Translations under genes and position numbers: made by a program
In this document: piece by piece, positions 1-64,000 of the stretch
Layout: each line of letters starts with the position of its first letter
Position numbering within the stretch: position 1 is the first letter of the stretch
NCBI GenBank assembly: GCA_964402565.1
Contig: CAYOCJ010000002.1
Span: forward strand, 170,982 to 234,981
Length of the DNA stretch: 64,000 nt
Direction: 5' to 3'
Source of the DNA: an uncultured Gammaproteobacteria bacterium
GTDB lineage: Bacteria > Patescibacteriota > Patescibacteriia > UBA1558 > 2-01-FULL-52-15
The notes under the pieces: generated by a model
What the model was told of the DNA's origin: nothing
The model's input: only the letters and a program-made list of their open reading frames with translations
Database searches by the model: none

Positions 1-342
1 CCACGGCTTGCCGGGGATGCCTCCCATCGCAAGCATGGTTACGCCATTGTCGCCAGGAATGAATTGGCGCTTCTGATGTGCTGGTGCATGCACGAAAGTT
101 CCGGGGTTTAATTCATAGCTCTGTCCGTCTGCTTTCAACGTCACGCTGCCTTCGATGATATAGTACACCTCTTCCTGTCCGTCGGTGCTATGGTCGTGGT
201 CAGGATAGTCTTTCCAGTGCGGCGGCAGTTTTAACAGGTTCATGCCCCATGCTGTGAGGCCCAAGCCCTTTCCTGCATAGTTAAATTGGCCTCCATTTGC
301 ATAGCTTTCGAAATCTTCCGCACGTTTGATAGTAATGCTCAT
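1..342 (-). CDS. cupin-domain protein (partial; C-terminus lies beyond the window start)
   Basis: Minus-strand ATG at 340-342, then an open frame to position 1 with no stop. Translation MSITIKRAEDF...EEVYYIIEGSVTL...GTFVHAPAHQKRQFIP matches the cupin beta-barrel (two-His motif region). Absent from the ORF track because it runs off the edge. Confidence 0.6.
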   Translation of the reverse strand, partial: MSITIKRAEDFESYANGGQFNYAGKGLGLTAWGMNLLKLPPHWKDYPDHDHSTDGQEEVYYIIEGSVTLKADGQSYELNPGTFVHAPAHQKRQFIPGDNGVTMLAMGGIPGKPW

Positions 343-405
343 GATATATGTTAAGAAGTTAGGTCTGTAGTATAACTGAAAAATACTGATTTACAAAATA
401 TTGCA

Positions 406-1938
406 TTATTCATATTCGATAGTTGCCGGCGGCTTCTGCGTAATGTCATACAGTACGCGATTAACGCCTGCAACTGACCCAACAATAGCGCTTGAGATCT
501 TTTCTAAAGTCGCGGGAGGTATTTTGTACCAATCCGCGCTCATGCCATCCACGGAGGTAACAGCGCGCAGACTAATAATGTACTCATAGGTTCTCGCGTC
601 TCCCATAACACCGACTACTTTCAAGGGAAGTAATGCTGCAAATGCTTGCCATATCTTCTGGTAATCGCCGGATCGTTCTAGTTCTTCTATAAAAATTGCA
701 TCAGCGTCTCTCAGGATCCGTAACCGCTCCTGAGTAATGTCTCCAACTATCCGCACCGCAAGCCCGGGGCCGGGGAATGGATGCCGCCGGAGCAATGTTT
801 GCGGTATGCTCAATGCTTTTCCAAGACTTCTCACTTCGTCTTTATATAGATCGCGCAATGGTTCCAGAATTTTGAGATTCAGGCGCTCCGGGAGCGTTAG
901 ATTATGGTGGCTCTTGATCTTTGCGGCTACATCAGAGGTTGCGGCTGATTCAATTCGATCAAGATAGATAGTGCCTTGCGCGAGAAATGAGATAGGGTAC
1001 TTTTTTAGGTTTTTTTTGACTGCGTTTTGAAAAATATCGATAAAGCTATGCCCGATGATGGTACGTTTCTTTTCAGGGTCATGAATGCCCTTCAGTCTTT
1101 GCAGGAACGTTTTTTTTGCATCAACCACTACCAAAGTGCTAAAGCCGTTGTTGCGCAAGAATGATGATACATTCATCACTTCATTTTTTCTGAGAAGGCC
1201 GGTATCTACAAAGACCGGATGTAATTGTTTGCCGATCGCCTGATGGAGAAGTTTTGCTGCTACCAGGGAGTCAACGCCGCCGGAAATGCCAACGAGAACA
1301 TGTTCTGAACCGACTGTTGTCCGTATCTCAGTGATGAGTTTTTTACGAACGTCTGATATATTCCAATCTTTTTTTGCTTTGCAGATCGAAAAGAGAAAGT
1401 TACGAAGCATCGTAATGCCATGCTCGGTATGCGTCACCTCAGGATGAAATTGTATGGCATACAATGCTTTTTTTTGAGAGAAAAACGCAGCATGTTTACA
1501 GCTCTGCGTTGAGGCGATGCTGGTGAATTCGGACTGCAAATGCTGCACCTGATCGCCATGCGAGAACCAGACGATTTCAGTAGATTTGAGTGATTTAAAA
1601 AGATCGGTTTTTTTCTTGATCTTCAGCAGTTCTTTGCCGAATTCTTTTCGCGCTCCTGTACGGACTATTCCGCCGAGCATATGCGCCATCAGCTGATGGC
1701 CATAGCAAATGCCAAGTATGGGTATCCCCAGTTTAAAAATATTCTTGTCTGGTTTCGGACTTTTCTTCTCAAGAACCGATGCAGGACCTCCCGAGAGGAT
1801 GATCCCTGATGGCTGCAATGCCTGCAAGGTGCTGGCCGGCGTATTAAAAGGAAAAATCTCGGCTTTCACACCGAGATCTCGTACACGTCGCGCTAAGAGA
1901 TGTGCAAACTGGCTTCCAAAATTTAATATCACAACCAT
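406..1938 (-). CDS. guaA: GMP synthase (glutamine-hydrolysing)
   Basis: N-terminal class-I glutamine amidotransferase motif GIPILGICYGHQLM. ATP-pyrophosphatase P-loop VLVGISGGVDSLVAAKLL. Dimerisation domain at the C-terminus, TAA stop. Start chosen at the internal Met (MVVILNFGSQ...) typical of GuaA. The ORF-track start at 1971 is probably an extension. Confidence 0.95.
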   Translation of the reverse strand: MVVILNFGSQFAHLLARRVRDLGVKAEIFPFNTPASTLQALQPSGIILSGGPASVLEKKSPKPDKNIFKLGIPILGICYGHQLMAHMLGGIVRTGARKEFGKELLKIKKKTDLFKSLKSTEIVWFSHGDQVQHLQSEFTSIASTQSCKHAAFFSQKKALYAIQFHPEVTHTEHGITMLRNFLFSICKAKKDWNISDVRKKLITEIRTTVGSEHVLVGISGGVDSLVAAKLLHQAIGKQLHPVFVDTGLLRKNEVMNVSSFLRNNGFSTLVVVDAKKTFLQRLKGIHDPEKKRTIIGHSFIDIFQNAVKKNLKKYPISFLAQGTIYLDRIESAATSDVAAKIKSHHNLTLPERLNLKILEPLRDLYKDEVRSLGKALSIPQTLLRRHPFPGPGLAVRIVGDITQERLRILRDADAIFIEELERSGDYQKIWQAFAALLPLKVVGVMGDARTYEYIISLRAVTSVDGMSADWYKIPPATLEKISSAIVGSVAGVNRVLYDITQKPPATIEYE

Positions 1939-1989
1939 AATGAATACTAGCACAGCACTCGCACACAGCACAAGTCTGATATTGTCGAT

Positions 1990-2589
1990 TTACTTTTTTG
2001 CGTCAGCCATCATGCGTCTCCGCATTGCATCGCCCAATAGATCAAAAATACAGCTGATACTGAGGATGGCGATCGTGCCGCAAGCAAGCGTCACTCCAAG
2101 GTTGCTGACACGGGATTCAATTTCCCGCATATTTCTGCCTGCTACGGCGAAGTAATCGGGTTTGCCTGGGACATAGCGGATGACCAGAGCAATGCGCGTT
2201 CCTGCATGTGGCTGCCAGGTCACTCGGTATTCACCAATGCTTCGGGCATGATCAAAAACGCCGACAGGAGGCTTCGGTTCATTGCCATCGATCATTCCTG
2301 TCGATGCTATCGGACTTCCATGCTCGTCAAAGACTGCGATGAACGTGGTAAGGCTTTTTTGGATGTCGAATGTATGATCTGCGGGGACTAGGTCTTTCGG
2401 CTGCAATCCATTCGAAAGCGCTTGTCCAAGGTCTTGTGTTATTTGAATTTGAGGATCATTTAACGACTGGCGGTACTGTTGCTGCGCGACTACATAGATA
2501 AGACTGCTCAAGCCGATAATAGTTATGGCGAGCGGAAGCCAATGACTGAGAATACCTTGCATGTGTTTCATATGCATTGAGTATAGCAA
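1990..2589 (-). CDS. hypothetical membrane-anchored protein (N- and C-terminal TM segments)
   Basis: 199-aa ORF with hydrophobic helices near both ends and no recognisable catalytic motif. Confidence 0.45.
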   Translation of the reverse strand: MLYSMHMKHMQGILSHWLPLAITIIGLSSLIYVVAQQQYRQSLNDPQIQITQDLGQALSNGLQPKDLVPADHTFDIQKSLTTFIAVFDEHGSPIASTGMIDGNEPKPPVGVFDHARSIGEYRVTWQPHAGTRIALVIRYVPGKPDYFAVAGRNMREIESRVSNLGVTLACGTIAILSISCIFDLLGDAMRRRMMADAKK

Positions 2590-2617
2590 AGTGAATTAGA
2601 AACAGATAGCTTTAACT

Positions 2618-2648
2618 AAAAGCGCGCCACAATTGTGGCGCGCTTGAA
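2618..2648 (-). terminator. intrinsic terminator for the 2664..3095 gene
   Basis: Perfect 22-nt palindrome gcgcgccacaattgtggcgcgc. On the minus strand it is followed by a T-rich run (ttttagtt). Confidence 0.6.
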
Positions 2649-2663
2649 GCACGGAACGTGAGA

Positions 2664-3095
2664 TTAAGGCTTCACCAGGACACCGACATACGCAGGTCCG
2701 TAACTGGTCGAGATTGGTTTCGTGTAGATCATGTCACCTGACGAGTCGGTCGCCGTGAATGCAAGGTTTGGCGCGATACCATCATTTGGCAAGGTAGCTA
2801 CGATAGCGCCATTCAAGTTCCAAATCATATTATGCCAAGACGAGTATAGTTTCGAAGTATAGCCGCCGCCTCGGCCGGATGATCCGCAGCGCGTCCATGC
2901 GTATGCTTTGCCGGTAATATTGCCTGCACTGTCGAAGCCGGTAACATAGGTTGACGTATGAATCCCGCCGCAGCTAATGCCGAGTAAACCGCCTCCTGCG
3001 GGAAGGTTAATGGTTGTCGAAGCGAATGTAGGCTGAGCGAAGATCAATGGCAGAAGTGCTGTCATTGCGAAGAGGATGAATAACTTTTTTCTCAT
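2664..3095 (-). CDS. small secreted Gly-rich hypothetical protein
   Basis: Signal peptide MRKKLFILFAMTALLPLIFAQPTFAS, then a Gly/Ser/Thr-rich mature region. No recognisable domain. Confidence 0.5.
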   Translation of the reverse strand: MRKKLFILFAMTALLPLIFAQPTFASTTINLPAGGGLLGISCGGIHTSTYVTGFDSAGNITGKAYAWTRCGSSGRGGGYTSKLYSSWHNMIWNLNGAIVATLPNDGIAPNLAFTATDSSGDMIYTKPISTSYGPAYVGVLVKP

Positions 3096-3232
3096 AAGGA
3101 TAGTATGTAAATAATTAAGGTTTTTATATCTTCGGCCTTTATTTTTTGATAGTAGGCAATAGACATCAAGATGTCAAGAATAGAATCATGAATTAAAAAA
3201 CGCCTCCGAGTGAGGCGTTGATTCTGCAGCCG

Positions 3233-3781
3233 TTAGCACTTGCAAGGGCCCCATGTGTGCAGATTATGTTTTTCGCAAGCACATCCCTGATGGCTCCGCC
3301 AAAATGATGGGCACCCTGCATGTGGTGCGCGTTTTTCGCCGAGGAATTCGTCTTCAGTAGGGAGGCGGAAATCAGCAACAATCTTTTCCGGTAAAATAGC
3401 ATACAGTACGCGATCATCATCGATGGTCCGTTCCCGCTCATCGATATCGCGGTGTATTTTGATAGCCTTTTCAATGCGCGCTTCTTCTTTTTTGAGCGCT
3501 TCATCATTCATTGATTTCAAATCATCATCCCAATGCGCCGGATCAGTGATAGCATCAGCATGCTGCGGTTCAGGCAATGCGCTTTTACGGTAAATCCAGA
3601 AGGACCTGCAACAGCGCATGGCTTCCTCGAATGACGGAGGCTTCTGCGGCTCGGGTTTTGAGCCTTCAAGCACTGACCAGACAGACCAGTCGTCTACCCA
3701 GCAGCGGTCATCGCCCACCTGATCGCGGTGATTGCGAATGGCCGTTCGATATTTTTTTATGGTGTCTAGCGTCATGCTCAT
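3233..3781 (-). CDS. hypothetical protein with a C-terminal Cys cluster
   Basis: Start MSMTLDTIKKY overlaps the upstream stop as ATGA, giving translational coupling with the DUF4287-like gene. Charged and helical, and ends GCPSFWRSHQGCACEKHNLHTWGPCKC. Confidence 0.45.
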   Translation of the reverse strand: MSMTLDTIKKYRTAIRNHRDQVGDDRCWVDDWSVWSVLEGSKPEPQKPPSFEEAMRCCRSFWIYRKSALPEPQHADAITDPAHWDDDLKSMNDEALKKEEARIEKAIKIHRDIDERERTIDDDRVLYAILPEKIVADFRLPTEDEFLGEKRAPHAGCPSFWRSHQGCACEKHNLHTWGPCKC

Positions 3782-4005
3782 TTCTTTTTTTTCGGATCTG
3801 AGACCCATCCTTTATCTTTAAACACCGCCCAGATAGCCATGCTGTGACCATGTCCAAGTCCAAATTCTTTTGCCAAGAATTTCACTAAGCCGCCGGCCTT
3901 CATATCAGGGGAATAGACGCCGGCTTTCTTCGCGGCAGCTTTGAGCTGAGCAGGCGTTTTGCCAGTTTTAGCTTGAATGTTGTCGATATAGGCTTGAAAG
4001 GACAT
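3778..4005 (-). CDS. DUF4287-like small protein
   Basis: MSFQAYIDNIQAKTGKTPAQLKAAAKKAGVYSPDMKAGGLVKFLAKEFGLGHGHSMAIWAVFKDKGW is the conserved DUF4287 pattern. Start taken at the internal ATG at 4003-4005. Confidence 0.6.
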   Translation of the reverse strand: MSFQAYIDNIQAKTGKTPAQLKAAAKKAGVYSPDMKAGGLVKFLAKEFGLGHGHSMAIWAVFKDKGWVSDPKKKK

Positions 4006-4007
4006 GG

Positions 4008-4298
4008 CTATAATTTGAAATAGTACACCGGGGAGCATCCTATCAGAACAGCAGCGATCTGAATGCTCAAAATGATAGCTCCCTGTTTTGGATTTTTTGG
4101 TAAGGACGCCATGGCGAAATAAACCACCATGAAGAATTCCAGGACAAGCCATATCTGAAACAAATGTGCGGCAGTTCCTTCATCAGGTTGGCGGACTGGT
4201 GCGCCGTGCAGAGCAAAACCAAAAAGCATCATGACTATCACCATGAGAGATAGGGCGGCAGGAAGCCAGGCGTCTGGATTTTTATAGAGATTAGGCAT
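4008..4298 (-). CDS. small integral membrane protein
   Basis: 96 aa with 3 predicted TM helices. Confidence 0.4.
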   Translation of the reverse strand: MPNLYKNPDAWLPAALSLMVIVMMLFGFALHGAPVRQPDEGTAAHLFQIWLVLEFFMVVYFAMASLPKNPKQGAIILSIQIAAVLIGCSPVYYFKL

Positions 4299-4707
4299 GA
4301 GAAGTGGAGCTCGATTTTTGCTTCGAATGAGATTCGTAAAATTTCCACCCAGCCCATGCCATGAATGGCACTAAGACTGCTAAAGCCCAGGGGTACCACT
4401 GTGGCCCAAGATTCAAATTCGCTGTTCCTATAGCTGCCCCGACGCTTCCAAGCGTTCCGATGATTGCCAGAACCAGCACATGCTTTGCAGGATGATGAGG
4501 TGCCAGTTTTGCGGTTATAAAAAATCCAAGAGCATTGAAAATACTGCGGTAGATAATGACGATCCAGACCAACCATGCAGCAACGTACAGATTTGTTTTT
4601 GGCAAAACACCAGCTGCTTCCAATGCGAAGTCAGTGATATGAGAGAGAAGCGCTCCGACGAGGATGCCTGCGATAATAGCCCAGATGCTTTTTAAGACTG
4701 ATCTCAT
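4291..4707 (-). CDS. small integral membrane protein
   Basis: 138 aa with 4 hydrophobic helices. Confidence 0.4.
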   Translation of the reverse strand: MRSVLKSIWAIIAGILVGALLSHITDFALEAAGVLPKTNLYVAAWLVWIVIIYRSIFNALGFFITAKLAPHHPAKHVLVLAIIGTLGSVGAAIGTANLNLGPQWYPWALAVLVPFMAWAGWKFYESHSKQKSSSTSHA

Positions 4708-4715
4708 ATGTATGA

Positions 4716-5960
4716 TTATTTTAACACAGATAGTAATACTTTAAGTGCTGTTTTTTCAGTATCGATACCGGGGTGAACTGCTCGCAGCTCACGCAGCACA
4801 GTATCGATTTTGCCGTCTATGCGAGTCCACGCCGCCGGATCTTTTGGTTTCAATCGCGCTTCAGAAGTATCCCATTCGTATTCTAAATCACTGATGCGAG
4901 CTGTCGCTCCGGATTGGTTTCCTAGATTGAGGAGATCGAGAGTATCCTGTGTAATTGTTGTAAATGAGGAAAGATCACCCAGTGGCGACGATAGCGCAGG
5001 AGTTGAAGTGGCTGTAGCAGCAACAGGCTGTGCAGTCGTTTCATCGCCTTGTAAGTCCGACTGGCGCATATGGTATCCGATAAGCCCCGCGAGCACCAGT
5101 ACCGTAACCACGATCGCGGTTTGCAATAAGCCGCTTCTGCTTTGATCTGCAACGATTTCTTCAGCAACCTCTTCCTTTGTTTCTTTTTCAATACGATCTT
5201 TCTTTGATAGAGAGAGGTAGGCAACTATTCCCAGAATACCCCCGACGAAAATAAAGCTCGTGATAGTTGCGCCAAGACCTAATCCGCCATATTTCGGCGG
5301 CTGAGAAAGGTAATCTCCTATCGATGCCCCGAGCGGTCTGGTCAAAATATAGATCATCCAGAAAGAGAGGACATGGTTCATTTTCAGCTTCCAGCCGATC
5401 GCGAAAGCGGCGATGAGACCGGCGATGATGAAGCCAGTCGTTGCGTAGCCAAGACCAAGCCCTTCAGCCATAAGGTCCCCTGCAGCAGTACCGAGCGCAA
5501 AAGTAAACAGAATGGTGAGCCAGTAAAATGCTTCGCGCCTTGATGTAACAATCGAGTGTATCGAGAGTGTTTTTTCAAAGTAGTACCAAATAAGGAACGT
5601 TGCTGCCAAAAGAATACTGAAAACAATGGTGCTCGTTTCAAGCGGCACGCCGATCTTGTCGGTCAGGTTATCGGTGACCAGCGTTCCGAAGACGCTGATG
5701 AACATGACAGAAAGCCAATACGTGACTGGAATATACCTTTTTGCCTTAAACTGAAACAACAAAGCTAATGCGAGCGCTACCCCGGTAACAATGGATGTAC
5801 CGGTAAGTCCGAAATTTAGATTGACATTTAAGTAATCGGCTGCCGTTTCCCCGACGGTCGTGCACATAACCTTGATGAACCAGAACCAGAGGGTGATCTC
5901 TGGGACTTTGTTGAGCATGTGGCGTAACTTTGTATCGGAAGATTGAACTGGGGAGGACAT
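4716..5960 (-). CDS. polytopic membrane protein, COG4705-like (repeated TxGExxxD motifs)
   Basis: WFWFIKVMCTTVGETAADYL plus later GTAAGDL and GASIGDYL repeats, as in the uncharacterised membrane-anchored protein family. C-terminal soluble domain. The exact start is ambiguous among 5960, 5972 and 5996. Confidence 0.5.
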   Translation of the reverse strand: MSSPVQSSDTKLRHMLNKVPEITLWFWFIKVMCTTVGETAADYLNVNLNFGLTGTSIVTGVALALALLFQFKAKRYIPVTYWLSVMFISVFGTLVTDNLTDKIGVPLETSTIVFSILLAATFLIWYYFEKTLSIHSIVTSRREAFYWLTILFTFALGTAAGDLMAEGLGLGYATTGFIIAGLIAAFAIGWKLKMNHVLSFWMIYILTRPLGASIGDYLSQPPKYGGLGLGATITSFIFVGGILGIVAYLSLSKKDRIEKETKEEVAEEIVADQSRSGLLQTAIVVTVLVLAGLIGYHMRQSDLQGDETTAQPVAATATSTPALSSPLGDLSSFTTITQDTLDLLNLGNQSGATARISDLEYEWDTSEARLKPKDPAAWTRIDGKIDTVLRELRAVHPGIDTEKTALKVLLSVLK

Positions 5961-6030
5961 ATAATCTAGCATAGAACAAAAAAATGATTTGCACAAAGAA
6001 TCATTTTTTCAGTCATCGGCCGAATTATTC

Positions 6031-6049
6031 TGGCGGAGACGGGAGGATT
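6031..6049 (-). repeat. 19-bp direct repeat of the 3' end of tRNA-Ser (att-like remnant)
   Basis: tggcggagacgggaggatt is identical to 10099-10117, the T-arm through CCA of the tRNA-Ser gene, and has the same orientation. Confidence 0.7.
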
Positions 6050-6176
6050 TTCGCCTCGCGGCGTACTCGCCGCTTCGTTGCCAGGGGCAGCGCCTAAAGC
6101 TTCATATCCTTCGCTTCAGCCGGCGCTCTCCGCCCAGGGCGGATCGCTGCTGCCCGTTCGAATCCTTTATCTGATT

Positions 6177-6437
6177 ATTGCTTTCCGTACTCATCTTCGA
6201 TGAGTCCAGAAAACAATGGCGGTCCTTTTTGGACGAAGTTCGAACGTTTTTTAATGAAAATCCCGATGCTGAATTCTGATGCGCGCCGCCTGTGGCGGCG
6301 CGGGGTCAAATTTGCCCATCCAAAACTCACTCTAGCAAAAAGAGATACACAAGGCTAGCGCCCAGCCGTCAGGCCTGACGGCTGGGCGGGAAGGAAAAAA
6401 TGCGCGGCGACAGGGGTTCAAGGGGATGTCGCCGCGC
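6177..6437. repeat. left arm of a 261-bp inverted repeat (IR-L) with three GC-rich hairpins
   Basis: By-eye alignment shows 6177-6437 is the exact reverse complement of 9839-10099. It contains the palindromes cgcgccgcc-tgt-ggcggcgcg, gcccagccgtcagg|cctgacggctgggc and gcgcggcgaca-loop-tgtcgccgcgc. Confidence 0.85.
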
Positions 6438-6471
6438 GTCCAGTACAAGATGATAAAGGTTTCACTATCTG

Positions 6472-7482
6472 TCAACGGTCTGGATAGGGTGCATTCTTTT
6501 GACTTTTCGCTTTCTCAGCAATCCCTGAAAAGAGATGACTGATTTTTGCTGCAGTCAGGATAAAAATGAGTAGATTAATAGCTATGAGTGCTACGCTAAT
6601 TATAGCAAGTGCATCCACAGCTACGGATCTCGATATAATGAGTAGATAATGAACGAGGGGTGCGGTAGGGTCTTCGCGCAGTTCTTCAGAAAATAGACGA
6701 AGTACAAAATTGTATGGGCCATAGTGTATAGCTGCAAGAATGGCGGCTCCAAGTGCTACCCAGAATAAACTTTGCAATGAGATAATTGCTTGGAGACGTG
6801 TATTTTTTGTCGATTTCGGGACATTGACGACTTGTAATTTGAGCTGTGCGATCGTTAGATCAGCGACCATGCCTATGCGTTGCCGTAGACCATGGATAAG
6901 GCCGTATTTTTTTTCTTTTATAACCTGCGATAGGCCTTTAATGATAGTGTATCGATAGCCTTTACCATAGTACTGTGCATAAAAATTAAGACCTGCTTCA
7001 ATACGGAAACCACGTTTGTAATACGGCGGGAGCATCTGCCAAAGTTTTTTAGTAATGGCGCGCTCACCACCAAGGAGTGGCACAAATACCATGATATTGT
7101 GTAAGGCATAGATTTTTCTATTACGCATTGCTATGAACATATCAACGGTACCATCCAGAACCGGCTCTACTAGTGTAGTTACCATTGTGTGTGTGAGCCC
7201 AGATATATCAGCATCAATAAAAAGTATGATATCAGTTCGTGCGAGGCTGACGGCTATGTCCATAGCATGACCCTTGCCTTGATTTGTAGAGAGTCTGATA
7301 TATCGCACGGAATATTTTTGTGTAATTTCCTCAGTTCTATCAGTCGATCCGTCATCAACAACAATAACCTCATAAAAACCTGGGTAGGTCGTCAGCACAC
7401 TAAGAACAGCGCCTATGCGTTGCGCCTCATTGTATGCAGGAACAATGGCGGTTACTTTTTTTCCAGTTTCTTCTCCAACCAT
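6472..7482 (-). CDS. family-2 glycosyltransferase (polyprenyl-phosphate sugar transferase, DPM1/GtrB-like) with a C-terminal TM tail
   Basis: GT-A fold motifs are AIVPAYNEA, VIVVDDGSTD and the DAD triad in FIDADISG. Two to three C-terminal TM helices, as in GtrB/ArnC. Confidence 0.8.
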   Translation of the reverse strand: MVGEETGKKVTAIVPAYNEAQRIGAVLSVLTTYPGFYEVIVVDDGSTDRTEEITQKYSVRYIRLSTNQGKGHAMDIAVSLARTDIILFIDADISGLTHTMVTTLVEPVLDGTVDMFIAMRNRKIYALHNIMVFVPLLGGERAITKKLWQMLPPYYKRGFRIEAGLNFYAQYYGKGYRYTIIKGLSQVIKEKKYGLIHGLRQRIGMVADLTIAQLKLQVVNVPKSTKNTRLQAIISLQSLFWVALGAAILAAIHYGPYNFVLRLFSEELREDPTAPLVHYLLIISRSVAVDALAIISVALIAINLLIFILTAAKISHLFSGIAEKAKSQKNAPYPDR

Positions 7483-8057
7483 AGGGTGACGGATTTAAAT
7501 AAAATAACAATAGCTACAACGACTACTAAGGTATACTCGGTCTTGTGCAGGACAGGAAACAAGTTTTTTGTACTACTCCCTGCGAGCCAGCCGATGGTAA
7601 GCATGACATGCAGCCATATCATCGTGCCTAGTGTGTCAAAAATAACGAAGGTCCAGAAGCCTATTTTCCTGACGGAAAGGTATAGAATGGTCAGAATTCT
7701 GGTACCGTACAGAAATTTGATAAACAATAAGACCAAAAATGGTTTGTGGCCTGTTATCGTCTCAAACCGCTTCAGAAGCGCTTGGTATTTAATTTGTTTT
7801 TCATCCCACGAATGTATGCGCTTAAATAACGTCTGGCCGAATAAAAACCATAGGCTGTCTGAAATCACCGTGCCTGCAAGCGCGAGCCAGAATACTGCGG
7901 AGATGGACCAGATCCCTTGACCTGCGAGAAAAGCGGCTGTGATAATTACAGTCTCACCGAAAAAGAAGGCCCCAATGAAAATAGCCGGCAGCTGGTATGT
8001 GAGTAGCAGTGATGTAATGAGGGGATGTATAGATTTATATATTTGATGATTTAGAAA
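7452..8057 (-). CDS. DedA/VTT-family membrane protein (no canonical start codon; frame continues from the PAP2 gene across a TGA)
   Basis: Conserved DedA core FGETVIITAAFLAGQG plus downstream TM helices. The ORF track calls only 7452..7868 from a GTG. The in-frame region back to the TGA at 8058-8060 is open and encodes the DedA N-terminal helix. Confidence 0.55.
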   Translation of the reverse strand, partial: FLNHQIYKSIHPLITSLLLTYQLPAIFIGAFFFGETVIITAAFLAGQGIWSISAVFWLALAGTVISDSLWFLFGQTLFKRIHSWDEKQIKYQALLKRFETITGHKPFLVLLFIKFLYGTRILTILYLSVRKIGFWTFVIFDTLGTMIWLHVMLTIGWLAGSSTKNLFPVLHKTEYTLVVVVAIVILFKSVTLWLEKKLEKK

Positions 8058-9728
8058 TCATTGCAGCCATAGGATGTACGCTTTACCGTCGGTAAAAAAG
8101 GAATCACCAGATGCATTGATGCCTCGAGTTGGCCGGACTATGTCGAGTTTTGTATGTTCAGAAACCATGTGGGTAGCAATAAGTTCTTGGAAAATTTTTT
8201 CTCGTTCACGGTCAATGTCAGGATCAATCCTGTGTGTCGGTAGGGGAATTTTTGAGCCAATCTCGATGCCATTATCCAAACTGGCTGTCCCAACCCATAA
8301 GGGGCGACCGTCGACAGAATACTGAGTTTTCCAAAAGCGTGCATGGTGTCTCCGTCGTGCGGTTGCATCATCGGTTAGTTGTTTTTCAAACCCCAGGTCA
8401 TTGGCTGTGGTATTGTAAAACGCCGGTGTCATAGGACCAGATGCGTACATGACATTTCTCGCAATTGCCGAAAGCTCGTGTATGACATTACTGAAGTTTA
8501 CGAGATCAGCCAAGTGCCACCCTGCTTGATTAAAGGTGTTGATAATTTGATTTTGTTCACCCAGGATGAGGAAGCTTAAGGGTTCCATGTTTTCTCCAAG
8601 CAGATTTTCACTGTATCTTGGTTCATGTTCAATAAAATCTTGTAGAGTGATAGCTCGAGTCGCAATGTTAGGTGTTATGATTGTTGTGCCATGGGCAGTA
8701 GTATATATACTGCCTAGCGGCACGAAGGTAAGTAATAAAGTTATTACCTTGGATGCTAGAGAAATTTTTTTTCGCGATGTGCTCACGGGCACCTGGAAGT
8801 TAATCTCATATCCAGCAATGGCGATCGTAAGGATTAGCAAACCGAGGTACCAGCCAGCAATAACGTCGCTGGGATAATGAACCCCAAGGTAGATACGACT
8901 GATACCGATGGCTGTGACAAGAAGAAAAAAAGCAGCAATGGTCAGTGCTTTATACCAAACACTACGAACCCGCTTGATAATGAGGTAACTGATAAAACCA
9001 TAGAGACAAATTGCTATGACCGCGTGTCCACTAGGAAAGCTGAATGACGGTGGAAGTGTAATAAGATTTAGGCCAGCGGGTCGGGGACGGTGACCGATCC
9101 ACTTTGTCAACCAGTAGGCACTATATCCTGACCCGACTGATAGTATAAAATAACGAATTACGCTATAGTCTTTATCCATAAGCAAATAAACAAGAGTAAT
9201 TGCAGAAACGAGGAGTACGGTACTGGTATTTGCAAAAGTGGTGATATAGATGAACAAGGACGCATAGCGGGGCGAGATAAAGGCTTGTATGAGGTGAATC
9301 GTTCTTGCATCGGCGAGGTACAAAGGATCCTTGAGTAGAATATCAAAAACTATAATAGTAAATTGAATAAGAAAAAACCCAGCGATAAAAGCACAAATTG
9401 TTGTATACAGTCCTGATGGAAAATTTTTGTCGAGTCTTTTTTTCAAAAAAAAGTACGTACGTGGCCATCGTGATTGAGTTGCTGCTAGGCTTTTTTGCCA
9501 AACACGAGTATGAGCGATACTATGTCCTAGGCTTGAGAGTATTTGGAGAAGTGTTTCTCTCTTTCTGAAAATCCAGACTGAAAATAATCCAATGCATGTA
9601 GACAGGGCGGTTGCGAGAATGAGGACGGCAGCAAGCCCGAGGCCCCAATAACTAAAGTATACAAACAGCTCAAATGATGCATAGATAAATCCAAGAACGG
9701 TCGCAGTGATGAAAATTTTTTTGGCCAT
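8058..9728 (-). CDS. PAP2 lipid phosphatase (BcrC/PgpB-like) with a C-terminal LssY_C-like domain
   Basis: PAP2 motifs are KX6RP (GHRPRPAG), PSGH (FPSGHA) and SRX5HX3D (ISRIYLGVHYPSDV) within 10+ TM helices. The ~230-aa C-terminal soluble extension resembles the LssY C-terminal domain. Confidence 0.8.
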   Translation of the reverse strand: MAKKIFITATVLGFIYASFELFVYFSYWGLGLAAVLILATALSTCIGLFSVWIFRKRETLLQILSSLGHSIAHTRVWQKSLAATQSRWPRTYFFLKKRLDKNFPSGLYTTICAFIAGFFLIQFTIIVFDILLKDPLYLADARTIHLIQAFISPRYASLFIYITTFANTSTVLLVSAITLVYLLMDKDYSVIRYFILSVGSGYSAYWLTKWIGHRPRPAGLNLITLPPSFSFPSGHAVIAICLYGFISYLIIKRVRSVWYKALTIAAFFLLVTAIGISRIYLGVHYPSDVIAGWYLGLLILTIAIAGYEINFQVPVSTSRKKISLASKVITLLLTFVPLGSIYTTAHGTTIITPNIATRAITLQDFIEHEPRYSENLLGENMEPLSFLILGEQNQIINTFNQAGWHLADLVNFSNVIHELSAIARNVMYASGPMTPAFYNTTANDLGFEKQLTDDATARRRHHARFWKTQYSVDGRPLWVGTASLDNGIEIGSKIPLPTHRIDPDIDREREKIFQELIATHMVSEHTKLDIVRPTRGINASGDSFFTDGKAYILWLQ

Positions 9729-9838
9729 AGTGCTATTCTAGCAAAGAAAAGGAGTTATAAATAGCATAGTGTTCATGCAATCGTTGTTAGAATGTCCTAC
9801 ACCAATACCCGTTTCCATAGTATTTTAGAATGCTCAAG

Positions 9839-10099
9839 GCGCGGCGACATCCCCTTGAACCCCTGTCGCCGCGCATTTTTTCCTTCCCGCCCAGCCGTCA
9901 GGCCTGACGGCTGGGCGCTAGCCTTGTGTATCTCTTTTTGCTAGAGTGAGTTTTGGATGGGCAAATTTGACCCCGCGCCGCCACAGGCGGCGCGCATCAG
10001 AATTCAGCATCGGGATTTTCATTAAAAAACGTTCGAACTTCGTCCAAAAAGGACCGCCATTGTTTTCTGGACTCATCGAAGATGAGTACGGAAAGCAAT
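9839..10099. repeat. right arm of the 261-bp inverted repeat (IR-R), abutting the tRNA-Ser 3' end
   Basis: Reverse complement of 6177-6437. Its last base is shared with the first encoded base of the tRNA CCA end. Confidence 0.85.
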
Positions 10100-10189
10100 G
10101 GCGGAGACGGGAGGATTCGAACCTCCGAGACCCTTTGGGGGTCTAACGCTTTTCGAGAGCGCCCCGTTCAACCACTCTGGCACGTCTCC
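10099..10189 (-). tRNA. tRNA-Ser (anticodon CGA), CCA encoded
   Basis: Cloverleaf with acceptor GGAGACG/CGTCTCC. Anticodon stem GCGCU/AGCGU with loop CUCGAAA (U33, CGA, A37). Long variable arm GACCC/GGGUC and T-arm GGAGG-TTCGAAT-CCTCC. Confidence 0.9.
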
Positions 10190-10226
10190 ATCCGCGCTTA
10201 GTATACTTATTTCTTGTATTTTTTCA

Positions 10227-11069
10227 ATGCAGAGGCTCTTTATGGTATACTATGCATATCACACTATGACCATTACGTATCCCAAGGGTGACAGTGACTC
10301 ATCAGCCAACCTGAATCCGCCCGCAAGCGCATCGCATCTGACCGCCGTAGCAATTGCGGTAAGCATCGTCTTCCTCGTTGTCGCTGCAGGCTTGTGGTAT
10401 GGCTTTTCGCAATCAAAAAAAGCTGTCGAATCCGTTCCTGCTGCGGTCATTCCGCTGCCTGCATCGCCTGCAGTGGAAGGAGCGCGCGTGTATGAGGCGA
10501 TCGATGGATTACAGCAATGTCAAAAGAATACTCCTGATCTGAACACGGCTGACGCACAGAAGAAGAGGCAGAATTGCTATTATGCGGTCATGACAATTTT
10601 TGCAACATCATCTATTTGCAATATCATTGCATTGGACGGCAGCAGCTCAGATCTTTGCAAGCAAGCAGAAGCCCGTTTCATCAAGGATTATCCGAACGGC
10701 ATACCGAAAACGGATATACCGCTAGTCGGTGCAAAGACAAATGCAAATTCAAATCCCTCCGTTCCTGGCTCCGGCGGTTCGGCAGGGTTAGGCACGAAAG
10801 GTAGCACTGGATCCACCGGCGGTAGCGGAGGGATAAACTCGAATACGAACACGCAATCTAATACAAATACCGGCTCGCAGAACACGAATACCAACTCAAC
10901 AAGCAATGCGAATACTTCCGGCAATACTAATACTGCGGGCAATTCCAATAGTTCGACCAGCCAAAACAGCAATAACAACAGCAATCAGAACGAAACATCA
11001 AATGATCTGCCCCCATGCCTGAATGACGGTGGTGAGCCGACCTTGTTGCAGCATACCAACTGCCAATAG
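10227..11069 (+). CDS. membrane-anchored protein with an Asn/Thr/Ser/Gly-rich low-complexity C-terminal tail
   Basis: Single TM (LTAVAIAVSIVFLVVAAGLWYGF), then NTNTQSNTNTGSQNTNTNST... Start taken at an ATG downstream of the tRNA (10227 or 10266). The ORF-track start at 10098 overlaps the tRNA and is rejected. Confidence 0.5.
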   Translation: MQRLFMVYYAYHTMTITYPKGDSDSSANLNPPASASHLTAVAIAVSIVFLVVAAGLWYGFSQSKKAVESVPAAVIPLPASPAVEGARVYEAIDGLQQCQKNTPDLNTADAQKKRQNCYYAVMTIFATSSICNIIALDGSSSDLCKQAEARFIKDYPNGIPKTDIPLVGAKTNANSNPSVPGSGGSAGLGTKGSTGSTGGSGGINSNTNTQSNTNTGSQNTNTNSTSNANTSGNTNTAGNSNSSTSQNSNNNSNQNETSNDLPPCLNDGGEPTLLQHTNCQ

Positions 11070-11162
11070 TAACCTGGTTCAAATGTCCCGCTCCGCGCAA
11101 ATAACCGTAGATCGGTTCAAAAATGATTGTCCGAAAGCAGTCATTTTTGTTATAATTCCAGT

Positions 11163-11780
11163 ATGAGAAAAATTATCACCACGACATTCGTAACGATGGA
11201 TGGCGTCATGCAGGCACCAGGCGAATCAAAGGAAGATACTGCTGACGGTTTTGCGTATGGAGGTTGGCAGCAGCAGTCTGACTGGGCTGATGACATAACG
11301 GGCAAGATCATCAAGGCTTTCATGACCGCTCCTTTTGAGCTGCTCTTGGGAAGGCGCACTTACGATATCTTTGCCGGGTACTGGCCCAATCATCCAGAAA
11401 TTGAGCTCATAGCTAAACCGTTCAACAGCACAAAAAAGTATGTTGTCTCCCATGCGCCCATGGAACTTTCTTGGAATAATTCTGCGCTCATTACAGGAGA
11501 CGTGGTGGCAGAAATAAAAAAACTTAAAACTTTAGACGGTCCCGATCTGTGGGTGTGGGGTAGCGGCAACCTCATCCAAACGCTCCTGCAGCACAACCTC
11601 ATAGATCGAATGTACGTCTGGACGCATCCTGTCACTATCGGCACTGGCAAGAAATTATTTGCGGAAGGCACACAACCCGAGCGATTTAAAGTTGTTGACT
11701 CAAAAATCTCCACAACTGGTGTCGTTATCGTAACCTATGAGCCTGACGGACAGCTCAAAACAGGTTCGTTTGTTAAGTAG
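11163..11780 (+). CDS. dihydrofolate-reductase-family protein (RibD C-terminal-domain-like)
   Basis: MRKIITTTFVTMDGVMQAP...LLLGRRTY...WVWGSGNLIQTLL pattern of the DHFR-like/YwjB family. Confidence 0.65.
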   Translation: MRKIITTTFVTMDGVMQAPGESKEDTADGFAYGGWQQQSDWADDITGKIIKAFMTAPFELLLGRRTYDIFAGYWPNHPEIELIAKPFNSTKKYVVSHAPMELSWNNSALITGDVVAEIKKLKTLDGPDLWVWGSGNLIQTLLQHNLIDRMYVWTHPVTIGTGKKLFAEGTQPERFKVVDSKISTTGVVIVTYEPDGQLKTGSFVK

Positions 11781-11888
11781 AACTATTCCTTCAAATCAGG
11801 TATCAAGACCGAAGGATTTTCTCTAATCTTATTTCCAACAGCGTCCAGTACGTTGCGGATCGGGATTTTTTTATTTTTCTGCAGAAAA

Positions 11889-11910
11889 GTGGCAAATATG
11901 CTATACTATA
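11889..11910 (+). promoter_or_regulatory. putative extended -10 promoter (TGcTATACT) for pilB
   Basis: tgctatactat is 10-20 nt upstream of the pilB ATG. No good -35 was seen. Confidence 0.3.
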
Positions 11911-11919
11911 GTTCAAACT

Positions 11920-13650
11920 ATGAGACTACCGATCACCTACGAAGACCTAAAAACCTTACTGTTCAATCAAAAGTTGATCAGCCAATCCGATTGGACAAGC
12001 GCTGAAAAGAATGCGAACCGCAGACGCCGTGGCATTGAAGAGGTTTTGATAGAGAGAGGCTTTTTCACTGAAGCGTACCTGTTTGAAATGATAGCTGCTG
12101 CACTGAAGATACCCTATATCAACCTGCGCACGGTGAAAGTCGAGGATGATGCGTTCAAAATGCTGCCAGAAGACGTTGCGCAAACGACGAAATGCATCGC
12201 ATTCGAGAAAAATACGAAGAAAGGAACGATAAAAGTCGCCACGTTAAATCCGCTCAGCACTGAAAGTCTGACCGCGGCACAGCAGGCGATAGGGCAAACC
12301 TGTGAATGGTTCCTCATGAATGACAAGAGTTACCGGTACGCTCTTCGTTTTTATAATACTGACCTGAAAGAAGATCTGCTGAAAATCATCAATCAGCATA
12401 TACAGGGCGTGCAAGGCAAGGCTATCGGCTTGGATTTGCCTGTGGTCAAGATATTCGATACCTTGCTCGAATATGCATTGCTTGAGCAGGCGTCTGATAT
12501 CCACATTGAACCGTTGTCAGATGCAGTACTTGTCCGTTTCCGTATCGACGGCGAACTCGAGGATAAGATCGAATTGCCGATCTCACTCAAGGATGCAATG
12601 ATTGCACGCATCAAGATCCTGTCTGACCTAAAGATCGATGAACATCGGGTCCCGCAGGACGGTCGTTTAGGTTTCAAGATCGATGATCTGGAAGAATCAG
12701 CCCGTGTTTCCATCATACCGACGATGTATGGAGAAAAAGCCGTGATGCGGCTGCTTTCAGACGAGATGCAGAATTTCAGTTTGCAGGATATTGGTCTGTC
12801 AAAAAAGAATCATGATCTGGTTCTGCGCAGCATACAGAAGCCGTTCGGCATGATACTCGTCGTCGGCCCTACTGGATCTGGCAAAACAACTACGTTGTAT
12901 GCCATTTTGAATATTTTGAATACGGAAGATGTAAATATCTCGACCATCGAAGATCCTATCGAATATGGCATCCGGCGCGTGAATCAAACGCAGGTGAATA
13001 CGACAGCGGGATATACATTTGCCAGTGGTTTGCGCTCATTGCTGCGGCAGGATCCTGATATCATCATGATCGGTGAGATCCGCGACGGTGAGACCGCACA
13101 GATAGCCGTTCGCGCTGCATTGACCGGGCATCTGGTCCTTTCTACATTGCACACAAATAATGCCGCAGGAGCCTTGCCTCGCTTGCTTGATATGGGCGTC
13201 GAGCCTTTCCTGACCGCATCGACGGTCAATATTGTCATCGCACAGCGGCTAGTCCGCAGGATTTGCATAGAATGCATTGCGAGTTATAAACTATCTGGTG
13301 TAGAGGTAAAGGCATTGTCAAAAGAGTATGATTTGCGGGCAATAGTTATACGCATGCAGAAGTTGGGCGTCATTGATAAAAAAATCGAGAACTTTTCAAG
13401 CCTGCCCTTCTATAAGGGCAAAGGGTGCAATCGATGCCACGGCACTGGCTATACGGGGCGTGTTTCCGTGACGGAAGCTTTGGTTAATAGCCATGCGATA
13501 CAGCAGGCGATCATAAAGAATATGTCGTCGGAAGACTTTGAAGCGATCGCATTGCAAGAAGGCATGATACCGATTTTCGATGATGCGATGCAGAAAGCAT
13601 TGCTTGGCGTCACAACCCTAGAAGAAGTATTGCGAATTTCAAGAGAATAA
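11920..13650 (+). CDS. pilB: type IV pilus assembly ATPase (GspE/PilB family)
   Basis: N-terminal GSPII_E N domains. Walker A is VVGPTGSGKTTTLY. Asp/His boxes include GEIRDGETAQIAVRAALTGHLVLSTLHTNNAAG. C-terminal tetracysteine CIECIASY...CNRCHGTGY. Confidence 0.92.
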   Translation: MRLPITYEDLKTLLFNQKLISQSDWTSAEKNANRRRRGIEEVLIERGFFTEAYLFEMIAAALKIPYINLRTVKVEDDAFKMLPEDVAQTTKCIAFEKNTKKGTIKVATLNPLSTESLTAAQQAIGQTCEWFLMNDKSYRYALRFYNTDLKEDLLKIINQHIQGVQGKAIGLDLPVVKIFDTLLEYALLEQASDIHIEPLSDAVLVRFRIDGELEDKIELPISLKDAMIARIKILSDLKIDEHRVPQDGRLGFKIDDLEESARVSIIPTMYGEKAVMRLLSDEMQNFSLQDIGLSKKNHDLVLRSIQKPFGMILVVGPTGSGKTTTLYAILNILNTEDVNISTIEDPIEYGIRRVNQTQVNTTAGYTFASGLRSLLRQDPDIIMIGEIRDGETAQIAVRAALTGHLVLSTLHTNNAAGALPRLLDMGVEPFLTASTVNIVIAQRLVRRICIECIASYKLSGVEVKALSKEYDLRAIVIRMQKLGVIDKKIENFSSLPFYKGKGCNRCHGTGYTGRVSVTEALVNSHAIQQAIIKNMSSEDFEAIALQEGMIPIFDDAMQKALLGVTTLEEVLRISRE

Positions 13651-13651
13651 T

Positions 13652-14848
13652 ATGGCAGCACCAGCAGCAGCCACCATGCAGGCACCGATGCAGCCCCTGC
13701 GCAAGCAGGAGGGCGCTCTTTCGTCATTGCCGACGCCGACTCAGAAAGAACAGGCGGTACAGGTTGTCAAACAGCAGCGAGAGAAAAAGGAAAAGAAACC
13801 GCTCATATCCTTGGGCGTTTCTCAGAACGAGAAGATTTTTTTTATCGACAACCTGGCGACCATGCTGACCGCCGGTTTGTCGCTATCATTGGGGCTTCGT
13901 ACTTTGTCGACCGAGACCAAAAATAAGACCATGAAGCGGGCATTGCGATCGATCGAACATGTGATCGATAACGGGCGCCAGCTCTCTGACGGTTTGGCGC
14001 AACACCCGGAAGTGTTCCCGCCATTATTTGTCGCAGTTATTCGCGTCGGCGAGGCCGGCGGAACGCTTTCAGATGTATTGATTCGTCTTGCCGCCATTGC
14101 AAAAAAGGAAAAAGCGCTGCGCAGCAAGGTTATCAGCGCTCTGATCTATCCGGCTATCGTTGTCCTTGCAATGATCGCAATTGTATTCATTCTGATGCTG
14201 TATGTATTCCCGCAGCTCATCGCTATCTTCGAAGATGTGGGAGCAGAATTGCCGATCCAGACCAGGATACTTATCGCCACCGTGCATTTTTTCCAAAATT
14301 ACGGAGTCTATATCGGCCTTGGTGCGATTCTATTGTTCATTTTGTTCATCTTCGGCCGCCGTTTCAAAAAAATTCACCGTTTCTATCACTTAATGCTCCT
14401 GGGCATGCCGTTTTTCGGCAAGATCGCGAAAGAATTGGCGCTGACCAGGATCCTGGGCAATATTAAAATGCTTATGGTATCAGGCGTGCCTATCGTCCAA
14501 GCATTCACGATCGGCTCAAAGACTGCCGGCAACCTTGTCTATGAAGAAGAATTGGTGCGGATCTCAAGAAAGCTGGAATTGGGCAATTCACTGCATACCA
14601 TTCTGAGCCAGCGGCCCGCGCTCTTTCCTTCGCTTGCCGTAACCATGGCTAAGGTCGGCGAAGAGACCGGAAAGCTGGATGAGATCATGGGCAAGCTTCA
14701 GGCATTCTATGAAAATCGCGTTGATACGGTATTCTCAAACCTGTCGACTATCATTGAGCCGTTCCTACTGCTTTCGATAGGAGTCATGGTCGGCTTTATA
14801 GCCGTATCCGTGATCATGCCAATTTATAATTTGGCGCAATCCTTCTAG
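13652..14848 (+). CDS. pilC: type IV pilus / T2SS platform protein (GspF/PilC family)
   Basis: Two T2SS_F domains, each followed by TM helices. It lies immediately downstream of pilB. Confidence 0.9.
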   Translation: MAAPAAATMQAPMQPLRKQEGALSSLPTPTQKEQAVQVVKQQREKKEKKPLISLGVSQNEKIFFIDNLATMLTAGLSLSLGLRTLSTETKNKTMKRALRSIEHVIDNGRQLSDGLAQHPEVFPPLFVAVIRVGEAGGTLSDVLIRLAAIAKKEKALRSKVISALIYPAIVVLAMIAIVFILMLYVFPQLIAIFEDVGAELPIQTRILIATVHFFQNYGVYIGLGAILLFILFIFGRRFKKIHRFYHLMLLGMPFFGKIAKELALTRILGNIKMLMVSGVPIVQAFTIGSKTAGNLVYEEELVRISRKLELGNSLHTILSQRPALFPSLAVTMAKVGEETGKLDEIMGKLQAFYENRVDTVFSNLSTIIEPFLLLSIGVMVGFIAVSVIMPIYNLAQSF

Positions 14849-16276
14849 TTATAATTCTCTCCAGGTAATGATATCGTAGGCGGTTTCAGTCGAGGGGAAA
14901 TAAGGTGGTGAGAAGTAGAGCAAGTTCGCGTCATAGGTAATGACGCGATTTTGATATCCATTCCCATCGCTGTATCGCGTGCCATAGACACCGTTCGAAG
15001 CTATCAGGCCAAAGAGAGTCAGTGATTGTCTGGTTCCATACGGCGAGCAATATGCAGCAGGGTAGTAGTAGCGTCCGACGCGACCGTTCTTTGCCACTAA
15101 AGCAGCGTCGATCCGCAAATTATCGGCGCTGACCATGCCGGTATTAATATTGTTTTGCGCGATGATCCCGAGGATATCCCTTCCGTCATAATTCGTATAA
15201 CTCAGGTCATCATTGATAGTGACGTTCGCATAGGTCGTCGGGTTTTCCGGGAATCGCGCTGCACCGATCGTCAGCCGGGCAGTATTTATTTTTCCGTCGA
15301 CCCATAAATCATCTTCCACGAATAAGGCTCCATTGCCTGGGAGGTTGATCGTGTTTTGGAACACTTGCGTCGAGATGCTCCAGGTTCCCCATCCGCTCTG
15401 ATTCTGCGTATTTGAACAATTCACATTAGGCGGCGCAACGAGAGCCGTGACTTTATAGACATCGATGGTGTCATTCGTCTTGAGCACTAAGTGGTATCCC
15501 AATGCTCCCGAATTCGCCATGTATGTTCCCCCAGACTGAGCTTTGGATTTTATCGTTGCGAGGTCTTCAGTGATTCCAGCGAAATCGAATGCAGGTACCG
15601 GGAATTGCCTGCCGCCGGCAAATACATCAGGCCTGCTGGGGGCGCTTGCTGGTGGCAATGGATCCGTTGGGCTCACGTGTGTATGCACGCCGAATTCATT
15701 TGCGCCTGCGTGGCTGGGGTCGTCGTATTGTGTCACTGAGCTGGTTACTAAACCATTCGCGAGACCATCAAACCGAATGCCTCCATTGGCATGGATCTTA
15801 CCATTCACGGTGACATTCTCAGCGAAATAGAGGTTCGTGTTGCCGATCACCGCATAGGAAGCGAGCGATGGCTGACCGAGCACGACTTCTACCGTACGGC
15901 TTGCACGGGGATCTGCATCGACCTTGCCAGTTGATTTGATCGTTGCCGTATTAAAGCCATCAGCCGGAGGAGTGATCTCAAGGGAGAATTCTCCAATACG
16001 GTTGCCGCCGACATCATCGTATTCATGGATATAGGGGCCTGGGTTTCCGGTGCCGTCCTGGAAATCATCCGGCGAATGCGCCAATCGCCAGCGGTAATAC
16101 TCGATGCCTGACTCGGCGACATTAATTGCCTGCTCGCGGTAGTATTCATGTTTTGAAAATCGTATATTCGAACTTGCCCATGCGATGAGGCCGCCGATAA
16201 AGATAAAAGCGATCGCAGCAAATACTAAGACTTGAAAAAGGATAGCGCCCTCTTGGTTGATGTGTTTGCTTTTCAT
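14849..16276 (-). CDS. PilX/ComGG-like pilus-associated protein with an N-terminal TM anchor
   Basis: N-terminal hydrophobic helix followed by AINVAESGIEYYRWRL, resembling the PilX_N signature. It is the last gene of the pilin operon. Confidence 0.55.
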   Translation of the reverse strand: MKSKHINQEGAILFQVLVFAAIAFIFIGGLIAWASSNIRFSKHEYYREQAINVAESGIEYYRWRLAHSPDDFQDGTGNPGPYIHEYDDVGGNRIGEFSLEITPPADGFNTATIKSTGKVDADPRASRTVEVVLGQPSLASYAVIGNTNLYFAENVTVNGKIHANGGIRFDGLANGLVTSSVTQYDDPSHAGANEFGVHTHVSPTDPLPPASAPSRPDVFAGGRQFPVPAFDFAGITEDLATIKSKAQSGGTYMANSGALGYHLVLKTNDTIDVYKVTALVAPPNVNCSNTQNQSGWGTWSISTQVFQNTINLPGNGALFVEDDLWVDGKINTARLTIGAARFPENPTTYANVTINDDLSYTNYDGRDILGIIAQNNINTGMVSADNLRIDAALVAKNGRVGRYYYPAAYCSPYGTRQSLTLFGLIASNGVYGTRYSDGNGYQNRVITYDANLLYFSPPYFPSTETAYDIITWREL

Positions 16277-16872
16277 TTGTTTTTCAGTGATCGTATATCT
16301 GCCCGGGTTTCCAGCGTACGCGGCATCTGGTCAGCAACCCGCGGGTCGACGGAAATATGCAATTCAACCAGACGAACATCTGCGGGTGACACCGGCTGTG
16401 TCAATGGCGGCGTAGAGGTCGAACCGTCAAAGCTACTGCCATAGTAAATAAAGTAAGGCGGCGCAGTGATGACATTGTCGACCATCGAGCTGACGCTTTC
16501 ATTTGCCGAATCATAGGACAGCGGTTGTCCGGTCGGCACGATCAGGCCTCGTTTGAGTGATCCGTTCTCCACAAAGTAGCGAATGCGCTCGACAATGCCA
16601 TCACCGCTGCGGTCCGCGTAGAAAGAAACAACACTGTCAGTACTGCTGGCCACCGGGAAGCTGCCGTCATTCGGGATCTGCGCAGCCCTGATCTCTGAAG
16701 TGAAATTGCGCAGCACCAAAAGCGACTGCTGGTCTAATGTGCTCCGTGCTTTCGAAATTTGGTTGTCGCGGAGGATCTTTATTTGCAGGACAGAAATGGC
16801 AGTAATGATCAGGCTAAAGATGCCAACCGATATTATGACTTCAAGGATAGTAAAGCCGCGATGCCGTTGCAT
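16273..16872 (-). CDS. type IV pilin / pseudopilin
   Basis: Class III signal MQRHRG|FTILEVIISVGIFSLIITAISV with Glu at +5. Start chosen at the Met just before the motif (cat at 16870-16872). The upstream giant pilin ends in TAATG overlap. Confidence 0.85.
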   Translation of the reverse strand: MQRHRGFTILEVIISVGIFSLIITAISVLQIKILRDNQISKARSTLDQQSLLVLRNFTSEIRAAQIPNDGSFPVASSTDSVVSFYADRSGDGIVERIRYFVENGSLKRGLIVPTGQPLSYDSANESVSSMVDNVITAPPYFIYYGSSFDGSTSTPPLTQPVSPADVRLVELHISVDPRVADQMPRTLETRADIRSLKNK

Positions 16873-19619
16873 TACTGTGGCGTCAGTTTGATCGTAACCG
16901 TCTGCCATCCGGAAGCGATGGTTTTTGGAGTTACCGAGGTGATATAACCTGATTTTGATATGGTGATCGTATTCGCCCCCGTGACAACGTCGTTGAAGTA
17001 CACCTGGCCGGACGGCGTACATGCATTTGCGAAACTGATCGCAATATCCGAGACATTGGGCGTATAGGCGGTATTTGCTGTTTGCAGATCAATGCGATAG
17101 CGGATATAGCGATCGCCATTATGGATAGCATTGAGCGTATGATCGGTCGGTTTATAGTAGGTATTCGTCGTGCCATCAGGACCTCGGTAGCTCCAGGTTG
17201 TGGTGGCTGTATTGGTCTGGCTGCTCGCAATACGGATGCGGACAGGATCAACGCCTGTTTGCGAAGGCTGTCCTTCAGGCCGCATCACTAAATGATAGAA
17301 GTTCGTTGGCGCGGTATTATCAAAAATGGAAGAGGTGAGAGTGCCAGAAGCCGCATAGGTTGCTCCGTTTTGCTGAAGCTTGAGTTCACCGACAGGATTC
17401 GATGTGCCTATAGTACTGGAGCTGTCGTATCGATTTGCCGTACTCCAATTCGTTTGCCCTCCTCCTCCTGACCAATCTGTTTGCTGCCAATTCCCTTCGC
17501 CGGTTTGCAATGTTTTCGAATAACTCGGTCCGTCAATTTTTACATCGGCACCCTGGATCGGCTGCTGGGTCACTGCATCGACTGCAAGGACCAGAAGAGC
17601 ATTCGTCGTTTTGGGCTCGGCCACCATCGAGAGCACCTCGGTCGAATCAGGAGAAAGGGACATCGGCAATTGCGGAAGGCTGCCAGCCAGATAGTATTGC
17701 GGGTCTGTCACGGTCGCATTGTATGTATCCCATTCCATAGACGGCAGATCGAGTTCTCCGTTATTGTCAGTGCTGAGATCGGAGCTGTACTTTGGCACAT
17801 CAGGTGATTGGCCTATCAGTTTTGCACCAGTGAGATTAAAGTCGATATTGGGACGGGGACTGCACACTTGGTCGACTGTTCTCACATTCAATGTGCTTAA
17901 CGCATCGATTGAGAAACTGACCTGCGTGACCGCATCTGCAAGGACCGTTGCATGCGGCTTCAGCGGGCTCGGATTATTTGGATCTCCGACTGCATAGGTT
18001 TTATCAGTTGAGAATCCAGGTTTTGTTACGGTGATTTGATACGACTGCTCAGCAGGCGGCGCATCAATGACAACGAGCTGCCCCTGGTTATTGGTCGTAT
18101 CTGTAAAATCGAGGGCAGGGTCGGTGGTTGTATTGACAATAGAGACAGAAGCGTCAGGCACTGGCGCTCCCACAGCGTCAAAGACCTGGATCAATAAGGC
18201 GCCATTCCCGCCGCTTGTTTCCAGGCGCTTCGGCGCCACAGTCGTGGTCCCTGAGTAGCTCGTTGCTATTTCACAGGTCACACAGGTGACCTGTACCTCA
18301 GCTAATTTATAATCGCCAGGAGACGTATCGCCGATGGTAGGGTTTCCGGTGATGAGTAAATTAAATATGCCGGTGCCATAGGTAATACTCGATTTATTGT
18401 CGATCGTGATTTTGTATCCAGTAGCTTCGACGACCTGCGCTCCGTTGCCAATGGCTATCAAACCGTCATTGGCATAGAGAATGCCTCGAAAACCGGTGGA
18501 GTTATTGATCTGTATCGCGGGGTTGTTTGAACTTTTTGATCCATTCGTAGTAATGAATACAGCATAACTGCCGGCAAACGGATTACAGGAATTTTTTTGT
18601 TTATTATATCCCTCTGATCCGCAGGCAGCAGTATTATTGTTGATCGAGATAGAACCGTCTGCAATGATCACGCCGCTGGCGCTCGAGTAGGTTGGACTCA
18701 GGTAAATGCTTCCGCTATTCGAAAGGCTGATGGTGCCGGTCACCCATAACGTTCCGGTTACAACGAGTTCGCCGCTGCCGGTTATCGTAATATTGCCATT
18801 GATCTTTTTTGGTCCGATGGTGACCTTTTGCCCGTTGCCGATAGTAACCGAGCCCGTTGTTCCTACTGCTGCCGCTTCGTTCTTCCATTCGGTGATCTTC
18901 GCACTTGAAATAGGCAAATTTTGTGAAGGCGTGTCTGAGGTCCCGGGATGTTGCGCCCCGCTGACGGTTGAATTTTGTATCGTTTGATAGTACGCGTCGC
19001 CGGTTATCGTAGCATTTGTAATGGCATGCGCATGTGCATCACCGGCAATTTTTATAAAGTCGAGCGTATTGCCGCCCGCAACCCACATGTCGTCAGTTAC
19101 ATTCGCTTTATTGTCACCAGTTGCGGTACCGTTCGAGAATACTTTGCCGAAGATCGTCGCCGTGTTTGACATGATGAGGCCGCCGTCGCCGACCTGAGCG
19201 CTGAACGGGAATCGTACATCGTCAAGGTTATTGCCCAGCACGCCATCAAATGGATCATCTATGTTCCTGACGATCGTCCGCACCTCATACGTTTTGCCGT
19301 TACGAACTATTTCTTTCGTCGGTTCGAGAAAACCGTTGGGGACGCTGTCTTTCAGCCCCAGTGACGTAAATGGAATTGCATGGATGCTTTCGAGCTCTTC
19401 CTGCAATATGGTATTAGCACCGGTGCGTTCAGATGAAACTTTGACCAGGCGCAGAACATTGGTGTAGACCATGAAGAGCCCCACGCTAACCAGCGCAAAG
19501 ACCGCGACTCCTACAATAGTTTCAACGAGGGTGAAGCCTGTGTGCACTGGGCTCAAAAATGACGGCGAGGCGCCCCCTCCATGCGAAACTTTTTGTTTTA
19601 CTGACTTAAAAAAAGCCAT
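16872..19619 (-). CDS. giant pilin-like protein (915 aa) with a prepilin N-terminus; putative tip or adhesin subunit
   Basis: ...SPVHTG|FTLVETIVGVAVFALVSV prepilin motif after a 28-aa leader. The rest is Thr/Ser/Asn/Gly-rich beta-repeat sequence. Confidence 0.75.
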   Translation of the reverse strand: MAFFKSVKQKVSHGGGASPSFLSPVHTGFTLVETIVGVAVFALVSVGLFMVYTNVLRLVKVSSERTGANTILQEELESIHAIPFTSLGLKDSVPNGFLEPTKEIVRNGKTYEVRTIVRNIDDPFDGVLGNNLDDVRFPFSAQVGDGGLIMSNTATIFGKVFSNGTATGDNKANVTDDMWVAGGNTLDFIKIAGDAHAHAITNATITGDAYYQTIQNSTVSGAQHPGTSDTPSQNLPISSAKITEWKNEAAAVGTTGSVTIGNGQKVTIGPKKINGNITITGSGELVVTGTLWVTGTISLSNSGSIYLSPTYSSASGVIIADGSISINNNTAACGSEGYNKQKNSCNPFAGSYAVFITTNGSKSSNNPAIQINNSTGFRGILYANDGLIAIGNGAQVVEATGYKITIDNKSSITYGTGIFNLLITGNPTIGDTSPGDYKLAEVQVTCVTCEIATSYSGTTTVAPKRLETSGGNGALLIQVFDAVGAPVPDASVSIVNTTTDPALDFTDTTNNQGQLVVIDAPPAEQSYQITVTKPGFSTDKTYAVGDPNNPSPLKPHATVLADAVTQVSFSIDALSTLNVRTVDQVCSPRPNIDFNLTGAKLIGQSPDVPKYSSDLSTDNNGELDLPSMEWDTYNATVTDPQYYLAGSLPQLPMSLSPDSTEVLSMVAEPKTTNALLVLAVDAVTQQPIQGADVKIDGPSYSKTLQTGEGNWQQTDWSGGGGQTNWSTANRYDSSSTIGTSNPVGELKLQQNGATYAASGTLTSSIFDNTAPTNFYHLVMRPEGQPSQTGVDPVRIRIASSQTNTATTTWSYRGPDGTTNTYYKPTDHTLNAIHNGDRYIRYRIDLQTANTAYTPNVSDIAISFANACTPSGQVYFNDVVTGANTITISKSGYITSVTPKTIASGWQTVTIKLTPQ

Positions 19620-19656
19620 AGTGTGATGGCCCTAGTATACCAAGTTTTTGATGGAT

Positions 19657-21018
19657 TTACCAAGATTTTTTGTGTCCGCGGTTCAGTTTCACCGTGGTAT
19701 TGGCCAGATAGATCGTCCCGGCGACAAAGATCATCCAGAGTATGCTGAGATCATTTTTAAAATAAGGCACATCGACAAGTCCGTGGATCACTATGCAGAT
19801 CCACGCCATGGTCATCCCCCAGGCTAATGCGCGGGAATTGCCGGAGATGAAATGCGCGTTGAGTGCTTTTTGAAGCGTATTGCCGATAGCGACCAGCAGC
19901 CATATAAATGCGATGAGCCCAAGAAGCCCAAGTTCGCTCCACGTATTGAGCAGAATGGTGTGCGGATAGAGGTAGATCTCGAGAAATTCGTGGGTATGGA
20001 AGGGGCGCACCGCATTTTGATAATTCGCTAAGCCCCCTCCGCGGAATGGATGCGCCATCAATAGTTCGGCAGTTTCGCGCCACTGGTTGATGCGAATTTC
20101 AAGCGAGGAGGATTTCAGGTCAAGATAATTTCTTGACACATTTCTGACCAAGGATGAGAACTTCTCAGTCACTGGAGTCATCGTGAGAAATATAATGATG
20201 CCGATGGTCGTCGCAAGGCCCAGGAGCAACCGCAATCTGCCTATGCGGAACAAAGTTAACCAGCCAATAACGAGCAGCGCGAGAGCTGCGCCAGTTGTCT
20301 TGGCCGCAAGCACAGTGGCGATCCCCAGAATGATGACAATGAGGCTATACCATTGTTTGCGCATGGTTTGTTGTCGCGTGAATGAACCGATATAGTAGGC
20401 GACAATGGGAGCCACCAGCAAACTATTCGCATTCGGATAACCGAATAGTGTGGTGACGCGCCGATGCGCGGCATCAGCCCAGAATGGGTTTTCAATGCCG
20501 ACGCCGGTAAAATGCTGATAGATCGCGATGCAGCCTATGAACATCGTCAGTAAACCAAGCGCTGACATGATGCGCTCGAAATGCTCATAGGTTTTTATTT
20601 CGTAGACCAGAACAATAAGCAGCATAAGCGGCTCAATAAAGTATGCTTTGAGTATGCCGAATGCTTCTGGCTGGGCAGGTGACAAGAATGCGGAGATCCC
20701 TGCTGCAAGTATCAGCAACGATAAGGCAAAACGATATGCAATAGGGATATTGTTGGTCACGCCGCTCTTTCTCCAAAAAATTACATTGATCCGCTTCCAT
20801 TGTCCATTGCGCATGAGCCATATAGCGAACAGGATCAGGACGAAGATTTCAAGCGCGGTTACCGGTATGCCTGCGATCGTGAAGCGGAGAAGGTAGCTTG
20901 GCAAGATCAAACAAAGCAGCGTAATGCCTGACATCCTGTCGCGCCAGCACAGCACCGCAAACAGCACTGCTGCGGCCAGCATTTTTATAGATATCAATGA
21001 TAGACTGAGGAGCTCCAT
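19657..21018 (-). CDS. Wzy_C-domain membrane protein (O-antigen ligase / PglL-PilO-like O-oligosaccharyltransferase family)
   Basis: About 12 TM helices. Wzy_C-like signature PHTILLNTWSELGLLGL (H-N-x-[FY]-L...E-x-G-x-x-G) after a large extracytoplasmic loop. Confidence 0.7.
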   Translation of the reverse strand: MELLSLSLISIKMLAAAVLFAVLCWRDRMSGITLLCLILPSYLLRFTIAGIPVTALEIFVLILFAIWLMRNGQWKRINVIFWRKSGVTNNIPIAYRFALSLLILAAGISAFLSPAQPEAFGILKAYFIEPLMLLIVLVYEIKTYEHFERIMSALGLLTMFIGCIAIYQHFTGVGIENPFWADAAHRRVTTLFGYPNANSLLVAPIVAYYIGSFTRQQTMRKQWYSLIVIILGIATVLAAKTTGAALALLVIGWLTLFRIGRLRLLLGLATTIGIIIFLTMTPVTEKFSSLVRNVSRNYLDLKSSSLEIRINQWRETAELLMAHPFRGGGLANYQNAVRPFHTHEFLEIYLYPHTILLNTWSELGLLGLIAFIWLLVAIGNTLQKALNAHFISGNSRALAWGMTMAWICIVIHGLVDVPYFKNDLSILWMIFVAGTIYLANTTVKLNRGHKKSW

Positions 21019-21020
21019 AA

Positions 21021-22454
21021 TTAACCGGTTATAAGCAGCTTTAGTTCATCTGGATGAACGGTGCGAAGGAGGTATGCCAGTGCACAGTAACAGATAAAAC
21101 CGATGGCAGTGACGAAAAGCACAGGCATGAAAGGCGCAATCAGCCAGATAGTAATGGCCATGCCTGCGCTTGCAATGCAGATCTTGAATAGCGCAGACCA
21201 TGGGATCTGCAAATGAATGGTGTCATGGATCACGAACCATGCGCTCGCAACGATCATGAGCTCGCTGAGCACCGTCATCCAGGCAGCGCCCCAATAATTA
21301 AATCGGGGAATGGCCAATACATATCCAATTAGGCTCACGACTGCAGTAGCGAAGAAAAATTTGATCATCTTTTTTTGTTTTTCTATCACCAGTACGACAT
21401 AGGTATAGAGTGTCCCAAAAAATATGGCCGCAGTTGCCAGCATGAGCACGCCCAAGACTGGGCCAGAGGCAGAGAACGTATCGCCGGCAACGAACACCAT
21501 GATTTTTTTGCCAAGCATCATGCCGCCAACCACAATCGGTATAGTCAATGCCGCAAAAAATATAAATGCACGCTCCCAAACTGTTTGTAATCTGGCCACA
21601 TCGCGCGCTACCCATGCGGCGGTCAGCAAGGGCAAGATCAATCCCATGAACATGTGCGGGAATGCAGTAAGTATCTCAAGCACGCGATACGCTGCTCCAT
21701 ATATGCCGACACTTTCCTGGCTTTGTGTCAGCGAAAGGATGATGGTGTCTGCTCTGAAGTATACCAGGTTCAATGCAATGGTTACTGCGATAGGCCATGT
21801 TTTATGCATGACCTCTCGCCAATATGCCGTATCAAAAGCAAGTCGAAGATGTACGGGATTTGGCAAACGTGAAAGCATATACCATGCTGCAAAAAAAGTC
21901 AGAACCCCGATCAGCGAGAACGTTATAAAGATGCTCTGCAAACCCCAGTCGCGCGTGACGATCAGATACATCGCTACGACAGAGGCGCATTTATTGAATA
22001 CATTAATCACACCGATCGAGACCATGCGCAATTGTTTTTGAAAAACTGCAGTTACGGTAGAAACCAATGAGGCAGAAAGATACGAAACTGCAAGCAGTGT
22101 GGCGCCAAGCTTTGTCACCGAGTCATACGGTGAAAACTGTATAAGTATCAGCGCAATAACGAGCAGTGCAGCGCTTGAAATAAGACGGATGGTAAAAATA
22201 TTATTACTGATCGCGCCCATCCGGTCCTCATGTGCTGAGATCTCCCGCAATAAGGTAAGATAGAGGCCAAAATCCACCAAGGTAACGAAGAATTGCAATA
22301 GAGCATTTACCGTCGTGAAGTGCCCGAAACCGGCAGGACTCAAATATCGAGTGATCATGGCTAGCATGATCACACCGATGACGATCTCTACGATACGGAG
22401 CCCTGTTTGTGCAAGGGTTGTAACTGCAATTGTTTTACCAGTCGAAGATGCCAT
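21021..22454 (-). CDS. Wzx-like oligosaccharide flippase (MOP/PST family)
   Basis: About 12-14 TMs. N-terminal LRIVEIVIGVIMLAMITRYLSPAGFGHFT is typical of the polysaccharide-biosynthesis (PST) family. Confidence 0.75.
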   Translation of the reverse strand: MASSTGKTIAVTTLAQTGLRIVEIVIGVIMLAMITRYLSPAGFGHFTTVNALLQFFVTLVDFGLYLTLLREISAHEDRMGAISNNIFTIRLISSAALLVIALILIQFSPYDSVTKLGATLLAVSYLSASLVSTVTAVFQKQLRMVSIGVINVFNKCASVVAMYLIVTRDWGLQSIFITFSLIGVLTFFAAWYMLSRLPNPVHLRLAFDTAYWREVMHKTWPIAVTIALNLVYFRADTIILSLTQSQESVGIYGAAYRVLEILTAFPHMFMGLILPLLTAAWVARDVARLQTVWERAFIFFAALTIPIVVGGMMLGKKIMVFVAGDTFSASGPVLGVLMLATAAIFFGTLYTYVVLVIEKQKKMIKFFFATAVVSLIGYVLAIPRFNYWGAAWMTVLSELMIVASAWFVIHDTIHLQIPWSALFKICIASAGMAITIWLIAPFMPVLFVTAIGFICYCALAYLLRTVHPDELKLLITG

Positions 22455-22568
22455 AGAATATACTTGTTATACCATGAGATTGAGAGTTTGTGGAGAAGTT
22501 ATCATTACAGTTGACTCAGAGATTGATACAGGGTATTTTTTAGGCCTGTTCATTAGAGGAGGTGGGGC

Positions 22569-22766
22569 GTGGAAGACGATTTTATCAATGAAGCCCATTG
22601 TGATAACGCTGGACTCTGTGAAGCACCGCGAGGGGCTCGAGGTATTACGAATTGCATCTATTGCGGTAAAGAGCTGCACGAGAAAGACGGATGGTGGTGG
22701 ACGTGGGACGCAGACTTTTCTGAATTCCCTCAGCCGCAAGGGGCGGTTAGTAAAAACTGCCCTTAG
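22569..22766 (+). CDS. small Cys-rich (zinc-ribbon-like) protein, 65 aa
   Basis: GTG start with strong SD agaggagg 6 nt upstream. Four Cys residues (HCDNAGLC...NCIYCGKE). The terminator hairpin follows immediately. Confidence 0.45.
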   Translation: MEDDFINEAHCDNAGLCEAPRGARGITNCIYCGKELHEKDGWWWTWDADFSEFPQPQGAVSKNCP

Positions 22767-22798
22767 AAGTTTTCACTTCCAAGGGCAGTTTTTTGTTT
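22752..22798. terminator. bidirectional intrinsic terminator (small ORF on the plus strand, recA on the minus strand)
   Basis: aaaaactgccctt-(loop)-aagggcagtttttt: an 8-bp GC stem flanked by an A-run and a T-run. Confidence 0.7.
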
Positions 22799-22814
22799 AG
22801 TTCGCATGCATTGC

Positions 22815-23813
22815 CTAATCCTTCTTCATCGCAACCGCGAGAATCTTTTTTCGTATCTCTGCCATGAGCTTCTTGTCTTGCTGCAGGAAGGATTTGGCAT
22901 TTTCACGGCCCGTGCCAAGCTTCGTGCCGCTATAGGTATAGGTATTGCCGCTCTTGGTAATGACTTCGTAGAGTACGCCCTGATCGATCAAGTCTGAAGC
23001 GAGCGAGATGCCTTCATTGTACATGATGTCGAATTCGCAGGTCTTGAACGGAGGAGCGACCTTATTTTTGACGATTTTTACTTTCACACGATTACCGATG
23101 ACTTTTTCACCCTGCTTGATCACTGCTGCACGCCTGACCTCGACACGGACCGATGCATAGAATTTCAATGCATTGCCGCCGGTCGTTGTTTCCGGGTTGC
23201 CGAAGAAGACGCCGATCTTCATTCTGATCTGATTGATGAAAATAACGGTCGTTTTGGTTTTACTGATGATGCCGGCTAACTTGCGCAATGCCTGGCTCAT
23301 GAGCCGCGCCTGCAAACCCATATGGGAGTCGCCCATATCACCTTCAAGTTCGGCTTTCGGGACGAGAGCTGCTACTGAGTCGATGACAATGGCATCAAAT
23401 GCATTTGATCTGACCAAGGTTTCGACTATTTCAAGGGCTTGTTCGCCGGTATCTGGTTGCGCGATGAATAGATCTTTCGTATGAACACCGATCATTTTTG
23501 CATATTCTGGGTCAAGAGCATGCTCAGCATCGATGAACGCTGCAAGACCGCCTTGTTTCTGTACTTCTGCAACAATGTGCTGGGCCAAGGTTGTTTTGCC
23601 TGAGCTTTCCGGTCCGTAGATCTCGATGATGCGGCCGCGAGGTACACCGCCGATGCCCAATGCAATGTCCAATGAAAGGCATCCGGTCGGGATCCCCTCA
23701 AGATTCAGGGCTTTATTATCGCCTAACTTCATGATGGAGCCTTCACCGAAACGCTCCTTAATTTGGTTGATAGCTTCGGTTGCTGCCTGTGTTTTTTTTG
23801 ATTCTTCTGGCAT
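22815..23813 (-). CDS. recA: recombinase RecA
   Basis: Canonical start region [20 protein letters not shown]. Walker [14 protein letters not shown], plus L1/L2 loops. The ORF-track N-terminal extension to 23936 overlaps the upstream gene and is rejected. Start taken at MPEESKK (cat at 23811-23813). Confidence 0.93.
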
Positions 23814-23823
23814 AGATATCTTG

Positions 23824-24540
23824 TTAGTTATTAGGCCCTGTTGCTGTTGTTGATGTTGCAGTGATGGAAGGCGGTTCGGTTTTGACAATCGTGATTTCTT
23901 TGAGGAAGCTGCGGCTATGCTTTTTCTTGGCTTCAATGCTAATGGTGTTCAGACCATTGGTCAAGGCTATTTCCTGGTTGAAGCTGTTCGTCGCATCAAG
24001 GACGACAGGCTGTTTATTGATCGTCAGGGTGGTTCCTGCTTCGGTCTGGCCCTTCAGTATAATACTATTTTCCTGGGTGCGGAAGTCCGCTAAGGGCGAA
24101 GCAAAAGTGACCACCGGAGGACTGATGCTTTCATGAATAACGAAGCCCGCATAGCCAAGTATCAAGAGCAGGACGATGCCTATGGCGATGCGGCGCCCGG
24201 TTATCAGTGCTGCGAATTTCGGGAATAATTTTCTCTGCTGTATGCCGTTTTTCTGCTCGAGCTTGGCGCGTATGCTATTCTCTTTTTCATAGGAGATCAT
24301 CAGATCACGGGGATTGATCTCCAAGAATTGGGCATATTTTTTTACCCAGGCTTTGGTATACATCTCGCCAGGCAGGAGGTGGTATTGAGAAGACTCGATA
24401 GCTTCTAAATATTTTTCCTGAATCGCTAATCGTTGCGCGCATTCAGCGAGCGTCATGCCTTTCGCCGAACGTGCTCGTTTGAGCTGTTCGCTGACGGTGG
24501 TATACATCCCAAGTTCGGTCCGGGTGAAGGTATTCGCCAT
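23824..24540 (-). CDS. RodZ-like HTH-domain membrane protein
   Basis: N-terminal XRE/RodZ-type HTH ([64 protein letters not shown]), then a single TM and a periplasmic C-terminal domain. Confidence 0.7.
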
Positions 24541-24550
24541 ACAAGCGACC

Positions 24551-26965
24551 TTAGGAGTTTTCCTCTTCGGCTGAGTCTAGAGGTTCGTCCTCCGCCTCTG
24601 TGGAGCTGTCATCGTCATGGGCATAGAGATCATCTTCACTGACGCGCTCTTCGGTCGGTTCATCGCCGTATTCTTCACGTCCCGAGCGCGCGTATTGCGC
24701 ATCTAATTCTTCCTGTGTAATGAGCACTTCGCGGGGTTTCGAACTGTTTTGCGGTCCGATAATGCCGCGCTCTTCCAGGAGGTCGAGGATGCGCGATGCT
24801 TTCGCAAAGCCGACCCGCATTCTGCTCTGCAGCAAGGTGGCGCTTGCGCGCTTTGCCTTCACCACCACTTCGGTTGCCAGCATCAAGTCGCGTTCAGTCG
24901 AGTCGCTTTCAAATCCGGCATTTGATCCGCCGCCCATAAGACCGGTCTTTCGTTCAGTGACCTCAGCCTGATATTGAGGCTCGCCATGCTGTTTCAGGTA
25001 GTCGGTAACCCCGGTAATTTCTTTATCGCTCAAGTATGCGCCTTGTATACGGCGCGGCTTAGAAAGTTCTGCAGATATATAGAGCATGTCTCCGTTGCCG
25101 AGCAGTTTTTCAGCACCAGAAGAATCGATGATCGTACGGGAATCAGTCACTGAAGCAACCGAGAAAGCTATGCGTGAAGTGATATTTGCTTTGATAAGTC
25201 CGGTAATGACATTTACCGATGGACGCTGGGTGGCAAGTATCAGGTGGATGCCGACGGCGCGTGCCATTTGAGCCAGCCGGATGATAGCCGCCTCTACTTC
25301 TTTTGCTGCAACCATCATGAGGTCTGCAAGCTCGTCGATCACAATGACGATATACGGCATGGGCTCCATCAGGCGGGCGTCATTATAGGCCTGGATATTT
25401 TTCTTGCCTGCTGCGGCGAGCATTTTATAGCGTTCATCCATTTGCGAAACGGCCCAGCGCAATGCATTGATCGTTTTATCGGTTTCAGTGATGACCGGAG
25501 CCAGCAAATGCGGAATGCCGTCGTAACCAGAAAGCTCTACGCGTTTCGGGTCGACCAGTATGAGTTTTAAAATGTCTGGTGAGTTCTGATACAGCAAAGA
25601 AATAAGCATCGCATTAATGCAAACTGATTTGCCGGAGCCAGTAGCACCAGCAATGAGCAGGTGCGGCATCTTCGCCAGATCAGCCATGGACGTTTTGCCG
25701 GTCACATCTTTACCAAGTGCGAGCATCAAGTTGCTGTGGCGTTCTGTGTATGCCTGTGATTGCAAGATCTCCTTCAGTTTCACGATAGAAACGCTTTGGT
25801 TCGGAACTTCGATGCCGACCAGCGACTTGCCGGGGATAGGCGCTTCGATGCGCAGCGGGTGTGCTGCCAGAGCAAGTGAAAGGTCATTTTGCAAAGCACT
25901 GATCTGATTTAATTTCACTCCCTCAAGCGGCTTCAAGGTATATTGAGTCACGGTCGGTCCGACATTGACCTCACCCATGGTCACATCGATGCCAAAACTC
26001 TTTAACGTGGCTTCGATCTTTTTCATGTTTGCTTTGATGTCACCGCTCGCCGGCATATCCGTTGAGCCACTGAGCAGATCAATAGGCACATCGATCTTTG
26101 GTTGCGCCACTTTTTTTGCAGGAGCTTTCGCTGCCGATGCTTTAGAGCTGGCTTTTGCATTTCCGAACGGCAGATTTATCTGCGGCGTGCTTTCTTCTTC
26201 GTCGGATTCATCGTCTTCAGGTTCTGCCAGCTCGCTTGTTTTGAAATTATTCGTGTATAGAGGAGACGGCGCTTCACGTCGATTGCTGTTCGCGACCGTA
26301 CGGCGTTCGCGCCATTGCATGAAAGTTGCGGCTATGTTTTGCCACATGCCCATGAGGCTTGAGAACGATGTATTGAAGAAAATAAATGCACCGATAAAGA
26401 AGATCGCGAGAAGTACAACCAAGGTTCCCCAGAACGCCATCACATGATAGAGCGGCGCCCCAATCGCATATCCGACAAAGCCTCCGCCTTTGCCTGATGC
26501 AATGATCTCATCCAAAGCAAGGTCGCGTACGGTCAAGTGCAATAATCCGCTATAGCCAAGGATCGTCAGTCCAAGGCCGATATAGTTTATCAATTTGATG
26601 TCATAACGCCCTGGCCGCAGGAGCAAGTAGCTCATCATGAGGAGCATGATCGGAAACAGGAAATCTCCCCAGCCGAATACTTTTGCCAAGAAACTGGTAA
26701 TGTAGATGCCGAGATTTCCGGTAGCCTGGAAAAAAGACAGCAGGCTTATGAAGGCAATAGTAAAAAGCACGACAATGGCGATCCCGCGTTTTGTTTCTGA
26801 GGCTAAGGTGAAATTCCCGGTTCTGGATCTTGGCAGGCTTCTGCCAGCTGGCATACGACGATTTCGATTTGCTTGTCTGAACATAATGTAGTCGACTAAT
26901 TCTAGCATAGAATAAGCCTTTTGTAAGGGCTGATTTTGCCTAAAAAAGTGCTTATTTTCAGACAT
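24551..26965 (-). CDS. ftsK: DNA translocase FtsK/SpoIIIE
   Basis: N-terminal 4-5 TMs and an acidic linker. Motor domain with Walker A ATGSGKSVCINAMLISLL. C-terminal gamma winged helix (LLQSRMRVGFAKASRILDLLEERGII). Confidence 0.93.
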   Translation of the reverse strand: MSENKHFFRQNQPLQKAYSMLELVDYIMFRQANRNRRMPAGRSLPRSRTGNFTLASETKRGIAIVVLFTIAFISLLSFFQATGNLGIYITSFLAKVFGWGDFLFPIMLLMMSYLLLRPGRYDIKLINYIGLGLTILGYSGLLHLTVRDLALDEIIASGKGGGFVGYAIGAPLYHVMAFWGTLVVLLAIFFIGAFIFFNTSFSSLMGMWQNIAATFMQWRERRTVANSNRREAPSPLYTNNFKTSELAEPEDDESDEEESTPQINLPFGNAKASSKASAAKAPAKKVAQPKIDVPIDLLSGSTDMPASGDIKANMKKIEATLKSFGIDVTMGEVNVGPTVTQYTLKPLEGVKLNQISALQNDLSLALAAHPLRIEAPIPGKSLVGIEVPNQSVSIVKLKEILQSQAYTERHSNLMLALGKDVTGKTSMADLAKMPHLLIAGATGSGKSVCINAMLISLLYQNSPDILKLILVDPKRVELSGYDGIPHLLAPVITETDKTINALRWAVSQMDERYKMLAAAGKKNIQAYNDARLMEPMPYIVIVIDELADLMMVAAKEVEAAIIRLAQMARAVGIHLILATQRPSVNVITGLIKANITSRIAFSVASVTDSRTIIDSSGAEKLLGNGDMLYISAELSKPRRIQGAYLSDKEITGVTDYLKQHGEPQYQAEVTERKTGLMGGGSNAGFESDSTERDLMLATEVVVKAKRASATLLQSRMRVGFAKASRILDLLEERGIIGPQNSSKPREVLITQEELDAQYARSGREEYGDEPTEERVSEDDLYAHDDDSSTEAEDEPLDSAEEENS

Positions 26966-27034
26966 ATTGACAGATCGTGTACGTACGGGTTAATCTAGTG
27001 AATCTTCTGTTCTTACGCGTTTCAGGAGGTCATC

Positions 27035-27337
27035 ATGTTCCACTTCAACTTCCCGCTGGAAAGCGGCGAAGAGCTCTTGGTAGATTTCTCTCTTGAATCT
27101 GGACCGAAGGCCCGATGCCATTATTGCGGAAAGCCAGGATTTCAGTCTCTCGTCGAGGTTGAGTGTATCGTCTGCGACGGCGTTTTGATCGATAAGGATT
27201 CCAGCCTGTATTGGGCAGCGGTAGGCAAGATCCGGCAAACATGTTTTCACAAGCGAGGACGGTGCGAGCCGCAGACAGAATGTGCGGAAAAATTTTGGGA
27301 TGAAGTATTTGCGGCCCTTGATGACCTCGGGACCTGA
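27035..27337 (+). CDS. small Cys-rich protein, 100 aa (7 Cys; zinc-ribbon-like)
   Basis: ATG preceded by a perfect SD aggagg at -11..-6. CHYCGK and CIVCDG pairs. A plus-strand terminator follows at 27340-27368. It overlaps an antisense 126-aa ORF, so strand choice rests on the SD and terminator. Confidence 0.45.
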   Translation: MFHFNFPLESGEELLVDFSLESGPKARCHYCGKPGFQSLVEVECIVCDGVLIDKDSSLYWAAVGKIRQTCFHKRGRCEPQTECAEKFWDEVFAALDDLGT

Positions 27338-27339
27338 AG

Positions 27340-27368
27340 CCCCGTGTAGCGATATGCGGGGCTTTTTC
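27340..27368 (+). terminator. intrinsic terminator after the small Cys-rich ORF
   Basis: gccccg-tgtagcgatatg-cggggc followed by ttttt. Confidence 0.6.
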
Positions 27369-27376
27369 ATATATAC

Positions 27377-27420
27377 ACAAAACCTCTCGTCCGCCGGATG
27401 GCAGAGAGAGGTTTTGTGCG
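27377..27420 (-). terminator. intrinsic terminator of rpoC
   Basis: Perfect 13-bp stem cacaaaacctctc / gagaggttttgtg with a 17-nt loop, immediately 3' of the rpoC stop. Confidence 0.55.
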
Positions 27421-27436
27421 AATAGAGATTCGCTGA

Positions 27437-30400
27437 TTATTCTTTGAAGCCTGTTCCTGCAGGGATGAGGCGTCCAATGATGACGTTTTCTTTCAAACCA
27501 CGGAGCTTGTCTTTCTTGCCCGTGATCGCGGCATCAATGAGGACGCGCGCTGTTTCCTGGAACGATGCTGAAGCTAAGAATGAATCAGAAGCAAGAGACG
27601 CCTTGGTGATGCCCATGAGTAATGAGTCGCCAATTGCTTTCTCGCCCTTGGTCGCAGCATTCGCTTCCTGGAACTGCGTATAGGTGACGATCTCGCCTGG
27701 CAAGAGTTCGGTTTCGCCAGAATCTTTGACGTAGATCCTCGAGAACATCTGTCGGGAGATCAGCTCGATGTGTTTGTCGTTCAGTTTTTGACCCTGCGAT
27801 GAGTAAATGTATTTGATCTCCTTGATGATGTACTTCTGGACCGCAAGCTTGCCTTTCAATAGGTAGAGCTCGTGCAGATCAACTGAGCCTTCGGTCAATT
27901 GAGCGCCTGGCATGACGAGTTCGCCGTTCTTCACCCAGAGATTATAGCCTGCCGGGATCAGCACTTCGATCGTTTCATTCTTCTCGCCCGTGAGTGTCAT
28001 CACGCCCTTCGCAAGCTTCATGGTGCCGCCGAATGGCGCACGGAACTCTTCAGTCTCATTCTTGGTGAGGAGCAGCTGGTTGCGCTCAACGACCTCGCCG
28101 TCTTTCACGCTGATCTTGTCATTGTCAGCATCATAGCTGTAGGAAGCGGTCGCTGCTTTCGGATTCTTGATCTTGATCAGTCGGTTCTTATTGCTGCCCA
28201 AGGTCTCATTATCGATAATGATCTGGCCTTCCATCGGAGCAATGATGGCTTTCTTCTTCGGTGGACGGGCTTCGAAGAGTTCTTCAACACGAGGCAAACC
28301 TTGGGTAATATCTCCGCCGGCGACACCTCCGGTGTGGAAGGTTCTCATCGTAAGCTGCGTGCCAGGTTCGCCGATGCTTTGCGCAGCGATGATACCGACT
28401 GCAGTTCCCTTTTCAGCAAGGATATTTTGGCCAAGCTCATAGCCATAGCATTTCTGGCAAATGCCTCTGATGGACGTGCAGGAAAGAACCGAGCGGATAA
28501 TGACCGATTCAGGATTTGCTTTATTGATCTTAGCTGCTAATTCATTGGTCACCAGGTCGCCTTTCTTTGCAAGCGGCTTGCCTTTTCCTTCAACGATATC
28601 TGCTGCCAGGAATCGCCCGACGATGCGCGCACCGATCGTTTCATTCATTTCTTCAGTTTCCTCCCGATCGATGATAAGCCCTTCGGCATCTTTGCAATCT
28701 TCATCAATAATGATGAGGTCCTGTCCCACGTCGATCAAACGGCGCGTGAGGTATCCGGCATTCGCGGTACGAAGCGCAGTATCGGACAAACCTTTACGCG
28801 TTCCGTGCGTAGAGATGAAGTATTCGAGAACATCGAGGCCTTCCTGGAAGTTTGCTTTGACCGGCAGCTCGATAATATCACCAGCAGGAGAGGTCACGAG
28901 ACCTTTCATACCCATGATCTGAATCATCTGTGCCCATGAACCGCGAGCGCCTGATTGAATAATGGTTGAGATTGAATTCAACGGATCGAACTTTCCTTTC
29001 GCATCTTCAGTGATGCGATTTTTGATATCGGTCCAGGTTTCGATGACCTTGATATAGCGCTCATGATCGGTCAGTAGTCCGCCATTGAATTGGTCGCGGA
29101 TTGTGTTGACGGTTTCCTCGCCTTCGGTGATCAGATTTTTCTTTGTGCCAAGCTTTGGAATATCATCCATGCCCCAGGACAGGCCTGAGCGGGTGATATA
29201 GGTGAATGCCAGGTTTTTAATATCGTCCAGCAGTTCGACTGTCCGTTCGCGGGTTTCTGTGGTGATCGCATCAGTGACGATCTGCTTCAAGCCATTCTTT
29301 TCAAGCGTCTTATTCAGATACGCATGGCCTTTCGGCAATACTGCATTGAATACGATGCGGCCGACGGATGTTTCAAGCCGTTCGCCATTCAGCATGACGA
29401 GGATCGGCTGCTGCAATTTGATATGGCCAAGCTTGTAGGCAAGTTCAGCTTCATTCGCGTCGCCGTATGATTTCAGCTTCTCGCCGTCTTTCTTTGGCAG
29501 GATTGAGGTCAGATAATACACGCCCCAGACCATGTCCTGTGAAGGGATCGTGATCGGTTCGCCAGTAGCCGGCTTCAGTAAGTTCATATCAGCGGCCATG
29601 ATCTCCCGCGCTTCGCGTTTTGCCTCGTCGGTCAGGGGCAAGTGCACGGCCATTTGGTCTCCGTCGAAGTCTGCGTTGAATGCTGAACAGACAAGCGGGT
29701 GCAGCTGAATTGCTTTACCTTCGATCAGCACTGGCTGGAATGCCTGGATGCCGAGGCGATGGAGGGTTGGGGCGCGGTTCAGGAGTACATGCGTGCCCTT
29801 AGTAACTTCTTCGAGAATATCCCAGACCTCGCCATGTCCTTCGTCGATATAGCGGTTGGCGCTTCGGACATTGTGTACCAGTTCCCGTTCGATCAACTTT
29901 GAAATGACGAATGGTCGATAGAGCTCGAGAGCCATCTGTTTCGGAAGTCCGCATTGCGCGAGCTTCAAGTGAGGACCGGCAACGATAACGGAACGGCCGG
30001 AGTAGTCAACGCGCTTACCGAGCAAGTTCTGTCGGAAGCGTCCTTGTTTGCCTTTCAGCAAGTCAGCGATCGACTTCAGCATTCTCTTTTGACCAGTGGA
30101 GGCAGTGACGGTCTTTCCATGTCGTGCATTATTATCGATCAATGCATCAACAGCTTCCTGCAACATGCGCTTCTCATTGCGCTGAATGACTTCAGGCGCT
30201 TTCAGATCTTTCAGGCGCTTCAAGCGATTATTGCGGTTGATGACACGCCGATAGAGGTCATTCAAATCTGAAGTCGCGAAACGTCCGCCATCAAGCTGCA
30301 CCATTGGCCTGAGATCCGGAGGGATGACCGGCAATACGGTCATGATCATCCATTCAGGTTTGATCTTATTCGTGATCAAGGTTTTGATCAGGCGTGAACG

Positions 30401-31315
30401 GCGGATAAGTTTCTTTTTCTTCGATGGAATGCAGGTCGCGATCTCTTTATCCAGTTCCTTGGCGAGCTGCTTCAGGTCGAGTTCGGTAAGCAGCATGCGG
30501 ATAGCTTCTGCGCCGATGCGCGCTTCGAAGACGTGGCCGTACTTCAGGGACAGGTCCTGGTAGGCATTTTCAGAAATAATGCTTTTTACCTGCAAGCTCT
30601 TCAGCTCCTTCTTTGCAATATCAGCAGCTGTATCTAAATGAGTGAGCTTCTCGATTTTCTGAGCATTGAGGCTTACGATCGCATCGTTGGTCTGCTTTTC
30701 GATCGTTTCTGCTTTTTTGCCTGATTGCAGAGCTTGTGATTTCTTGCCTTGTATTTCGCTGATCTTATGTTCGATCTCAGCTTCGATCTGCTTGCGCTTT
30801 CCTTTCAGCTCATCCTGGATCTGCTGCAGCGTTTCTTCGCGGGCAGGCTCGTCTACTTCGGTGATGATGAAACTCGCAAAGTAAATGATCTTTTCAAGCT
30901 CTTGTACCGAGAGGTCAAGCACCAGGCCGATCTTTGACGGAATGCCACGGAGGAACCAGATATGCGAGACCGGCGTGGCAAGGTCAATGTGCGCCATGCG
31001 TTCGCGTCGTACAATGGAACGGGTGACTTCAACGCCGCATTTGTCGCAGATAATTCCTTTGTAGCGGATCTTCTTATATTTGCCGCAATAGCATTCCCAG
31101 TCCTTTGACGGACCGAAAATTTTCTCGCAGAAAAGTCCGTCACGCTCAGGCTTCTGAGTGCGGTAATTGATGGTTTCAGGGGAGAGTACTTCGCCATGAG
31201 ACCATTTATGCATGATATCAGGGCTTGCAACCTTCAGCCGGATCGAGTCAAAGTCCAGAGTCTTGGTAGGCTCTTGTGACATGAAGGTTGTTTTGGTCGA
31301 TGATGGTGTAGACAT
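27437..31315 (-). CDS. rpoC: DNA-directed RNA polymerase subunit beta'
   Basis: 1292 aa. Zn-finger [23 protein letters not shown], catalytic [12 protein letters not shown], and the trigger loop/bridge helix region. Confidence 0.97.
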
Positions 31316-31340
31316 AGTTTTGAGTATAGATAAGCGTTGG

Positions 31341-34300
31341 TTAGTCTTCGGTTCGCTTATTATCCTTCAGGAGTTCGACGTCGAGTGCCAGGCCTTTCAA
31401 CTCTTTGACCAAGACATTGAAAGATTCCGGGATATTCAGTCGATCGATCTTCTCTCCTTTAATGATAGCTTCGTACGCCTTCGACCGTCCGGGTACGTCG
31501 TCTGACTTGATGGTCAAAATTTCTTGCAAAGTATGTGCAGCGCCATATGCTTCGAGTGCCCACACTTCCATTTCTCCGAAACGTTGGCCGCCGAATTGAG
31601 CTTTGCCGCCCAATGGCTGCTGGGTGACCAAACTGTATGGTCCGATGGAGCGCTGGTGGATCTTGTCTTCAACCAAGTGATTGAGCTTCAGGATATAGGA
31701 GTAACCGACCGTTGTCTTTGAGTCGAATGCTTCACCAGTTTTACCGTCATAGAGCTGCAGCTTGCCGTCCGTTGGCCAATTTGCCTTGGTCAGCTCTTCT
31801 TTGATGGTTTCTTCTGATACGCCATTCAGCGCTGGACTTGCGACTTTATAGCCAAGTGTATGAGCTGCCAGTCCGAGGTGTGTTTCGAGCAATTGGCCCA
31901 GGTTCATACGCGAGATAACGCCGAGCGGATTCAAGATGACATCAATAGGAGTTCCGTCAGCGAGGAACGGCATATCTTCCCGAGGAACGACGCGCGAGAT
32001 AACGCCTTTATTACCGTGACGACCTGCGAGCTTATCGCCGACCTGTACTTTACGCGTCTGAGCAACCGTGACCTGAATGGTTTTGATAACACCAGCAGGC
32101 AGCTTATCCCCCGAGTCTCTGGAGAAAATTTTAATGTCGACGACCTTACCGTGTTCGCCATGTTCGAGATAGAGCGAGGAGTCGCGGACATCTTTTGCTT
32201 TTTCACCGAAGATAGCACGGAGCAATTTTTCTTCAGCAGAAAGTTCGGTTTCACCTTTTGGCGTGATCTTGCCGACGAGGATATCTCCGGAGGCTACTTC
32301 TGCACCGAGCCGGATAACACCGTCATTGTCGAGGTTCTTTAATTTTTCTTCTGAAATATTCGGGATATCGCGTGTCACGACTTCTGGTCCGAGTTTGGTA
32401 TCGCGTACATCGACTGAAAAATCTTCGATATGGATGGACGAGTAACGATCTTGCTGCACGATGCGGTCTGAAATAAGGATAGCGTCTTCATAGTTGCCGC
32501 CTTCCCAGGACATATAGGCAACGAGTACATTTTGTCCGAGCGCGAGTTCGCCGTTTTCAGTTGCAGCTCCGTCGGCTAATGCCTGATCTTTTTTCACCTG
32601 ATCGCCTTTGACCACGATAGGCCGCTGGTTCATAGAGGTGAAGGCATTTGATCGTTCGAATTTCATGAGATCAAAGTTGTGCATTTTTCCGGACGCACCC
32701 TTCATCTGGATCCTATTTGACTGTACCGAAGTGATTTCACCATCTTCCGGCGCATTCACGACCTGTCCTGAATCTTGTGCTGAGCGAGCTTCAATACCGG
32801 TGCCGACGATCGGCGACTCCGGATTGACGACTGAAACCGCCTGCCGCTGCATGTTCGTTCCCATCAGAGCGCGGACAGCATCGTCATGTTCGAGGAATGG
32901 AATGAGCGAGGTTGATACCGAAATGATCTGGTTCGGAGCTACGTCCATGTAGTCGATTTTTTCGACCATGTCGTATTTCGGTACACCGTGGCTGCGGATT
33001 TCAGCATATTCTTTCAGGAAGTATCCATTGGTATCCACCAAGGTCGTTGCAGCGGTCGTATTACCTTTCTCTTCAACGAAGGCATCGATATACACGACAT
33101 CAGGCAGCACGCGCGGTTTGATCGGGATCAGTTTTAATTCTTTGTCGGATGCGAGTTTTTTTGCATCAGCGCTGGAGATGGTATCGCCCGCCTTAACAAC
33201 AATGGTTTTGCCGTCTTTCAGGTCTTCACGTGCGATCTCATTCACAGCGGACTTGCCGTCATTCGGCACATCGTGAATGACTTTCCTGAAAGGCGTTTCA
33301 ATAAGACCGAACTCATTGACCCGTGCATAGGTCGACAGGTGGCCGACCAGACCAATATTCGGACCTTCTGGTGTTGCGATCGGGCAAATGCGTCCATAGT
33401 GAGTGCGATGCACGTCGCGAACTTCGAATCCTGCTCGTTCGCGTGACAGACCTCCCGGGCCCATAGCTGAGAGACGTCGTTTGTGTTCGAGCTCCGAGAG
33501 AGGATTGATCTGATCCATGAATTGAGACAGCTGTGAGCTCATGAAGAATTCTTTGATCGATCCCATGACCGGACGTGCATTGATAAGCTGGTTCGGTGTC
33601 AGAGTATTGATATCCAAAGTCGACATGCGATCCTTGATGATGCGCTCCATGCGTGCCAAACCAATGCGGAATTTATTCTGTACCAATTCGCCGACCGCGC
33701 GGATGCGGCGATTGCCGAGGTGATCGATATCATCAGGTGATTCTTGAGTAATATTTAAACGGATGATCTCGCGGATGATGGCGATCAGGTCTTCGCGGCG
33801 CAGGATGCGGGTCGTTTTATCATTGGGAATATCAAATCCGAAGCGTGAGTTGATCTTATAGCGGCCGACGCGTCCGAAATCATACCGATCAAAATTGAAG
33901 AACATTGAATGGATCAGGTTGCGTGCATTATCTGTCGTAGCGAGATCTCCTGGTCTGATTCTCTTATAGACTTCCCGCAGGCCGTCTGCTTCATCTTTCG
34001 ATACATCCTTTTCCATTGTCGACTTGATGAACTGGATCTCAGGATGATTATCGATGTCCTTGAACAGATTCGTGATCTCTTCATCAGAAGAGTACCCGAA
34101 TGCTCGTAATAGCCCAGTGATAGGCACTTTGCGTTTCCGGTCGATCTTTACATAGATGACATTATTGCCGTCGGTCTCGATCTCCAGCCATGCGCCCCGG
34201 TTAGGAATGATCTTTGCTCCATAATAGTTTCTGCCGCGGACGATCTCTGAAGTGAAAAAGACGCCTGCGCTGCGGATCAGCTGCGAGACGACGACGCGCT

Positions 34301-34682
34301 CAACGCCGTTGATGACGAAGGTGCCCCTATTCGTCATGAGCGGGATGTCGCCGAGATAAATTTCCTGTTCTTTCACCTCGCCTGTTTTTTGGTTGACCAA
34401 GGTCACCTTCACCTTGATCGGCGCTTCAAAGGTGGTATTGCGCGCCTTTGCTTCTTTCTCGTTGAACTTCGGTTCATCGAGATAGTATGATTCGAAATAT
34501 AATTCCAGATCGCGACCAATAAAATCTTTGATCGGCGATACTTCGTCGAATAATTCTTTCAGTCCTTCCGCAAAAAACCAGTCATATGACTTTTGCTGGA
34601 CTTCGATTAAATTCGGAAGCGAGATCGCTTCACGTACGGGCGTGAAATATACGCGCTCCGCTTTGGGTTTCGTATGGGGCAT
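31341..34682 (-). CDS. rpoB: DNA-directed RNA polymerase subunit beta
   Basis: 1113 aa. Conserved rifampicin-cluster region (QLSQFMDQINPLSELEHKRRLSAMGPGGLSRERAGFEVRDVH) and C-terminal GGQRFGEMEVWALEAYGAA. Confidence 0.97.
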   Translation of the reverse strand: MPHTKPKAERVYFTPVREAISLPNLIEVQQKSYDWFFAEGLKELFDEVSPIKDFIGRDLELYFESYYLDEPKFNEKEAKARNTTFEAPIKVKVTLVNQKTGEVKEQEIYLGDIPLMTNRGTFVINGVERVVVSQLIRSAGVFFTSEIVRGRNYYGAKIIPNRGAWLEIETDGNNVIYVKIDRKRKVPITGLLRAFGYSSDEEITNLFKDIDNHPEIQFIKSTMEKDVSKDEADGLREVYKRIRPGDLATTDNARNLIHSMFFNFDRYDFGRVGRYKINSRFGFDIPNDKTTRILRREDLIAIIREIIRLNITQESPDDIDHLGNRRIRAVGELVQNKFRIGLARMERIIKDRMSTLDINTLTPNQLINARPVMGSIKEFFMSSQLSQFMDQINPLSELEHKRRLSAMGPGGLSRERAGFEVRDVHRTHYGRICPIATPEGPNIGLVGHLSTYARVNEFGLIETPFRKVIHDVPNDGKSAVNEIAREDLKDGKTIVVKAGDTISSADAKKLASDKELKLIPIKPRVLPDVVYIDAFVEEKGNTTAATTLVDTNGYFLKEYAEIRSHGVPKYDMVEKIDYMDVAPNQIISVSTSLIPFLEHDDAVRALMGTNMQRQAVSVVNPESPIVGTGIEARSAQDSGQVVNAPEDGEITSVQSNRIQMKGASGKMHNFDLMKFERSNAFTSMNQRPIVVKGDQVKKDQALADGAATENGELALGQNVLVAYMSWEGGNYEDAILISDRIVQQDRYSSIHIEDFSVDVRDTKLGPEVVTRDIPNISEEKLKNLDNDGVIRLGAEVASGDILVGKITPKGETELSAEEKLLRAIFGEKAKDVRDSSLYLEHGEHGKVVDIKIFSRDSGDKLPAGVIKTIQVTVAQTRKVQVGDKLAGRHGNKGVISRVVPREDMPFLADGTPIDVILNPLGVISRMNLGQLLETHLGLAAHTLGYKVASPALNGVSEETIKEELTKANWPTDGKLQLYDGKTGEAFDSKTTVGYSYILKLNHLVEDKIHQRSIGPYSLVTQQPLGGKAQFGGQRFGEMEVWALEAYGAAHTLQEILTIKSDDVPGRSKAYEAIIKGEKIDRLNIPESFNVLVKELKGLALDVELLKDNKRTED

Positions 34683-35109
34683 AGATACAAAACTGCTTAC
34701 TGGTTAAGTGACGAGCGTTCTCGCGAAGAAGAAGCCAATCATTCCTGTGAAATGCTATTGTAGATCACAGGGAGACCATCAGGCACCAAATATGGTGCCG
34801 GACGACCAGGTAAAGATCGAACTAGACTTTTTGCGGCACAATAAAATCCCCACCCTGATTTTACTCTGGGAGAGGTGTGCGTTTTATGTACTGTTATTCG
34901 GTGCCTAAGCTCAGAACTTGGGCTTTAAACATGGGACTATGATACTTGAGAATTAAATTCTTGTCAATGCCTAGGGCAAGTTATCTGTCAAGAATTATAA
35001 AAAAAGACTAACTTTAGCTAAATTTTTAGATAGCATTCATACTTTTTTATCTAAAATAAGGCCTAAATTTAATTTTTATGGACAAGTTATACACAGTCAA
35101 TGGCTATAC

Positions 35110-35145
35110 TAAAAGCACTTCTGGCTGATCAGCCAGAAGTGCTTC
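35110..35145 (-). terminator. intrinsic terminator of the 35169..35933 gene
   Basis: Perfect palindrome agcacttctggctgatcagccagaagtgct, followed on the minus strand by a T-rich run. Confidence 0.55.
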
Positions 35146-35168
35146 ATCTCGGTAGTTAGCAGTATGTA

Positions 35169-35933
35169 TTATTCGCCTTTGACTGCGCTAAAGTCGACCA
35201 TGATCGTAGCATCGCCCTTTTCGTTCATGATCGGCGCATCATCCTCAATTTTGAAGTTGCCATCGCCGTTATCAGTATGCAACATCGCAGTATAGGTATT
35301 CCAGGTCGTCAGCGCCTCAGGCATGGCAATGGAAACTATTTTTGATGCTCCTGCTTTCAAGAGAGGCGAACTTGCAATGATCGGCCCTGGTTTTGAGCCG
35401 GTTTTTTTATGAATGACCACATAGCCAGGAGCTCCGAGCAGCACCGTATCAACGATCACTGCATTGCCGACGGTCTGAGTTTTTATCTGTAAACCATTTT
35501 CACCGGAGATCATGCTTGAGACATTGGTTCCGCTGCACACATAGGCTGTCTCGAAATTGAGCGAAGCAATGTCAGCGCAAGCCGCTGAAGGCTTCGATGA
35601 TCCTCCGACGCAATAGATCCGCTGGCCATTTTTATCATAGTAGGTGACGGTTTTTTGGGCGGTGCCGTATACGATCTTGGTATAGTCACCTGACGAATCA
35701 ACACGCTGTACGCCTTTCACACAATATTTTTGATATTGTTGAGTCAGCGTTAGACTCGTCACAGCCTCTTTCTTCATAGCAGCCTGCCGTTCTTCATCTG
35801 CTTTCTGGGAAGCCATCTCGGTCGCTTTGCGTAGCGATTGATTATTGAACGAATCAAGCAGTGTAACGGCAGCAAGGATGCCGATAGCGGCGAGGAGTAT
35901 ATAGAGCGCTTGTTGTTTTTTAGATGATCGCAT
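35169..35933 (-). CDS. hypothetical secreted / membrane-anchored protein
   Basis: Signal-anchor MRSSKKQQALYILLAAIGILAAVTLL. No recognisable domain. Confidence 0.45.
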   Translation of the reverse strand: MRSSKKQQALYILLAAIGILAAVTLLDSFNNQSLRKATEMASQKADEERQAAMKKEAVTSLTLTQQYQKYCVKGVQRVDSSGDYTKIVYGTAQKTVTYYDKNGQRIYCVGGSSKPSAACADIASLNFETAYVCSGTNVSSMISGENGLQIKTQTVGNAVIVDTVLLGAPGYVVIHKKTGSKPGPIIASSPLLKAGASKIVSIAMPEALTTWNTYTAMLHTDNGDGNFKIEDDAPIMNEKGDATIMVDFSAVKGE

Positions 35934-35992
35934 AGAAATGATTAATAAGTTAATGAGGTAAGTATAATACGTTTTTGATCTTTATTCGAGCC

Positions 35993-37210
35993 CTAGGGCA
36001 GGAGCTTCTGGATGCTCTGATTTCGCTGCTTCATGCTGGCCGCATGCATCACCACAATGATCTCGCCGTCTTTTTTTATAGCAGCATTCCGCTGCGCTTC
36101 GACGAGGAAGCCTGTTTTTGCCGCATCAGGATTAAAGGCGAGCAAGCTGTAATTTCTATTCGCTACGCTGATAGTGCGGTCTGTGCCGTCGCTGCCGGTT
36201 ACCGTGAAATGTATTTCACGTTTCACGCCCTCAGACGCAATGCGCAGCGAATTGAACGCTCGGTTCGCAAGGATCGCCATTTCTTGCGGCGTCGTGACAT
36301 TGTTCGCATTGAGCCCTGCTGGTTCAAAGAACAAGGTTTTGGTCAAACCGAATGAGCGTGCCTTGTCATTCATTCGTTGGACAAAATCTGATCGCGTTAC
36401 GCCGCTGTTATCCGCAAGGATGATGGCACTTTGATTCGATGAGGCGAGCAGCATGGAGGTCCAGAGGTCTTTTGTTTCTACGGTGTCGCCCGTTTGAAGC
36501 GGAACTTCGCTGGTTGCGTCATCTCCGACCAAGGTTTTCGGATAATTAATTTCGTCAGCAGTGATTGTGATCTTTTTATCAAAATCCAGATTGAGATCGA
36601 GCAGCACCAGCGCTGTCATGAGTTTCGTGAGCGAAGCAAGCGGTAATACTGCCGTAGAGTTCTTGCCGCCGACAAAATGATCGCCGGTATAACGTACATA
36701 TCCTAAGGAAACAGATACCGGATCAAACATGACCTGTTTTTTCGTCATCGCGAGCTTCACAAGCGATTTTGATCCGACCGTTATCCCAAGGTCCTCGGAT
36801 AATTGTTGTACATGATCGAACGTGTCGAATAGATAACGTTTGCCGGTCGCAGGATTTACATACCAGGATTCATCAGTATTTGCTTTGGTTACCAGCCGGC
36901 CGATATATTTGCCAGTATATTTTTTCGCAGTGGCAGTGACGCCATTTGGTATTTTCGCGAACGTTGCGCTGGTGATGGTTGTAGTTAGGTTATCACGGAG
37001 CCATTTCACATCAGCATCGTCGCGAATGATGTATCGGATGTTTTTCAGCGGTTCAGCGTACCAGATGCGGTCGGAATTTTTTTCCAAAAGCAGATTGCCT
37101 GAAAGCTGAGAAACCGTGTACACCTTTTCTGCAGCCGCTTTCGCAGCCTGAGTAGGTGCTAATGGCGAGAGGACGGCGAGAACAGTGATGATAGCAAAAT
37201 ATTTTCTCAT
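35993..37210 (-). CDS. dacA: D-alanyl-D-alanine carboxypeptidase (S11 / PBP5-like)
   Basis: Signal peptide. Active-site SxxK (ASLTK), SxN (SSNQS) and KTG (AKTGF) triads at the correct spacing. Confidence 0.8.
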   Translation of the reverse strand: MRKYFAIITVLAVLSPLAPTQAAKAAAEKVYTVSQLSGNLLLEKNSDRIWYAEPLKNIRYIIRDDADVKWLRDNLTTTITSATFAKIPNGVTATAKKYTGKYIGRLVTKANTDESWYVNPATGKRYLFDTFDHVQQLSEDLGITVGSKSLVKLAMTKKQVMFDPVSVSLGYVRYTGDHFVGGKNSTAVLPLASLTKLMTALVLLDLNLDFDKKITITADEINYPKTLVGDDATSEVPLQTGDTVETKDLWTSMLLASSNQSAIILADNSGVTRSDFVQRMNDKARSFGLTKTLFFEPAGLNANNVTTPQEMAILANRAFNSLRIASEGVKREIHFTVTGSDGTDRTISVANRNYSLLAFNPDAAKTGFLVEAQRNAAIKKDGEIIVVMHAASMKQRNQSIQKLLP

Positions 37211-37284
37211 AGATAAAATTCAGTATAGCATGTTACATTTTTTTGTACTAAAAATGTACAACGACCTTTCACATGCAGCGATGA

Positions 37285-37689
37285 TTATGCCTGAGCGATC
37301 AACAACAGCACGAGAATATAGATGATATGCTCGTCAAGAACAGGATTATTCGCCGGAGGGAATCCGGAGAGATAAATCAGCGCCATCATAGCGATGCCGC
37401 AGTAGGCAGAAAATTTCAGTTTGATTTTGGTCAAAAGCCCAACGCCAACTCCGAGCAGGCCAAGCATGAAAAGCCAGTCGACCAGAGGGTTGCCGGCCAT
37501 TGCCTGGAAGATTCCGACAAACATTCCATGCGTGCCATGTGCGAGGTAACCAGCGGCTGGCGAAGTTCCTGAAATCCACGACTGATCCGGTTTTGTTGCA
37601 AAACCTAAACCAAAAACTTTATCGATGAATGCCCAGAGGAAAACTAATCCGAGTGCAATACGGAGTAGTTTTAGAATTTTTTTGTTCAT
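37285..37689 (-). CDS. DoxX-family membrane protein
   Basis: LLRIALGLVFLWAFIDKVFG DoxX N-terminal signature with 4 TMs. Start overlaps the rarA stop as ATGA. Confidence 0.6.
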   Translation of the reverse strand: MNKKILKLLRIALGLVFLWAFIDKVFGLGFATKPDQSWISGTSPAAGYLAHGTHGMFVGIFQAMAGNPLVDWLFMLGLLGVGVGLLTKIKLKFSAYCGIAMMALIYLSGFPPANNPVLDEHIIYILVLLLIAQA

Positions 37690-38831
37690 ACATCTCTTTT
37701 TAAATATTTCTTCTTTTTCAGTGTATCAGGTAAATAGCTTTCTTTCGAATATTTTTCATAGCCTTTGCCATAGCCGAGATGTTTCATGAGTTTAGTCGGT
37801 GCGTTGCGGATATGCATGGGGATCGGCAGATTGCCGAATTCCTTTACATCAGCCATAGCTTCTTGCAAGCCATCGTATGACGAGCGATCTTTTTTACAAT
37901 GTGCGAGATAGGCAACTCCATGCGCTAAGTTGATCGCGCACTCAGGATAACCGATGGTTTCGCATGCTCGAAAAACTGCATTTGCGACGACTAAGGCAGT
38001 CGGCTGAGCAAGTCCAATGTCTTCTGAAGCAAAGATGACCATGCGACGCGCGATGAAGAGAGGATCTTCGCCTGTCTCTATCATACGGGCGAGATAGTAG
38101 AGCGCAGCATCAGGCTGTGACGCGCGCATGCTCTTGATGAAGGCAGAGATCGTATTGTAATGCTCTTCACCTTTTTTATCGTAGCGCAGGAATTTGGACT
38201 GTAATGCGTCTTTCAGATGTTCCAGTGTCAGTGTTTTATACAAGGCCGCAGTATTGTCGATCATGGTCAGCGCTTGCCGTGCGTCGCCATTGGCCATTCG
38301 TATGAGCCATTCTTTTGCATCTTTTTTGATTGCGTAACCAGTGCGGTCTATGATCTGAGACATATCCTTTTCTGAAAGTTCATTAAGGACAAAAACTCTG
38401 CAGCGTGACAGCAAAGGAGCTATCACTTCGAAGCTGGGATTTTCTGTGGTAGCGCCTATCAAGGTTAGATCGCCTGACTCGACATACGGCAGCAGAAAAT
38501 CCTGCTGTGCTTTATTAAAACGATGAATTTCATCGAGGAATAGAACGACCGGTTGGGAATCGAGCTTGCGCTGCGCCTTGGGTACGATACTGCGTATATC
38601 ATCTTTGCCTGCAGAGACAGCTGAGAGCTCATGCAGCTCAGCGTCGAGAGCAGCTGCATAGATCTTTGCCAATGTTGTTTTCCCGACACCCGGAGGGCCC
38701 CACAGGAGGAAGGAAAATAAATGTTTCTTCTCAATTGCTTCCCGAAGCGGCTTTCCTTTACCGACCAGGTGTTCCTGGCCGACGAAGTTGTCGAGTGATA
38801 CGGGCCGAATTTTAGCTGCGAGAGGTTCCAT
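37686..38831 (-). CDS. rarA: replication-associated recombination protein A (AAA+ ATPase)
   Basis: Walker [15 protein letters not shown], Walker [13 protein letters not shown] and sensor 2, plus the MgsA C-terminal helical domain. Confidence 0.9.
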
Positions 38832-38930
38832 AGTCTAGGTATCTTACCCCTCCATAAAACCCTTTGCAAACAAAAAAGCAAACCCCGGCCAGAGTGGTCG
38901 GGGCTTTAGTTTTTTGCGCTTCAGGTGAGT

Positions 38931-39200
38931 TTAGCGTTTCGTTTTCTTCTTGAGCTCTTGAAGTACAAGACTCAAGACAAATGCTGATGAGATGTCGTAG
39001 ACACTCATAAGCACTTGAAGTCTGACAACGCCTGGATCGAGTTTGCCGGATTCGATCCGTGCGAGCGTGCTGTGAGGGATTCTTTCTCCCATCAAAGCAG
39101 TGATGTCCTCGACCTCTTGTATCGTGAGTTTTTTTGTCTCGCGTCCCGTAAGGAGGAGCGAGGCAACGGCCTTTGAAACGCGTAATGGCATTGAAGGCAT
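38931..39200 (-). CDS. small HTH (XRE-like) DNA-binding protein
   Basis: LTIQEVEDITALMGERIPHSTLARIESGK helix-turn-helix pattern in an 89-aa ORF. Confidence 0.5.
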   Translation of the reverse strand: MPSMPLRVSKAVASLLLTGRETKKLTIQEVEDITALMGERIPHSTLARIESGKLDPGVVRLQVLMSVYDISSAFVLSLVLQELKKKTKR

Positions 39201-39359
39201 TGTGGACTCCTATGATGAATGAACGTCAGCGTGTTTAGCGAACAGGCTATATAATCAGAATGTTGTGTATGTGTCAAACAATGTTTTTCTGTATTTCCTT
39301 GACATTGATTCATTCTGTCGATATACCTATTAAAGCACATTTTTAAAAGGAGGAGGCCT

Positions 39360-39761
39360 ATGTTTTTCGCCATGGTGATTGGCAGCATCGGTGCCGGACT
39401 TCTGGGTTCGCTGTTTTGGACGCTCATCATGCTCGCAGCCGGCTTCTGGGAAATGTACAGGTACAAAGAGAAGTGGGACTACGAGATGACGATCCTGGTA
39501 TCTGCCATAGCTTTCAGCATCGTGGTCGGAAGCGCCTTGACTTGGACTTCATTACAGCTCGTGCCTTCTGCTTTGAACCGTCCGGCGAATGAAATGGGCG
39601 GCTCAGATTTGCTGGTGAGCCTCGTAGCCGGATTTGGCAGCTGGTACCTCTTTTTCAACACGAAGAACAGGATCGAAGACTACTTCGAGTATGTCTATAA
39701 GCCCCAGCAAGAGCGAAAAGCAAAGGCGATCCGTGAGGGCCTGATCTCGCGAGAACATTGA
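39360..39761 (+). CDS. small membrane protein
   Basis: Strong SD aaaggaggagg 5 nt before the ATG. 3-4 TM helices. A terminator follows at 39766-39800. Confidence 0.6.
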   Translation: MFFAMVIGSIGAGLLGSLFWTLIMLAAGFWEMYRYKEKWDYEMTILVSAIAFSIVVGSALTWTSLQLVPSALNRPANEMGGSDLLVSLVAGFGSWYLFFNTKNRIEDYFEYVYKPQQERKAKAIREGLISREH

Positions 39762-39765
39762 CTGC

Positions 39766-39800
39766 TAAGTCCACCCCTAAAAAGGTGGACTTGTCATTTA
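39766..39800 (+). terminator. intrinsic terminator
   Basis: agtccacc-cctaaaaa-ggtggact followed by a T-rich run. Confidence 0.5.
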
Positions 39801-39815
39801 GATGAATGATATAGG

Positions 39816-39844
39816 TTGACACAATCGTAAATATTTGGTATAAG
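39816..39844 (+). promoter_or_regulatory. sigma70-like promoter (TTGACA-17-TATAAG) at the start of high-GC island 1
   Basis: ttgaca (39816-39821), a 17-nt spacer, then tataag (39839-44), about 60 nt upstream of the GTG at 39903. Confidence 0.5.
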
Positions 39845-39902
39845 TATTTGTTTTCTAAAACATCAACGTTTCATCTTTTGGCGCTTGCGCCAAGGAGGAA
39901 TT

Positions 39903-40964
39903 GTGACGAAAGCAAGGTTCTTTTTCATCCTGATCCTGATCATCCTGATCTGGCCTCACCAGCAGGCTCTGGCTTCCGAGAATACGACAAAGACATGCCA
40001 CATCGGAGCGCATCCGATCAGCACCGAGCAGAAGTGGGATCCGAAAACGGAATACCTCGTGCCCATGACCGAGGCGACCTTCGTTCAGATGCTCGACTCC
40101 CGGAACGAAGAAGCTGACTGCCTACTCACCGCGCCGTATCACGTGGTAGCGTCTCTCAAGGACGGCCGCTGGCTCCGAGTGCTCGAGTGTTCGAATACTT
40201 TGGTTGGTCAGCCGCATTTCTCGGAGATTCCAAAACCTCCGGAAACTGAAAACACGCCGTCAATCCTCAAGCTGGTTCCTACAGAAGAGACCGGCAGCAT
40301 CGTGATCAAGACGGACTCCGAGCCTTCCACGATTTTGAAGAAGACCGATGTCTACCCGTTCATCGGGCCGAGCGTCTGGTCATTGCCAGGTGCAGGCATC
40401 GAGGGTGGCGTGGAGGTCAATTACCGACATCTGCTCTTTGGAGGCGTCTTTCTCCATCACGAGTCAGGCGCGCATCTGCAAGATGCGAGCGAGTCAGCGT
40501 GCTGGGATAGCGCTGCTATGGGATGTGGCGGCAAGATCGCGCCGTATTGGCCGTGCCTGGTCGCTGATTTCAACCACCGAGCTTTCAAGTCCTCATTTGG
40601 TTGGGGAGTGGAACTCGGATTTCGGGAGCGGTTCACGGGCAATAGGTCCAGAAGCCGTTTTGCGCTCGGCCCGGAGATCGGGCACATTGCATACGGCAGC
40701 GACTTCAACCGGGGTCAGCTGATCAACATGGTCGGCATCGGATTCTCCGTCGACCTCGAGGCAATGAACGACGTTGTCGATGACAGTATGATCGTCATTG
40801 GCATCGACCGTGTTCAACGGCCATCCGTGTCTGCAAGTACGCAGACCGTCGACGTCTGCTGGGCAGACTACGGCAACCAGTGCAAGAGCTTCTCGCACCA
40901 GTGGCCGGGAGTGTCTGCCAAGAACGAGCTTGTGCTCAAGGTTGCCTGGGATTTCTGGTTCTAG
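39903..40964 (+). CDS. secreted hypothetical protein, beta-strand-rich, C-terminal ...WDFWF (high-GC island 1)
   Basis: GTG start with SD aaggagga. Signal peptide MTKARFFFILILIILIWPHQQALA. Alternating hydrophobic beta-strand patterns and a terminal aromatic Phe. The coding DNA is about 58% GC against about 43% in the flanks. Confidence 0.6.
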   Translation: MTKARFFFILILIILIWPHQQALASENTTKTCHIGAHPISTEQKWDPKTEYLVPMTEATFVQMLDSRNEEADCLLTAPYHVVASLKDGRWLRVLECSNTLVGQPHFSEIPKPPETENTPSILKLVPTEETGSIVIKTDSEPSTILKKTDVYPFIGPSVWSLPGAGIEGGVEVNYRHLLFGGVFLHHESGAHLQDASESACWDSAAMGCGGKIAPYWPCLVADFNHRAFKSSFGWGVELGFRERFTGNRSRSRFALGPEIGHIAYGSDFNRGQLINMVGIGFSVDLEAMNDVVDDSMIVIGIDRVQRPSVSASTQTVDVCWADYGNQCKSFSHQWPGVSAKNELVLKVAWDFWF

Positions 40965-41101
40965 GTTCAGCATCAGGAAAAAACTGGCGAGGTCGCTTGC
41001 GGCCTCGCCTTTTTCTTTTCTCTGTTGACGAAAATGATATGGAGGGGTAAGGTCTTTGGTCACGTTCATTCCAACTTGCGCGCTTGCGCATTGAGGTGCA
41101 T

Positions 41102-41668
41102 ATGCAAGGAAAGGTTCGAAACTTTTGTTTCTTTTTCGGATTCATCATGTTCTTGTGCGGATCTGCTCCGACGCATCTCGAAGCATACAGTGAGATGTGC
41201 GTGGCTATCCTCACTGTCCTCCTGGCTTTCTCGATCCTCTATACGAAGTCTCCACTGTTCGTACTGCCGTGCTTGCCTGCGGCTACGTACGCTCTGGGAT
41301 GCTGCATGCGCAGTGATGCACCTTTCAGTCTTCATCGATGCCTCGTCGGCACCGGATTCATTCTTGTCGGTTCACTGACGATTAGCTCCTTGCTCCGCAG
41401 ATACGCGGACGTCGATGTTACTGATTACTCGCCTCCGATGCCCCGTATCATTGTCGAGCATGTTGCCAAGGCGGTCTTCGAAGGAAATCCAGGTTATTAC
41501 CATGCTCGGCTCGAGGACTCATACCTGAATACAGGTCCTTGCGCAACCGAAACGCAAGCGCTTAACGAACTGTTTGCGATGCTCGAGGATGCGGGAAAAT
41601 CCACGAACAAAAAACATTACATAGTTATGATGCTTCAAGATGCATCACGCGATGAGAAAAACCAATGA
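41102..41668 (+). CDS. hypothetical membrane protein (high-GC island 1)
   Basis: SD gaggtg before ATG 41102 (alternative start 41084). N-terminal TM helices. A terminator follows at 41660-41700. Confidence 0.5.
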   Translation: MQGKVRNFCFFFGFIMFLCGSAPTHLEAYSEMCVAILTVLLAFSILYTKSPLFVLPCLPAATYALGCCMRSDAPFSLHRCLVGTGFILVGSLTISSLLRRYADVDVTDYSPPMPRIIVEHVAKAVFEGNPGYYHARLEDSYLNTGPCATETQALNELFAMLEDAGKSTNKKHYIVMMLQDASRDEKNQ

Positions 41669-41700
41669 CCGTAGTTAGAGGACTACGGTCTTTTCTTTTT
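41660..41700 (+). terminator. intrinsic terminator ending high-GC island 1
   Basis: gaccgtagt-tagaggact-acggtc followed by ttttcttttttt. Confidence 0.6.
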
Positions 41701-41746
41701 TTATGGTATACTTAAATGGTTCATTTTTTATTAATAAACATCAACT

Positions 41747-42541
41747 ATGGCAAAAAATAAACATATGGTGAACGCATCAGAGCACTATACTGTTGTTATT
41801 GCGCTCATGATATCCCTGGTTACTACATTCCTGCTCGGGTTTCTCATGACTGAAACCTTATGGGGCGGTGGTTTGCGATATTTTTCTAATATAGCGAGCG
41901 AAGGTAAAGCAAAGAAGTCGTATAATGACTATCTGAAAAGTTTGCAGGTTCAGGGTGCGAACGCTGCAGTTCTCTCGATTCCAAAAAAATATTATCGCGT
42001 TGATTTTGATGGCGTAGTCTCTGATCTTGGACCCGGAGTCCTATTATTCAATGCGATGAATAGGGGGGCATCAGTTACTGGGACGTATTATTTTGGCATT
42101 CCAGCGAATGACCTGCTGCCGGAGAACTTTACGGTAGGGCACTATGTGTCCAATTTGCCTTATGTGGTAAATGTGGCTGATTACGTTTTTAGAAATACCG
42201 GTCAATATGATACATGGGTTTGGAATGCAACGCCTGGAGAAGGAGTGACGATACCGGATTCATATAAGACTATCGAAACAAGTGTTTCAGGTATAGACAA
42301 TACGCCTGGCACTGCAGGCACTCCTTCGACTCCGATCTCCAGCATTGAGTTCAACCTGAATTTTACATCTCAATCAGCTCTTACTACTGACGGGCTGCCA
42401 ACATCCTATTCTCCAAATCCGTACAATGAAATGAAGGTTCATGTCGTTCCGGCCATGGGCGCAGATATAACAGCGACCATTAATCGCATCACCATTACAC
42501 CCGCGCCACAGCCTGCAGTGATAACACGTACGGCTGAGTAA
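41747..42541 (+). CDS. hypothetical protein with an N-terminal TM anchor
   Basis: HYTVVIALMISLVTTFLLGFLMT anchor, then a Thr/Ser-rich extracellular region. Confidence 0.45.
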   Translation: MAKNKHMVNASEHYTVVIALMISLVTTFLLGFLMTETLWGGGLRYFSNIASEGKAKKSYNDYLKSLQVQGANAAVLSIPKKYYRVDFDGVVSDLGPGVLLFNAMNRGASVTGTYYFGIPANDLLPENFTVGHYVSNLPYVVNVADYVFRNTGQYDTWVWNATPGEGVTIPDSYKTIETSVSGIDNTPGTAGTPSTPISSIEFNLNFTSQSALTTDGLPTSYSPNPYNEMKVHVVPAMGADITATINRITITPAPQPAVITRTAE

Positions 42542-42654
42542 GCTGACAATGAATAGGTAACAAAAACATCCTGCGCATGCAGGATGTTTGGTTATATGAC
42601 AACGATTCAGAGGCAATACGTGATTGTACGGAGCTAGATTGCAATGCGAGCTAG

Positions 42655-42978
42655 TTATCCAAGTATTATGAGCCCGAAAGCGCCGAGTATGAAAAACAGA
42701 ACGAGAAAAACGAGCGTATAGAGCGTAAGCGTGACTGCATCCTTCTTGGCTCCGCCCATGAATAGTGTTATCGGCTTTGCTAGAATTAAGAGTCCTGATA
42801 TCAATGCAGATATGACAAACAGGAGCAACATGACCACAGGAATCAGGATAGAAGGCTCCTTTACTTCACCAAAAAGTGCTTTTGTGTTGATCATAAAAAG
42901 TGCCACCAGCAGAATGTAGGCAACTTCGCCAAGTGCATTGAGAAAGGCAATTTGTGTAAGTGATTTTTTCATGAGCAT
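42655..42978 (-). CDS. small membrane protein (3 TM)
   Basis: 107-aa ORF of hydrophobic helices. Confidence 0.4.
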   Translation of the reverse strand: MLMKKSLTQIAFLNALGEVAYILLVALFMINTKALFGEVKEPSILIPVVMLLLFVISALISGLLILAKPITLFMGGAKKDAVTLTLYTLVFLVLFFILGAFGLIILG

Positions 42979-43053
42979 TTTTTAAGTATTCTCTATAGCT
43001 AACGTAACTCATTTTGATTAATGGGGCAATAGCCGCATGTATTGGTCATTGGA

Positions 43054-44094
43054 TTATGCTGCGTTCAGCGCTGCTCTGGTTTTTGGCCCGACATTGCCGA
43101 CCTGTTCTATGCCGTATGCTTTCTGGAATTTCAGAACGGCAGTCCGTGTTGCATCACCGAAGTAGCCGGTGATCGTCGGGTAGGTGAAAAAACCTAATCT
43201 TTTTAAAATACTTTGCAGGATAACGACTTGAGGTCCTTTTGACCCGAGACGCAGGTCAAGCGTGATAGCTTCAGTTGGGGCATACGCAGTACTCGATGTC
43301 GTCGCGATCGGTTTTCCATTTCTTTGAAACACTATCGTGGGTGATAATTCTATAGGCACGCCGGTTCTGTAGGCCTCGCTTGTCGGAATTGTTTTTACAG
43401 TGCTGAGAGAATAACCGATCGCTTGCGCAGTAGCTTCATTGGCGATCGCATATTTCACATTGTCAGCGAGAAGATATACTGTTGCATCGCCTGGATATTT
43501 GATCAGCGTCCCTTCAGGTATGATGCGTACGGTTTGCTGAGGCGCGTGTGGTTTGGTGGCTGCAACCAAACTTTCATACGGATCGATCGGCGTTCCATTC
43601 GGTGTATGTATTTCGAAATGCAAATGCGCGCCGACTGTCTCAGCATTTCCTGAGTCGCCTACCCATGCGATGACTTGTCCTGCCGTGACTTGTGCTCCGC
43701 GCTGAATGCCGGGCGCATAGGCATGCTCTGGTCCGCCATTCCCGTCATCGGTCCCAGGGTTATCATTGTTTAAATGCAGATAATGGTAGGTGTATCCTTC
43801 GCTGTCCTCTAAGGCGAGGTAGTATCCGTATGAAGGCTCTACCATCGGCGCAAAGGTGATCATGCCGTCTCTCACTGCGAGGACCGGCGTTAATTTTTTT
43901 GCAATGATGTCATTTCCTATATGGACGCGTCCGCCTGATCTTCCGTCACCGAAGTCATCAATGAAATGGTTATCGCCGTCGACCGGAAAAATGATCGGCC
44001 TCGTAAATCCGGCATGCGCTGGCGAAGCAATAAAAAAAGAGTGCAGAAGCAAGGATCCAGCACCGAATACCGCTAACATTTTGATACTGCGCAT
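43054..44094 (-). CDS. M23-family peptidoglycan endopeptidase with a C-terminal PG-binding domain
   Basis: Signal peptide. M23 motifs HIGNDI...D and HLHFEIH. C-terminal PG_binding_1 repeat (GSKGPQVVILQSILKRLGFF...FGDATRTAVLKFQKAYGI). Confidence 0.85.
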   Translation of the reverse strand: MRSIKMLAVFGAGSLLLHSFFIASPAHAGFTRPIIFPVDGDNHFIDDFGDGRSGGRVHIGNDIIAKKLTPVLAVRDGMITFAPMVEPSYGYYLALEDSEGYTYHYLHLNNDNPGTDDGNGGPEHAYAPGIQRGAQVTAGQVIAWVGDSGNAETVGAHLHFEIHTPNGTPIDPYESLVAATKPHAPQQTVRIIPEGTLIKYPGDATVYLLADNVKYAIANEATAQAIGYSLSTVKTIPTSEAYRTGVPIELSPTIVFQRNGKPIATTSSTAYAPTEAITLDLRLGSKGPQVVILQSILKRLGFFTYPTITGYFGDATRTAVLKFQKAYGIEQVGNVGPKTRAALNAA

Positions 44095-44147
44095 TGATTT
44101 TTATTGAAAGTCAAACTAGGTAAGCAGACGTCCAGAATTGCTCGTCC

Positions 44148-46106
44148 TTACACGGTATAAGGACGGGGTCTTTGGAGCCGAATAGGTCGCGTTTCGCCAT
44201 CAGGCGGCCAAAACTGGTTTTTGTAAGCACGAGGAATTCGCGTGCCGAGTGCTATGAAGCTTATGATCAGCAACACATCAATGACACCCAGAGCGGGCAG
44301 TCGATGCGTCGATGCCAGCGTTGCCATATTGTCGTAGAGCGTACCAGGCAATTGTCTGTTAAATTCGTAACCTGCTACAACGACCTTATTGGATTTACCG
44401 AAGAGATCAGACAAAATTGATCTGAACGTAACTTGCTCCGAGAATGAGCGGATCTTTTTCTCCTCTGTTGGCATAATTGTTGGCGTCACAGCTGGCTGCG
44501 GATAAACGATTTTCTTTTTAACCGGAACAGCAATGTTCTTGGAGCCTTGTACTGCCGGTGCTGGCGCAGGCGTAGTCACGGTCGTTTGCGAAGGCTGGGC
44601 CGGCAGTTGATCGGCAACCGTTGATGCAGGCTGCGATGCCGGCGGAGTTACTGAGTTGTCGGCTGCTGGAGCAGCAGGAGGGGTTATGCTTGGCTGTGGC
44701 GCAGGTGGAGGGGTATTGTCCGTTGTACCAGCTGACGTAGGCGGTAATCCATTATTCGTTGAGGTAGGCGTACCGTCAGGCGGATTCGAGGGAGGTGGAG
44801 TCGGCGTCGGTGCTGGTGTCGGCGTTGGGCTTGGAGCTGGGTTCGGCGCAGGTGAAGGTGCTGGAGTTGGGCTCGGCGAAGGCGAAGGCGTTGGTGCTGG
44901 TGTAGGAGCTGGAGACGGAGTTGGAGATGGAGTTGGTGACGGGCTTGGAGTTGGTGTCGGGGCTGGCGGGACAGTTGTTAATTGATAGGCGAAAAATTGC
45001 GCCAAGAGCATACCGCGTGAATTCGCCTGGAACAACGAACCGACCTGATCAAGCACTCCTTCCTGGCTTCCGCCCCATGCGCCCCAGTAATCGAAACCAA
45101 CAAGAATATGTTCGTCGATCAATCGCTGCCACATGGTATACATGGCGGTCAAATAATCTTTTCTTTGCGCCTCAGGCACTGAGGCATCCCAGTAGTCGCC
45201 CCATTCTTGCAAGTAGATCTGCTTATTTCCGCGCTGGGTGTAAATTCTCCTCAGATCTGATTCCATCTCTTCAGGTGTATGCGTGATGCCATAGTGGTCT
45301 ATCACGATATAGCCGGCATTATTGATCACCGATGAATACATCCATCCGCTATTGATCTCAGAAAAATTCTGAGCGGTCAGCCCAGTCGTGACTTGTTTGC
45401 CAATGACCGCAAAGGCGGCATCGGATACTGTTTTGAGGTCAATGAAAAATTGCGCATAGTTCGCTTGCAGCCCGGCTCCCGTTGCCGGCAAGAATGAGGT
45501 GCTGTCGCTGAAGATCCCTTCAGTGCGTTCCGGCAAGGGTCCCCATATATCTCCATTACTGAAAAATGCAGGGTGGTCGATAATGTATTTATAGGTTTTC
45601 CCGAGCCACGTTGTGGTGCCATCGGCCGCAGCGCTTGCTGCAGTTCCTGCTGGGAAGCGATTGGTTCCTACCCTTTTTGGGAAGCTGTAAATACCCTCAA
45701 TGCCGCTCCAGGTGCCACGCCAGACGACTTTCGCTCCATGCGCATGGATAGAATCGCTCCACTTTTGCGTGAATGCTTCAGCTGTTCGCGGTGAAGGCGC
45801 ATTCGGGTAGTCGCCTGTGCTGTCCATTGGTATTGAGATAGCGATATATTCCGGTTTGATATCGCGCATGATAGCCGTTACGATCGCATCAATGGTCGCG
45901 TCACTTGGCTGATTGCTGACCGTATCCTTCGTCCATTTCATCACATCAACGCCGGCATAATTCAAACCATTGGGAGTTGCGGCAAAACCTGCAGCGAATG
46001 GATAGATGAGGTTTATGAGTATAAAAAAAACGGCAAGAGTGGCGAGTACCGTTCTGAGTTTGCGTGCAGCAGCTGACTGGAATTTGATTTTATCCAGAAG
46101 GATCAT
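44148..46106 (-). CDS. cell-surface protein: putative glycoside-hydrolase-like N-domain, Pro/Thr/Ser/Ala-rich linker, C-terminal TM
   Basis: Signal-anchor, then a ~330-aa globular domain. A ~150-aa linker (PTPSPSPTPAPTP... encoded by the GC-rich tandem repeat at 44640-44990). TM helix LGVIDVLLIISFIALG. Confidence 0.5.
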   Translation of the reverse strand: MILLDKIKFQSAAARKLRTVLATLAVFFILINLIYPFAAGFAATPNGLNYAGVDVMKWTKDTVSNQPSDATIDAIVTAIMRDIKPEYIAISIPMDSTGDYPNAPSPRTAEAFTQKWSDSIHAHGAKVVWRGTWSGIEGIYSFPKRVGTNRFPAGTAASAAADGTTTWLGKTYKYIIDHPAFFSNGDIWGPLPERTEGIFSDSTSFLPATGAGLQANYAQFFIDLKTVSDAAFAVIGKQVTTGLTAQNFSEINSGWMYSSVINNAGYIVIDHYGITHTPEEMESDLRRIYTQRGNKQIYLQEWGDYWDASVPEAQRKDYLTAMYTMWQRLIDEHILVGFDYWGAWGGSQEGVLDQVGSLFQANSRGMLLAQFFAYQLTTVPPAPTPTPSPSPTPSPTPSPAPTPAPTPSPSPSPTPAPSPAPNPAPSPTPTPAPTPTPPPSNPPDGTPTSTNNGLPPTSAGTTDNTPPPAPQPSITPPAAPAADNSVTPPASQPASTVADQLPAQPSQTTVTTPAPAPAVQGSKNIAVPVKKKIVYPQPAVTPTIMPTEEKKIRSFSEQVTFRSILSDLFGKSNKVVVAGYEFNRQLPGTLYDNMATLASTHRLPALGVIDVLLIISFIALGTRIPRAYKNQFWPPDGETRPIRLQRPRPYTV

Positions 46107-46219
46107 AGTATGTTCTAACGAAAAAAGAGGATTCTCCTCTTTTACACCATCAGAAACAATTGCAATACAGTCATAGTATCACATTTTTTGATAAAAATCA
46201 AGTTTCAGGCCATCATTTT

Positions 46220-47239
46220 TCAAAAAGGCAAAGCGCGCCGCAGCTTACGGAGGCTTTCATAGCCGCCGTACCAGATCGGATTATAGATATAATCGAAGCA
46301 TCCGACTGATTCAGCGATGGTTCCGTTGAAGCCTTCTTTGAAACGGGTGATATTCGTGAATGAATCCTGGCTGCCATCAGATGGTGTGATGCCCCAGAAG
46401 TCATAATATTCCATCCCTGAGTCAATAGATTTTACGATGGCGTCCCATTGGAGCAAATAAGGAGCCATGAGGCTGCGGTATTCATAATTGAATCCGCCAT
46501 GGAGATAGGTCATCGTGGGGAATTGTGCAATGTACAGGTTTGCAGCGATCGGGATTTGCTGATGGTATGCGATGGCGACCCAGACGATATTTTTTTCAGT
46601 ATCGGCCTCCAACATTTTCAAAAAATAACTCCGGTCATGAGATCGCAGCTTCTGCCGGCGATTGGTTTGTTCATAGATCGTGTAGAACTGTTTGATCGCA
46701 TGTTCATCCTGCGCCCAGGTGATCGTGACGCCCTTTTTTTCCGCGAGCCTGATATTATAGCGTGTTTTTTCTTTGAACGTCATGATAAGATCTTCTTTCG
46801 GAACATCTAGCTTCAGATAGCTCGTGGCCATCGGCTGTATAGATGCCGATCTCTTCAGAGGAATACTCGGGATGACCGGCAGGAGTACATTCGGTTCGAG
46901 GCGGCAGAAAATTTCTTCGCGTCGGCGGGTCGCAATAGTGATGTCGCGCACCTGGCTCAGCATGAGTTCAAGTGCTTCGCGATACTGTTCTTCGCTTAAC
47001 CCAGGGAGGAACACCGGACCTTTCGGAGCATAGAGATAACTTTTTCCTAAGGGCAGGCCATTGGCATAGAGCAAACAATGAGCGATCAGATGATGATCAT
47101 CATCATAGACGTTCAGCTGCCAGTTTTTTTTATTACGCAGCGTGAGAAATCGCTTCCAGAATCTGCTCTGCAGAAAAGAGCTTAGTGGAAATTGTTCCAG
47201 GAACTCATCATAGTTGTGAGAATTGATCGTAACGTCCAT
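46220..47239 (-). CDS. FemAB-family peptidoglycan interpeptide-bridge aminoacyltransferase
   Basis: N-terminal SFLQSRFWKRF and the overall FemX/MurM pattern (GNAT-like tandem domains). Confidence 0.7.
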   Translation of the reverse strand: MDVTINSHNYDEFLEQFPLSSFLQSRFWKRFLTLRNKKNWQLNVYDDDHHLIAHCLLYANGLPLGKSYLYAPKGPVFLPGLSEEQYREALELMLSQVRDITIATRRREEIFCRLEPNVLLPVIPSIPLKRSASIQPMATSYLKLDVPKEDLIMTFKEKTRYNIRLAEKKGVTITWAQDEHAIKQFYTIYEQTNRRQKLRSHDRSYFLKMLEADTEKNIVWVAIAYHQQIPIAANLYIAQFPTMTYLHGGFNYEYRSLMAPYLLQWDAIVKSIDSGMEYYDFWGITPSDGSQDSFTNITRFKEGFNGTIAESVGCFDYIYNPIWYGGYESLRKLRRALPF

Positions 47240-47241
47240 AG

Positions 47242-47832
47242 CTATTGTGCCTTGCCTTGGCTGAGAATCCGCAGCGCTTCTTTGATTTTATCCGAAAGTT
47301 CGACTGCTTCAGGAGGTATGATCCGCAGCGCTTTGCGGATCTCATTTTCTTTATAGCCAAGCGACATCAGCGCATCCATGAGCTGTACGTTCTCTGTGAT
47401 CGATAGCCCCGCCTTCTCTTCCTGGCTGGTCACCGTAATTTTTTCTTTCAATTCAACGATGATGCGTTCTGCAGTTTTTTTGCCGATATTCGAAACTTTC
47501 TGCAATAAACCCGGATCGCCGTGAATGATCGCCTTTTTGATATCCGAGAGCGGCGCAACGGAAAGTACGCCGAGGGCGCTTTTTGGCCCTACGCCTGAGA
47601 TGCCTATCAAGCGCTCAAAAAAATCTAATTCGTCGAGATTGGGAAACCCATAGAGCTCGATCGCATCTTCCCGGACATGCGTGTAAATAAAAAAAGCGAA
47701 CTCCTGTCCGACGCTGACCGCTTCGAGCATTTGTCCGGTGGTGTAGATGCGGTAACCTGTGGCATCATCGACAACCAGAATGACATAACGCTCTTTTTTC
47801 GCGAGGATCGTTCCTTTCAGATAGCTTATCAT
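47242..47832 (-). CDS. ruvA: Holliday junction branch-migration complex subunit RuvA
   Basis: MISYLKGTI... OB-fold N-terminus, two HhH motifs (GIGPKSA / GIGKKTAERI) and a C-terminal RuvB-binding domain. Confidence 0.88.
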   Translation of the reverse strand: MISYLKGTILAKKERYVILVVDDATGYRIYTTGQMLEAVSVGQEFAFFIYTHVREDAIELYGFPNLDELDFFERLIGISGVGPKSALGVLSVAPLSDIKKAIIHGDPGLLQKVSNIGKKTAERIIVELKEKITVTSQEEKAGLSITENVQLMDALMSLGYKENEIRKALRIIPPEAVELSDKIKEALRILSQGKAQ

Positions 47833-47884
47833 AGCATAATGTAACCACTGTTGAGCGGAAAAATCAATTCTTTTATGCTGTTCT

Positions 47885-48655
47885 TTATTTTATAGAACCG
47901 CGATAAACGCGCATGGTGTCCAATGATCCCTGGAAAAGTGCTCCAGTTGGGGTTCCTCCGGCATTATTACTTTGGAAAGTAGGGTTTGCATTCGATAAAG
48001 TCGAATTTTTACTGAGTGTAATGTCAACCGGGGTCATTTTTGTACCATCAAAATATGCTGTAGCATTGGATGACCGAACAGCGGTGATCACAATAAAGTG
48101 CCAATTCCCATCATTAACTAACCCCACAGGCACGACTGGATATTCTCTGGTAGTACCGACTCCATCTGCTAAGCCCAAAAATAAACCACTATCGGTATTA
48201 TACCGCACGTACCAGAAATTATTATCAATAAGACCAGCTTTACCCGTTGGGATGACGCTTGTTTTCATCCAAAATGACACCGTGAAATCATCGAGGTCTA
48301 TTTGGTAATCAGTAGTGCCGGCATTGATCCATGCACCAGGGACAAAAGAATAGCATGCACCGCTTACGCAGTTATCAGCGGTAGCAAATGAGCCGCCTGC
48401 GCCTAATGCAAAGCCATTATGGCCGTAACCGGATGTGTCTGCAAAGTTATTGTCGAATTTCCATTCTGCAAGCAGGTCTGCACCGAGCGCCCGATAGACC
48501 GATGTTTCGAAGCTTTTTACAGCAACGGTCCGAGCTTTTTGTTTTGCTGAACTGAGGTTTACTATAGCTATGGATGCCAGAAGTCCGATGATTGCGATTA
48601 CCACGAGCATTTCGATCAGCGTGAAAGCCCGCTTGTTTCTCATGAGGATATGCAT
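47885..48655 (-). CDS. type IV pilin-like protein with a LamG/ConA-like globular domain
   Basis: MRNKRA|FTLIEMLVVIAIIGLLASIAI prepilin N-terminus with Ala, not Gly, at -1. The rest resembles a concanavalin-like lectin fold (NGNWHF..., LDTMRVY). Confidence 0.75.
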   Translation of the reverse strand: MHILMRNKRAFTLIEMLVVIAIIGLLASIAIVNLSSAKQKARTVAVKSFETSVYRALGADLLAEWKFDNNFADTSGYGHNGFALGAGGSFATADNCVSGACYSFVPGAWINAGTTDYQIDLDDFTVSFWMKTSVIPTGKAGLIDNNFWYVRYNTDSGLFLGLADGVGTTREYPVVPVGLVNDGNWHFIVITAVRSSNATAYFDGTKMTPVDITLSKNSTLSNANPTFQSNNAGGTPTGALFQGSLDTMRVYRGSIK

Positions 48656-48736
48656 GGAATAATTATAACATACTTGGGCTTATTTCATTGGAGTTGACGC
48701 TTAGTGTCAGAGTCTTTACAATGGTAGAATTCTTTT

Positions 48737-50719
48737 ATGGAAAAGAAGAAATTCATTCTCGAGTCAATGTATAAGCCTACGGGCGATCAGCCGCAGGCTA
48801 TCGCTGCTTTGGTCAGTGGATTATCGAAAAAATTAGACAAGCAAGTTCTTGTCGGTGTCACTGGTTCAGGCAAAACCTTTACGATAGCCAATGTCATCGC
48901 ACAGGCGCAACGGCCGACTTTGGTGATCTCGCACAATAAAACTCTGGCAGCTCAGCTCGCCAGCGAGTTTCAGGATTTTTTTCCGAAGAATGCGGTTCAT
49001 TATTTCGTATCCTATTATGACTACTATCAGCCTGAAGCATATATTCCAACGACCGATACGCATATTGATAAAGAAACGCAGATCAACGAGGAAATTGACC
49101 GCCTCCGCCATGCTGCTACGCAGGCTGTGCTGACCAGGCGAGACGTGGTGATCGTTGCTTCTGTTTCATGCATTTACGGTTTGGGAGACCCGGAAGATTA
49201 TTCGAAAGTACGGATCGAAGTACAAGTTGGCAAAGAATATTCTGTAGAAAAGTTACTGAGACAGCTGCATTATTTGCAGTATCAGCGAAATGACACCAGT
49301 CTGGTCCGCGGCACGTATACGGTCAAAGGAGAACTTTTGGAAATTTTTGCATCCAGCGACGCAGAATCATTCTATCGCCTGGAGTTTTATGGTTCAAAGC
49401 TTGAAAAGATCAAACGCGTACATTATGTAACGAAGGATGTCGAAGATGCCACTCTTACCGAGCTTTCTATTTTTCCGGCGAAGCATTACCTGGCACCGCA
49501 AGAAAGCGTTCCCGAGATACTTGATGAGATACGATCTGATATGCAGAAGCAGGTGACGCTTTTCAAATCGCAAAATAAATTAATCGAAGCGCAGCGCATC
49601 GAAGAACGGGTGAGTTTTGATCTTGAAATGATCGAGACCGTGGGCTATTGCAATGGCATTGAGAATTACTCACGGTATTTTGATCGTAGGAAACCCGGTC
49701 TGCCGCCCGCGACCTTGCTTGAGTATTTTCCTGATGATTTTCTGCTGGTGGTTGATGAATCGCATATTACCTTGCCGCAGATACGGGGAATGTATAATGG
49801 CGACCGGTCGAGAAAATCCGTGCTCGTGGATTATGGCTGGCGTTTGCCGGCAGCTTTGGACAATAGGCCTCTCCAGTGGGACGAATTTTTGGCGCGGACT
49901 GATCAGACTATCTATATGTCTGCAACGCCTAGTGCGTATGAACTGACCGAGTCGAAACAGCGCGTTGAGCAGATCATCAGGCCGACCGGTCTTCTCGATC
50001 CTGAAGTAGAAGTACGACAGACCGCAGGCCAGATCACTGATGTTGAAAAAGAAATTGAAGCACGGGTAGCGAAGAAGCAGCGTGTGCTGATCACGACGCT
50101 GACGAAACGCTTGGCTGAGGATTTGGCAGAACATTTGCTTTTGAAAAAAGTTAAAGTACAGTATTTGCATTCTGATGTGGATACCTTGGACCGGCTCACC
50201 ATCCTGAAAGACCTCCGTTCAGGAAAATACGACGTGCTCGTGGGCATCAACTTGCTTCGCGAGGGTCTGGATCTGCCTGAAGTGTCGCTGGTCATTGTGC
50301 TTGATGCAGATAAGGAAGGTTTTTTGCGAAACGAGTCATCGCTGATCCAGACCATGGGCCGTGCCGCGCGCCATAAAGACGGACATGTCATCATGTATGC
50401 TGACCGGATGACCGATTCGATGAAGAAAGCTATTGCCGAGACCAATCGCCGACGTGAAATTCAGATGGCATACAATAAGAAGAATCATATTACTCCAGAA
50501 TCGATCATTCGCGGCATTAAAGATACGGCTCTGAAAGGCATGGATGTGAAAGAGGATTTCAAGAAAGAGATCACGCATTTGTCGCGTGATGAGAAAGCAT
50601 ATCTGATAGATACGTTACAACAGCAGATGCAAGTTCATGCGGAGAACCTTGAATTTGAACGGGCAGCTATTCTCAGAGATCAGATAGAGATTTTGAAAAA
50701 ATCACGTAGTAAAAAATAG
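48737..50719 (+). CDS. uvrB: excinuclease ABC subunit B
   Basis: Walker A GVTGSGKTFT, the helicase motifs, beta-hairpin region, and the C-terminal UvrC-interaction helix (ENLEFERAAILRDQIEILKK). Confidence 0.95.
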   Translation: MEKKKFILESMYKPTGDQPQAIAALVSGLSKKLDKQVLVGVTGSGKTFTIANVIAQAQRPTLVISHNKTLAAQLASEFQDFFPKNAVHYFVSYYDYYQPEAYIPTTDTHIDKETQINEEIDRLRHAATQAVLTRRDVVIVASVSCIYGLGDPEDYSKVRIEVQVGKEYSVEKLLRQLHYLQYQRNDTSLVRGTYTVKGELLEIFASSDAESFYRLEFYGSKLEKIKRVHYVTKDVEDATLTELSIFPAKHYLAPQESVPEILDEIRSDMQKQVTLFKSQNKLIEAQRIEERVSFDLEMIETVGYCNGIENYSRYFDRRKPGLPPATLLEYFPDDFLLVVDESHITLPQIRGMYNGDRSRKSVLVDYGWRLPAALDNRPLQWDEFLARTDQTIYMSATPSAYELTESKQRVEQIIRPTGLLDPEVEVRQTAGQITDVEKEIEARVAKKQRVLITTLTKRLAEDLAEHLLLKKVKVQYLHSDVDTLDRLTILKDLRSGKYDVLVGINLLREGLDLPEVSLVIVLDADKEGFLRNESSLIQTMGRAARHKDGHVIMYADRMTDSMKKAIAETNRRREIQMAYNKKNHITPESIIRGIKDTALKGMDVKEDFKKEITHLSRDEKAYLIDTLQQQMQVHAENLEFERAAILRDQIEILKKSRSKK

Positions 50720-50720
50720 T

Positions 50721-50846
50721 CGGCCTCGTCAGCACCGTCATTTCGAGTGAGCGGAGCGAATCGAGAAATCCCGGTGAGATAGAGTTAGCCTTTCTACCAA
50801 CGGGATCTCTCCACTCCGCTTCGCTTCGGTCGAGATGACGAGGCCG
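50721..50846. repeat. ~125-nt imperfect palindromic element (outer 11-bp stem cggcctcgtca/tgacgaggccg) immediately after uvrB
   Basis: Seen directly. Arms share agcggag and gaga(a/g)atcccg segments. Not simply a short hairpin plus T-run. Confidence 0.6.
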
Positions 50847-50974
50847 CCATTCTTTCTATAAAAAGAAAAGCCCCGATCCGTACCGCACTGGTTGTTCCAG
50901 TTTGGATTGGATCGGGGTCTTGTGCGGCCAGGTTGTTCGTTTGAACGACCTGGCCGTAGTCTTCGTTGAGCTTT

Positions 50975-51454
50975 CTAGTGGATATCGGGCATCGTCGGGT
51001 CGCAGATCACAGGGATCCCACGATGGTAGCCCATCAGGCCGCCGTCGATCCCGTCGCTGCTCTGCTCGCCCCAGCCGCCGTCCTGTTTCATGAGGACGAC
51101 TGCATGGGTGAAGCCTTGGAGAACTCGCCTCTCGTTTTTCGAGATGCGGACGTTCTCGACGCCGGCGACATGCCCGGCCTTGCAGCGCTCGACGATGTCA
51201 GCGTAGATCGCATGACGGCGCTCCTCATCCGAATCACGGTACGTGCCGTTGCCCCCGTTCACTCCGTCGCTGCATCGGACCGCGTAGACTTCCCCGGTTT
51301 TCTGATCCGTGAAGTACTCGTCCCACGCCATGCCGTAGCACCCGCCGATGGCTTCCGGGTCGAAGTCGTCGCCGCGCTTGTTCGGGTCGCCGTCGGCCCG
51401 AAGGTCGAAGATGTCGGCGAAACGTCGTTGCTGGATCCCGCTGGCCAGTGTCAT
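50975..51454 (-). CDS. hypothetical soluble protein (high-GC island 2)
   Basis: ATG with SD aggaggtga. The 159-aa product is Gly/Asp-rich with no recognised domain. Coding GC is about 58-60%. Confidence 0.5.
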   Translation of the reverse strand: MTLASGIQQRRFADIFDLRADGDPNKRGDDFDPEAIGGCYGMAWDEYFTDQKTGEVYAVRCSDGVNGGNGTYRDSDEERRHAIYADIVERCKAGHVAGVENVRISKNERRVLQGFTHAVVLMKQDGGWGEQSSDGIDGGLMGYHRGIPVICDPTMPDIH

Positions 51455-51466
51455 CGTGTTTTCCTT

Positions 51467-52018
51467 TCACCTCCTGAAGAGGAGGATCGTGAGAACCAAA
51501 CCCTGAATTCCGAAGAAGGCGACCGGCTGTGCGCCGCTCGCAATGGACCAGTGACTGACCGAGAGAAGCGCGCAAACGCTTCCGGTAACAGTCACGATCC
51601 ATGCTGACAGACTTTCGTGATGGGGTTTAAGCCACGCGTTCCTGAATGTCGGGTATGCAGCGATCACATTCGCCAGGAGGCTGAAGATGATCGCTGTCTC
51701 AGGCTGGCCAAACAAGAACAGCATGCTTATACCAGCGCCGACAGCACTTGCTTTGTCGCTCCAGTGCCATTCGGGGTCGCCGTACTTGCGTGCAAGATAG
51801 GCGACGATGATGGCTCCGAAGAAACAGACGATGATCTGTCCGTTTGTTTCTCTGCGCAGCAACATGCCTGCCGCTGTGATGGTGTCGAGGATGGACCAGA
51901 TGATCCATGAAGCCTTGGCCGGCTTGCAGCCTTTCTTCACGATGGCGTGGATATACAAGGTGAAGGAAGCCGCCGTGAAGATCCCTGATAGGATCGAGAA
52001 GACGTAGTACCAGTTCAC
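51467..52018 (-). CDS. hypothetical polytopic membrane protein, paralog of the next gene (high-GC island 2)
   Basis: GTG start at 52016-52018 with SD aggagga 6 nt upstream. Shares KPxxASW...W and PTxxxxxxxPxxESxxxW blocks with the 52033..52653 product. The longer ORF-track version (to 52426) overlaps the neighbour out of frame and is rejected. Confidence 0.5.
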   Translation of the reverse strand: MNWYYVFSILSGIFTAASFTLYIHAIVKKGCKPAKASWIIWSILDTITAAGMLLRRETNGQIIVCFFGAIIVAYLARKYGDPEWHWSDKASAVGAGISMLFLFGQPETAIIFSLLANVIAAYPTFRNAWLKPHHESLSAWIVTVTGSVCALLSVSHWSIASGAQPVAFFGIQGLVLTILLFRR

Positions 52019-52032
52019 GATGGTTCCTCCTG

Positions 52033-52653
52033 TTATGCCGTGAAGGATTCTTTTCTCCGCTGCCTGCAGAGAAATGCAATCGCTCCATGGCAGATGAGCA
52101 GTACCAGTGGCGTGATCAGCCCGATCAACTTCGTGGTGCCCATGTCGATGGACAACAGAACATTCACGGTGCTCATTGAGAATGCAATTGTCCAGAGTAC
52201 CCACGGGAGAGGGGATTCTTTGAACGGATTTGCTTTCACTCCATCGAGCGTCGGTTTGAACGAGATGAGGAACGCCAAAAGCACGATCATGTTCGCGCTG
52301 GTGGCGCTGCGAAGCGCCCACCAGATCAAGATTGCGAGCAAACCGAGTGCGAACAGCGCACATTCCTTTGGCGTAAGCCGGGAGAATTTCCCGATGAAAA
52401 GCACGTAGATGAAAGTGAGCATGCATGCTACCGATCCGGTCATGAACTGAAGCGACGCCACAACATCTCCGCTCATCTGGAAATAGGAGAGAGCATTGAG
52501 TGTGGCGAGAAACGCCCAGAGACTCCAGCTTGCAGCATTGGGCTTAGAACTGCCCAATTTAGCCTGCCGATTGTAGAGAAGGTAGGCGACGCCGTGCAGG
52601 ATCGCTGCACAAACAGCAATGACTATGGCCAGCTTGTGCATGGCGACCCCCAT
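52033..52653 (-). CDS. hypothetical polytopic membrane protein (high-GC island 2)
   Basis: 206 aa, about 6 TM helices. Paralogous to the 51467..52018 gene. Confidence 0.55.
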   Translation of the reverse strand: MGVAMHKLAIVIAVCAAILHGVAYLLYNRQAKLGSSKPNAASWSLWAFLATLNALSYFQMSGDVVASLQFMTGSVACMLTFIYVLFIGKFSRLTPKECALFALGLLAILIWWALRSATSANMIVLLAFLISFKPTLDGVKANPFKESPLPWVLWTIAFSMSTVNVLLSIDMGTTKLIGLITPLVLLICHGAIAFLCRQRRKESFTA

Positions 52654-52747
52654 GATTTCGAAGTTAGTTGTAAAAGAGCTCTAGTCTAAGCAGATTTTGC
52701 CTAGGTTACCACGTGAATGGTAATTATATATGATAGCATTTTATTAA

Positions 52748-52780
52748 CCTTTTGTCAATATTAGCCAAATCCTGTACTAT
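52748..52780 (+). promoter_or_regulatory. sigma70-like promoter (TTGTCA-17-TACTAT) upstream of the truB fusion gene
   Basis: ttgtca atattagccaaatcctg tactat is 7 nt before the ATG region. Confidence 0.4.
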
Positions 52781-52786
52781 AGAGGT

Positions 52787-53905
52787 ATGCAAAAAGTACT
52801 TATCTTCGGATCATTCGACATTCTGCACCCAGGCCATATTTTTGTGATTAAGGAAGCGATGAACTATGGCGAGGTGCATGCGGGCTTTGCTTTGGACGAA
52901 ACCATAATCAAACTTAAAGGGAGGCTGCCATATAATTCATTGGAAGTACGTATGAAGAATATTGAGGCGTATGGAGTTACGCCTCATGCTGGTGACCCAG
53001 TTGATCGATTACGGGTGGTGCGAGAAGTAGATCCGGCTATCGTAGTGCTTGGTCATGACCAACATTTCTTTGTGGATGCCCTGGAAGAATATCAACGCAC
53101 ATCAAAACCCGACTTGAAGATTATTCGCATCGGCTCATTCCATGATCAGTTGTTTAGTTCATCAAAGTTTCGAAAAGTTCTTGAAGATGAGAAAGCTGGA
53201 TTTTTACTGATCGATAAAAGATCAGGAGAGCCTTCGCTTCGTACGGTTACAAAATTAAGGAATAGTACTGGCATCAAGCAAATTGGCTTTTCAGGCACCT
53301 TAGATCCATTAGCGTCGGGTTTGCTCATTTGCGGCATCAGCCGCGCAACAACGCTTCTTGACTGGTTTCATTTTTTTCCTAAAACATACGAAGCAGAGTT
53401 GAAACTTGGCGAGGCATCTGATACGTATGACAGTGAAGGCAAGGTAGATTTGGTTTCAGATCGGATCCCCTCAGAAAAAGAAATCACCGGTGCACTAGCA
53501 ATGTTTCTCGGAAATACATCTCAAGAACCGCCTATGTTCTCCGCAAAGAAAGTTCAGGGAAAAAAATTGTACGAGCTTGCACGAAAAGGTCATACGGTTG
53601 AAAGGAAAAGGCAAACTATTAGCATCGATTCTATTGAGATGATGGATTACCAATATCCGAAGCTCGGTTTTAGAGTTACTTGTTCAACAGGCACCTACGT
53701 GCGCTCTCTCATACACGACATTGGCCAGAAGCTGGGCGTGGGCGCTCATATGACCGCATTGCGAAGGCTCGCTATAGGTCCATACAACGTGGAACATGCC
53801 ATTGATCTTACTGCGAATATTGGCTCGGAGTTTTCAAGCAATAGAGTCAGTCCGGAAGATGTGCGCATGAAGCTGAACGAGCATATATGGCGAAGGAACG
53901 CTTGA
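52787..53905 (+). CDS. truB: fusion protein: FAD-synthetase-like nucleotidyltransferase N-domain plus tRNA pseudouridine(55) synthase TruB
   Basis: Residues ~1-150: FGSFDILHPGH (HxGH nucleotidyltransferase motif) ... VVLGHDQHFF (FAD_syn pattern). Residues ~165-372: TruB catalytic GTLDPLASGLL, FSAKKVQGKKLYELARKG and TGTYVRSL. Confidence 0.8.
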   Translation: MQKVLIFGSFDILHPGHIFVIKEAMNYGEVHAGFALDETIIKLKGRLPYNSLEVRMKNIEAYGVTPHAGDPVDRLRVVREVDPAIVVLGHDQHFFVDALEEYQRTSKPDLKIIRIGSFHDQLFSSSKFRKVLEDEKAGFLLIDKRSGEPSLRTVTKLRNSTGIKQIGFSGTLDPLASGLLICGISRATTLLDWFHFFPKTYEAELKLGEASDTYDSEGKVDLVSDRIPSEKEITGALAMFLGNTSQEPPMFSAKKVQGKKLYELARKGHTVERKRQTISIDSIEMMDYQYPKLGFRVTCSTGTYVRSLIHDIGQKLGVGAHMTALRRLAIGPYNVEHAIDLTANIGSEFSSNRVSPEDVRMKLNEHIWRRNA

Positions 53906-53958
53906 CCGTATCAATGCTTCTATGTTAGTCTGCTTGTGATAATTTATTAATCTTACCA

Positions 53959-54225
53959 ATGGCACACAAGAAACACGCAATTAAAGCGAAGAAGCAGGCT
54001 GATAAGCGCTATGCACGAAACCGAACGCTTTTGAAGAAGATCAAGGATGTCCGCAAAGCTGCTGAGAAAGCGATCATGGCGAAGAATGCTGACGGCGCAA
54101 AAAAACTCTATCATGATCTGCAGAAATTAGTTGATAAAGCCTCCAAGAGCTTCATCAGCAAAAACACTGCCGCACGCTACAAGTCAAACCTGGCAAAGAA
54201 GATCAAAAAACTCCTCGCGAAGTAA
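53959..54225 (+). CDS. rpsT: 30S ribosomal protein S20
   Basis: MAHKKHAIKAKKQADKRYARNRTLLKKIKDVRK... is the typical basic S20 sequence. A terminator follows. Confidence 0.93.
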   Translation: MAHKKHAIKAKKQADKRYARNRTLLKKIKDVRKAAEKAIMAKNADGAKKLYHDLQKLVDKASKSFISKNTAARYKSNLAKKIKKLLAK

Positions 54226-54239
54226 TTGTCCCGCAAAGA

Positions 54240-54275
54240 TACCGCCCCTGCCGAATGGCAGGGGCGGTTTTGAAT
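54240..54275 (+). terminator. intrinsic terminator of rpsT
   Basis: ccgcccctgcc-gaat-ggcaggggcgg followed by tttt. Confidence 0.7.
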
Positions 54276-54287
54276 TAAAATGATGAA

Positions 54288-54321
54288 CCCGCCGTTCGTT
54301 TTCTACTAGGCGGGTTCTTGT
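54288..54321 (-). terminator. intrinsic terminator of the 54325..55398 gene
   Basis: gaacccgcc-loop-ggcgggttc hairpin directly 3' of the minus-strand stop. Confidence 0.5.
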
Positions 54322-54324
54322 TGT

Positions 54325-55398
54325 TCATTGGAGTGATTGCTGTGCTCGTAGATAGAGCGTCGCGCTCCAGAGCTGTTCATGTGCTCCATAGCCGTTGCCT
54401 GATTCAGGGTCGTACCACTCACGGAAGCCCTTGAGTGCGGAGAGTTTTGCAAATTGCTCTTGGGCGAATTCGGCTTCTCCCATCGCATCGAGCGCTAGTA
54501 CGGTGAAGCCTACGATGAACGGCCATACCACGACTCCATCTGTTCGCTCGATAACGCTGGCTTCTTCTGCCGAGGTCGGATTGTGACGACACTTGATGCT
54601 GACACCATACTGAGTGTCGACTGACCGGAAACCAGCAACGACGTCAGGAAAGCGGGATGGCGGGACGACATCGAATATGATGGCGAGCGCTGCACCCAAC
54701 GGGTCGAATCGTGTCGCGCCCGGGTAGTCCATGAGCTGCGAGCCGCTCCAGAATCGCTGGTCGATGCGTTGCCTCAGTGCAACAGCTTCATCTACTTTGT
54801 TGAGCTGCAAGTAGACATGGTAGAGGATGCTGTTATTTGTGAGCAGCGCTTTATCGTTCAGTTCGCGATGCATCGTGTCGCGCCAGTCAGCCCCAAGGAT
54901 CAGGCCGTCATGCATCAAAGAGGTCTCGACGTAGCTCAGCGCGCGTGAAATCTGCTCGCTGTATGTGTCGATCAGGCTCCAATCATTTGCCTCCCGTGCA
55001 TACGTGAGCATGCCAAGAAGGTACATGATCTCAGAATCGCGCGTTCCAGGCGTCAGGTTCCACAGTTCGCCTGCAAGGAATCGCTTGAGCATGAAAGACA
55101 TTTTGCGCGTTCGAATGCTCTTTGCGAGCTTGCTTGCGAGCCAGGCGAAAGTACCATCCAGGTACAAGATCGGGATTTGGCCATTCGGTTTTTGCCGTTT
55201 GGAAAGGTTCTCGAGGTGGTTTCGAACATCCGCGAAGCGTTTTTGTGCCAACAACACGGGCATGATGGCCAGCATCATATCACGCGTCCAGCACTGATGC
55301 GCATAACGCGTTGGGTCGGCCCAAATACCTTTGCGCCCGACGCAGCGCTCAAGTATTTCCTGAGCTTCCGTTTTCTTGCTCTGTTCAGCGAGGGTCAT
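54325..55398 (-). CDS. putative (alpha/alpha)6-barrel glycoside hydrolase (neutral invertase / glucosidase-like)
   Basis: 357 aa, all-helical with the pattern ...ILGADWRDTM...WPFIVGF.... Reminiscent of the GH100 / amylo-alpha-1,6-glucosidase families. Assignment is tentative. Confidence 0.4.
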   Translation of the reverse strand: MTLAEQSKKTEAQEILERCVGRKGIWADPTRYAHQCWTRDMMLAIMPVLLAQKRFADVRNHLENLSKRQKPNGQIPILYLDGTFAWLASKLAKSIRTRKMSFMLKRFLAGELWNLTPGTRDSEIMYLLGMLTYAREANDWSLIDTYSEQISRALSYVETSLMHDGLILGADWRDTMHRELNDKALLTNNSILYHVYLQLNKVDEAVALRQRIDQRFWSGSQLMDYPGATRFDPLGAALAIIFDVVPPSRFPDVVAGFRSVDTQYGVSIKCRHNPTSAEEASVIERTDGVVVWPFIVGFTVLALDAMGEAEFAQEQFAKLSALKGFREWYDPESGNGYGAHEQLWSATLYLRAQQSLQ

Positions 55399-55480
55399 TT
55401 TTTTCTCCCTTACTCAAAGATCAATTGATGAACAGATCTTTGTACTTGATTTTATCGAAAAAAGCAATACCCGGCTTTCA

Positions 55481-56446
55481 TTAAATTTTGGCAATGAAAA
55501 GTGCCAGCTCAGAGTTGAACGTCCGCTGGTCATTCTTCAGCGTCATATCCAAATGCGTGAGCCGCGCGTATATTGTTTGCAATTCTTTTTTTGAGAAGTT
55601 TTTGCTCTGAGCCATAACCTTTTTTGCAACAAATGGATGCAATTTCAAGCGCTCAGCAATGCCATATGAATTCGGCGTGTGATCGCTTACTTCTCTGACC
55701 TGCACAATGAGCCGAAATTGGCGGAGAAGCATGCCGAACAGTTTTTGGCGGTCGATCGTACTGCGCAAATATTCATCCATGAGCTGAAGTGCTTTTGCTT
55801 TTTGCTTGGTACTGACCGCATCCAAAAAATCGAACATGATGTCAGCCTGCATTTCATGGACCAGCTCTTTGACTGACTGCGCATCTATCGCTGTTGCTTC
55901 AACGTAATGGCATAATTTTTGTAGTTCGTGGTACAAGGCCCACGAATCATCGCCCGCATATGACATGAGCAGCTCGCATGCCTCGCGGCTTATTGTTTTT
56001 TTCAGAAGTTTTGCCTGAGACTGCAGCCACGTAATGCGCTGATGCTCATCTAAGGGCGTAAATTCCTTGCAACAGTTGACCGGGGTGCAGAGCTCAATGA
56101 GGTATTTGAATAGTTTTCCATTTTTTCTCGGCGCTCCTTCATGCCAGATGATGATATAGTTTTCATCCTTTGAATTTTTGAGCGTTTTGAAATAGGCGAT
56201 CAAAGGATCCTGGATATCTGCGAACTTCTTGTGCGAGAATATGTTTTTGAGAATGATGAATTTTTTTGAAGACAGGAAACCCTGCGCTTTAACGCTGGTG
56301 AAGAATTTCTCCAGCGTAAAGTCGCTAACATCGATGGTCTCAGTATTGTGGCCACGTTTGTCATACAGCCCGATGAATTTCTTTTTGAGCAGCATCACCG
56401 TTTCGCGGGCACGGAAAGCGTCATCGCCGTAATAGAAGTAGATCAT
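55481..56446 (-). CDS. holA: DNA polymerase III delta subunit
   Basis: MIYFYYGDDAFRARE... N-terminus and the length and organisation typical of HolA. The 4-nt overlap with polA indicates operon linkage. Confidence 0.8.
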   Translation of the reverse strand: MIYFYYGDDAFRARETVMLLKKKFIGLYDKRGHNTETIDVSDFTLEKFFTSVKAQGFLSSKKFIILKNIFSHKKFADIQDPLIAYFKTLKNSKDENYIIIWHEGAPRKNGKLFKYLIELCTPVNCCKEFTPLDEHQRITWLQSQAKLLKKTISREACELLMSYAGDDSWALYHELQKLCHYVEATAIDAQSVKELVHEMQADIMFDFLDAVSTKQKAKALQLMDEYLRSTIDRQKLFGMLLRQFRLIVQVREVSDHTPNSYGIAERLKLHPFVAKKVMAQSKNFSKKELQTIYARLTHLDMTLKNDQRTFNSELALFIAKI

Positions 56447-59178
56447 AGCTCTATTTCATCCATCTCTGCCCAATTCTGTCCAGCTTTTACATCGACCGCG
56501 AGGGGTATTTCAAATTTTTCGACATTTTCCATCGCTTGCTTGATAGCATTTGCTGCTTTCGTGATATCTTCCTTCGCAACTTCAAATACCAATTCATCAT
56601 GCACTTGCAGAAGCATTTTCGCCGGCAACGTGCCGTTTGTGATTTCTCTTGCGCACGCGATCATGGCAAGTTTCATAAGATCAGCAGCAGTGCCCTGCAA
56701 CGGCATATTGATGGCCATGCGCTCTGCTTGCGCAACCAGCATCGGCGCGGAAGAGTATATTTCTGGTAAACGGCGTTTGCGACCATAGATAGTGGTGACG
56801 AAGCCATGCGCATGAGCAAATGATTTGGTATCATCGAGATATTTTTTCAGTTTTTTGTAAAGCCCGAAATACTTTTCGATAAATTCCTTTGCTTCGAGAC
56901 GTGTGATGCCAGTGCGTTGCGACAGGCCTGTAGAGCCAAGGCCGTAAATGACGCCGAAGTTTACTTCTTTTGCTGTGCGGCGGATATCCGGCGTGACCTT
57001 CGCAAGCGGTATACCATGAATTTCGGCTGCAGTCCGTGCATGAATATCTTCGCCCTTCTTGAAGCTCGCAAGCATGGTTGGGTCTTTCGAAATGATAGCA
57101 GCAAGCCGAAGCTCGATCTGGGAATAATCCGCTGAGATCAGTACTTTACCTTTTGGCGCGATGAAGGCTTTGCGAATAGCGCGGCCTAGTTCAGTGCGAA
57201 CAGGGATATTTTGGAGATTCGGGTTATTTGAAGAAAGCCTGCCAGTGGCCGCCACAGTTTGATTATAATCAGTATGAATACGTTTATCATCAATGTCTAT
57301 TTCATCGGGGAGCGTGGTGACATAGGTATTCATGAGTTTCGTCAACTCGCGATATTCGAGGATGAGGTTGATGATCGGGTGTGCTGTGCGTAATTTCTCT
57401 AACTCGTCTGCTGCAGTAGAGAGGCCGGTTTTTTTTCGTTTGATGCCTTTGCTATCGATAGCAAGTTTCTCGAATAAGATCTCTTTCAGTTGAAGCGGTG
57501 AGGCGATATTGAATTCAGAGCCAGCAAGCCCGTGGATCCTTTTTTTCAGGGTTTCTACGCGCTTGCCCAATTCTTTTTCCATTATTTTCAGATACGGGAC
57601 ATCAAGCAGGATGCCGTCATGCTCCATGTGCGCGAGTATCGGTATGAGCGGCGTATCGATCTTTTCCAAGACGAGATCTAGTTTTTCTTTCTTGATCAAT
57701 GGTTCAAGTTTTTCATAGAGCCGGAAGCACATATCGGCATCAGCTGCGCCATACTGTGCGAGCTTGTCAGGATCGATGGCTTTAATATCCAAATTCTTCT
57801 TTTTTTTGGGCTTATCATCAGCAGGAGCATCAACTAAGTCAGTCAGTGTTTGCATTTGCGCGCCAAGATAGGTGAATGCCAGCTCTTCGATTTTCAGGCT
57901 GCGATCAGGGTGGAGGAGGTATCCTGCAAGCAAGGTATCATAGTACAGACCCTGCATCTCGAGCCCGAAATGGCTGAGTATTTGATAGTCGTATTTGATA
58001 TTGTGTCCGATCTTTTGTATCTTTTCATTCTCAATAATAGGACCGAGATGTTTTTTGAAAGCATCTTTCTGCTCAGCGGTCCTCGTGTGAATGAAGACTG
58101 CTTTTTTTGCGCCCCAGGAAATACTGGAGCCCAGGATTTCTGCATGCAAGGTATCGAGTCCGGTGGTTTCAGTATCGATGGCTATCATTTTTTCCCTGGC
58201 GAGACTCGCGGCAAGTTTTTTCATGCCGGCTTCAGTGTCGATGACCTCGTATACCAAAGTCGCCTTCTTTTTCGCCGGCGCTATGGCGGTTGCGATGCTC
58301 GAGCCATTGCTATTCGGCAACTTTGCTAAGAGCGATTTAAATTCAAGCTTCTGGAAGAGTTTGGTAACTTTCGCAAGATCAAAGTTATTGATATTCGCTT
58401 TTTCCAGATCAAACTTTACTTTCAGGTCGGTAATGATCGTTGCCAGCATCTTGCTCTGGAAAGCCATGTCTTTCTGGTCTTTCAGAAGTTGCCGGGTACG
58501 ATCTTTGATCTTCTTTGATTCTATATTTTTATAAATGCCCTCGAGGGTATCAAAATTTTTCAGCAGATCAATGGCACCCTTCTCGCCAATGCCTTTGACG
58601 CCGGGGATATTGTCTGAGGCATCGCCTTTGAGCGATTTCAGATCGATAATTTGTTTCGGCGTGAGCTCGAAGCGAGCTTTCACCGCAGCTTCATTGTAGA
58701 TCAAAGTATCGTTGATGCTCTGGCGCATGGTATAGACCACAACCTTTTTATTTATCAGCTGCAAGGTATCCATATCGCCGGAAACGATGATGACTTCGAG
58801 GTCTTTTTCCTTTGCACATTGCGCGGCGACAGAACCAATCACATCATCAGCCTCGTATCCTGGAATACCAAGCTTCGGGATGTTCAGCGCTTCGAGAATA
58901 TCTTCGATGATCGAGATCTGATCGATGAAGTCCTTATCCGGAGCTTCACGCTGGGCTTTATATTCTTTGTACTCCTTATGCCTGAATGTTTCACCCGGCA
59001 GATCAAAAGCCGCCACGATGTAATCAGGCTTCAATTCTTTCATGAGACGGAGCAGTATAGCAGAGAAGCCATACGCCGCGTTGACCATCAATCCGTCCTT
59101 CGTCGTCAATGTCGGCGGTATCGCATGATAGGCGCGATGTAATAATGCAAAGGTATCGATGATGGCAAGCTTTTTCAT
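56443..59178 (-). CDS. polA: DNA polymerase I
   Basis: 5'-3' exonuclease N-domain (MKKLAIIDTFALLHRAYHA...), a 3'-5' exo-like domain, and polymerase motifs A/B/C (RRTAKEVNFGVIYG, ...QVHDELVFE). Start taken at MKKLAI (cat at 59176-59178). The ORF-track N-terminal extension is rejected. Confidence 0.93.
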   Translation of the reverse strand: MKKLAIIDTFALLHRAYHAIPPTLTTKDGLMVNAAYGFSAILLRLMKELKPDYIVAAFDLPGETFRHKEYKEYKAQREAPDKDFIDQISIIEDILEALNIPKLGIPGYEADDVIGSVAAQCAKEKDLEVIIVSGDMDTLQLINKKVVVYTMRQSINDTLIYNEAAVKARFELTPKQIIDLKSLKGDASDNIPGVKGIGEKGAIDLLKNFDTLEGIYKNIESKKIKDRTRQLLKDQKDMAFQSKMLATIITDLKVKFDLEKANINNFDLAKVTKLFQKLEFKSLLAKLPNSNGSSIATAIAPAKKKATLVYEVIDTEAGMKKLAASLAREKMIAIDTETTGLDTLHAEILGSSISWGAKKAVFIHTRTAEQKDAFKKHLGPIIENEKIQKIGHNIKYDYQILSHFGLEMQGLYYDTLLAGYLLHPDRSLKIEELAFTYLGAQMQTLTDLVDAPADDKPKKKKNLDIKAIDPDKLAQYGAADADMCFRLYEKLEPLIKKEKLDLVLEKIDTPLIPILAHMEHDGILLDVPYLKIMEKELGKRVETLKKRIHGLAGSEFNIASPLQLKEILFEKLAIDSKGIKRKKTGLSTAADELEKLRTAHPIINLILEYRELTKLMNTYVTTLPDEIDIDDKRIHTDYNQTVAATGRLSSNNPNLQNIPVRTELGRAIRKAFIAPKGKVLISADYSQIELRLAAIISKDPTMLASFKKGEDIHARTAAEIHGIPLAKVTPDIRRTAKEVNFGVIYGLGSTGLSQRTGITRLEAKEFIEKYFGLYKKLKKYLDDTKSFAHAHGFVTTIYGRKRRLPEIYSSAPMLVAQAERMAINMPLQGTAADLMKLAMIACAREITNGTLPAKMLLQVHDELVFEVAKEDITKAANAIKQAMENVEKFEIPLAVDVKAGQNWAEMDEIEL

Positions 59179-59310
59179 AGGCGTATAGTAGCAGAGTAGG
59201 TTAAAAAAACAATTGACGGAAAAGCCGCTCCTTGCTAGGCTAGCCGGTACTTCGATGCATGGTGTATCGATGTTTTTTTGTCCTTTTCTCAACTGAAAGC
59301 GAGGTGCGCC

Positions 59311-60120
59311 GTGTCCGGCAAGCATACCTGGCTTCTCTTCGAAGCCATCAGAAAGTCGAAGGGCGAGAACATCCCCAAGCGTGGAGCGCTTCTGGTCTCG
59401 AACAGCTCCATGCTTTTCGTGAAAAACCGCCATTTGGATTTTTTTCTGGTACTCATGCAAAAGTACGGTGAGCAGATGAGCGTTCCCCTGCGCGTGGACA
59501 TCCAGTCGCTGCGGGTTTCTTTGCAACGCAGCTCCGGTCATCATTACTCGATGGTGGACCGCGGCGACTATCATTCCGGCTATCTGTTCGCCGTCCCGGA
59601 ACATTTCCCAGCTTCCCTGCTCCTCGCGAGTGATGCTACACCCATCGCGGAAATCCCGCCGAAGCTCGTCGTCGTACGATCAAAGACGAAAGAAAAAAAG
59701 CCGCATCCTTTGGCTGAGCATATCGTCGAGTACAACTTCACGCATAGCCATGTGGCGACGCTGACCTTCGAATTTGGCAAGGTCTGGGTGACGCGAAAAG
59801 CGTTTCGCAGATTCGAGCTCCGTTCCGGGCAGCTGAAGCGCAAGAAGAAAAATCGCGATGACTACGAGCTGTTGCTTGATCTGATAGCGGCGCTCCGGCG
59901 TTCGATCCTGGTGTACCGCAGAAACACGGTTCGCCAGCTCATCCGCTATCGATTCAAGGAAGCGAAGTACCGTATTGCGCAAGTCGGCGATGGCGGCCAC
60001 TGGGTGTTTGTCATGAGCCCCGAAGGTCTTCTGAAAACGGCCTATATCAAGAGCTACATCAGACGTCTGTATTACGCTGCGCCTCCTGAAGCAGGAACCA
60101 GCGCCAAAAAAGGAGCATGA
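59311..60120 (+). CDS. hypothetical basic protein (high-GC island 3)
   Basis: GTG at 59311 with SD gaggtg (the ORF track used an upstream TTG at 59278). Arg/Lys-rich with no recognised domain. About 58% GC. Confidence 0.45.
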   Translation: MSGKHTWLLFEAIRKSKGENIPKRGALLVSNSSMLFVKNRHLDFFLVLMQKYGEQMSVPLRVDIQSLRVSLQRSSGHHYSMVDRGDYHSGYLFAVPEHFPASLLLASDATPIAEIPPKLVVVRSKTKEKKPHPLAEHIVEYNFTHSHVATLTFEFGKVWVTRKAFRRFELRSGQLKRKKKNRDDYELLLDLIAALRRSILVYRRNTVRQLIRYRFKEAKYRIAQVGDGGHWVFVMSPEGLLKTAYIKSYIRRLYYAAPPEAGTSAKKGA

Positions 60121-60121
60121 A

Positions 60122-60616
60122 ATGAAATCGGCTCTTCGTCTGGCCCCGGTCGGGTTGTTGAACGGGAAGTTTCTGGCTACCAAGTCGATGGATTTTCCTG
60201 CGATGACCGCCCGGCAGCTCGCGGCTCTCAAGAATTTCATTGCCGTGTCGAAAGACGCGACCGAGTTTGCCCGGAAAGCGATCATCTGGATGATCGACCA
60301 AAGCGACAGGTTGACCGTACCGGTCGCATTGTCGATCGATGGATCCCATCAGGCCCTGGCAGAGGAAGTCGCGTGCGGAGCGCATGACATGAACAGCTCG
60401 CATGCCTCGACTCGCATCGGCCTGTTCCTCGACGGTATGGGTTCGCCCATGTTTCTGTACAGCCACGAGGGTTGCTACGTGGGCAGCGTTTTCGATGTGA
60501 AGGCCAAAGGCCTCACCACGTGGCTCAGCCCCGAGCTCTTCAGCGAGGAGCTTTTCAAGCCCGAGGTTCTGAGCTTCGACATCGAAGCGATCAGGGCCGT
60601 GAAGCTCGAGATGTAA
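60122..60616 (+). CDS. hypothetical protein (high-GC island 3)
   Basis: ATG with SD aaggag. 164 aa. Terminator at 60634-60680. Confidence 0.45.
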   Translation: MKSALRLAPVGLLNGKFLATKSMDFPAMTARQLAALKNFIAVSKDATEFARKAIIWMIDQSDRLTVPVALSIDGSHQALAEEVACGAHDMNSSHASTRIGLFLDGMGSPMFLYSHEGCYVGSVFDVKAKGLTTWLSPELFSEELFKPEVLSFDIEAIRAVKLEM

Positions 60617-60633
60617 CTTCAGTTGATTGCATC

Positions 60634-60680
60634 AAATTCGGCTGGGATGTCCCAAAGGGATGTCCCAGCCGACTTGTTTT
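60634..60680 (+). terminator. intrinsic terminator ending island 3
   Basis: cggctgg-gatgtcccaaagggatgtc-ccagccg followed by acttgttttt. Confidence 0.55.
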
Positions 60681-60727
60681 TATGGATACTTTTTGTTACC
60701 GTATAGCAAGTTTTCTGAACGTGTAGT

Positions 60728-60801
60728 GGCACGATGGCCAAGTGGTAAGGCATGGGTCTGCAAAACCCTTATCGCGGGTTCGATTCCCGCTCGTGCCTCC
60801 A
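60728..60801 (+). tRNA. tRNA-Cys (anticodon GCA), CCA encoded
   Basis: Acceptor GGCACGA/TCGTGCC. Anticodon stem GGGT/ACCC with loop CUGCAAA (U33, GCA, A37). T-arm GCGGG-TTCGATT-CCCGC. Followed by a T-rich run. Confidence 0.88.
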
Positions 60802-60854
60802 GGTTTACTTTTTTGTTTTTAGCCCGTTTTATTAGTTACAAACGAATTAAAGAA

Positions 60855-61062
60855 GTAGGGAATCGAAAGGTATCCGAAGCGGCGTCCGGTGGACGTCGAT
60901 GAGGAACCCGGCGACGAAGGAGCGACGAGCGGGAACCCGCAGGGTCGTGAGTCGCGGGTGAGGAGGATTCCCGCTCGCCGATAGGTCCTGAGCTTGCCGA
61001 AGGATGCCTCCAGTCATTAACAAAGAAACAGCCCCGCACTTTTGTGCGGGGCTGCTTTAGTT
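60855..61062 (+). ncRNA. putative structured small RNA (~200 nt, GC-rich, own intrinsic terminator); identity unresolved
   Basis: Non-coding intergenic stretch with nested stems (cgagcgggaa/ttcccgctcg, cgtcg/cgacg, gtcc-ggt-ggac). It ends in terminator cagccccgcac-tttt-gtgcggggctg followed by cttt. No plus-strand gene lies downstream. Confidence 0.4.
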
Positions 61063-61067
61063 GATAT

Positions 61068-61553
61068 TTATAGGATTTCCATCCGAAGGTACCGTGCACC
61101 GAACGCTCGGGAGAATTGTTTGTCAGCTGACCAAATGTCTACTTGTTTGTTATAACGGATATTCATTCGGTCTTCAACGACGAAGATCTTCTCGCCATAG
61201 AGATCCGGGAAACGAACCTTGGTCCCTTTAGGCAGGTAATTGGTGGCGACGATGCCATCGCGGACCTGCGTCCCGAAAGCAGTGATGAAAGGCGTAGAGT
61301 CTGTCTGGCCGGGTTCGCTATTGTATGAGGTCACGACGATATTGATCGTTTTTTTGCTCGGTATATATGCGTCTTTGCGGGCAGCTACATGCAATAAGCT
61401 TGCCTTCGAGGCTGTGCCAGTGTCGAATACTAACGATTCAGAATTGAATTCATGGCCTTGCAGCCCCGTATACGGAAATAGTAAAGCAACAAGGGAAAAA
61501 AGCGCCATTGTGGCTAGTCGTTTCTGCGCTTTAGAATTTGCTATATGTAGCAT
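61068..61553 (-). CDS. 3D-domain (MltA-like, cell-wall-binding) secreted protein
   Basis: Signal MLHIANSKAQKRLATMALFSLVALLF. C-terminal TAFGTQVRDGIVATNYLPKGTKVRFPDLYGEKIFVVEDRMN...DIW carries the three conserved Asp residues of the 3D domain. Confidence 0.65.
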   Translation of the reverse strand: MLHIANSKAQKRLATMALFSLVALLFPYTGLQGHEFNSESLVFDTGTASKASLLHVAARKDAYIPSKKTINIVVTSYNSEPGQTDSTPFITAFGTQVRDGIVATNYLPKGTKVRFPDLYGEKIFVVEDRMNIRYNKQVDIWSADKQFSRAFGARYLRMEIL

Positions 61554-61730
61554 ATAATTGCTTTTAAACAAAAAATTCCAAGCTATACTTGGAACTAGCA
61601 TACTGTTTTGTTTTTATTTCTGATTGAACACTATAGCAGATATCCGTAAATGTGTCAACCCTTGTGACGTCGCTTCAAAGAAATAAACAATTAAAAAACC
61701 AGCTGTTTATAGGGCAGCCGGCTTTTATTC

Positions 61731-62021
61731 TTACTGTGTTACCGCTTGCGTATCAGTCGCAAAATCAGGGCTTTGGAGGTTTTCCAATGAAGGCTCGCTG
61801 TTAAAGTTATACTCCTGATCCATAGAGGTCATTTCCTCGTCGATGTTATTGAGTAATTCGCTGTCGCTGCTCTTGTCATACGACGTTGCTGTCTGGTTAT
61901 TCGGGGCAAAAAGCGATGAGCCTTTATTGCCTCCATTTGGTATAACGAAAATAACTGCGAGCGCAAGGATCAGGCCTACGGCGAGTGCGATGAGAACAAT
62001 GCGATTGTATTTAGCGGTCAT
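61731..62021 (-). CDS. small membrane-anchored hypothetical protein
   Basis: N-terminal TM (IVLIALAVGLILALAVIFVI), then an acidic tail. Confidence 0.4.
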   Translation of the reverse strand: MTAKYNRIVLIALAVGLILALAVIFVIPNGGNKGSSLFAPNNQTATSYDKSSDSELLNNIDEEMTSMDQEYNFNSEPSLENLQSPDFATDTQAVTQ

Positions 62022-62033
62022 AGCCGATAATAA

Positions 62034-62840
62034 TTATGGCTGTACATCTGGTGTTGACGTAGGACTTGGCGGTTTCACGCCCAACGCTGATCTCAACTTC
62101 GTGATTATCTCTCGAGATAATTTCCGAGCGTCTCTCAGATGCTGATGCGCTTCATGGAATGCCTGCAGCCCGTTGGTGAAAAGATCTTTGTGGTCGCCAG
62201 GCGTCTTGATCTGTTCGAATGCATCGCGAGCTTTGGTATAGCTATCTTCTGCAGCCTTCACTTCATCAGTAAATTGCTTATTCAGATCTATCAAGTCCTG
62301 AGATGGCTGGAAGCGCTGGAATAGTGCGCTGAATTTATCTTCGATGGCGTGGAATCGATCTATGGTTCGCCGGATGCCGCTGCCGGTGATTAGTCCGAGG
62401 TAATAGGTGACTGTGTTTTGTTTGTCCAGCCAATAGTTTTTGATCGCGGCGACCTGGTGATTAATCTCGGTATCGGTTTTTGCATTATTTGCAGTGATCG
62501 TCTGCGTCTGAATGAAGGAAATGCTTTCATTGATAGATTTAACGATGGAGGTGCGCTGATCATCGCTTAGATCTTTCGTTCCTTCGATGGCAGAACGTAA
62601 ATTTGTCAGGTAGCTGACTAGCCGCTGGCCTGCAAGCATGATAAAGGGTGCTTTGCGCTGCGTTGGTTCTGCGACTGGCTCTATTTTTTCCGCACGGATC
62701 GATTTTGGTACATTGGTCGGGCGATCAGGGTTCGTCGGATCAATGACCGGGTGCAAAGTTTCAGCAAACGCAGAAGACATCGGTGCGGTGAACAGCAGTC
62801 CGGCAAGCAAAGCAATTGTAAAGTGTTTTGATGGATGCAT
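62034..62840 (-). CDS. secreted helical hypothetical protein
   Basis: Signal peptide MHPSKHFTIALLAGLLFTAPMSSAFA. The rest is predicted alpha-helical. Confidence 0.45.
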   Translation of the reverse strand: MHPSKHFTIALLAGLLFTAPMSSAFAETLHPVIDPTNPDRPTNVPKSIRAEKIEPVAEPTQRKAPFIMLAGQRLVSYLTNLRSAIEGTKDLSDDQRTSIVKSINESISFIQTQTITANNAKTDTEINHQVAAIKNYWLDKQNTVTYYLGLITGSGIRRTIDRFHAIEDKFSALFQRFQPSQDLIDLNKQFTDEVKAAEDSYTKARDAFEQIKTPGDHKDLFTNGLQAFHEAHQHLRDARKLSREIITKLRSALGVKPPSPTSTPDVQP

Positions 62841-62903
62841 AGTCTATGCGCCTAGCTCATTTGCAGTATAGCACAGCGCCCGTGATTTGAGAAAATTTTA
62901 CCT

Positions 62904-64000
62904 TCAGCGTGCTCGTATTTGATCTGCTTGTTCGAAATTCACTGAGAGCAGCTGCGAAATGCCGTCATTCCCCATGCTGACGCCATAGAGTATCTTTGCT
63001 TGATGCATGGTTGCCCGATTATGTGTAATGGTGATGAACTGGCTTTTATCCAGTAATTCACTGATGATCTCAGCAAAGCGGATCGAGTTTGCTTCATCGA
63101 GCGCTGCATCGACTTCGTCCAAGACGACGAATGGAGGAGGGTTATTTGCAATGATCGAGCAGATCAGGGCTATGGCAGTCATGGCCTTTTCACCTCCCGA
63201 CAGCATAGTAATGCTCGCTAATTTTTTGCCGGGCGGAGTTGCTTGAATTTCGATCGTATAGTCGAAGCGGTTATTACGGATGCGCGGCCCGGTTTTTTTC
63301 TTTTCTGTATCGGCATCTTCGTCCTCGTCGTCTGCCTCAGGATCTTCTTCGGCTTCAGGCTCTTCCTTTGGCGTTTGTATCTCGAGTATCAGCTTCGCGC
63401 TCCCGCCGTTGAACAGCCTCTTGAAGTATTTGGCGAATAGCGCATTGATATTCTTGAACGAATGCTGGAATTGCTTATTGATATGCTCATCAAGCTCCTT
63501 GATCAATTCAAGCAGAGATTTTTCTGCAGCCCTCAGGTCGGTCGTTTGTTTGGTAAGGAATTCATGTTTATCATGAACTTCGGTATATTCTTTGACCGTT
63601 TCGGTGTCGATGCCGCCAATGATATTGAGCTGTTTTTTTAGGGTTTCGATCTGCTCTCGCACTTGCTCGGCATGCACAGTGCCGAATTCTTTTTGTACCG
63701 TAAAGCCCGGTGCTTCTTGAGTAATTTCGCGGTCCAGCTCTTCTTTCCGCGTTTCAAGCTTCGCGAGATCAACCTTGACCCCGGTCAATGCATTGTTCTT
63801 AACGGTCGAATCGAATTGCAAGGTGCGCAGCTTTTTTTGGATACTCAACAGCTCTTTCTTTTTTTCCTCCTCAAGCGTATTGAAATTGTCTATTTCATTT
63901 CTGAGCTTCTGTATCGATGATTCCTTTGCCTGCAATTCTTTCTCAATCAATGCCAGTTCTTCTGCTATCGAGCTCCGATCACCTTTAGCATCGCCCAGTT
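62904..64000 (-). CDS. smc: chromosome segregation protein SMC (C-terminal part; N-terminus beyond the window end)
   Basis: C-terminal ABC head with signature LSGGEKAMTAIALI, Walker B VVLDEVDAALD and D-loop. Coiled-coil upstream. The frame is open to the window edge. Confidence 0.85.
   Translation of the reverse strand, partial: LGDAKGDRSSIAEELALIEKELQAKESSIQKLRNEIDNFNTLEEEKKKELLSIQKKLRTLQFDSTVKNNALTGVKVDLAKLETRKEELDREITQEAPGFTVQKEFGTVHAEQVREQIETLKKQLNIIGGIDTETVKEYTEVHDKHEFLTKQTTDLRAAEKSLLELIKELDEHINKQFQHSFKNINALFAKYFKRLFNGGSAKLILEIQTPKEEPEAEEDPEADDEDEDADTEKKKTGPRIRNNRFDYTIEIQATPPGKKLASITMLSGGEKAMTAIALICSIIANNPPPFVVLDEVDAALDEANSIRFAEIISELLDKSQFITITHNRATMHQAKILYGVSMGNDGISQLLSVNFEQADQIRAR

Follow-up and report, generated by a model that had tools for sequence, protein, structure and literature searches.

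The window, by which we mean the whole 64,000-nt stretch of DNA analysed, carries between a DUF347 membrane-protein gene and a tRNA-Ser(CGA) gene a three-gene operon framed by a long inverted repeat (IR) and flanked further out by a short direct repeat (DR) that duplicates the tRNA 3' terminus (Table 1). By Pfam, the three genes encode a PAP2 phosphatase fused to an LssY_C domain, a DedA/VTT-domain membrane protein and a GT2 glycosyltransferase, which bears out the assignment (GT2, DedA-like, PAP2) made in a first-pass annotation. The DedA ORF begins directly after the TGA stop codon of the PAP2 gene, in frame with it, and has no canonical start codon before 7868. Weak PDB matches of the GT2 protein are to polyprenyl-phosphate glycosyltransferases (DPMS, 5mlz; GT2 glycosyltransferase sll0501, 5eke), and the products of the operon plausibly act on a polyprenyl-phosphate lipid carrier feeding envelope glycan synthesis. 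None of the three genes is a recombinase according to Pfam, and tblastn of Xer-type and large serine recombinase queries against the 64 kb gave no match, in agreement with the earlier claim that no integrase is enclosed.

Table 1. Features in and around the tRNA-Ser(CGA) interval (positions in the window; H, E and X as defined in the text).
Feature	Position	Strand	Basis or composition
DUF347 membrane-protein gene, flanking	4716..5960	-	Pfam PF03988
DR, 3' tail of E	6031..6049	-	minus strand AATCCTCCCGTCTCCGCCA; identical to tRNA positions 58-76
Element E, GC-rich, structured	6050..6166	-	covariance model R1, 89.3 bits
Left IR arm	6177..6437	.	H (6178-6216) + TGGCGG (6217-6222) + segment X (6223-6437)
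Terminator-like hairpin H3	6395..6437	-	11-bp GC stem, 14-nt loop, then AUUUUUU; read directly from sequence
Unique interior, three-gene operon	6438..9838	-	foreign composition, 42.5% GC
GT2 glycosyltransferase, hydrophobic C-terminal region, 336 aa	6472..7482	-	Pfam PF00535
DedA/VTT-domain membrane protein	7452..8057	-	Pfam PF09335, translation, ORF list
PAP2 phosphatase fused to LssY_C domain, 556 aa	8058..9728	-	Pfam PF01569, PF14067
Right IR arm	9839..10099	.	hairpin H (10060-10098) + CCGCCA (10054-10059) + X (215 nt)
tRNA-Ser(CGA) with encoded CCA	10099..10189	-	ARAGORN; Rfam tRNA model 48.7 bits
Sigma-70-like promoter TTGAAA, 16 nt, TATACT	10200..10227	-	consensus scan 10/12; pattern match only

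The window has a GC content of 48.3%, so that the description of the genome as AT-rich does not hold, compared with 42.5% for the operon interior. This interior ranks lowest in GC among 303 windows and, by tetranucleotide distance, is the most divergent of 152. The best non-self homologue of the PAP2 protein among 5.8 billion proteins searched is 53% identical, and the next is 43% identical.

The DR, TGGCGGAGACGGGAGGATT, is present as an exact 19-nt sequence in the same orientation at 6031-6049 and 10099-10117, the second copy being the last 19 nt of tRNA-Ser(CGA); only ~0.007 chance 19-mer repeats are expected per 64 kb, as had been argued qualitatively. It spans exactly A58 in the T-loop to A76 of the CCA end, and the same left boundary is found at the other loci described below. 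The putative tRNA promoter adjoins the tRNA gene upstream and reads toward the cassette in the assembled orientation.

Comparison of the window with itself, the check suggested in the first-pass annotation, aligned both the DR and the IR exactly. The IR arms, as claimed, are 261 nt each and 100% complementary, with 3401 nt between them, and the last base of the right arm is indeed the terminal A of the encoded CCA of the tRNA. The outer 46 nt of each arm (CCGCCA plus hairpin H, the TGGCGG of the left arm being the reverse complement of the CCGCCA of the right) are 87% identical to the single post-tRNA hairpin of a related Saccharibacteria locus (L002) and are, judged by this comparison, native locus sequence. 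The inner 215 nt (segment X) are present in this genome alone and bear the terminator of the operon, H3, which lies 34 nt past the GT2 stop codon and is missing from the output of the terminator scan because its loop exceeds the limit of that scan. The three strong GC-rich palindromes reported for each arm were recovered at 6282-6302, 6359-6388 and 6402-6437, together with their mirror copies, and represent the densest cluster of such palindromes in the window. A Logan contig (L001) corresponds to window positions 6408-9868, covering the whole interior and running exactly 30 nt into either arm, so both inner junctions are also present in an independent assembly. The IR is real.

In the databases, the closest relative is represented by a DUF347 match of 87% identity, and in related loci of Saccharibacteria the region upstream of the DUF347 gene is an insertion hotspot. 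At L002, tRNA-Ser(GGA) (8752-8839) is followed by a 40-nt hairpin, a GC-rich element (E) and 19 nt that repeat the tRNA's own 3' end (9015-9033), in this order and at the same locus, with cassette and IR both absent; a column-wise comparison of this tRNA-trailer stretch with window positions 6240-6010 gives about 85% identity. An unclassified metagenome contig (L021) likewise carries the complete module of hairpin, E and tRNA-derived tail, and at both loci the repeats are separated by ~180 bp that are cargo-free. The DR had been taken to delimit the cassette; this boundary was ruled out, given that hairpin, GC-rich element and tRNA-matched DR all occur at L002 without cassette or IR. The interpretation of the tRNA 3'-end duplication as an integration footprint stands, in that the duplication starts in the T-loop and the same footprint is found at other tRNAs in related genomes.

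Element E is ~135 nt long; its core (6075-6166) is built of helix P2, P3 (a hairpin that varies) and the P4 hairpin, and after the core come hairpin P5 and the motif GAGGCGAAA. The stretch at 6124-6157, previously read as degenerate tRNA fragments, makes up the P4 stem and the 5' end of E, both of them conserved parts of an element that recurs at six loci. Homologues are present at L002, L007, L020/L048, L021 and L045-47. Counting the window copy, E follows tRNAs of several Patescibacteria (Ser-CGA twice, Ser-GGA, Lys-CTT and Tyr-GTA), and at every E locus examined, five besides the window, the tail of E matches the 3' end of the tRNA directly upstream. The covariance model R1 gives 80-100 bits at the window, L002, L007, L020 and L021, and 83.8 bits at L045-47, which were left out of model building. 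In P4, five of the seven pairs show compensatory changes on both sides and all cells pair; over the modelled structure as a whole, 96% of cells pair, compared with 27-48% in slid-register controls. Compensatory changes among six sequences thus lend moderate support to the helices of E. P3 and P5 keep their places as hairpins across the homologues, with sequences that are unrelated. Rfam yielded no meaningful match for E or the IR (E-value <=10 over 5950-6480, <=5 in L020 and L021), and the tRNA alone reached the gathering score; E is possibly a new tRNA-trailer element.

The E core is 78% identical between the window and L002, against 45% at the four-fold degenerate sites of the adjacent DUF347 gene, so on this evidence E is under selection or was recently transferred. 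E occurs patchily and out of step with the phylogeny of its hosts. The window copy is 81% identical to that of Moranbacteria, closer than to the Saccharibacteria copy in L002. Based on this likeness, and on the tRNA-Tyr site of L043, where the same Thr-Tyr-Thr tRNA cluster lacks E and the flank is rearranged, E appears to be mobile. No integrase is encoded at any of the six E loci, and an autonomous relative, in the form of an integrase-bearing element ending in E, was not found. Because E lies in the same orientation directly behind the tRNA, and at L045 separates two tRNAs of a single cluster, the second being 5 nt away, it probably belongs to tRNA operon transcripts.

We regard the interval as an integrase-less islet at a tRNA hotspot and think it reasonably probable that it is a composite locus, in which a recent foreign operon has been added to a tRNA-trailer module at hairpin H. 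The first layer would be the module itself, consisting of the 40-nt palindromic hairpin H, E and the 19-nt tail (T-loop position 58 to CCA), as also found behind other tRNAs in Saccharibacteria, Moranbacteria and the unclassified contig. The module may represent a small recombinase-less integrative element or a persistent derivative of one, with the DR as its att-type repeat, and the conserved helices suggest that folded RNA or folded single-stranded DNA would be needed for its maintenance. As the second layer, the 3.4-kb PAP2-LssY_C, DedA and GT2 operon would have inserted recently at H, directly past the tRNA CCA. Whereas the anatomy of the interval, its homologies and its foreign composition are direct observations, we infer that the IR arose by inverted duplication during this insertion, which would have copied H together with 6 nt from the end of the tRNA and a hairpin-rich flank of 215 nt that bears the terminator. 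The operon has the most deviant composition and lacks close homologues, and is therefore probably a foreign and recent insertion at the hairpin; signs of recency are the 100% identity of the IR and the intactness of E, although it is now 4 kb from its tRNA. The perfect 261-bp IR would let the operon flip by homologous recombination, with a terminator predicted downstream in either orientation and co-directionality with the tRNA promoter in the assembled orientation only. From the first-pass annotation, enclosed cargo without an integrase, an integration-type footprint and an IR that could mediate inversion are retained in this composite reading; the DR as boundary, the tRNA fragments and the IR as transposon terminus are not.

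Integration of the cassette into tRNA-Ser could instead have made the 19-nt DR, with the integrase lost later, in which case the whole 4.1 kb would be one decayed integrative island, the reading listed first in the first-pass annotation. A repeat running from T-loop to CCA, as for T-loop-type tyrosine integrases, the compositionally foreign cargo and the location of the cassette wholly between tRNA and DR would all agree with this. It is nevertheless unlikely, as L002 and L021 possess the DR, hairpin and E with only the short cargo-free spacing, E beside the DR appears conserved under selection and hence is not decaying island DNA, and the cassette is bracketed by two native hairpin copies and not by the DR. 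The first-pass annotation also raised a foldback or MITE-like element, and the segment 6177-10099 does have terminal inverted repeats (261 bp at 100%), IR boundaries that both fall at hairpin bases, and a foreign interior. For a foldback or long-TIR transposon, or a MITE-like composite, to have inserted whole beside the tRNA is decidedly improbable, however: the outer 46 nt are native and occur singly in L002, no target-site duplication, direct or inverted, was detected at any of the candidate boundaries tried (flanks ...CTGATT / GGCGGA...), searches of the window, of related loci totalling 520 kb and of phage and plasmid collections gave no second copy of X or of the 261-bp unit, and the unit 6177-10099 contains no transposase.

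The IR might alternatively be the working part of a programmed inversion switch, providing phase variation of an envelope-modifying operon. Frequent flip-flop recombination homogenizing the arms would fit a long perfect IR, the cargo is predicted to act on the envelope, the putative tRNA promoter points into the operon in just one of the two orientations, and a downstream terminator would be kept in each. Set against this, no invertase gene was found near the segment by Pfam on ORFs or by recombinase tblastn over the 64 kb; the 110 nt of unique interior before the PAP2 start could hold a promoter of its own, such that orientation may not matter; and just one orientation is on record, while the k=31 Logan graph breaks at the IR and so does not distinguish between the two. 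We consider such a switch improbable. An assembly artefact, whereby a separate small molecule or DNA of another strain was threaded into the chromosome via shared repeat k-mers, has to be weighed because the source is a metagenome-assembled genome (MAG), the interior differs in composition and the Logan assembly breaks exactly at the IR. This is very unlikely: both hairpin copies are hybrid, and their arms differ at three positions, so chromosomal and element hairpins would share no 31-mers across the junction; contig construction requires all four junctions; and both inner ones are confirmed by the Logan contig.

Beyond the composite locus, it is conceivable, if doubtful, that H, E and tail constitute a new recombinase-less mobile element targeting tRNA 3' ends in Patescibacteria, with a conserved three-way-junction RNA or folded single-stranded DNA driving its maintenance or insertion. 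The tail would be re-programmable and target-matching, either guide-like or as a 16-20-nt target duplication, which would account for copies ~80% identical that follow tRNAs for Ser, Tyr and Lys in bacteria of different classes. Next to E, the palindromic hairpin could serve as a docking site that captures cargo such as the envelope operon.

One class of genomic islands integrated at tRNA genes is reportedly made by T-loop-type tyrosine integrases (Williams 2002, Nucleic Acids Res). The present locus resembles such islands in its direct repeat from inside the T-loop to the tRNA 3' end, in foreign cargo that adjoins the tRNA, and in having one element family at different tRNA identities. Mycobacteriophage Ms6 is an example, with attP/attB reported in the T-loop of tRNA-Ala (PMC1762012), and partial tRNA copies accumulate as scars at tRNA-integrated islands, as here (PMC9897764). 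Unlike these islands, the present locus and the other E loci lack an integrase, the unit between the repeats may measure no more than about 180 bp, and the distal-repeat arm is a covarying three-way-junction structure conserved across Patescibacteria classes. Tycheposons and their remnants, known from islands of Prochlorococcus, likewise place cargo modules at tRNA genes in streamlined genomes, occur as integrase-less degenerate remnants, have partial tRNA copies separating successive insertions and, as reported, undergo inversions triggered by homologous recombination between identical copies (bioRxiv 10.1101/2020.12.28.424599). They differ in being defined by integrase and replication genes and in a typical size of 10-20 kb, whereas Pfam identified only PAP2-LssY_C, DedA and GT2 here, with no tycheposon integrase or replication module; nor has an E-like structured element been described for tycheposons.

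Cis-mobilizable elements (CIMEs) and other non-autonomous att-flanked elements are recombinase-free DNA between att-type repeats that can be mobilized in trans. The locus shares the att-type repeats around DNA without a recombinase gene, and trans-mobilization is conceivable (for a review of IMEs, see PMC5704250). In contrast to CIMEs, no cognate autonomous element is known for it, and E is far smaller and behaves like structured RNA or single-stranded DNA. Functional tRNA spacer RNAs are exemplified by the leuZ 3'ETS of Escherichia coli, which acts as an sRNA sponge. E has the same orientation directly behind the tRNA, but differs from such spacers in bearing a tRNA 3'-end copy and in its patchy occurrence off the host phylogeny. 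Phage-borne gtr serotype-conversion cassettes sit by tRNA att sites and have GtrA and GtrC as partners. They too are small lipid-carrier operons for envelope glycans (GT2 plus membrane partners) carried as cargo at a tRNA gene; here, however, the partners are DedA and PAP2-LssY_C, there is no phage or integrase context, and a perfect IR encloses the three genes.

The genomes of Saccharibacteria and other Patescibacteria are very small and contain few recognizable mobile elements, and their gene gain is poorly understood. The locus offers a concrete route, namely a tRNA-linked hotspot at which a foreign envelope operon would have been captured without a resident recombinase gene, beside a small structured element whose tail duplicates the 3' end of the preceding tRNA, whatever its identity, and which crosses class boundaries. 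If E is autonomous in any sense, or a functional RNA, it would represent a new family in a phylum with almost none known. The perfect IR around surface-modifying genes offers a testable means of envelope variation in an episymbiont. Annotators of these genomes should not assume by default that a tRNA 3' fragment marks the limit of the nearest gene cluster.

Two diverged Moranbacteria (L020 and L045) both keep E at one and the same tRNA-Tyr site, a persistence as compatible with a host-beneficial RNA as with a mobile element. A further point against reading the module as an integrative element is that ordinary integrase arm sites would not be expected to have covarying helices. There is precedent for the cassette's position, in that PAP2-LssY_C genes also lie directly 3' of tRNAs elsewhere; at one such locus (L018) the PAP2-LssY_C gene is followed by 15 nt that repeat the 3' end of tRNA-His.

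The repeat structure at tRNA-Ser(CGA) is real, and its interpretation must be divided in two, with a gene-bearing islet on the one hand and a tRNA-trailer element on the other. Repeat analysis of the window gave inverted repeat (IR) arms of 261 nt with 100% complementarity and a 3401-nt spacer, together with a 19-nt direct repeat (DR) of the tRNA 3' end, both as described in the first-pass annotation; its view that a chance 19-mer was very unlikely agrees with an expectation of ~0.007 such repeats in 64 kb. Neither repeat has further copies elsewhere in the window. The three strong GC-rich palindromes that had been noted in each arm form the densest hairpin cluster of that kind in the window, although the genome is not AT-rich as had been supposed (window GC 48.3%). 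Logan contig L001 (SRR12313480) corresponds exactly to window 6408-9868, comprising the cassette interior and 30 nt of each arm, and these ends are the outcome expected of a true inverted repeat in a k=31 assembly graph. Because L001 carries only 30 nt per arm, the orientation of the interior is left unfixed by the Logan assembly. The ordinary terminator style of this genome is a single GC-rich hairpin followed by a T-run (40986-41009 and 54239-54270), against which the triple-hairpin cluster of the IR stands out.

Features of the tRNA-Ser(CGA) locus, and copies of the GC-rich structured element E (window positions unless a contig is named)
Feature	Position	Strand	Remarks
DUF347 membrane-protein gene			left flank of cassette
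DR, distal copy (tail)	6031-6049		tRNA 3' end, 19 nt
E core	6075-6166
IR, left arm	6177-6437
Cassette interior	6438-9838		three-gene operon
GT2 glycosyltransferase	6472-7482	minus
DedA/VTT protein	7452-8057	minus
PAP2 fused to LssY_C	8058-9728	minus
IR, right arm	9839-10099
DR, copy in tRNA	10099-10117		tRNA 3' end, 19 nt
tRNA-Ser(CGA)	10099-10189	minus	one such tRNA in window
Low-complexity ORF, RibD_C gene, PilB			right flank
E core in L002	8890-8989		related Saccharibacterium
E in L021			behind tRNA-Ser(CGA) and an AT-rich 41-nt palindrome; then a 16-nt repeat of that tRNA's 3' end
E in L020	45-133 (core)		ahead of tRNA-Thr; contig ends upstream of E
E-like element in L007			behind tRNA-Lys(CTT); then a 20-nt repeat of that tRNA's 3' end
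E in L045-47			between tRNA-Tyr(GTA) and tRNA-Thr(GGT); tail AATCCCTCCCTGCCCACAT is the tRNA-Tyr 3' end

The source organism is a Saccharibacterium, and the closest genome among those found (L002) has a DUF347 protein of 84-87% identity; no relative above 87% identity in the flanking protein was found for an empty-site test. Behind tRNA-Ser(GGA) of L002 come a palindromic hairpin of 40 nt, ~130 nt of GC-rich sequence, and a 19-nt repeat of the 3' end of that same tRNA (AATCCCTCACTCTCCGCCA, 9015-9033). The stretch aligns to window 6240-6010 with ~85% column identity, and the homology starts with the six terminal bases of the tRNA, CCGCCA. Both the cassette and the IR are missing at the L002 locus. 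The DR therefore belongs to a small module of hairpin (H), structured element (E), and tail, and is not the boundary of the cassette for which it was first taken.

Read along the minus strand, the order is tRNA (ending in CCGCCA), H in orientation A, TGGCGG, X (the inner 215 nt of the arm), the operon, X' (the inverted copy of X), CCGCCA, H in orientation B, a 10-nt linker, E, and the tail. Each arm has at its outer end 46 nt that are native to the locus (CCGCCA and H) and that occur once in L002, where the hairpin loop has the orientation of copy B, the one beside E. Nothing homologous to X was found across 520 kb of related loci, and X is apparently unique to this genome. The hairpin lying innermost in X', with AUUUUUU behind it, is 34 nt past the GT2 stop codon and resembles a terminator for the operon.

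No target-site duplication, direct or inverted, was detected at several candidate element boundaries, and no transposase or invertase is present; we therefore place the insertion at the palindromic hairpin H, with or before the 261-bp inverted duplication. A crossover at the hairpin centre between the chromosomal palindrome and an element-borne one would fit, and the hairpin arms do not discriminate here, as comparison with L002 gave 6 differences against 6. Fold-back priming at the palindrome would account for an IR with adjacent arms, not for one with a 3.4-kb spacer. A transposon reading of the IR-bounded unit, including the foldback or MITE-like element proposed earlier, fails because there is neither a target-site duplication nor any further copy in the window, in 520 kb of related loci, or in the phage and plasmid collections. 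In agreement with the integrase-free gene content noted at first, tblastn across the 64 kb gave no integrase. Among known kinds, the closest are the tRNA islands of T-loop-type integrases, integrase-less remnants such as those around tycheposons (bioRxiv 10.1101/2020.12.28.424599), and CIME-like non-autonomous elements, from each of which the present locus departs on the recombinase criterion. As a foreign islet without an integrase, at a tRNA hotspot, the cassette is a variant of an already known type.

The cassette interior has the lowest GC content of all 3.4-kb windows (42.5%; mean 48.4%) and the largest tetranucleotide distance in the window. The best homologue of its PAP2-LssY_C protein is 53% identical, with none higher, and the ordinary Saccharibacteria orthologues share 41-43% identity with it; the latter lie in another setting, with a conserved gene order of rpsO, Xer-like recombinase, tRNA-Arg, tRNA-His, and PAP2-LssY_C. 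The cassette is missing from every related DUF347 locus compared. Composition, the lack of a close PAP2 homologue, and this absence together argue for a foreign insertion, and one that is probably recent, given the perfect IR and an E that is intact though 4 kb from its tRNA.

In L018 (7880-9761), and also in L019 and L016, PAP2-LssY_C is encoded directly behind tRNA-Arg and tRNA-His, beside a gene for a Xer-like recombinase. A 15-nt copy of the tRNA-His 3' end (TCCCAGTAGCCACCC) comes after it in L018, so that there too it looks like tRNA-linked cargo. The 53% homologue (L029 415-2425) is directly 3' of tRNA-Trp, on a contig that ends in a GC-rich palindrome (TCTCACCCGTCAGTCGCGACTGACGGGTGAGA) similar to IR hairpin H2 (CGCCCAGCCGTCAGGCCTGACGGCTGGGCG).

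Matches of the cassette proteins in NCBIfam and PDB are weak, and are to undecaprenyl-diphosphatases, the undecaprenyl-phosphate transporter UptA, and polyprenyl-phosphate glycosyltransferases; from these, a role of the operon in lipid-carrier-linked envelope glycan synthesis is plausible. The DedA/VTT ORF (7452-8057, minus strand) has no ATG, GTG, or TTG ahead of 7868, and the conserved N-terminal 60 residues are encoded upstream of that codon. It directly follows, in frame, the TGA stop of PAP2-LssY_C (8058-8060). This may reflect reading through the UGA into a fusion of ~758 aa, initiation at a non-canonical codon (ATA or ATT), or a fusion that has decayed. The GT2 gene starts inside the end of DedA, with an overlap of 31 nt. 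A 52-aa ORF within the IR has no record in the databases searched.

Homologous recombination can act on a perfect IR of 261 bp, so that the operon is probably able to invert. Symmetry would leave it with X upstream and a terminator downstream in both orientations, and it is co-directional with the promoter-like site of the tRNA (10200-10227) only in the assembled orientation. Reading from that site, no X hairpin has a U-tract behind it.

The tRNA-trailer element appears to be undescribed, and is the more interesting half of the finding and directly testable. A metagenome scan with a 21-mer from E recovered two contigs (L020 and L021), and a covariance model (R1) was built from five copies (window, L002, L007, L020, and L021), on which it scores 80-100 bits. 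R1 also detected a copy unseen in its building, at 83.8 bits, in L045-47, contigs called Moranbacteria-type from how their L33 homologues are named. A run of R1 across the window and 374 kb of loci gave no added copy; a weak match at window 23039-23149 (E-value = 0.084) was judged to be chance. E is carried by one of the 14 Saccharibacteria loci around DUF347, and seven more DUF347 loci (L022-L028) have neither a tRNA nor E. The same Thr-Tyr-Thr tRNA cluster is found in L043 without E. The window E core has 81% identity with the copy in L020, from Moranbacteria, and only 78% with that of L002, which is at odds with host relatedness. Rfam has no family for E, H, or X at gathering or permissive thresholds; patterns of E gave no match in viral contigs, or spurious ones (≤18.5 bits) without a nearby tRNA, and a BLAST query of E with the left IR arm had no match among phages or plasmids.

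Independent folds agree on one architecture in each copy of E, with P2 (GGGCAGC and GCUGCCC) as the closing helix and three hairpins (P3, P4, and P5), the first and last of them variable. Across six sequences, 96% of all cells pair, compared with 27-48% in a control in which the 3' partners were slid by 1-3 columns, and P4 has changes on both sides in five of its seven pairs. The arms of P5 are GCGGCG/CGCCGC in the window, GCGGCC/GGCCGC in L002, CCGACU/AGUCGG in L020, and GCCAUCGC/GCGAUGGC in L021. The 5' end of E and the start of the tail are complementary and pair as GGAUU/AAUCC behind Ser and Tyr tRNAs and as GGGAC/GUCCC behind tRNA-Lys. Identity of the window with L002 is 78% over the E core and only 45% at four-fold degenerate sites of the neighbouring gene, which points either to purifying selection on E or to its recent transfer. 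An 8-bp pairing of the window tail with GGCGGAGA inside E is a coincidence, as L020 keeps the P3 hairpin with a non-complementary tail. Derivation of E from a piece of tmRNA, 5S rRNA, or group II intron domain V was rejected, as the resemblance is in each case a short motif that has no covariance-model support, and the architecture is a poor fit.

The left edge of the tRNA repeat falls at T-loop position 57 or 58 in every case, and the right edge at the discriminator base or CCA. Williams, in 2002, is said to have described such a pattern as left by tyrosine integrases with a T-loop crossover, of which Ms6 is reportedly an example. Partial tRNA copies are a recognised by-product of such integration (PMC9897764). 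Short downstream copies of tRNA 3' ends also occur without E, for tRNA-Gln (L003), tRNA-Ser(CGA) (L007), and tRNA-His (L018). Large serine recombinase genes (L025 324-1508; L027 2693-4021) lie just upstream of DUF347 orthologues (L025-27), so other integrating elements also make use of this intergenic region, and the locus is an integration hotspot. Based on the T-loop-type edges, the other tRNA 3'-end copies, and the hotspot, we read H, E, and tail as a miniature recombinase-less element or its long-lived derivative. The data also allow E to be a functional RNA of tRNA operons, since its helices covary and it persists at the tRNA-Tyr site in two diverged Moranbacteria.

Other small structures were observed at related tRNA genes. 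In L007 (7652-7823), tRNA-Ser(CGA) and an 18-nt repeat of its 3' end enclose another GC-rich stretch, which has four hairpins and is not detected by R1; this tRNA gene has no encoded CCA, which is present after the distal copy. The tRNA-Tyr/tRNA-Thr spacer of L043 (2313-2393) has, instead of E, a 22-nt fragment of the tRNA-Thr 5' end (GTCGTTGTAGCTCAGTTGGTAG) and two small hairpins, and is a different type of small tRNA-linked insertion. In L003 (9160-9310), the tRNA-Gln leader GACACACACTC is complementary to the trailer GAGTGTGTGT, and in a pseudo-fragment 34 nt downstream, a portion of the anticodon loop is fused to the segment that runs from T-loop to 3' end. An inverted pseudo-tRNA-Ser (anticodon ACT) opposes tRNA-Ser(GCT) upstream of the DUF347 gene in L004 (9236-9990), which also has a duplicated 5'-end fragment and, 375 nt downstream, a degenerate 3'-end copy around a small ORF.

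Follow-up and report, generated by a model that had tools for sequence, protein, structure and literature searches.

The DedA flippases of COG0586, among them UptA of B. subtilis and S. aureus and YghB of V. cholerae, belong to the same Pfam family as a DedA-like protein encoded in the window (the whole stretch of DNA analysed, 64,000 nucleotides), which shows weak NCBIfam similarity to UptA. By analogy, the window protein appears to share the genomic context of this group, being placed beside genes whose products would act on polyprenyl-phosphate-type lipids. However, it is not an UptA equivalog, its score of 20.9 bits lying below the cutoff of 300 for the UptA-type undecaprenyl-phosphate flippase model (NCBIfam NF052605), and the flippase role that we infer for it from family membership and context is putative.

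Natural fusions of DedA and PAP2 domains have been documented (PMC9876793, PMC10127716) and support a functional link between PAP2 phosphatase and DedA transporter. The functional pairing proposed in a preliminary description of the locus is strengthened by these fusions and by the occurrence of the DedA (VTT) domain in roughly every second PAP2-LssY_C homolog listed. Specifically, VTT-PAP2-LssY_C fusions of about 700 aa, found for example in Methylomirabilales (P0172), Moranbacteria (P0200) and Xanthomonadaceae (P0210), bring together at one locus the same three domains as the window, with VTT at about residues 37–160, PAP2 at about 335–450 and LssY_C at about 520–696 in the fusions scanned. 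They differ in forming one polypeptide, whereas the window carries two genes in the opposite order.

Stand-alone DedA proteins of CPR/Patescibacteria (P0001, P0003 and P0007) resemble the window protein in their length of about 192 aa, their N-terminal helix, their downstream GT2 glycosyltransferase gene and their 55–70% identity; further examples are P0009, described as 'hypothetical protein UW86_C0015G0003, Microgenomates', and P0018 from Zambryskibacteria. In contrast to the ATA of the window, their start codon is ATG, or GTG at two loci, and none has a PAP2-LssY_C gene upstream.

AUU is the start codon of E. coli infC. This start and the AUA reporters of bioRxiv 10.1101/063800 are, like the ATA of the window, one base off AUG, and the ATA would share with them the location at a genuine initiation site. 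In those E. coli reporters AUA is a weak initiator, an initial screen putting it at 1–2% of AUG and the other constructs at 0.02–3%, and on leaderless mRNAs near-cognate codons including AUA drastically reduce translation (PMC8459731). In annotated bacteria, ATA starts are very rare. Regulated starts of the infC type are conserved across species, whereas the window ATA has been seen in a single genome and has no known regulatory logic.

Organization of the locus

All genes of the locus lie on the minus strand. The upstream gene (8058..9728) encodes a 556-aa PAP2 + LssY_C membrane phosphatase with a PAP2 domain at aa 193–305 (Pfam, 69.6 bits) and an LssY_C domain at aa 370–549 (Pfam, 143.3 bits), the latter covering model positions 5–187 of 188 and ending 7 aa before the TGA stop at 8060-8058. 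This arrangement, PAP2 followed by a C-terminal LssY_C that ends the protein, fits the membrane phosphatase class; the undecaprenyl-diphosphatase equivalog models of the SepP, PgpB and YbjG types (NCBIfam) score 35.4, 31.3 and 24.1 bits, below their cutoffs of 250, 261 and 229. A −10-like TAGAAT is located 6 nt 5′ of the ATG. The C-terminus falls in the same aligned column in 54 of 120 homologs and is displaced by at most one residue in 93 of the 120. Judged by this alignment, the TGA at 8060-8058 is the native end of the PAP2-LssY_C protein.

Beyond this stop the frame remains open from 8057 to a TAA at 7454-7452 (201 codons). Direct reading bears out the preliminary description in that a DedA ORF without an ATG, GTG or TTG start lies in frame with the upstream PAP2 gene across a single TGA: these codons are absent between the TGA and a GTG at 7868-7866 (codon 64 post-stop), and the near-cognate codons of the stretch include ATA at 8042-8040, ATA at 8030-8028, ATT at 8018-8016 and CTG at 8009-8007. 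The DedA core, placed there about 25 codons after the PAP2 stop, is found farther downstream, the FGETVIITAAFLAGQG motif beginning at codon 33 post-stop; the conserved N-terminal helix of DedA begins at about codon 17. The shared frame is statistically unremarkable, having a chance of one in three. Only 9 codons separate the TGA from the ancestral DedA start, and relatives have between 1 and 56 open codons in frame ahead of their DedA start.

A Logan contig (SRR12313480, reported in 2 samples), an independently built assembly possibly derived from the same reads, is identical over window positions 9868-6408 (3461 nt), the TGA and the ATA included. Run on this contig, a gene caller leaves the 576-nt DedA stretch uncalled. 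On the reading favoured below, gene callers leave this gap because the change from ATG to ATA removes any ATG, GTG or TTG start.

Conservation of DedA and its GT2 partner

Counted from the ATA, the DedA/VTT-family gene (7452..8030, minus strand), assigned from Pfam VTT and homologs, comprises 192 codons followed by TAA. The VTT_dom model (PF09335) matches residues 34–157 of the post-stop frame with 46.5 bits against a cutoff of 33.9, spanning model positions 3–122 of 123. A similarity search returned 203 matches, the best of which align over 94–96% of the query at the identity given above. The 120 listed DedA homologs measure 161–263 aa (mostly about 192), carry PF09335 only and mostly cover 92–96% of the query.

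The window DedA retains 40 of the 41 columns that are invariant in 21 homologs and 70 of 71 columns conserved at 90% or more, and its 192 codons are free of internal stops and frameshifts. Pairs involving the window have a DedA/GT2 identity ratio of 1.14, other pairs one of 1.04, revealing no accelerated divergence. Together, these comparisons demonstrate a coding body that is intact and free of relaxed evolution. The AlphaFold2 model, considered by itself, is all-helical with 9 helices (mean pLDDT 72.6, pTM 0.62). The window holds no second DedA copy detectable by tblastn that might render this one dispensable, and relatives above 70% identity are absent from the protein, genome and metagenome collections searched.

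Directly downstream, the GT2 glycosyltransferase gene (6472..7482, minus strand; 336 aa; Pfam Glycos_transf_2, 93.8 bits) overlaps the DedA 3′ end by 31 nt, and its product weakly matches dolichol-P-mannose synthase (5mlz) and GtrB (5ekp). The same neighbour follows DedA directly in 20 of 22 genome loci, most of which show an overlap of the two matches that reaches at most about 28 nt, and the called DedA and GT2 genes of close relatives likewise overlap by 31 nt. As gene order indicates, DedA and its overlapping GT2 are a conserved unit that recurs in Patescibacteria-type (CPR) genomes. PAP2 is not part of it: none of the relatives examined has PAP2 upstream of DedA, the only PAP2 match, at locus L019, being a weak one that lies 2.7 kb off on the other strand, and no DedA is found downstream of the closest PAP2-LssY_C homologs.

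An ATA codon at the family start position

The ATA at 8028..8030 (minus strand) occupies the position at which the family has its ATG start, with T on the plus strand at 8028 where relatives imply C. It lies exactly 23 codons before the FGE motif, which most DedA starts of relatives precede by 23–25 codons and most often by 23. In the protein alignment, the Met of the homologs pairs with the window Ile encoded by ATA, and the following codon, CAT (His), matches the ATG CAC of P0007. Among about 30 DedA loci, comprising 27 located by DNA pattern independently of gene calls and three more distinct loci, the start is canonical throughout (ATG, except GTG in L038 and L019), the window being the sole exception. 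The alignments thus demonstrate, at the level of sequence, positional homology between the ATA and the family start. A conserved independent DedA start in homologs, which the preliminary description had named as the finding that would speak against its reading, is what these loci display. The unusual start that it listed among its options holds in that ATA stands exactly at the family ATG; relatives have an ordinary ATG there, and inspection by eye of sequences upstream of it revealed no Shine-Dalgarno motif.

The PAP2 stop and the DedA start position are separated by an AT-rich spacer of 27 nt (8031..8057, minus strand; TTTCTAAATCATCAAATATATAAATCT) with 4 G/C in 27 by direct reading. Its translation is not conserved in homologs, and no significant RNA structure is detected in it (z = 0.06). 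The CT at −2/−1 of the ATA corresponds to the preferred start context of the genome, present at 16 of the 36 ATG starts of the window against a background of 5.7%. An A+T-rich TATATA, not a TAnnnT box, is located 5 nt upstream of the ATA. Shine-Dalgarno motifs are nearly absent from the genome (3 of 40) and −10-like boxes often lie 5–12 nt before starts, which suggests that its mRNAs are leaderless or have short leaders.

A search of JGI metagenomes for ATG variants of the locus, by exact pattern but with the variable base given as N, produced no match at all, and a protein-guided metagenome scan yielded DedA relatives of at most 54% identity only, all with canonical starts. There is no sign of systematic non-canonical initiation in the window, where 9 long stop-to-stop frames have at least 40 open codons before a canonical start and the 4 of these that were scanned gave no Pfam matches.

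Independence of the two genes

The evidence separates the PAP2-LssY_C and DedA genes. The preliminary description considered a PAP2-DedA fusion broken by a nonsense mutation or sequencing error; instead, PAP2 ends where its homologs end, DedA homologs stand alone, and the adjacency of the two genes is unique to this genome. Homologs of PAP2-LssY_C end, and homologs of DedA begin, exactly at the junction. Fusions of these domains, for which it proposed an alignment with homologs as a check, do exist among the PAP2-LssY_C homologs, but in the order VTT-PAP2-LssY_C (5 of 5 VTT-bearing homologs scanned), and LssY_C is last in every scanned protein. In addition, the fused VTT domain is a distant DedA paralog with only 24% identity to the window DedA, the longest of the 120 listed DedA homologs has 263 aa, and no uninterrupted ORF with the order PAP2-LssY_C-DedA was found in relatives. 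On these comparisons the proposed fusion architecture is demonstrably absent.

Programmed TGA readthrough, also raised at that stage, fares no better, since TGA behaves as an ordinary stop here and no fold lies 3′ of it. Of 40 long ORFs, 11 terminate in TGA; PAP2 and GT2 are among them, each stopping where its homologs do. Under table 11, moreover, two ORFs as long as 1292 and 1113 aa remain uninterrupted. The post-stop fold has an MFE of −7.2 kcal/mol, equivalent to the z of 0.06 against shuffles. In E. coli, T after a stop codon provides a strong termination context, and the base after the PAP2 TGA is T. Rfam reports tRNA-Ser only in 5800-10400, together with two matches far below their gathering scores. 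Two further candidates were dismissed: recoding of TGA across the whole genome (codes 4 or 25), ruled out by stop-codon usage and the intact long ORFs, and a SECIS-like or readthrough-stimulating structure, the fold being no better than shuffles and no relevant Rfam match being present.

Interpretation of the ATA start

The reading that we favour, with moderate confidence, holds that PAP2-LssY_C and DedA are two separate genes, that a single transition turned the ATG start of the independent DedA gene into ATA, and that DedA is probably still made weakly from AUA. A plus-strand C-to-T change at 8028 would have converted the DedA ATG into ATA, and low-level protein could then arise if the initiator tRNA accepts AUA as a near-cognate start. 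On a shared transcript, this initiation may be helped by ribosomes that terminate 27 nt upstream, at the stop of PAP2. AUA initiation is weak, and the allele would therefore be a hypomorph rather than a fusion. From family knowledge, the PAP2, DedA and GT2 proteins plausibly act on a polyprenyl-phosphate carrier lipid: outside, PAP2 would dephosphorylate its pyrophosphate form; the resulting monophosphate would be brought back by DedA and charged with a sugar by GT2.

A recent loss-of-start pseudogene, in which ATG to ATA silenced DedA fully and a small genome prone to drift carries the null, either fixed or still segregating, before decay has begun, is somewhat unlikely. The canonical start is indeed absent, the window is the lone exception of about 30 loci, and DedA is skipped by gene callers, with no protein from the locus in a 5.8-billion-protein collection (best match 70%). 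The starts of the genome look SD-less or leaderless, a setting in which AUA performs very poorly, and in combination with the leaderless-mRNA results (PMC8459731) this could render the ATA allele effectively null. A very recent loss of the start may also be compatible with an intact DedA frame. However, the ORF is open over all 192 codons with its 40 of 41 invariant residues, DedA has diverged no more than expected relative to GT2, and some AUA initiation is expected in any bacterium tested. Moreover, almost every relative has its GT2 start within the DedA frame, suggesting coupled expression that a null would disturb.

It is distinctly unlikely that AUA, or the near-cognate cluster at 8042-8007, is a genuine, selected start in this bacterium nearly devoid of Shine-Dalgarno motifs, and that DedA synthesis depends wholly on ribosomes fresh from termination on PAP2. 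Were this so, the amount of flippase would be tied to that of the carrier pyrophosphatase, and the locus would be a translationally coupled two-gene equivalent of the VTT-PAP2-LssY_C fusions.

A sequencing or consensus error masking an ordinary gene with a true ATG is very unlikely. The codon is a single transition from the family state and the genome is metagenome-assembled, but the same base is present in the Logan contig, which was built independently, was reported in 2 samples and is identical over its 3461 nt of overlap. A substitution error that dominates a short-read consensus is unusual.

Translation from the GTG at 7866..7868 (minus strand), giving a truncated 138-aa DedA fragment, is highly improbable. 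This GTG is the first and sole canonical start in the frame, but its use would remove residues 1–64 of the post-stop frame and, as the preliminary description rightly anticipated, truncate the conserved domain: the first 31 VTT residues (about the first quarter) are lost, with invariant positions between F27 and T63, including G34/E35 of the FGE motif, along with AlphaFold model helices 23–32, 35–46 and part of 52–85. No homolog begins at this position, and the 55 codons from ATA to GTG are conserved as protein.

Finally, readthrough, selenocysteine insertion or reassignment at the TGA yielding a 758-aa PAP2-LssY_C-DedA protein, or such an ancestral fusion recently broken by nonsense, is scarcely credible in view of the domain order, junction and stop-codon evidence above, even with one frame maintained across the single stop and with DedA and PAP2-LssY_C domains fused in many natural proteins.

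Implications and flanking repeats

For annotation, the locus illustrates how one base can hide a conserved, intact membrane-transporter gene from standard gene callers, leaving a 576-nt apparent gap that invites over-reading as a fusion or recoding event. The side-by-side placement of PAP2-LssY_C, DedA and a membrane GT2 provides an added genomic association of DedA with polyprenyl-phosphate enzymes, a link already documented through domain fusions. If AUA does initiate here, the gene would offer a minor piece of evidence on how strictly CPR bacteria without SD motifs select their start codons. The locus poses no challenge to current understanding.

A perfect 261-nt inverted repeat brackets the three-gene block of 3.4 kb. 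Its left arm (6177..6437, 261 nt) is 100% complementary to the right arm (9839..10099), which abuts the 3′ end of a tRNA-Ser(CGA) gene at 10099-10189 on the minus strand. A scan of ten flanking ORFs found no recombinase near the repeat. Immediately past the GT2 stop, read on the minus strand, the left arm shows by direct reading a G+C-rich hairpin, which the structure scan did not report, followed by a T run.

The DedA start site

The PAP2+LssY_C gene (9728-8058, minus strand) encodes a 556-aa protein with Pfam matches to PAP2 at aa 193-305 (69.6 bits) and to LssY_C at C-terminal aa 370-549 (143.3 bits), and it terminates at TGA 8060-8058. Past this stop there are 201 more open codons in frame, up to TAA 7454-7452, and residues 34-157 of the continuation match the VTT/DedA domain (46.5 bits against a Pfam cutoff of 33.9). 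A codon scan finds no in-frame ATG, GTG or TTG from the TGA to GTG 7868-7866, the interval holding near-cognate codons only (ATA 8042, ATA 8030, ATT 8018, CTG 8009 and others). The preliminary description was thus correct in reporting an in-frame DedA without a canonical start, while the motif that it placed about 25 codons after the PAP2 stop lies 33 codons away. The first 27 nt after the TGA form a spacer with only 4 G/C bases and, read as protein, without conservation.

Homologs of the post-stop frame (120 among the matches listed) measure 161-263 aa, mostly ~192, and carry PF09335 as their sole domain, with query coverage mostly 92-96%. In the alignment of these proteins (A1), the homologs' Met falls on the window Ile encoded by ATA 8030-8028, and the residues that follow also agree (I-H-P-L-I in the window, M-H-D-L-I in homolog P0007). 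DedA loci were gathered by DNA pattern, not gene calls, to keep genes without a canonical start, and starts were compared across 21 usable genome loci, 6 metagenome loci and 3 distinct contigs of the closest relatives. All of these carry a canonical start, ATG except for GTG in loci L038 and L019, mostly 23-25 codons before the conserved FGE motif and most commonly 23, the distance of the window ATA. The window is the sole exception, one transition away (C to T at 8028 on the plus strand). This comparison shows the predicted DedA start site to be 8030-8028, now ATA, and of the explanations first offered the unusual start is the one that stands. What was noticed here is correct and has an ordinary explanation. 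It merits an annotation fix and little more, namely a DedA gene of 192 codons at 8030-7452 (minus strand) whose start is mutated or non-canonical.

The 192 codons contain no stop or frameshift, and the product agrees at 40 of 41 columns invariant in 21 other sequences and at 70 of 71 columns conserved at ≥90%. The DedA/GT2 identity ratio is 1.14 in pairs with the window versus 1.04 in other pairs, so DedA is not diverging faster than its neighbor. An old pseudogene is excluded by the intact frame, the retained invariant columns and this ratio.

Start context and probable expression of DedA

Among long ORFs of the window, just 3 of 40 have a Shine-Dalgarno-like motif. T occupies position -1 at 26 of 36 starts, CT occupies -2/-1 at 16 of 36 (background 5.7%), and TAnnnT boxes lie 9-20 nt upstream of 14 of 36, versus 13% of random positions. 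Across the whole window (36-40 gene starts), a -10-like TATACT/TAGAAT/TATAAT box often sits 5-12 nt ahead of the ATG; the 1292-aa ORF at 31315 has one within the 25-nt gap before it. The near-absence of Shine-Dalgarno motifs, the CT/T bias and the -10-like boxes together suggest that leaderless or very short-leader mRNAs are the norm in this genome. ATA 8030-8028 is preceded by ...TATATAAATCT and therefore has the CT context.

DedA is probably still translated, weakly, from the ATA. Initiator tRNA would start translation at 8030-8028, at low frequency; the activity of AUA in E. coli reporters was 1-2% of AUG in an initial screen and 0.02-3% for other constructs (10.1101/063800). If PAP2, DedA and GT2 share one transcript, ribosomes ending PAP2 27 nt upstream could reinitiate at DedA. 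On the minus strand, a scan reports nothing terminator-like from PAP2 to DedA; immediately beyond GT2, within a repeat arm, comes a hairpin and then a T run.

A very recent start loss that has just silenced DedA is possible, if distinctly less likely. The start architecture of the genome suggests that the DedA-GT2 mRNA may be leaderless, in which case initiation at AUA would be very poor (PMC8459731); however, the DedA body bears no sign of decay, and a shared transcript could permit the reinitiation after PAP2. A consensus error at the start is improbable: positions 9868-6408, TGA and ATA included, are identical in an independently assembled Logan contig (SRR12313480; reported in two samples). 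Gene calls on that contig comprise PAP2 and GT2 and leave the 576 nt between them blank, and the protein of the DedA stretch is absent from a 5.8-billion-protein collection, where the top match is 70% identical. Slighter still is the chance of a truncated product from GTG 7868-7866, which would lose 31 VTT-domain residues, and with them helices 23-32, 35-46 and part of 52-85 of an AlphaFold2 model (mean pLDDT 72.6).

The PAP2 stop

Homology shows that the PAP2 protein ends natively at TGA 8060-8058. Its match to the LssY_C model extends through position 187 of 188 and finishes 7 aa ahead of the stop, and homolog C-termini fall at the same column as the window stop in 54 of 120 cases and within one residue in 93 of 120. 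The genome uses TGA as a normal stop: 11 of 40 long ORFs end in it, GT2 among them, and ORFs of 1292 and 1113 aa run uninterrupted. The 91 nt around and after the TGA show no more folding stability than shuffled sequence (z = 0.06), and an Rfam search around it returns nothing. Readthrough or a fusion, as initially entertained, is hardly credible given the ordinary use of TGA, these RNA results and the agreement of the PAP2 end with that of its homologs. These comparisons show two separate genes, with a native PAP2 stop and an intact DedA coding body.

Fusions of these domains do exist among homologs. About half of the PAP2-LssY_C homologs listed are ~700-aa proteins also carrying PF09335, and the five VTT-bearing proteins that were scanned all run VTT (~37-160), PAP2 (~335-450), LssY_C (~520-696), whereas the window has two genes with DedA after PAP2-LssY_C. 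The VTT domain of the fusions is just 24% identical to the window DedA. Such three-domain proteins (P0134-P0240) occur in large numbers and across a wide range of taxa (Methylomirabilales, Moranbacteria, Xanthomonadaceae), with LssY_C always terminal. Published work already takes DedA-PAP2 fusions as evidence for involvement in undecaprenyl-phosphate recycling (PMC9876793, PMC10127716). The proposed PAP2/DedA link therefore holds as a functional association, but not in the order PAP2-LssY_C-DedA.

Gene neighborhood and function

GT2 (7482-6472, minus strand) shares 31 nt with the 3' end of DedA. It directly follows DedA in 20 of the 22 genome loci, as well as in 3 of 3 close relatives; in the latter the overlap between called genes is 31 nt, and in most genome loci the matches overlap by up to ~28 nt. 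The GT2 start 31 nt inside the relatives' DedA gene suggests that the two are translationally coupled and serve one lipid-linked sugar pathway. DedA (~192 aa) followed by a membrane GT2 (~330 aa) forms a conserved two-gene unit in CPR-type genomes (L001-L029; window 6472-8030), including Microgenomates, Kerfeldbacteria, Magasanikbacteria and Saccharibacteria-labelled MAGs, among others.

PAP2-LssY_C lies upstream of DedA in none of the 22 genome loci or 3 close relatives. On this comparison the juxtaposition is specific to the window's lineage, so that a nonsense mutation in an ancestral PAP2-DedA fusion is ruled out. The closest PAP2-LssY_C homologs (41-43% identity) have unrelated genes downstream and a tyrosine recombinase gene upstream; this XerC/D-like gene precedes each closest full-length homolog, beside rpsO and pnp (L030 2185-3138; L032 2289-3206; L033 1101-2018). 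In the closest relative of all (L034 583-2256, GCA_041643095.1, 53% identity) the gene is in two pieces with 7 nt between them, an ORF of 448 aa and an LssY_C fragment of 106 aa, probably through a frameshift or assembly error.

The PAP2 protein scores far under NCBIfam equivalog cutoffs for undecaprenyl-diphosphatases, DedA far under the UptA cutoff, and GT2 matches dolichol-phosphate-mannose synthase and GtrB weakly. From family knowledge and the natural fusions, a shared role in polyprenyl-phosphate carrier metabolism can reasonably be inferred.

Repeats bracketing the three-gene block

A perfect 261-nt inverted repeat (100% complementary; 6177-6437 and 9839-10099, 3401 nt between arms) brackets exactly the PAP2/DedA/GT2 block. 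The arms include three G+C-rich hairpins; one of these, a perfect palindrome of 30 nt, is absent elsewhere in the window. The Logan contig ends 30 nt into each arm, the behavior that a genuine repeat should show in a de Bruijn graph. The block might be able to invert, or it might be left over from a rearrangement; among the ten flanking ORFs scanned, none is a recombinase gene.

Additionally, the last 19 nt of tRNA-Ser(CGA) (10099-10189, minus strand; TGGCGGAGACGGGAGGATT on the plus strand) are directly repeated 4 kb away (6031-6049 and 10099-10117), so that 6050-10098, the three genes with both arms, has flanks resembling those of an element inserted at the 3' end of a tRNA gene. This segment contains no integrase, and such flanking may explain why PAP2 stands beside DedA in this genome only. 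The longest ORF at 10098-11069 (plus strand) starts within tRNA-Ser, which is encoded on the other strand, and the 5' portion of this ORF is therefore probably spurious; the remainder encodes an Asn/Ser/Thr/Gly-rich low-complexity protein without a Pfam match.

Follow-up and report, generated by a model that had tools for sequence, protein, structure and literature searches.

The segment at positions 6472 to 9728 of the window (the whole 64-kb stretch of DNA that was analysed) is filled on the minus strand by three co-oriented open reading frames, which the ORF list and Pfam identify as genes for a PAP2-LssY_C membrane protein, a DedA/VTT family protein, and a GT2 glycosyltransferase (Table 1). 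The genes are packed like an operon, with a gap of 27 nt between the PAP2-LssY_C and DedA genes and an overlap of 31 nt between those for DedA and GT2. Just past the GT2 gene (minus strand, 6437 to 6395), a GC hairpin followed by T6 resembles an intrinsic terminator of the operon. At the other end, the 3' end of an intact tRNA-Ser(CGA) gene lies directly against the right arm of an inverted repeat. Neither a consensus promoter nor a Shine-Dalgarno sequence was detected in the unique 5' region by promoter scan and sequence inspection; a promoter-like site is found at tRNA-Ser(CGA) (10227 to 10200). The operon could possibly be expressed by read-through from the tRNA promoter or from a leaderless start.

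Table 1. Features of the tRNA-linked segment, listed in the direction of transcription
Feature	Position	Strand	Basis
tRNA-Ser(CGA), intact	10099..10189	-	ARAGORN; Rfam tRNA 48.7 bits
Right arm, perfect 261-nt inverted repeat	9839..10099		Repeat search, sequence
Unique 110-nt 5' region of operon	9729..9838	-	Sequence, promoter scan
PAP2 + LssY_C membrane protein, 556 aa	8058..9728	-	Pfam, motifs, hydropathy, homologs
DedA/VTT family protein, 192 codons	7452..8030	-	Pfam, homologs
GT2 glycosyltransferase, 336 aa	6472..7482	-	Pfam, homologs, AF2 model, Foldseek, hydropathy, loci
Left arm, 261-nt inverted repeat	6177..6437		Repeat search
GC-rich (0.62) "C" element	6050..6176	-	Comparison with relative L125
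19-nt direct copy "B" of tRNA-Ser(CGA) 3' end	6031..6049	-	Sequence search

The first gene of the operon encodes a PAP2 domain (PF01569; E = 2.9e-19, residues 193 to 305) and an LssY_C domain (PF14067; E = 8.6e-42, residues 370 to 549). Hydropathy places two N-terminal transmembrane segments before the PAP2 core and another between this core and the LssY_C domain, which is predicted to be extracytoplasmic. The PAP2 catalytic motifs are intact (K209-x6-RP, P232-SGH, and S277-R-x5-H-x3-D) and nearly invariant in the alignment of PAP2 homologs, and the gene ends with a TGA codon at 8058 to 8060. A model of the LssY_C domain (pLDDT 87) gave no fold match in the PDB, and no solved structural relative was found there. 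The protein scores far below the curated NCBIfam cut-offs for SepP (35 bits versus 250), PgpB (31 versus 261), and PRK11837 (24 versus 229) and belongs to none of these curated UndPP-phosphatase families; C55-PP is its presumed substrate.

Among the best 120 homologs, a large share carry VTT, PAP2, and LssY_C in a single protein of ~700 aa. These fusion proteins match the window PAP2-LssY_C with E values of 1e-74 to 1e-85, 33 to 38% identity, and 84 to 100% coverage, and the plasmid copies are named "bifunctional DedA family/phosphatase PAP2 family protein" by NCBI. Adjacency and fusion of dedA and pap2 genes, with ~1.3% of dedA genes fused, have been reported in support of UndP recycling (Roney & Rudner, bioRxiv 10.1101/2022.02.03.479048). 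The window resembles those loci (UptA) in that a DedA gene adjoins one for a PAP2 lipid phosphatase, and also in the proposed logic, by which C55-PP would be dephosphorylated outside and C55-P flipped back. However, the known fusions are one polypeptide with DedA at the N terminus, whereas the window has two genes with PAP2-LssY_C first and one in-frame TGA between them. The LssY_C domain, which is constant in the branch represented by the window, is not discussed in that paper.

The DedA open reading frame as listed (7452 to 7868) matches VTT_dom (PF09335) with an E value of 4e-9 and a score of 37.4 bits (cut-off, 33.9). Upstream, its frame continues uninterrupted to the stop codon of PAP2, so the gene is longer than the listed frame. 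Homologs place codon 1 at 8028 to 8030, 27 nt after the PAP2 TGA and in the same frame, where the window reads ATA instead of ATG. No ATG, GTG, or TTG is present from the upstream in-frame TGA to codon 55 (before 7868). All 26 other distinct DedA homologs have a canonical start, which leaves the window gene as the sole exception among 27. The motifs FFFGE (22 to 26) and K105-FLYGT-R111 are both invariant in the DedA homolog alignment. They supply the conserved acidic residue of the first membrane-spanning stretch and the [KR]FxxGxR basic pair spaced by six, here with K rather than R as the first basic residue; published work on YqjA and UptA has tied these acidic and basic residues to function. 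The score against the UptA equivalog (NF052605) is 20.9 bits, with a cut-off of 300. Lacking a canonical start, this DedA may be poorly expressed or inactive, or it could possibly be made if translation re-initiates at the AUA or reads through the in-frame UGA.

The third gene encodes a Glycos_transf_2 domain (PF00535; E = 1.4e-26, residues 12 to 131) whose motifs DDGSTD (43 to 48) and DAD (90 to 92) are both invariant in 25 homologs. Its AF2 model (pLDDT 84) comprises a GT-A domain and helices at 195 to 216, 225 to 254, and 289 to 329, and hydropathy peaks at 234 to 252 and 277 to 322, giving a layout of GT-A domain, long juxtamembrane helix, and C-terminal membrane helices. Foldseek aligns it to ArnC, GtrB, and DPMS (E ~1e-11, TM 0.43 to 0.51) and, with an equal E value of ~1e-11 and TM of ≤0.62, to soluble GpgS. 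Among PHROGs, "GtrB-like O-antigen conversion" is the best match (E = 2.5e-15). Matches to PDB sequences are confined to residues ~5 to 141, the nucleotide/donor-binding half, and the scores fall far below the NCBIfam equivalog cut-offs for ArnC (PRK10714; 23 bits versus 529), PpgS (47 versus 370), AglJ (61 versus 325), and DPhHxTase (31 versus 375). The original prediction of a GtrB/DPM1-type enzyme therefore finds support in the architecture but not in the sequence; the protein is GtrB-like by architecture only, and transfer of a sugar to polyprenyl-P is what would be predicted from this layout.

A different assignment would have the GT2 act on a glycerolipid or, like GpgS, on a small phosphorylated acceptor, with DedA scrambling phospholipid or glycolipid in the manner of PetA and PAP2 serving as a PGP, PA, or lipid-A-type phosphatase. 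The top NCBIfam matches of the GT2 catalytic domain are glucosyl-3-phosphoglycerate synthases, its best fold match is GpgS, and PgpB is among the families matched by PAP2. Furthermore, PetA is a phospholipid-acting DedA member (PMC10193950), function varies among DedA subfamilies (PMC9881974), and a GT-C enzyme to consume a lipid-linked sugar was not found among the window ORFs scanned. However, GpgS covers the catalytic, soluble domain only, whereas ArnC, GtrB, and DPMS span the whole length with the membrane helices included, and the best PHROG match is GtrB-like. The recurrent DedA-PAP2 fusion has, moreover, been tied both experimentally and comparatively to UndP recycling (Roney & Rudner). 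We consider a glycolipid or phospholipid role unlikely.

The second partnership of DedA is with the GT2. The window DedA is 59 to 63% identical to 192-aa DedA proteins whose genes precede this GT2 family elsewhere; the GT2 gene lies directly downstream of DedA in 30 of 32 testable loci, and the 31-nt overlap with the GT2 start recurs in L007, L009 to L013, and metagenome loci. In Bacillus subtilis, UptA has been linked to the GtrB-like YkcC pathway (Roney & Rudner, bioRxiv 10.1101/2022.02.03.479048), and the YclJ regulon (yngABC plus ykcBC) co-regulates it with a GtrB-like GT2, a GtrA flippase, and a GT-C enzyme (Roney & Rudner). The two systems are alike in pairing a DedA protein with a membrane GT2 that is proposed to load sugar onto UndP. 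In the window, however, the link takes the form of a two-gene unit whose genes overlap; GtrA, UDP-sugar pyrophosphorylase, and GT-C are not beside the pair; and the GT2 represents a separate family, below every curated equivalog. Identity between the window DedA and the DedA domain of the fusion proteins is only 26%, which indicates that the DedA-PAP2 and DedA-GT2 partnerships use different DedA subfamilies. Both the DedA-PAP2 link and the link between DedA and a GtrB-like pathway are already published (Roney & Rudner); judged by homologous loci, the trio joins two independently conserved DedA partnerships.

PAP2-LssY_C was found upstream of DedA-GT2 in none of the 25 loci with enough upstream DNA, and neither DedA nor GT2 genes lie beside the closest PAP2-LssY_C genes (0/4 independent loci). 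The trio is unique so far, and any joint selection for its three genes is therefore putative. Thus, of the original prediction, the domain calls (GT2, DedA, PAP2, and LssY_C) stand in Pfam with no reassignment to unrelated families, and the idea of a coherent lipid-carrier module is supported by the fusions and by the DedA-GT2 gene order but not by the anticipated syntenic trios elsewhere.

Alternatively, the trio could have arisen as a mere by-product when the region was rearranged: PAP2-LssY_C would have landed before an older DedA-GT2 pair and removed the DedA promoter and start, leaving DedA, and perhaps a translationally coupled GT2, to decay. Such an origin would fit a trio seen at no other locus examined, the only DedA homolog without an ATG or GTG start, and a GC3 that is host-like in DedA (0.52) but not in PAP2 (0.40) or GT2 (0.35), with values of 0.46 to 0.61 elsewhere in the window; PAP2-LssY_C and DedA-GT2 units are also usually alone, beside tRNA genes. 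Yet the DedA gene retains an uninterrupted frame of 192 codons and all family-invariant residues, the overlap with GT2 is retained, a near-cognate or re-initiation start 27 nt past the stop is possible, and the independent DedA-PAP2-LssY_C fusions indicate that the combination has been selected elsewhere. A decaying by-product is, in our estimation, unlikely.

The outer 46 nt of each repeat arm form a hairpin, H1 on the left (6177 to 6222) and H2 on the right (10054 to 10099); H2 is quasi-palindromic and is followed by a minus-strand T-run resembling a tRNA terminator, and three further GC-rich hairpins lie in the interior of the right arm. An independent Logan contig, L001 (3461 nt), matches positions 6408 to 9868 with 100% identity and breaks off 30 nt into either arm. 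The two 261-nt arms are 100% identical, and the short-read contigs L001, L127, and L128 stop exactly at them, as might be expected if the repeat-bounded cassette were an assembly artefact of the metagenome-assembled genome; because contigs break at the arms, the orientation of the cassette is not fixable by k-mer assembly. However, both cargo ends join the inner end of the repeat and the outer flanks differ, so that any linear solution contains two inverted copies, and the junctions are present in the Logan assemblies of two runs (SRR12313479 and SRR12313480). An artefact is highly improbable.

Beyond the left arm, the C element has no match in Rfam but is 79% identical to the sequence after tRNA-Ser(GGA) in the relative L125, and its minus strand opens with AGGATTCGAA, which is reverse-complementary to the T-loop/T-stem of the tRNA. 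The B copy (AATCCTCCCGTCTCCGCCA on the minus strand) is one half of a 19-nt direct repeat of the tRNA-Ser(CGA) 3' end, the other half being at 10099 to 10117 (2 matches versus 0 expected), and it forms the far boundary of a 4.05-kb variable segment. The GC content of the segment is 0.425 versus a window mean of 0.484 (SD, 0.018), the lowest of all 3.4-kb intervals. L125 has tRNA-Ser(GGA), a hairpin, the C element, and a tRNA-end copy without cargo, and its far flank is different. In another lineage, tRNA-Ser(CGA) is occupied in L121 (1.95 kb, two secreted proteins) versus no insert in L123. In L004, a lone homologous PAP2-LssY_C gene (1.8 kb) lies between tRNA-His and a 15- to 16-nt copy of the tRNA-His 3' end. 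The low GC and GC3, the tRNA 3'-end repeat, the cargo-free L125, the contrast between L121 and L123, and the L004 locus make it plausible that the segment was acquired horizontally, as cargo at a variable site linked to a tRNA, and mobility is suggested. The tRNA-end copy is present in cargo-free relatives as well and thus is no hallmark of this particular cassette. The cargo proteins each form a singleton cluster, with nearest relatives only 53 to 63% identical, and among these clusters and relatives there is no sign of recent spread or of current mobility.

Pfam found no recombinase, integrase, or phage gene in 6031 to 10117 or among the ORFs scanned in the window, and a GtrA flippase and a GT-C transferase were likewise absent from the cassette and from those ORFs. 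No second copy of the cassette was found. On viral contigs, neither the DedA nor the PAP2-LssY_C family has a relative, and the only close GT2 relatives there are without the membrane part and without a DedA neighbor. The gtrABC serotype-conversion cassettes of Shigella and Salmonella prophages carry a membrane GT2 and lie beside a tRNA gene whose end is repeated. The window shares the GtrB-like GT2 architecture, the tRNA gene neighbor, and the repeat, but it lacks GtrA, GtrC/GT-C, integrase, and phage genes and has a phosphatase instead. Thus, although the repeat-bounded character predicted for the unit is confirmed by the perfect arms and by L001, and its proposed transferability fits the acquired appearance given by low GC and the tRNA repeat, the proposed analogy with prophage gtrABC cassettes is not sustained, and the expected association with mobile elements was not seen in the window ORFs or the viral contigs. 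Cis-mobilizable elements (CIMEs) of streptococci are integrase-less islands with att repeats at tRNA genes, and the window is similar to them in that its cargo is atypical in composition, is bounded by a tRNA gene on one side and a direct repeat of the tRNA 3' end on the other, and contains no recombinase. In contrast to CIMEs, the tRNA-end copy and its GC-rich neighbor also occur in cargo-free relatives, and the cargo is additionally flanked by the inverted repeats; any excision or mobilization of it would be hypothetical.

We favor the view, with a probability of roughly 55%, that PAP2-LssY_C, DedA, and the membrane-anchored GT2 form a three-gene operon on an acquired segment and most likely service the polyprenyl-phosphate (C55-P) carrier. 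The PAP2 active site, on the outer face, would convert released C55-PP to C55-P, DedA would bring C55-P back to the cytoplasmic face, and the GT2, held by its C-terminal helices like GtrB, ArnC, and DPMS, would put a nucleotide-sugar onto it. An outside transferase using the lipid-linked sugar, and any flippase for that sugar, would be encoded elsewhere than in the cassette. The substrates (polyprenyl-P/PP), membrane topology, and direction of flipping in this scheme are predictions. Work on PA4029 of Pseudomonas aeruginosa found that lipid A modification by ArnC/ArnT depends on DedA flippases (PMC12893004). There, too, DedA supports a pathway begun by a GT2 acting on C55-P, and ArnC gives one of the best fold matches over the whole length of the window GT2. 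However, the window has no Arn genes, the similarity to ArnC is far below the cut-off, and the host, probably of Patescibacteria type, would be without lipid A.

If DedA is made by re-initiation or read-through, its dose would be tied to that of PAP2-LssY_C, and the pair would be a split, permuted version of the known fusion. More speculatively, in small-genome (probably Patescibacteria) bacteria the DNA that separates a tRNA gene from a persisting copy of its 3' end may act as a landing pad for repeated use, where envelope genes are swapped as integrase-less, cis-mobilizable mini-islands by a recombinase encoded elsewhere. This idea, which we hold to be doubtful, draws on the trio in the 4.05-kb segment, the L004 and L121 inserts, and the empty L125 and L123. 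Were it true, the conserved GC-rich C element, with both of its ends mirroring the tRNA T-arm, would serve as a recombination arm, the 261-nt inverted repeats would also permit inversion of the cargo, and the quasi-palindromic 46-nt hairpins would permit it to drop out.

Three co-oriented genes occupy positions 6472 to 9728 on the minus strand, and their domains are as the original prediction had described them: the profile search proposed there matched Glycos_transf_2, VTT/DedA, PAP2, and LssY_C in Pfam (table). The catalytic motifs of the PAP2 domain (Kx6RP at 209, PSGH at 232, and SRx5Hx3D at 277) and of GT2 (DDGSTD at 43 and DAD at 90) are intact, as are the DedA signatures (FFFGE at 22 and KFLYGTR at 105). 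Packing of the trio is operon-like, with 27 nt between the PAP2 stop codon (TGA, 8058 to 8060) and DedA codon 1, a 31-nt overlap between the 3' end of the DedA gene and the start of the GT2 gene, and a GC hairpin followed by T6 directly after the GT2 gene (6437 to 6395, minus strand).

Table. Features of the locus and of the contigs retrieved for comparison (L numbers)
Feature	Sequence	Position	Strand	Details
tRNA-Ser(CGA)	window	10189-10099	-	first in minus-strand reading order
Right repeat arm	window	10099-9839		after tRNA-Ser(CGA)
Unique leader	window			110 nt, between right arm and the three genes
PAP2-LssY_C gene	window	8058-9728	-	556 aa; Pfam PAP2 E 2.9e-19, LssY_C E 8.6e-42
LssY_C domain	window	8061-8741	-	residues 330-556
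DedA gene (middle ORF)	window	7452-8030	-	192 codons; Pfam VTT/DedA E 4e-9, above gathering score
GT2 gene	window	6472-7482	-	336 aa; Pfam Glycos_transf_2 E 1.4e-26
Left repeat arm	window	6437-6177		after the three genes
GC-rich C element	window	6176-6050	-	127 nt, after left arm
Direct copy of tRNA 3' end	window	6049-6031	-	19 nt, after C element
DUF347 gene	window	4716-5996		left neighbor; four-repeat membrane protein
Long ORF	window	10098-11069		starts inside tRNA-Ser gene, opposite strand
Type IV pilus set	window	11920-22454
GC-rich element 3' of tRNA-Ser	window	6031-6176	-
GC-rich element 3' of tRNA-Ser	L125	7805-7958
GC-rich element 3' of tRNA-Ser	L123	2642-2785
GC-rich element 3' of tRNA-Ser	L121	~2515-2655
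tRNA upstream of PAP2-LssY_C	L002	7764-7914
tRNA upstream of PAP2-LssY_C	L004	7796-7951
tRNA upstream of PAP2-LssY_C	L006	7058-7132
tRNA upstream of PAP2-LssY_C	L129	415-487
tRNA and its 3'-end copy	L004	7880-7951 and 9747-9761
tRNA and its 3'-end copy	L121	598-686 and 2639-2655
tRNA and its 3'-end copy	L113	1446-1519 and 1587-1604
tRNA and its 3'-end copy	L126	8109-8181 and 8215-8230
DedA-GT2 near tRNA genes	L012, L094, L096, L100, L106, L117, L118
DUF347 locus (short PAP2 gene before a second DUF347 gene in L130-L132)	L130-L132	5086-6410 (L130)
GT2 relative on "viral" contig	L133	5001-5657
GT2 relative on "viral" contig	L134	4989-5657

The core idea of the original prediction, that the three proteins form a module acting on polyprenyl-phosphate carriers, is already in the literature. 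Genes for DedA proteins occur adjacent to or fused with pap2 (about 1.3% fused), which Roney and Rudner (bioRxiv 10.1101/2022.02.03.479048) read as consecutive steps, UndPP dephosphorylation outside the membrane followed by UndP flipping, and thus as comparative support for UndP recycling; the same authors found UptA to be coregulated with a GtrB-like GT2 (YkcC), a GtrA flippase, and a GT-C enzyme. Given these published links, the prediction corresponds to the current textbook reading of such neighborhoods.

The comparative data make this reading reasonable and better supported than could be known from the sequence alone. A large share of the best 120 PAP2-LssY_C homologs are proteins of approximately 700 aa that also carry PF09335, in the order VTT-PAP2-LssY_C, and plasmid copies of this fusion are named “bifunctional DedA family/phosphatase PAP2 family protein” by NCBI. 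The GT2 family (approximately 330 aa) is well conserved, with 46 to 60% full-length identity among the best 120 homologs. The 192-aa DedA gene precedes GT2 with the 31-nt overlap in all contexts retrieved (L007 and L009 to L013), and GT2 lies directly downstream of DedA in 30 of the 32 loci with enough sequence, a count that draws on 31 metagenome loci from a search with the DedA alignment together with L007 and L009 to L013. The window thus juxtaposes two conserved DedA partnerships. Identity between the window DedA and its counterpart domain in the fusions is only 26%, so the partnerships use different DedA subfamilies. Two independent lines, the fusions and the DedA-GT2 pair, support the coherence of the proposed module, whose substrates are putative. 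Homologs of PAP2-LssY_C and GT2 come from Microgenomates, Parcubacteria, Moranbacteria, and Magasanikbacteria, among other sources, which together with the gene content points to a probable Patescibacteria-type bacterium.

The test for a syntenic trio elsewhere, proposed with the prediction, found none. Upstream DNA of 1.7 kb or more was available at 25 DedA loci, and a PAP2-LssY_C gene was present at none of them; DedA and GT2 genes of these families were not found in the closest PAP2-LssY_C loci (L002/L003, L004/L005, L006, and L129; 41 to 55% identity). A profile scan of genome contigs with the GT2 alignment yielded no synteny statistics, as matches to the generic pattern V[VI]DDGS.D predominated; the hits were mostly unrelated GT2 proteins, the best of them 44% identical (in a Saccharibacteria MAG).

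The acceptor of GT2 is inferred. Its AlphaFold model (pLDDT 84) has a GT-A domain, a long juxtamembrane helix, and C-terminal membrane helices. Over the whole length, Foldseek retrieves ArnC, GtrB, and DPMS (E ~1e-11; TM score, 0.43 to 0.51), and for the catalytic domain, soluble GpgS enzymes match as well or better. Sequence matches to solved or curated families end at the donor-binding half and reach no curated cutoff; the best PHROG is “GtrB-like O-antigen conversion.” This pattern of fold and sequence matches indicates that “GtrB-like” denotes an architectural resemblance rather than demonstrated membership.

The LssY_C domain, although confidently modeled (pLDDT 87), had no significant Foldseek match in the PDB (best E, 0.075), and a literature search on LssY/PF14067 found nothing relevant. 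Its invariant residues include the motif RxHHxRxW (RRHHARFW at 459 to 466 in the window), an S/D pair of the TASLD type, a D-x-E-R motif, and a C-terminal GDxFFTDG, a set pointing to catalysis or phosphate binding. Judging by how many hydrophobic segments follow the last PAP2 motif, the domain would face outward, like the PAP2 active site. This uncharacterized domain goes beyond the known picture, as do the conserved overlapping DedA-GT2 pair and the DedA gene that lacks a start codon and shares the PAP2 frame.

The start of the DedA gene is unusual. A mechanical ORF list places it at GTG 7868, but the frame is open back to the PAP2 stop and the 54 codons before 7868 encode conserved DedA sequence. 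The position of the homologs' ATG is ATA in the window (8028 to 8030); all 26 other distinct homologs have ATG or GTG there or a few codons upstream, leaving the window alone among 27 in having no canonical start. A Logan contig of 3,461 nt (L001), an independent assembly of the same run, is 100% identical over 6408 to 9868; the ATA is thus not a consensus error of a single assembler. The gene is in the same frame as the PAP2 gene, the TGA of which lies 27 nt before codon 1. AUA may serve as a weak initiation site, ribosomes may reinitiate after termination at that TGA, or the UGA may be read through to give a PAP2-LssY_C-DedA protein. Alternatively, DedA may be a recently disabled gene; the remaining ORF keeps all family-invariant residues and is 59 to 63% identical to its homologs. 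Genome-wide use of TGA as a sense codon was ruled out, because TGA terminates other long genes and translation with table 11 gives long ORFs.

The trio is enclosed by inverted repeats of 261 nt that are 100% complementary, the outer 46 nt of which form a quasi-palindromic hairpin beginning with the tRNA's own CCGCCA. Short-read contigs of two runs, SRR12313479 and SRR12313480, break exactly at the arms, which supports a true two-copy repeat and also means that the assembly does not fix which way the cargo points. The GC content of the interior (0.425) is lower than that of every other 3.4-kb interval of the 64 kb (mean, 0.484; standard deviation, 0.018), and GC3 is 0.35 for GT2 and 0.40 for PAP2, whereas other genes range from 0.46 to 0.61 and the DedA value of 0.52 is unremarkable. 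The left arm would supply the terminator of the operon and the right arm that of the tRNA. Homologous recombination between the arms would invert the cargo and leave promoter and terminators unchanged. Because the outer hairpins are near-palindromic, their two copies are 80% identical in direct register, and rare recombination between them would delete the cargo, giving a tRNA-hairpin-C arrangement like that of contig L125.

A permissive Rfam search of the arms and the C element gave no matches. Folding of 6020 to 6180 is mildly better than that of shuffled sequences (z, -2.7 on the minus strand and -1.0 on the plus strand), and the consensus fold of four C elements is weak (-5.7 kcal/mol), pairing only the element's two ends. 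A degenerate second tRNA at 6031 to 6176 was ruled out: neither ARAGORN nor Rfam calls one, and tRNA similarity is limited to the last 19 to 23 nt or so.

Relatives of the left-neighbor DUF347 gene (81 to 87% identical) lie in different surroundings, and in an empty-site search through them, only L125 shared the tRNA-side sequence. There, with no cargo, a hairpin that shares 87% identity with the 46-nt hairpin of the window comes immediately after tRNA-Ser(GGA) and precedes a C element; from hairpin to tRNA-end copy, 210 nt align with the window at 79% identity. The copy in L125 repeats 19 nt of the 3' end of that contig's own tRNA and differs from the window copy exactly where the two tRNAs differ. 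In L121, 1.95 kb with two secreted hypothetical ORFs lie between tRNA-Ser(CGA) and a 17-nt copy of its end; L123, with 96% (tRNA) and 93% (DedA) nucleotide identity to L121, has tRNA, hairpin, C-like element, and degenerate copy without that insert. L004 has a lone PAP2-LssY_C homolog between tRNA-His and a 15- to 16-nt copy of the tRNA-His 3' end. The space between tRNA and retained copy is therefore a recurrent variable spot with changing cargo, which favors acquisition by site-specific or repeat-mediated events.

Exact direct copies of a tRNA 3' end, 15 to 18 nt long, also follow the tRNA at distances of 34 nt to 2 kb in several related genomes. Some of these intervals contain genes and others do not, and none contains an integrase; the L004 interval encloses only the PAP2-LssY_C homolog. 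The tRNA-end repeat is thus not specific to the window cassette. The first bases of the conserved GC-rich element found 3' of tRNA-Ser genes, AGGATTCGAA, are the reverse complement of the tRNA T-loop/T-stem; the element's last bases repeat the neighboring tRNA's 3' end directly and vary with that tRNA between genomes. The element may act as a recombination arm or be an unknown RNA. A co-oriented tRNA gene lies 50 to 200 nt upstream of all close PAP2-LssY_C homologs, and many DedA-GT2 pairs lie directly between tRNA genes, preceded by tRNA-Leu(taa) and followed by tRNA-Gly(ccc), or immediately preceded by tRNA-Thr(cgt). This neighborhood could reflect cotranscription or tRNA-targeted insertion.

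As an account of the unit's history, the claim that it is transferable is plausible, given its composition and the variable spot linked to a tRNA; present activity is unproven. Against current mobility, neither the element nor the scanned ORFs of the window yielded a recombinase, all three cargo proteins form singleton clusters, and viral contigs contained no relatives of the DedA or PAP2-LssY_C families. In a tblastn search with PAP2-LssY_C, phage matches were weak and confined to PAP2, and plasmid matches were distant fusions. The proposed analogy to prophage gtrABC cassettes is not supported. The ORFs scanned in the 64-kb window include no GtrA-type flippase or GT-C transferase; in the classical three-component systems, GtrA occupies the position where DedA stands in the DedA-GT2 pair. 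Two “viral” contigs, one of 350 kb, encode relatives of the GT2 catalytic domain (45 to 50% identical; about 220 aa) with no membrane helices and no DedA neighbor.

The rest of the window is ordinary chromosome, with genes for GuaA, PilB/PilC, RecA, FtsK, UvrB, and PolA, Wzx/Wzy-like genes, and others, including two ORFs of RpoB/RpoC size that lay outside the scan. The type IV pilus set (PilB, PilC, a pilin-like N_methyl protein, and a 915-aa CarboxypepD_reg protein) adjoins genes for a Wzy_C O-antigen-ligase-like protein and a Wzx-type flippase. Pilin or surface glycosylation may be the role of this region, which would then also depend on the lipid carrier. The ORF that starts inside the tRNA-Ser gene, for which Logan gene calls place the start later (275 to 322 aa), is rich in Ser, Asn, and Thr, of low complexity, and has a membrane segment; its product is probably a secreted or surface protein. 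In L130 to L132, a second DUF347 gene comes immediately after a short PAP2 gene (172 aa), beside a two-component system, which points to a possible PAP2-DUF347 link.

If the module reading is true, an uncultivated bacterium with a small genome gains a compact set for recycling its cell wall lipid carrier and starting surface-glycan modification. The DedA-GT2 pair and the PAP2-LssY_C body would each extend current work on the handling of undecaprenyl phosphate by DedA proteins, a gain that is incremental because the general idea is already published. The less expected part of the locus is the tRNA-linked variable spot, which, as an integrase-less site for cargo with a conserved C element, goes beyond the known picture.
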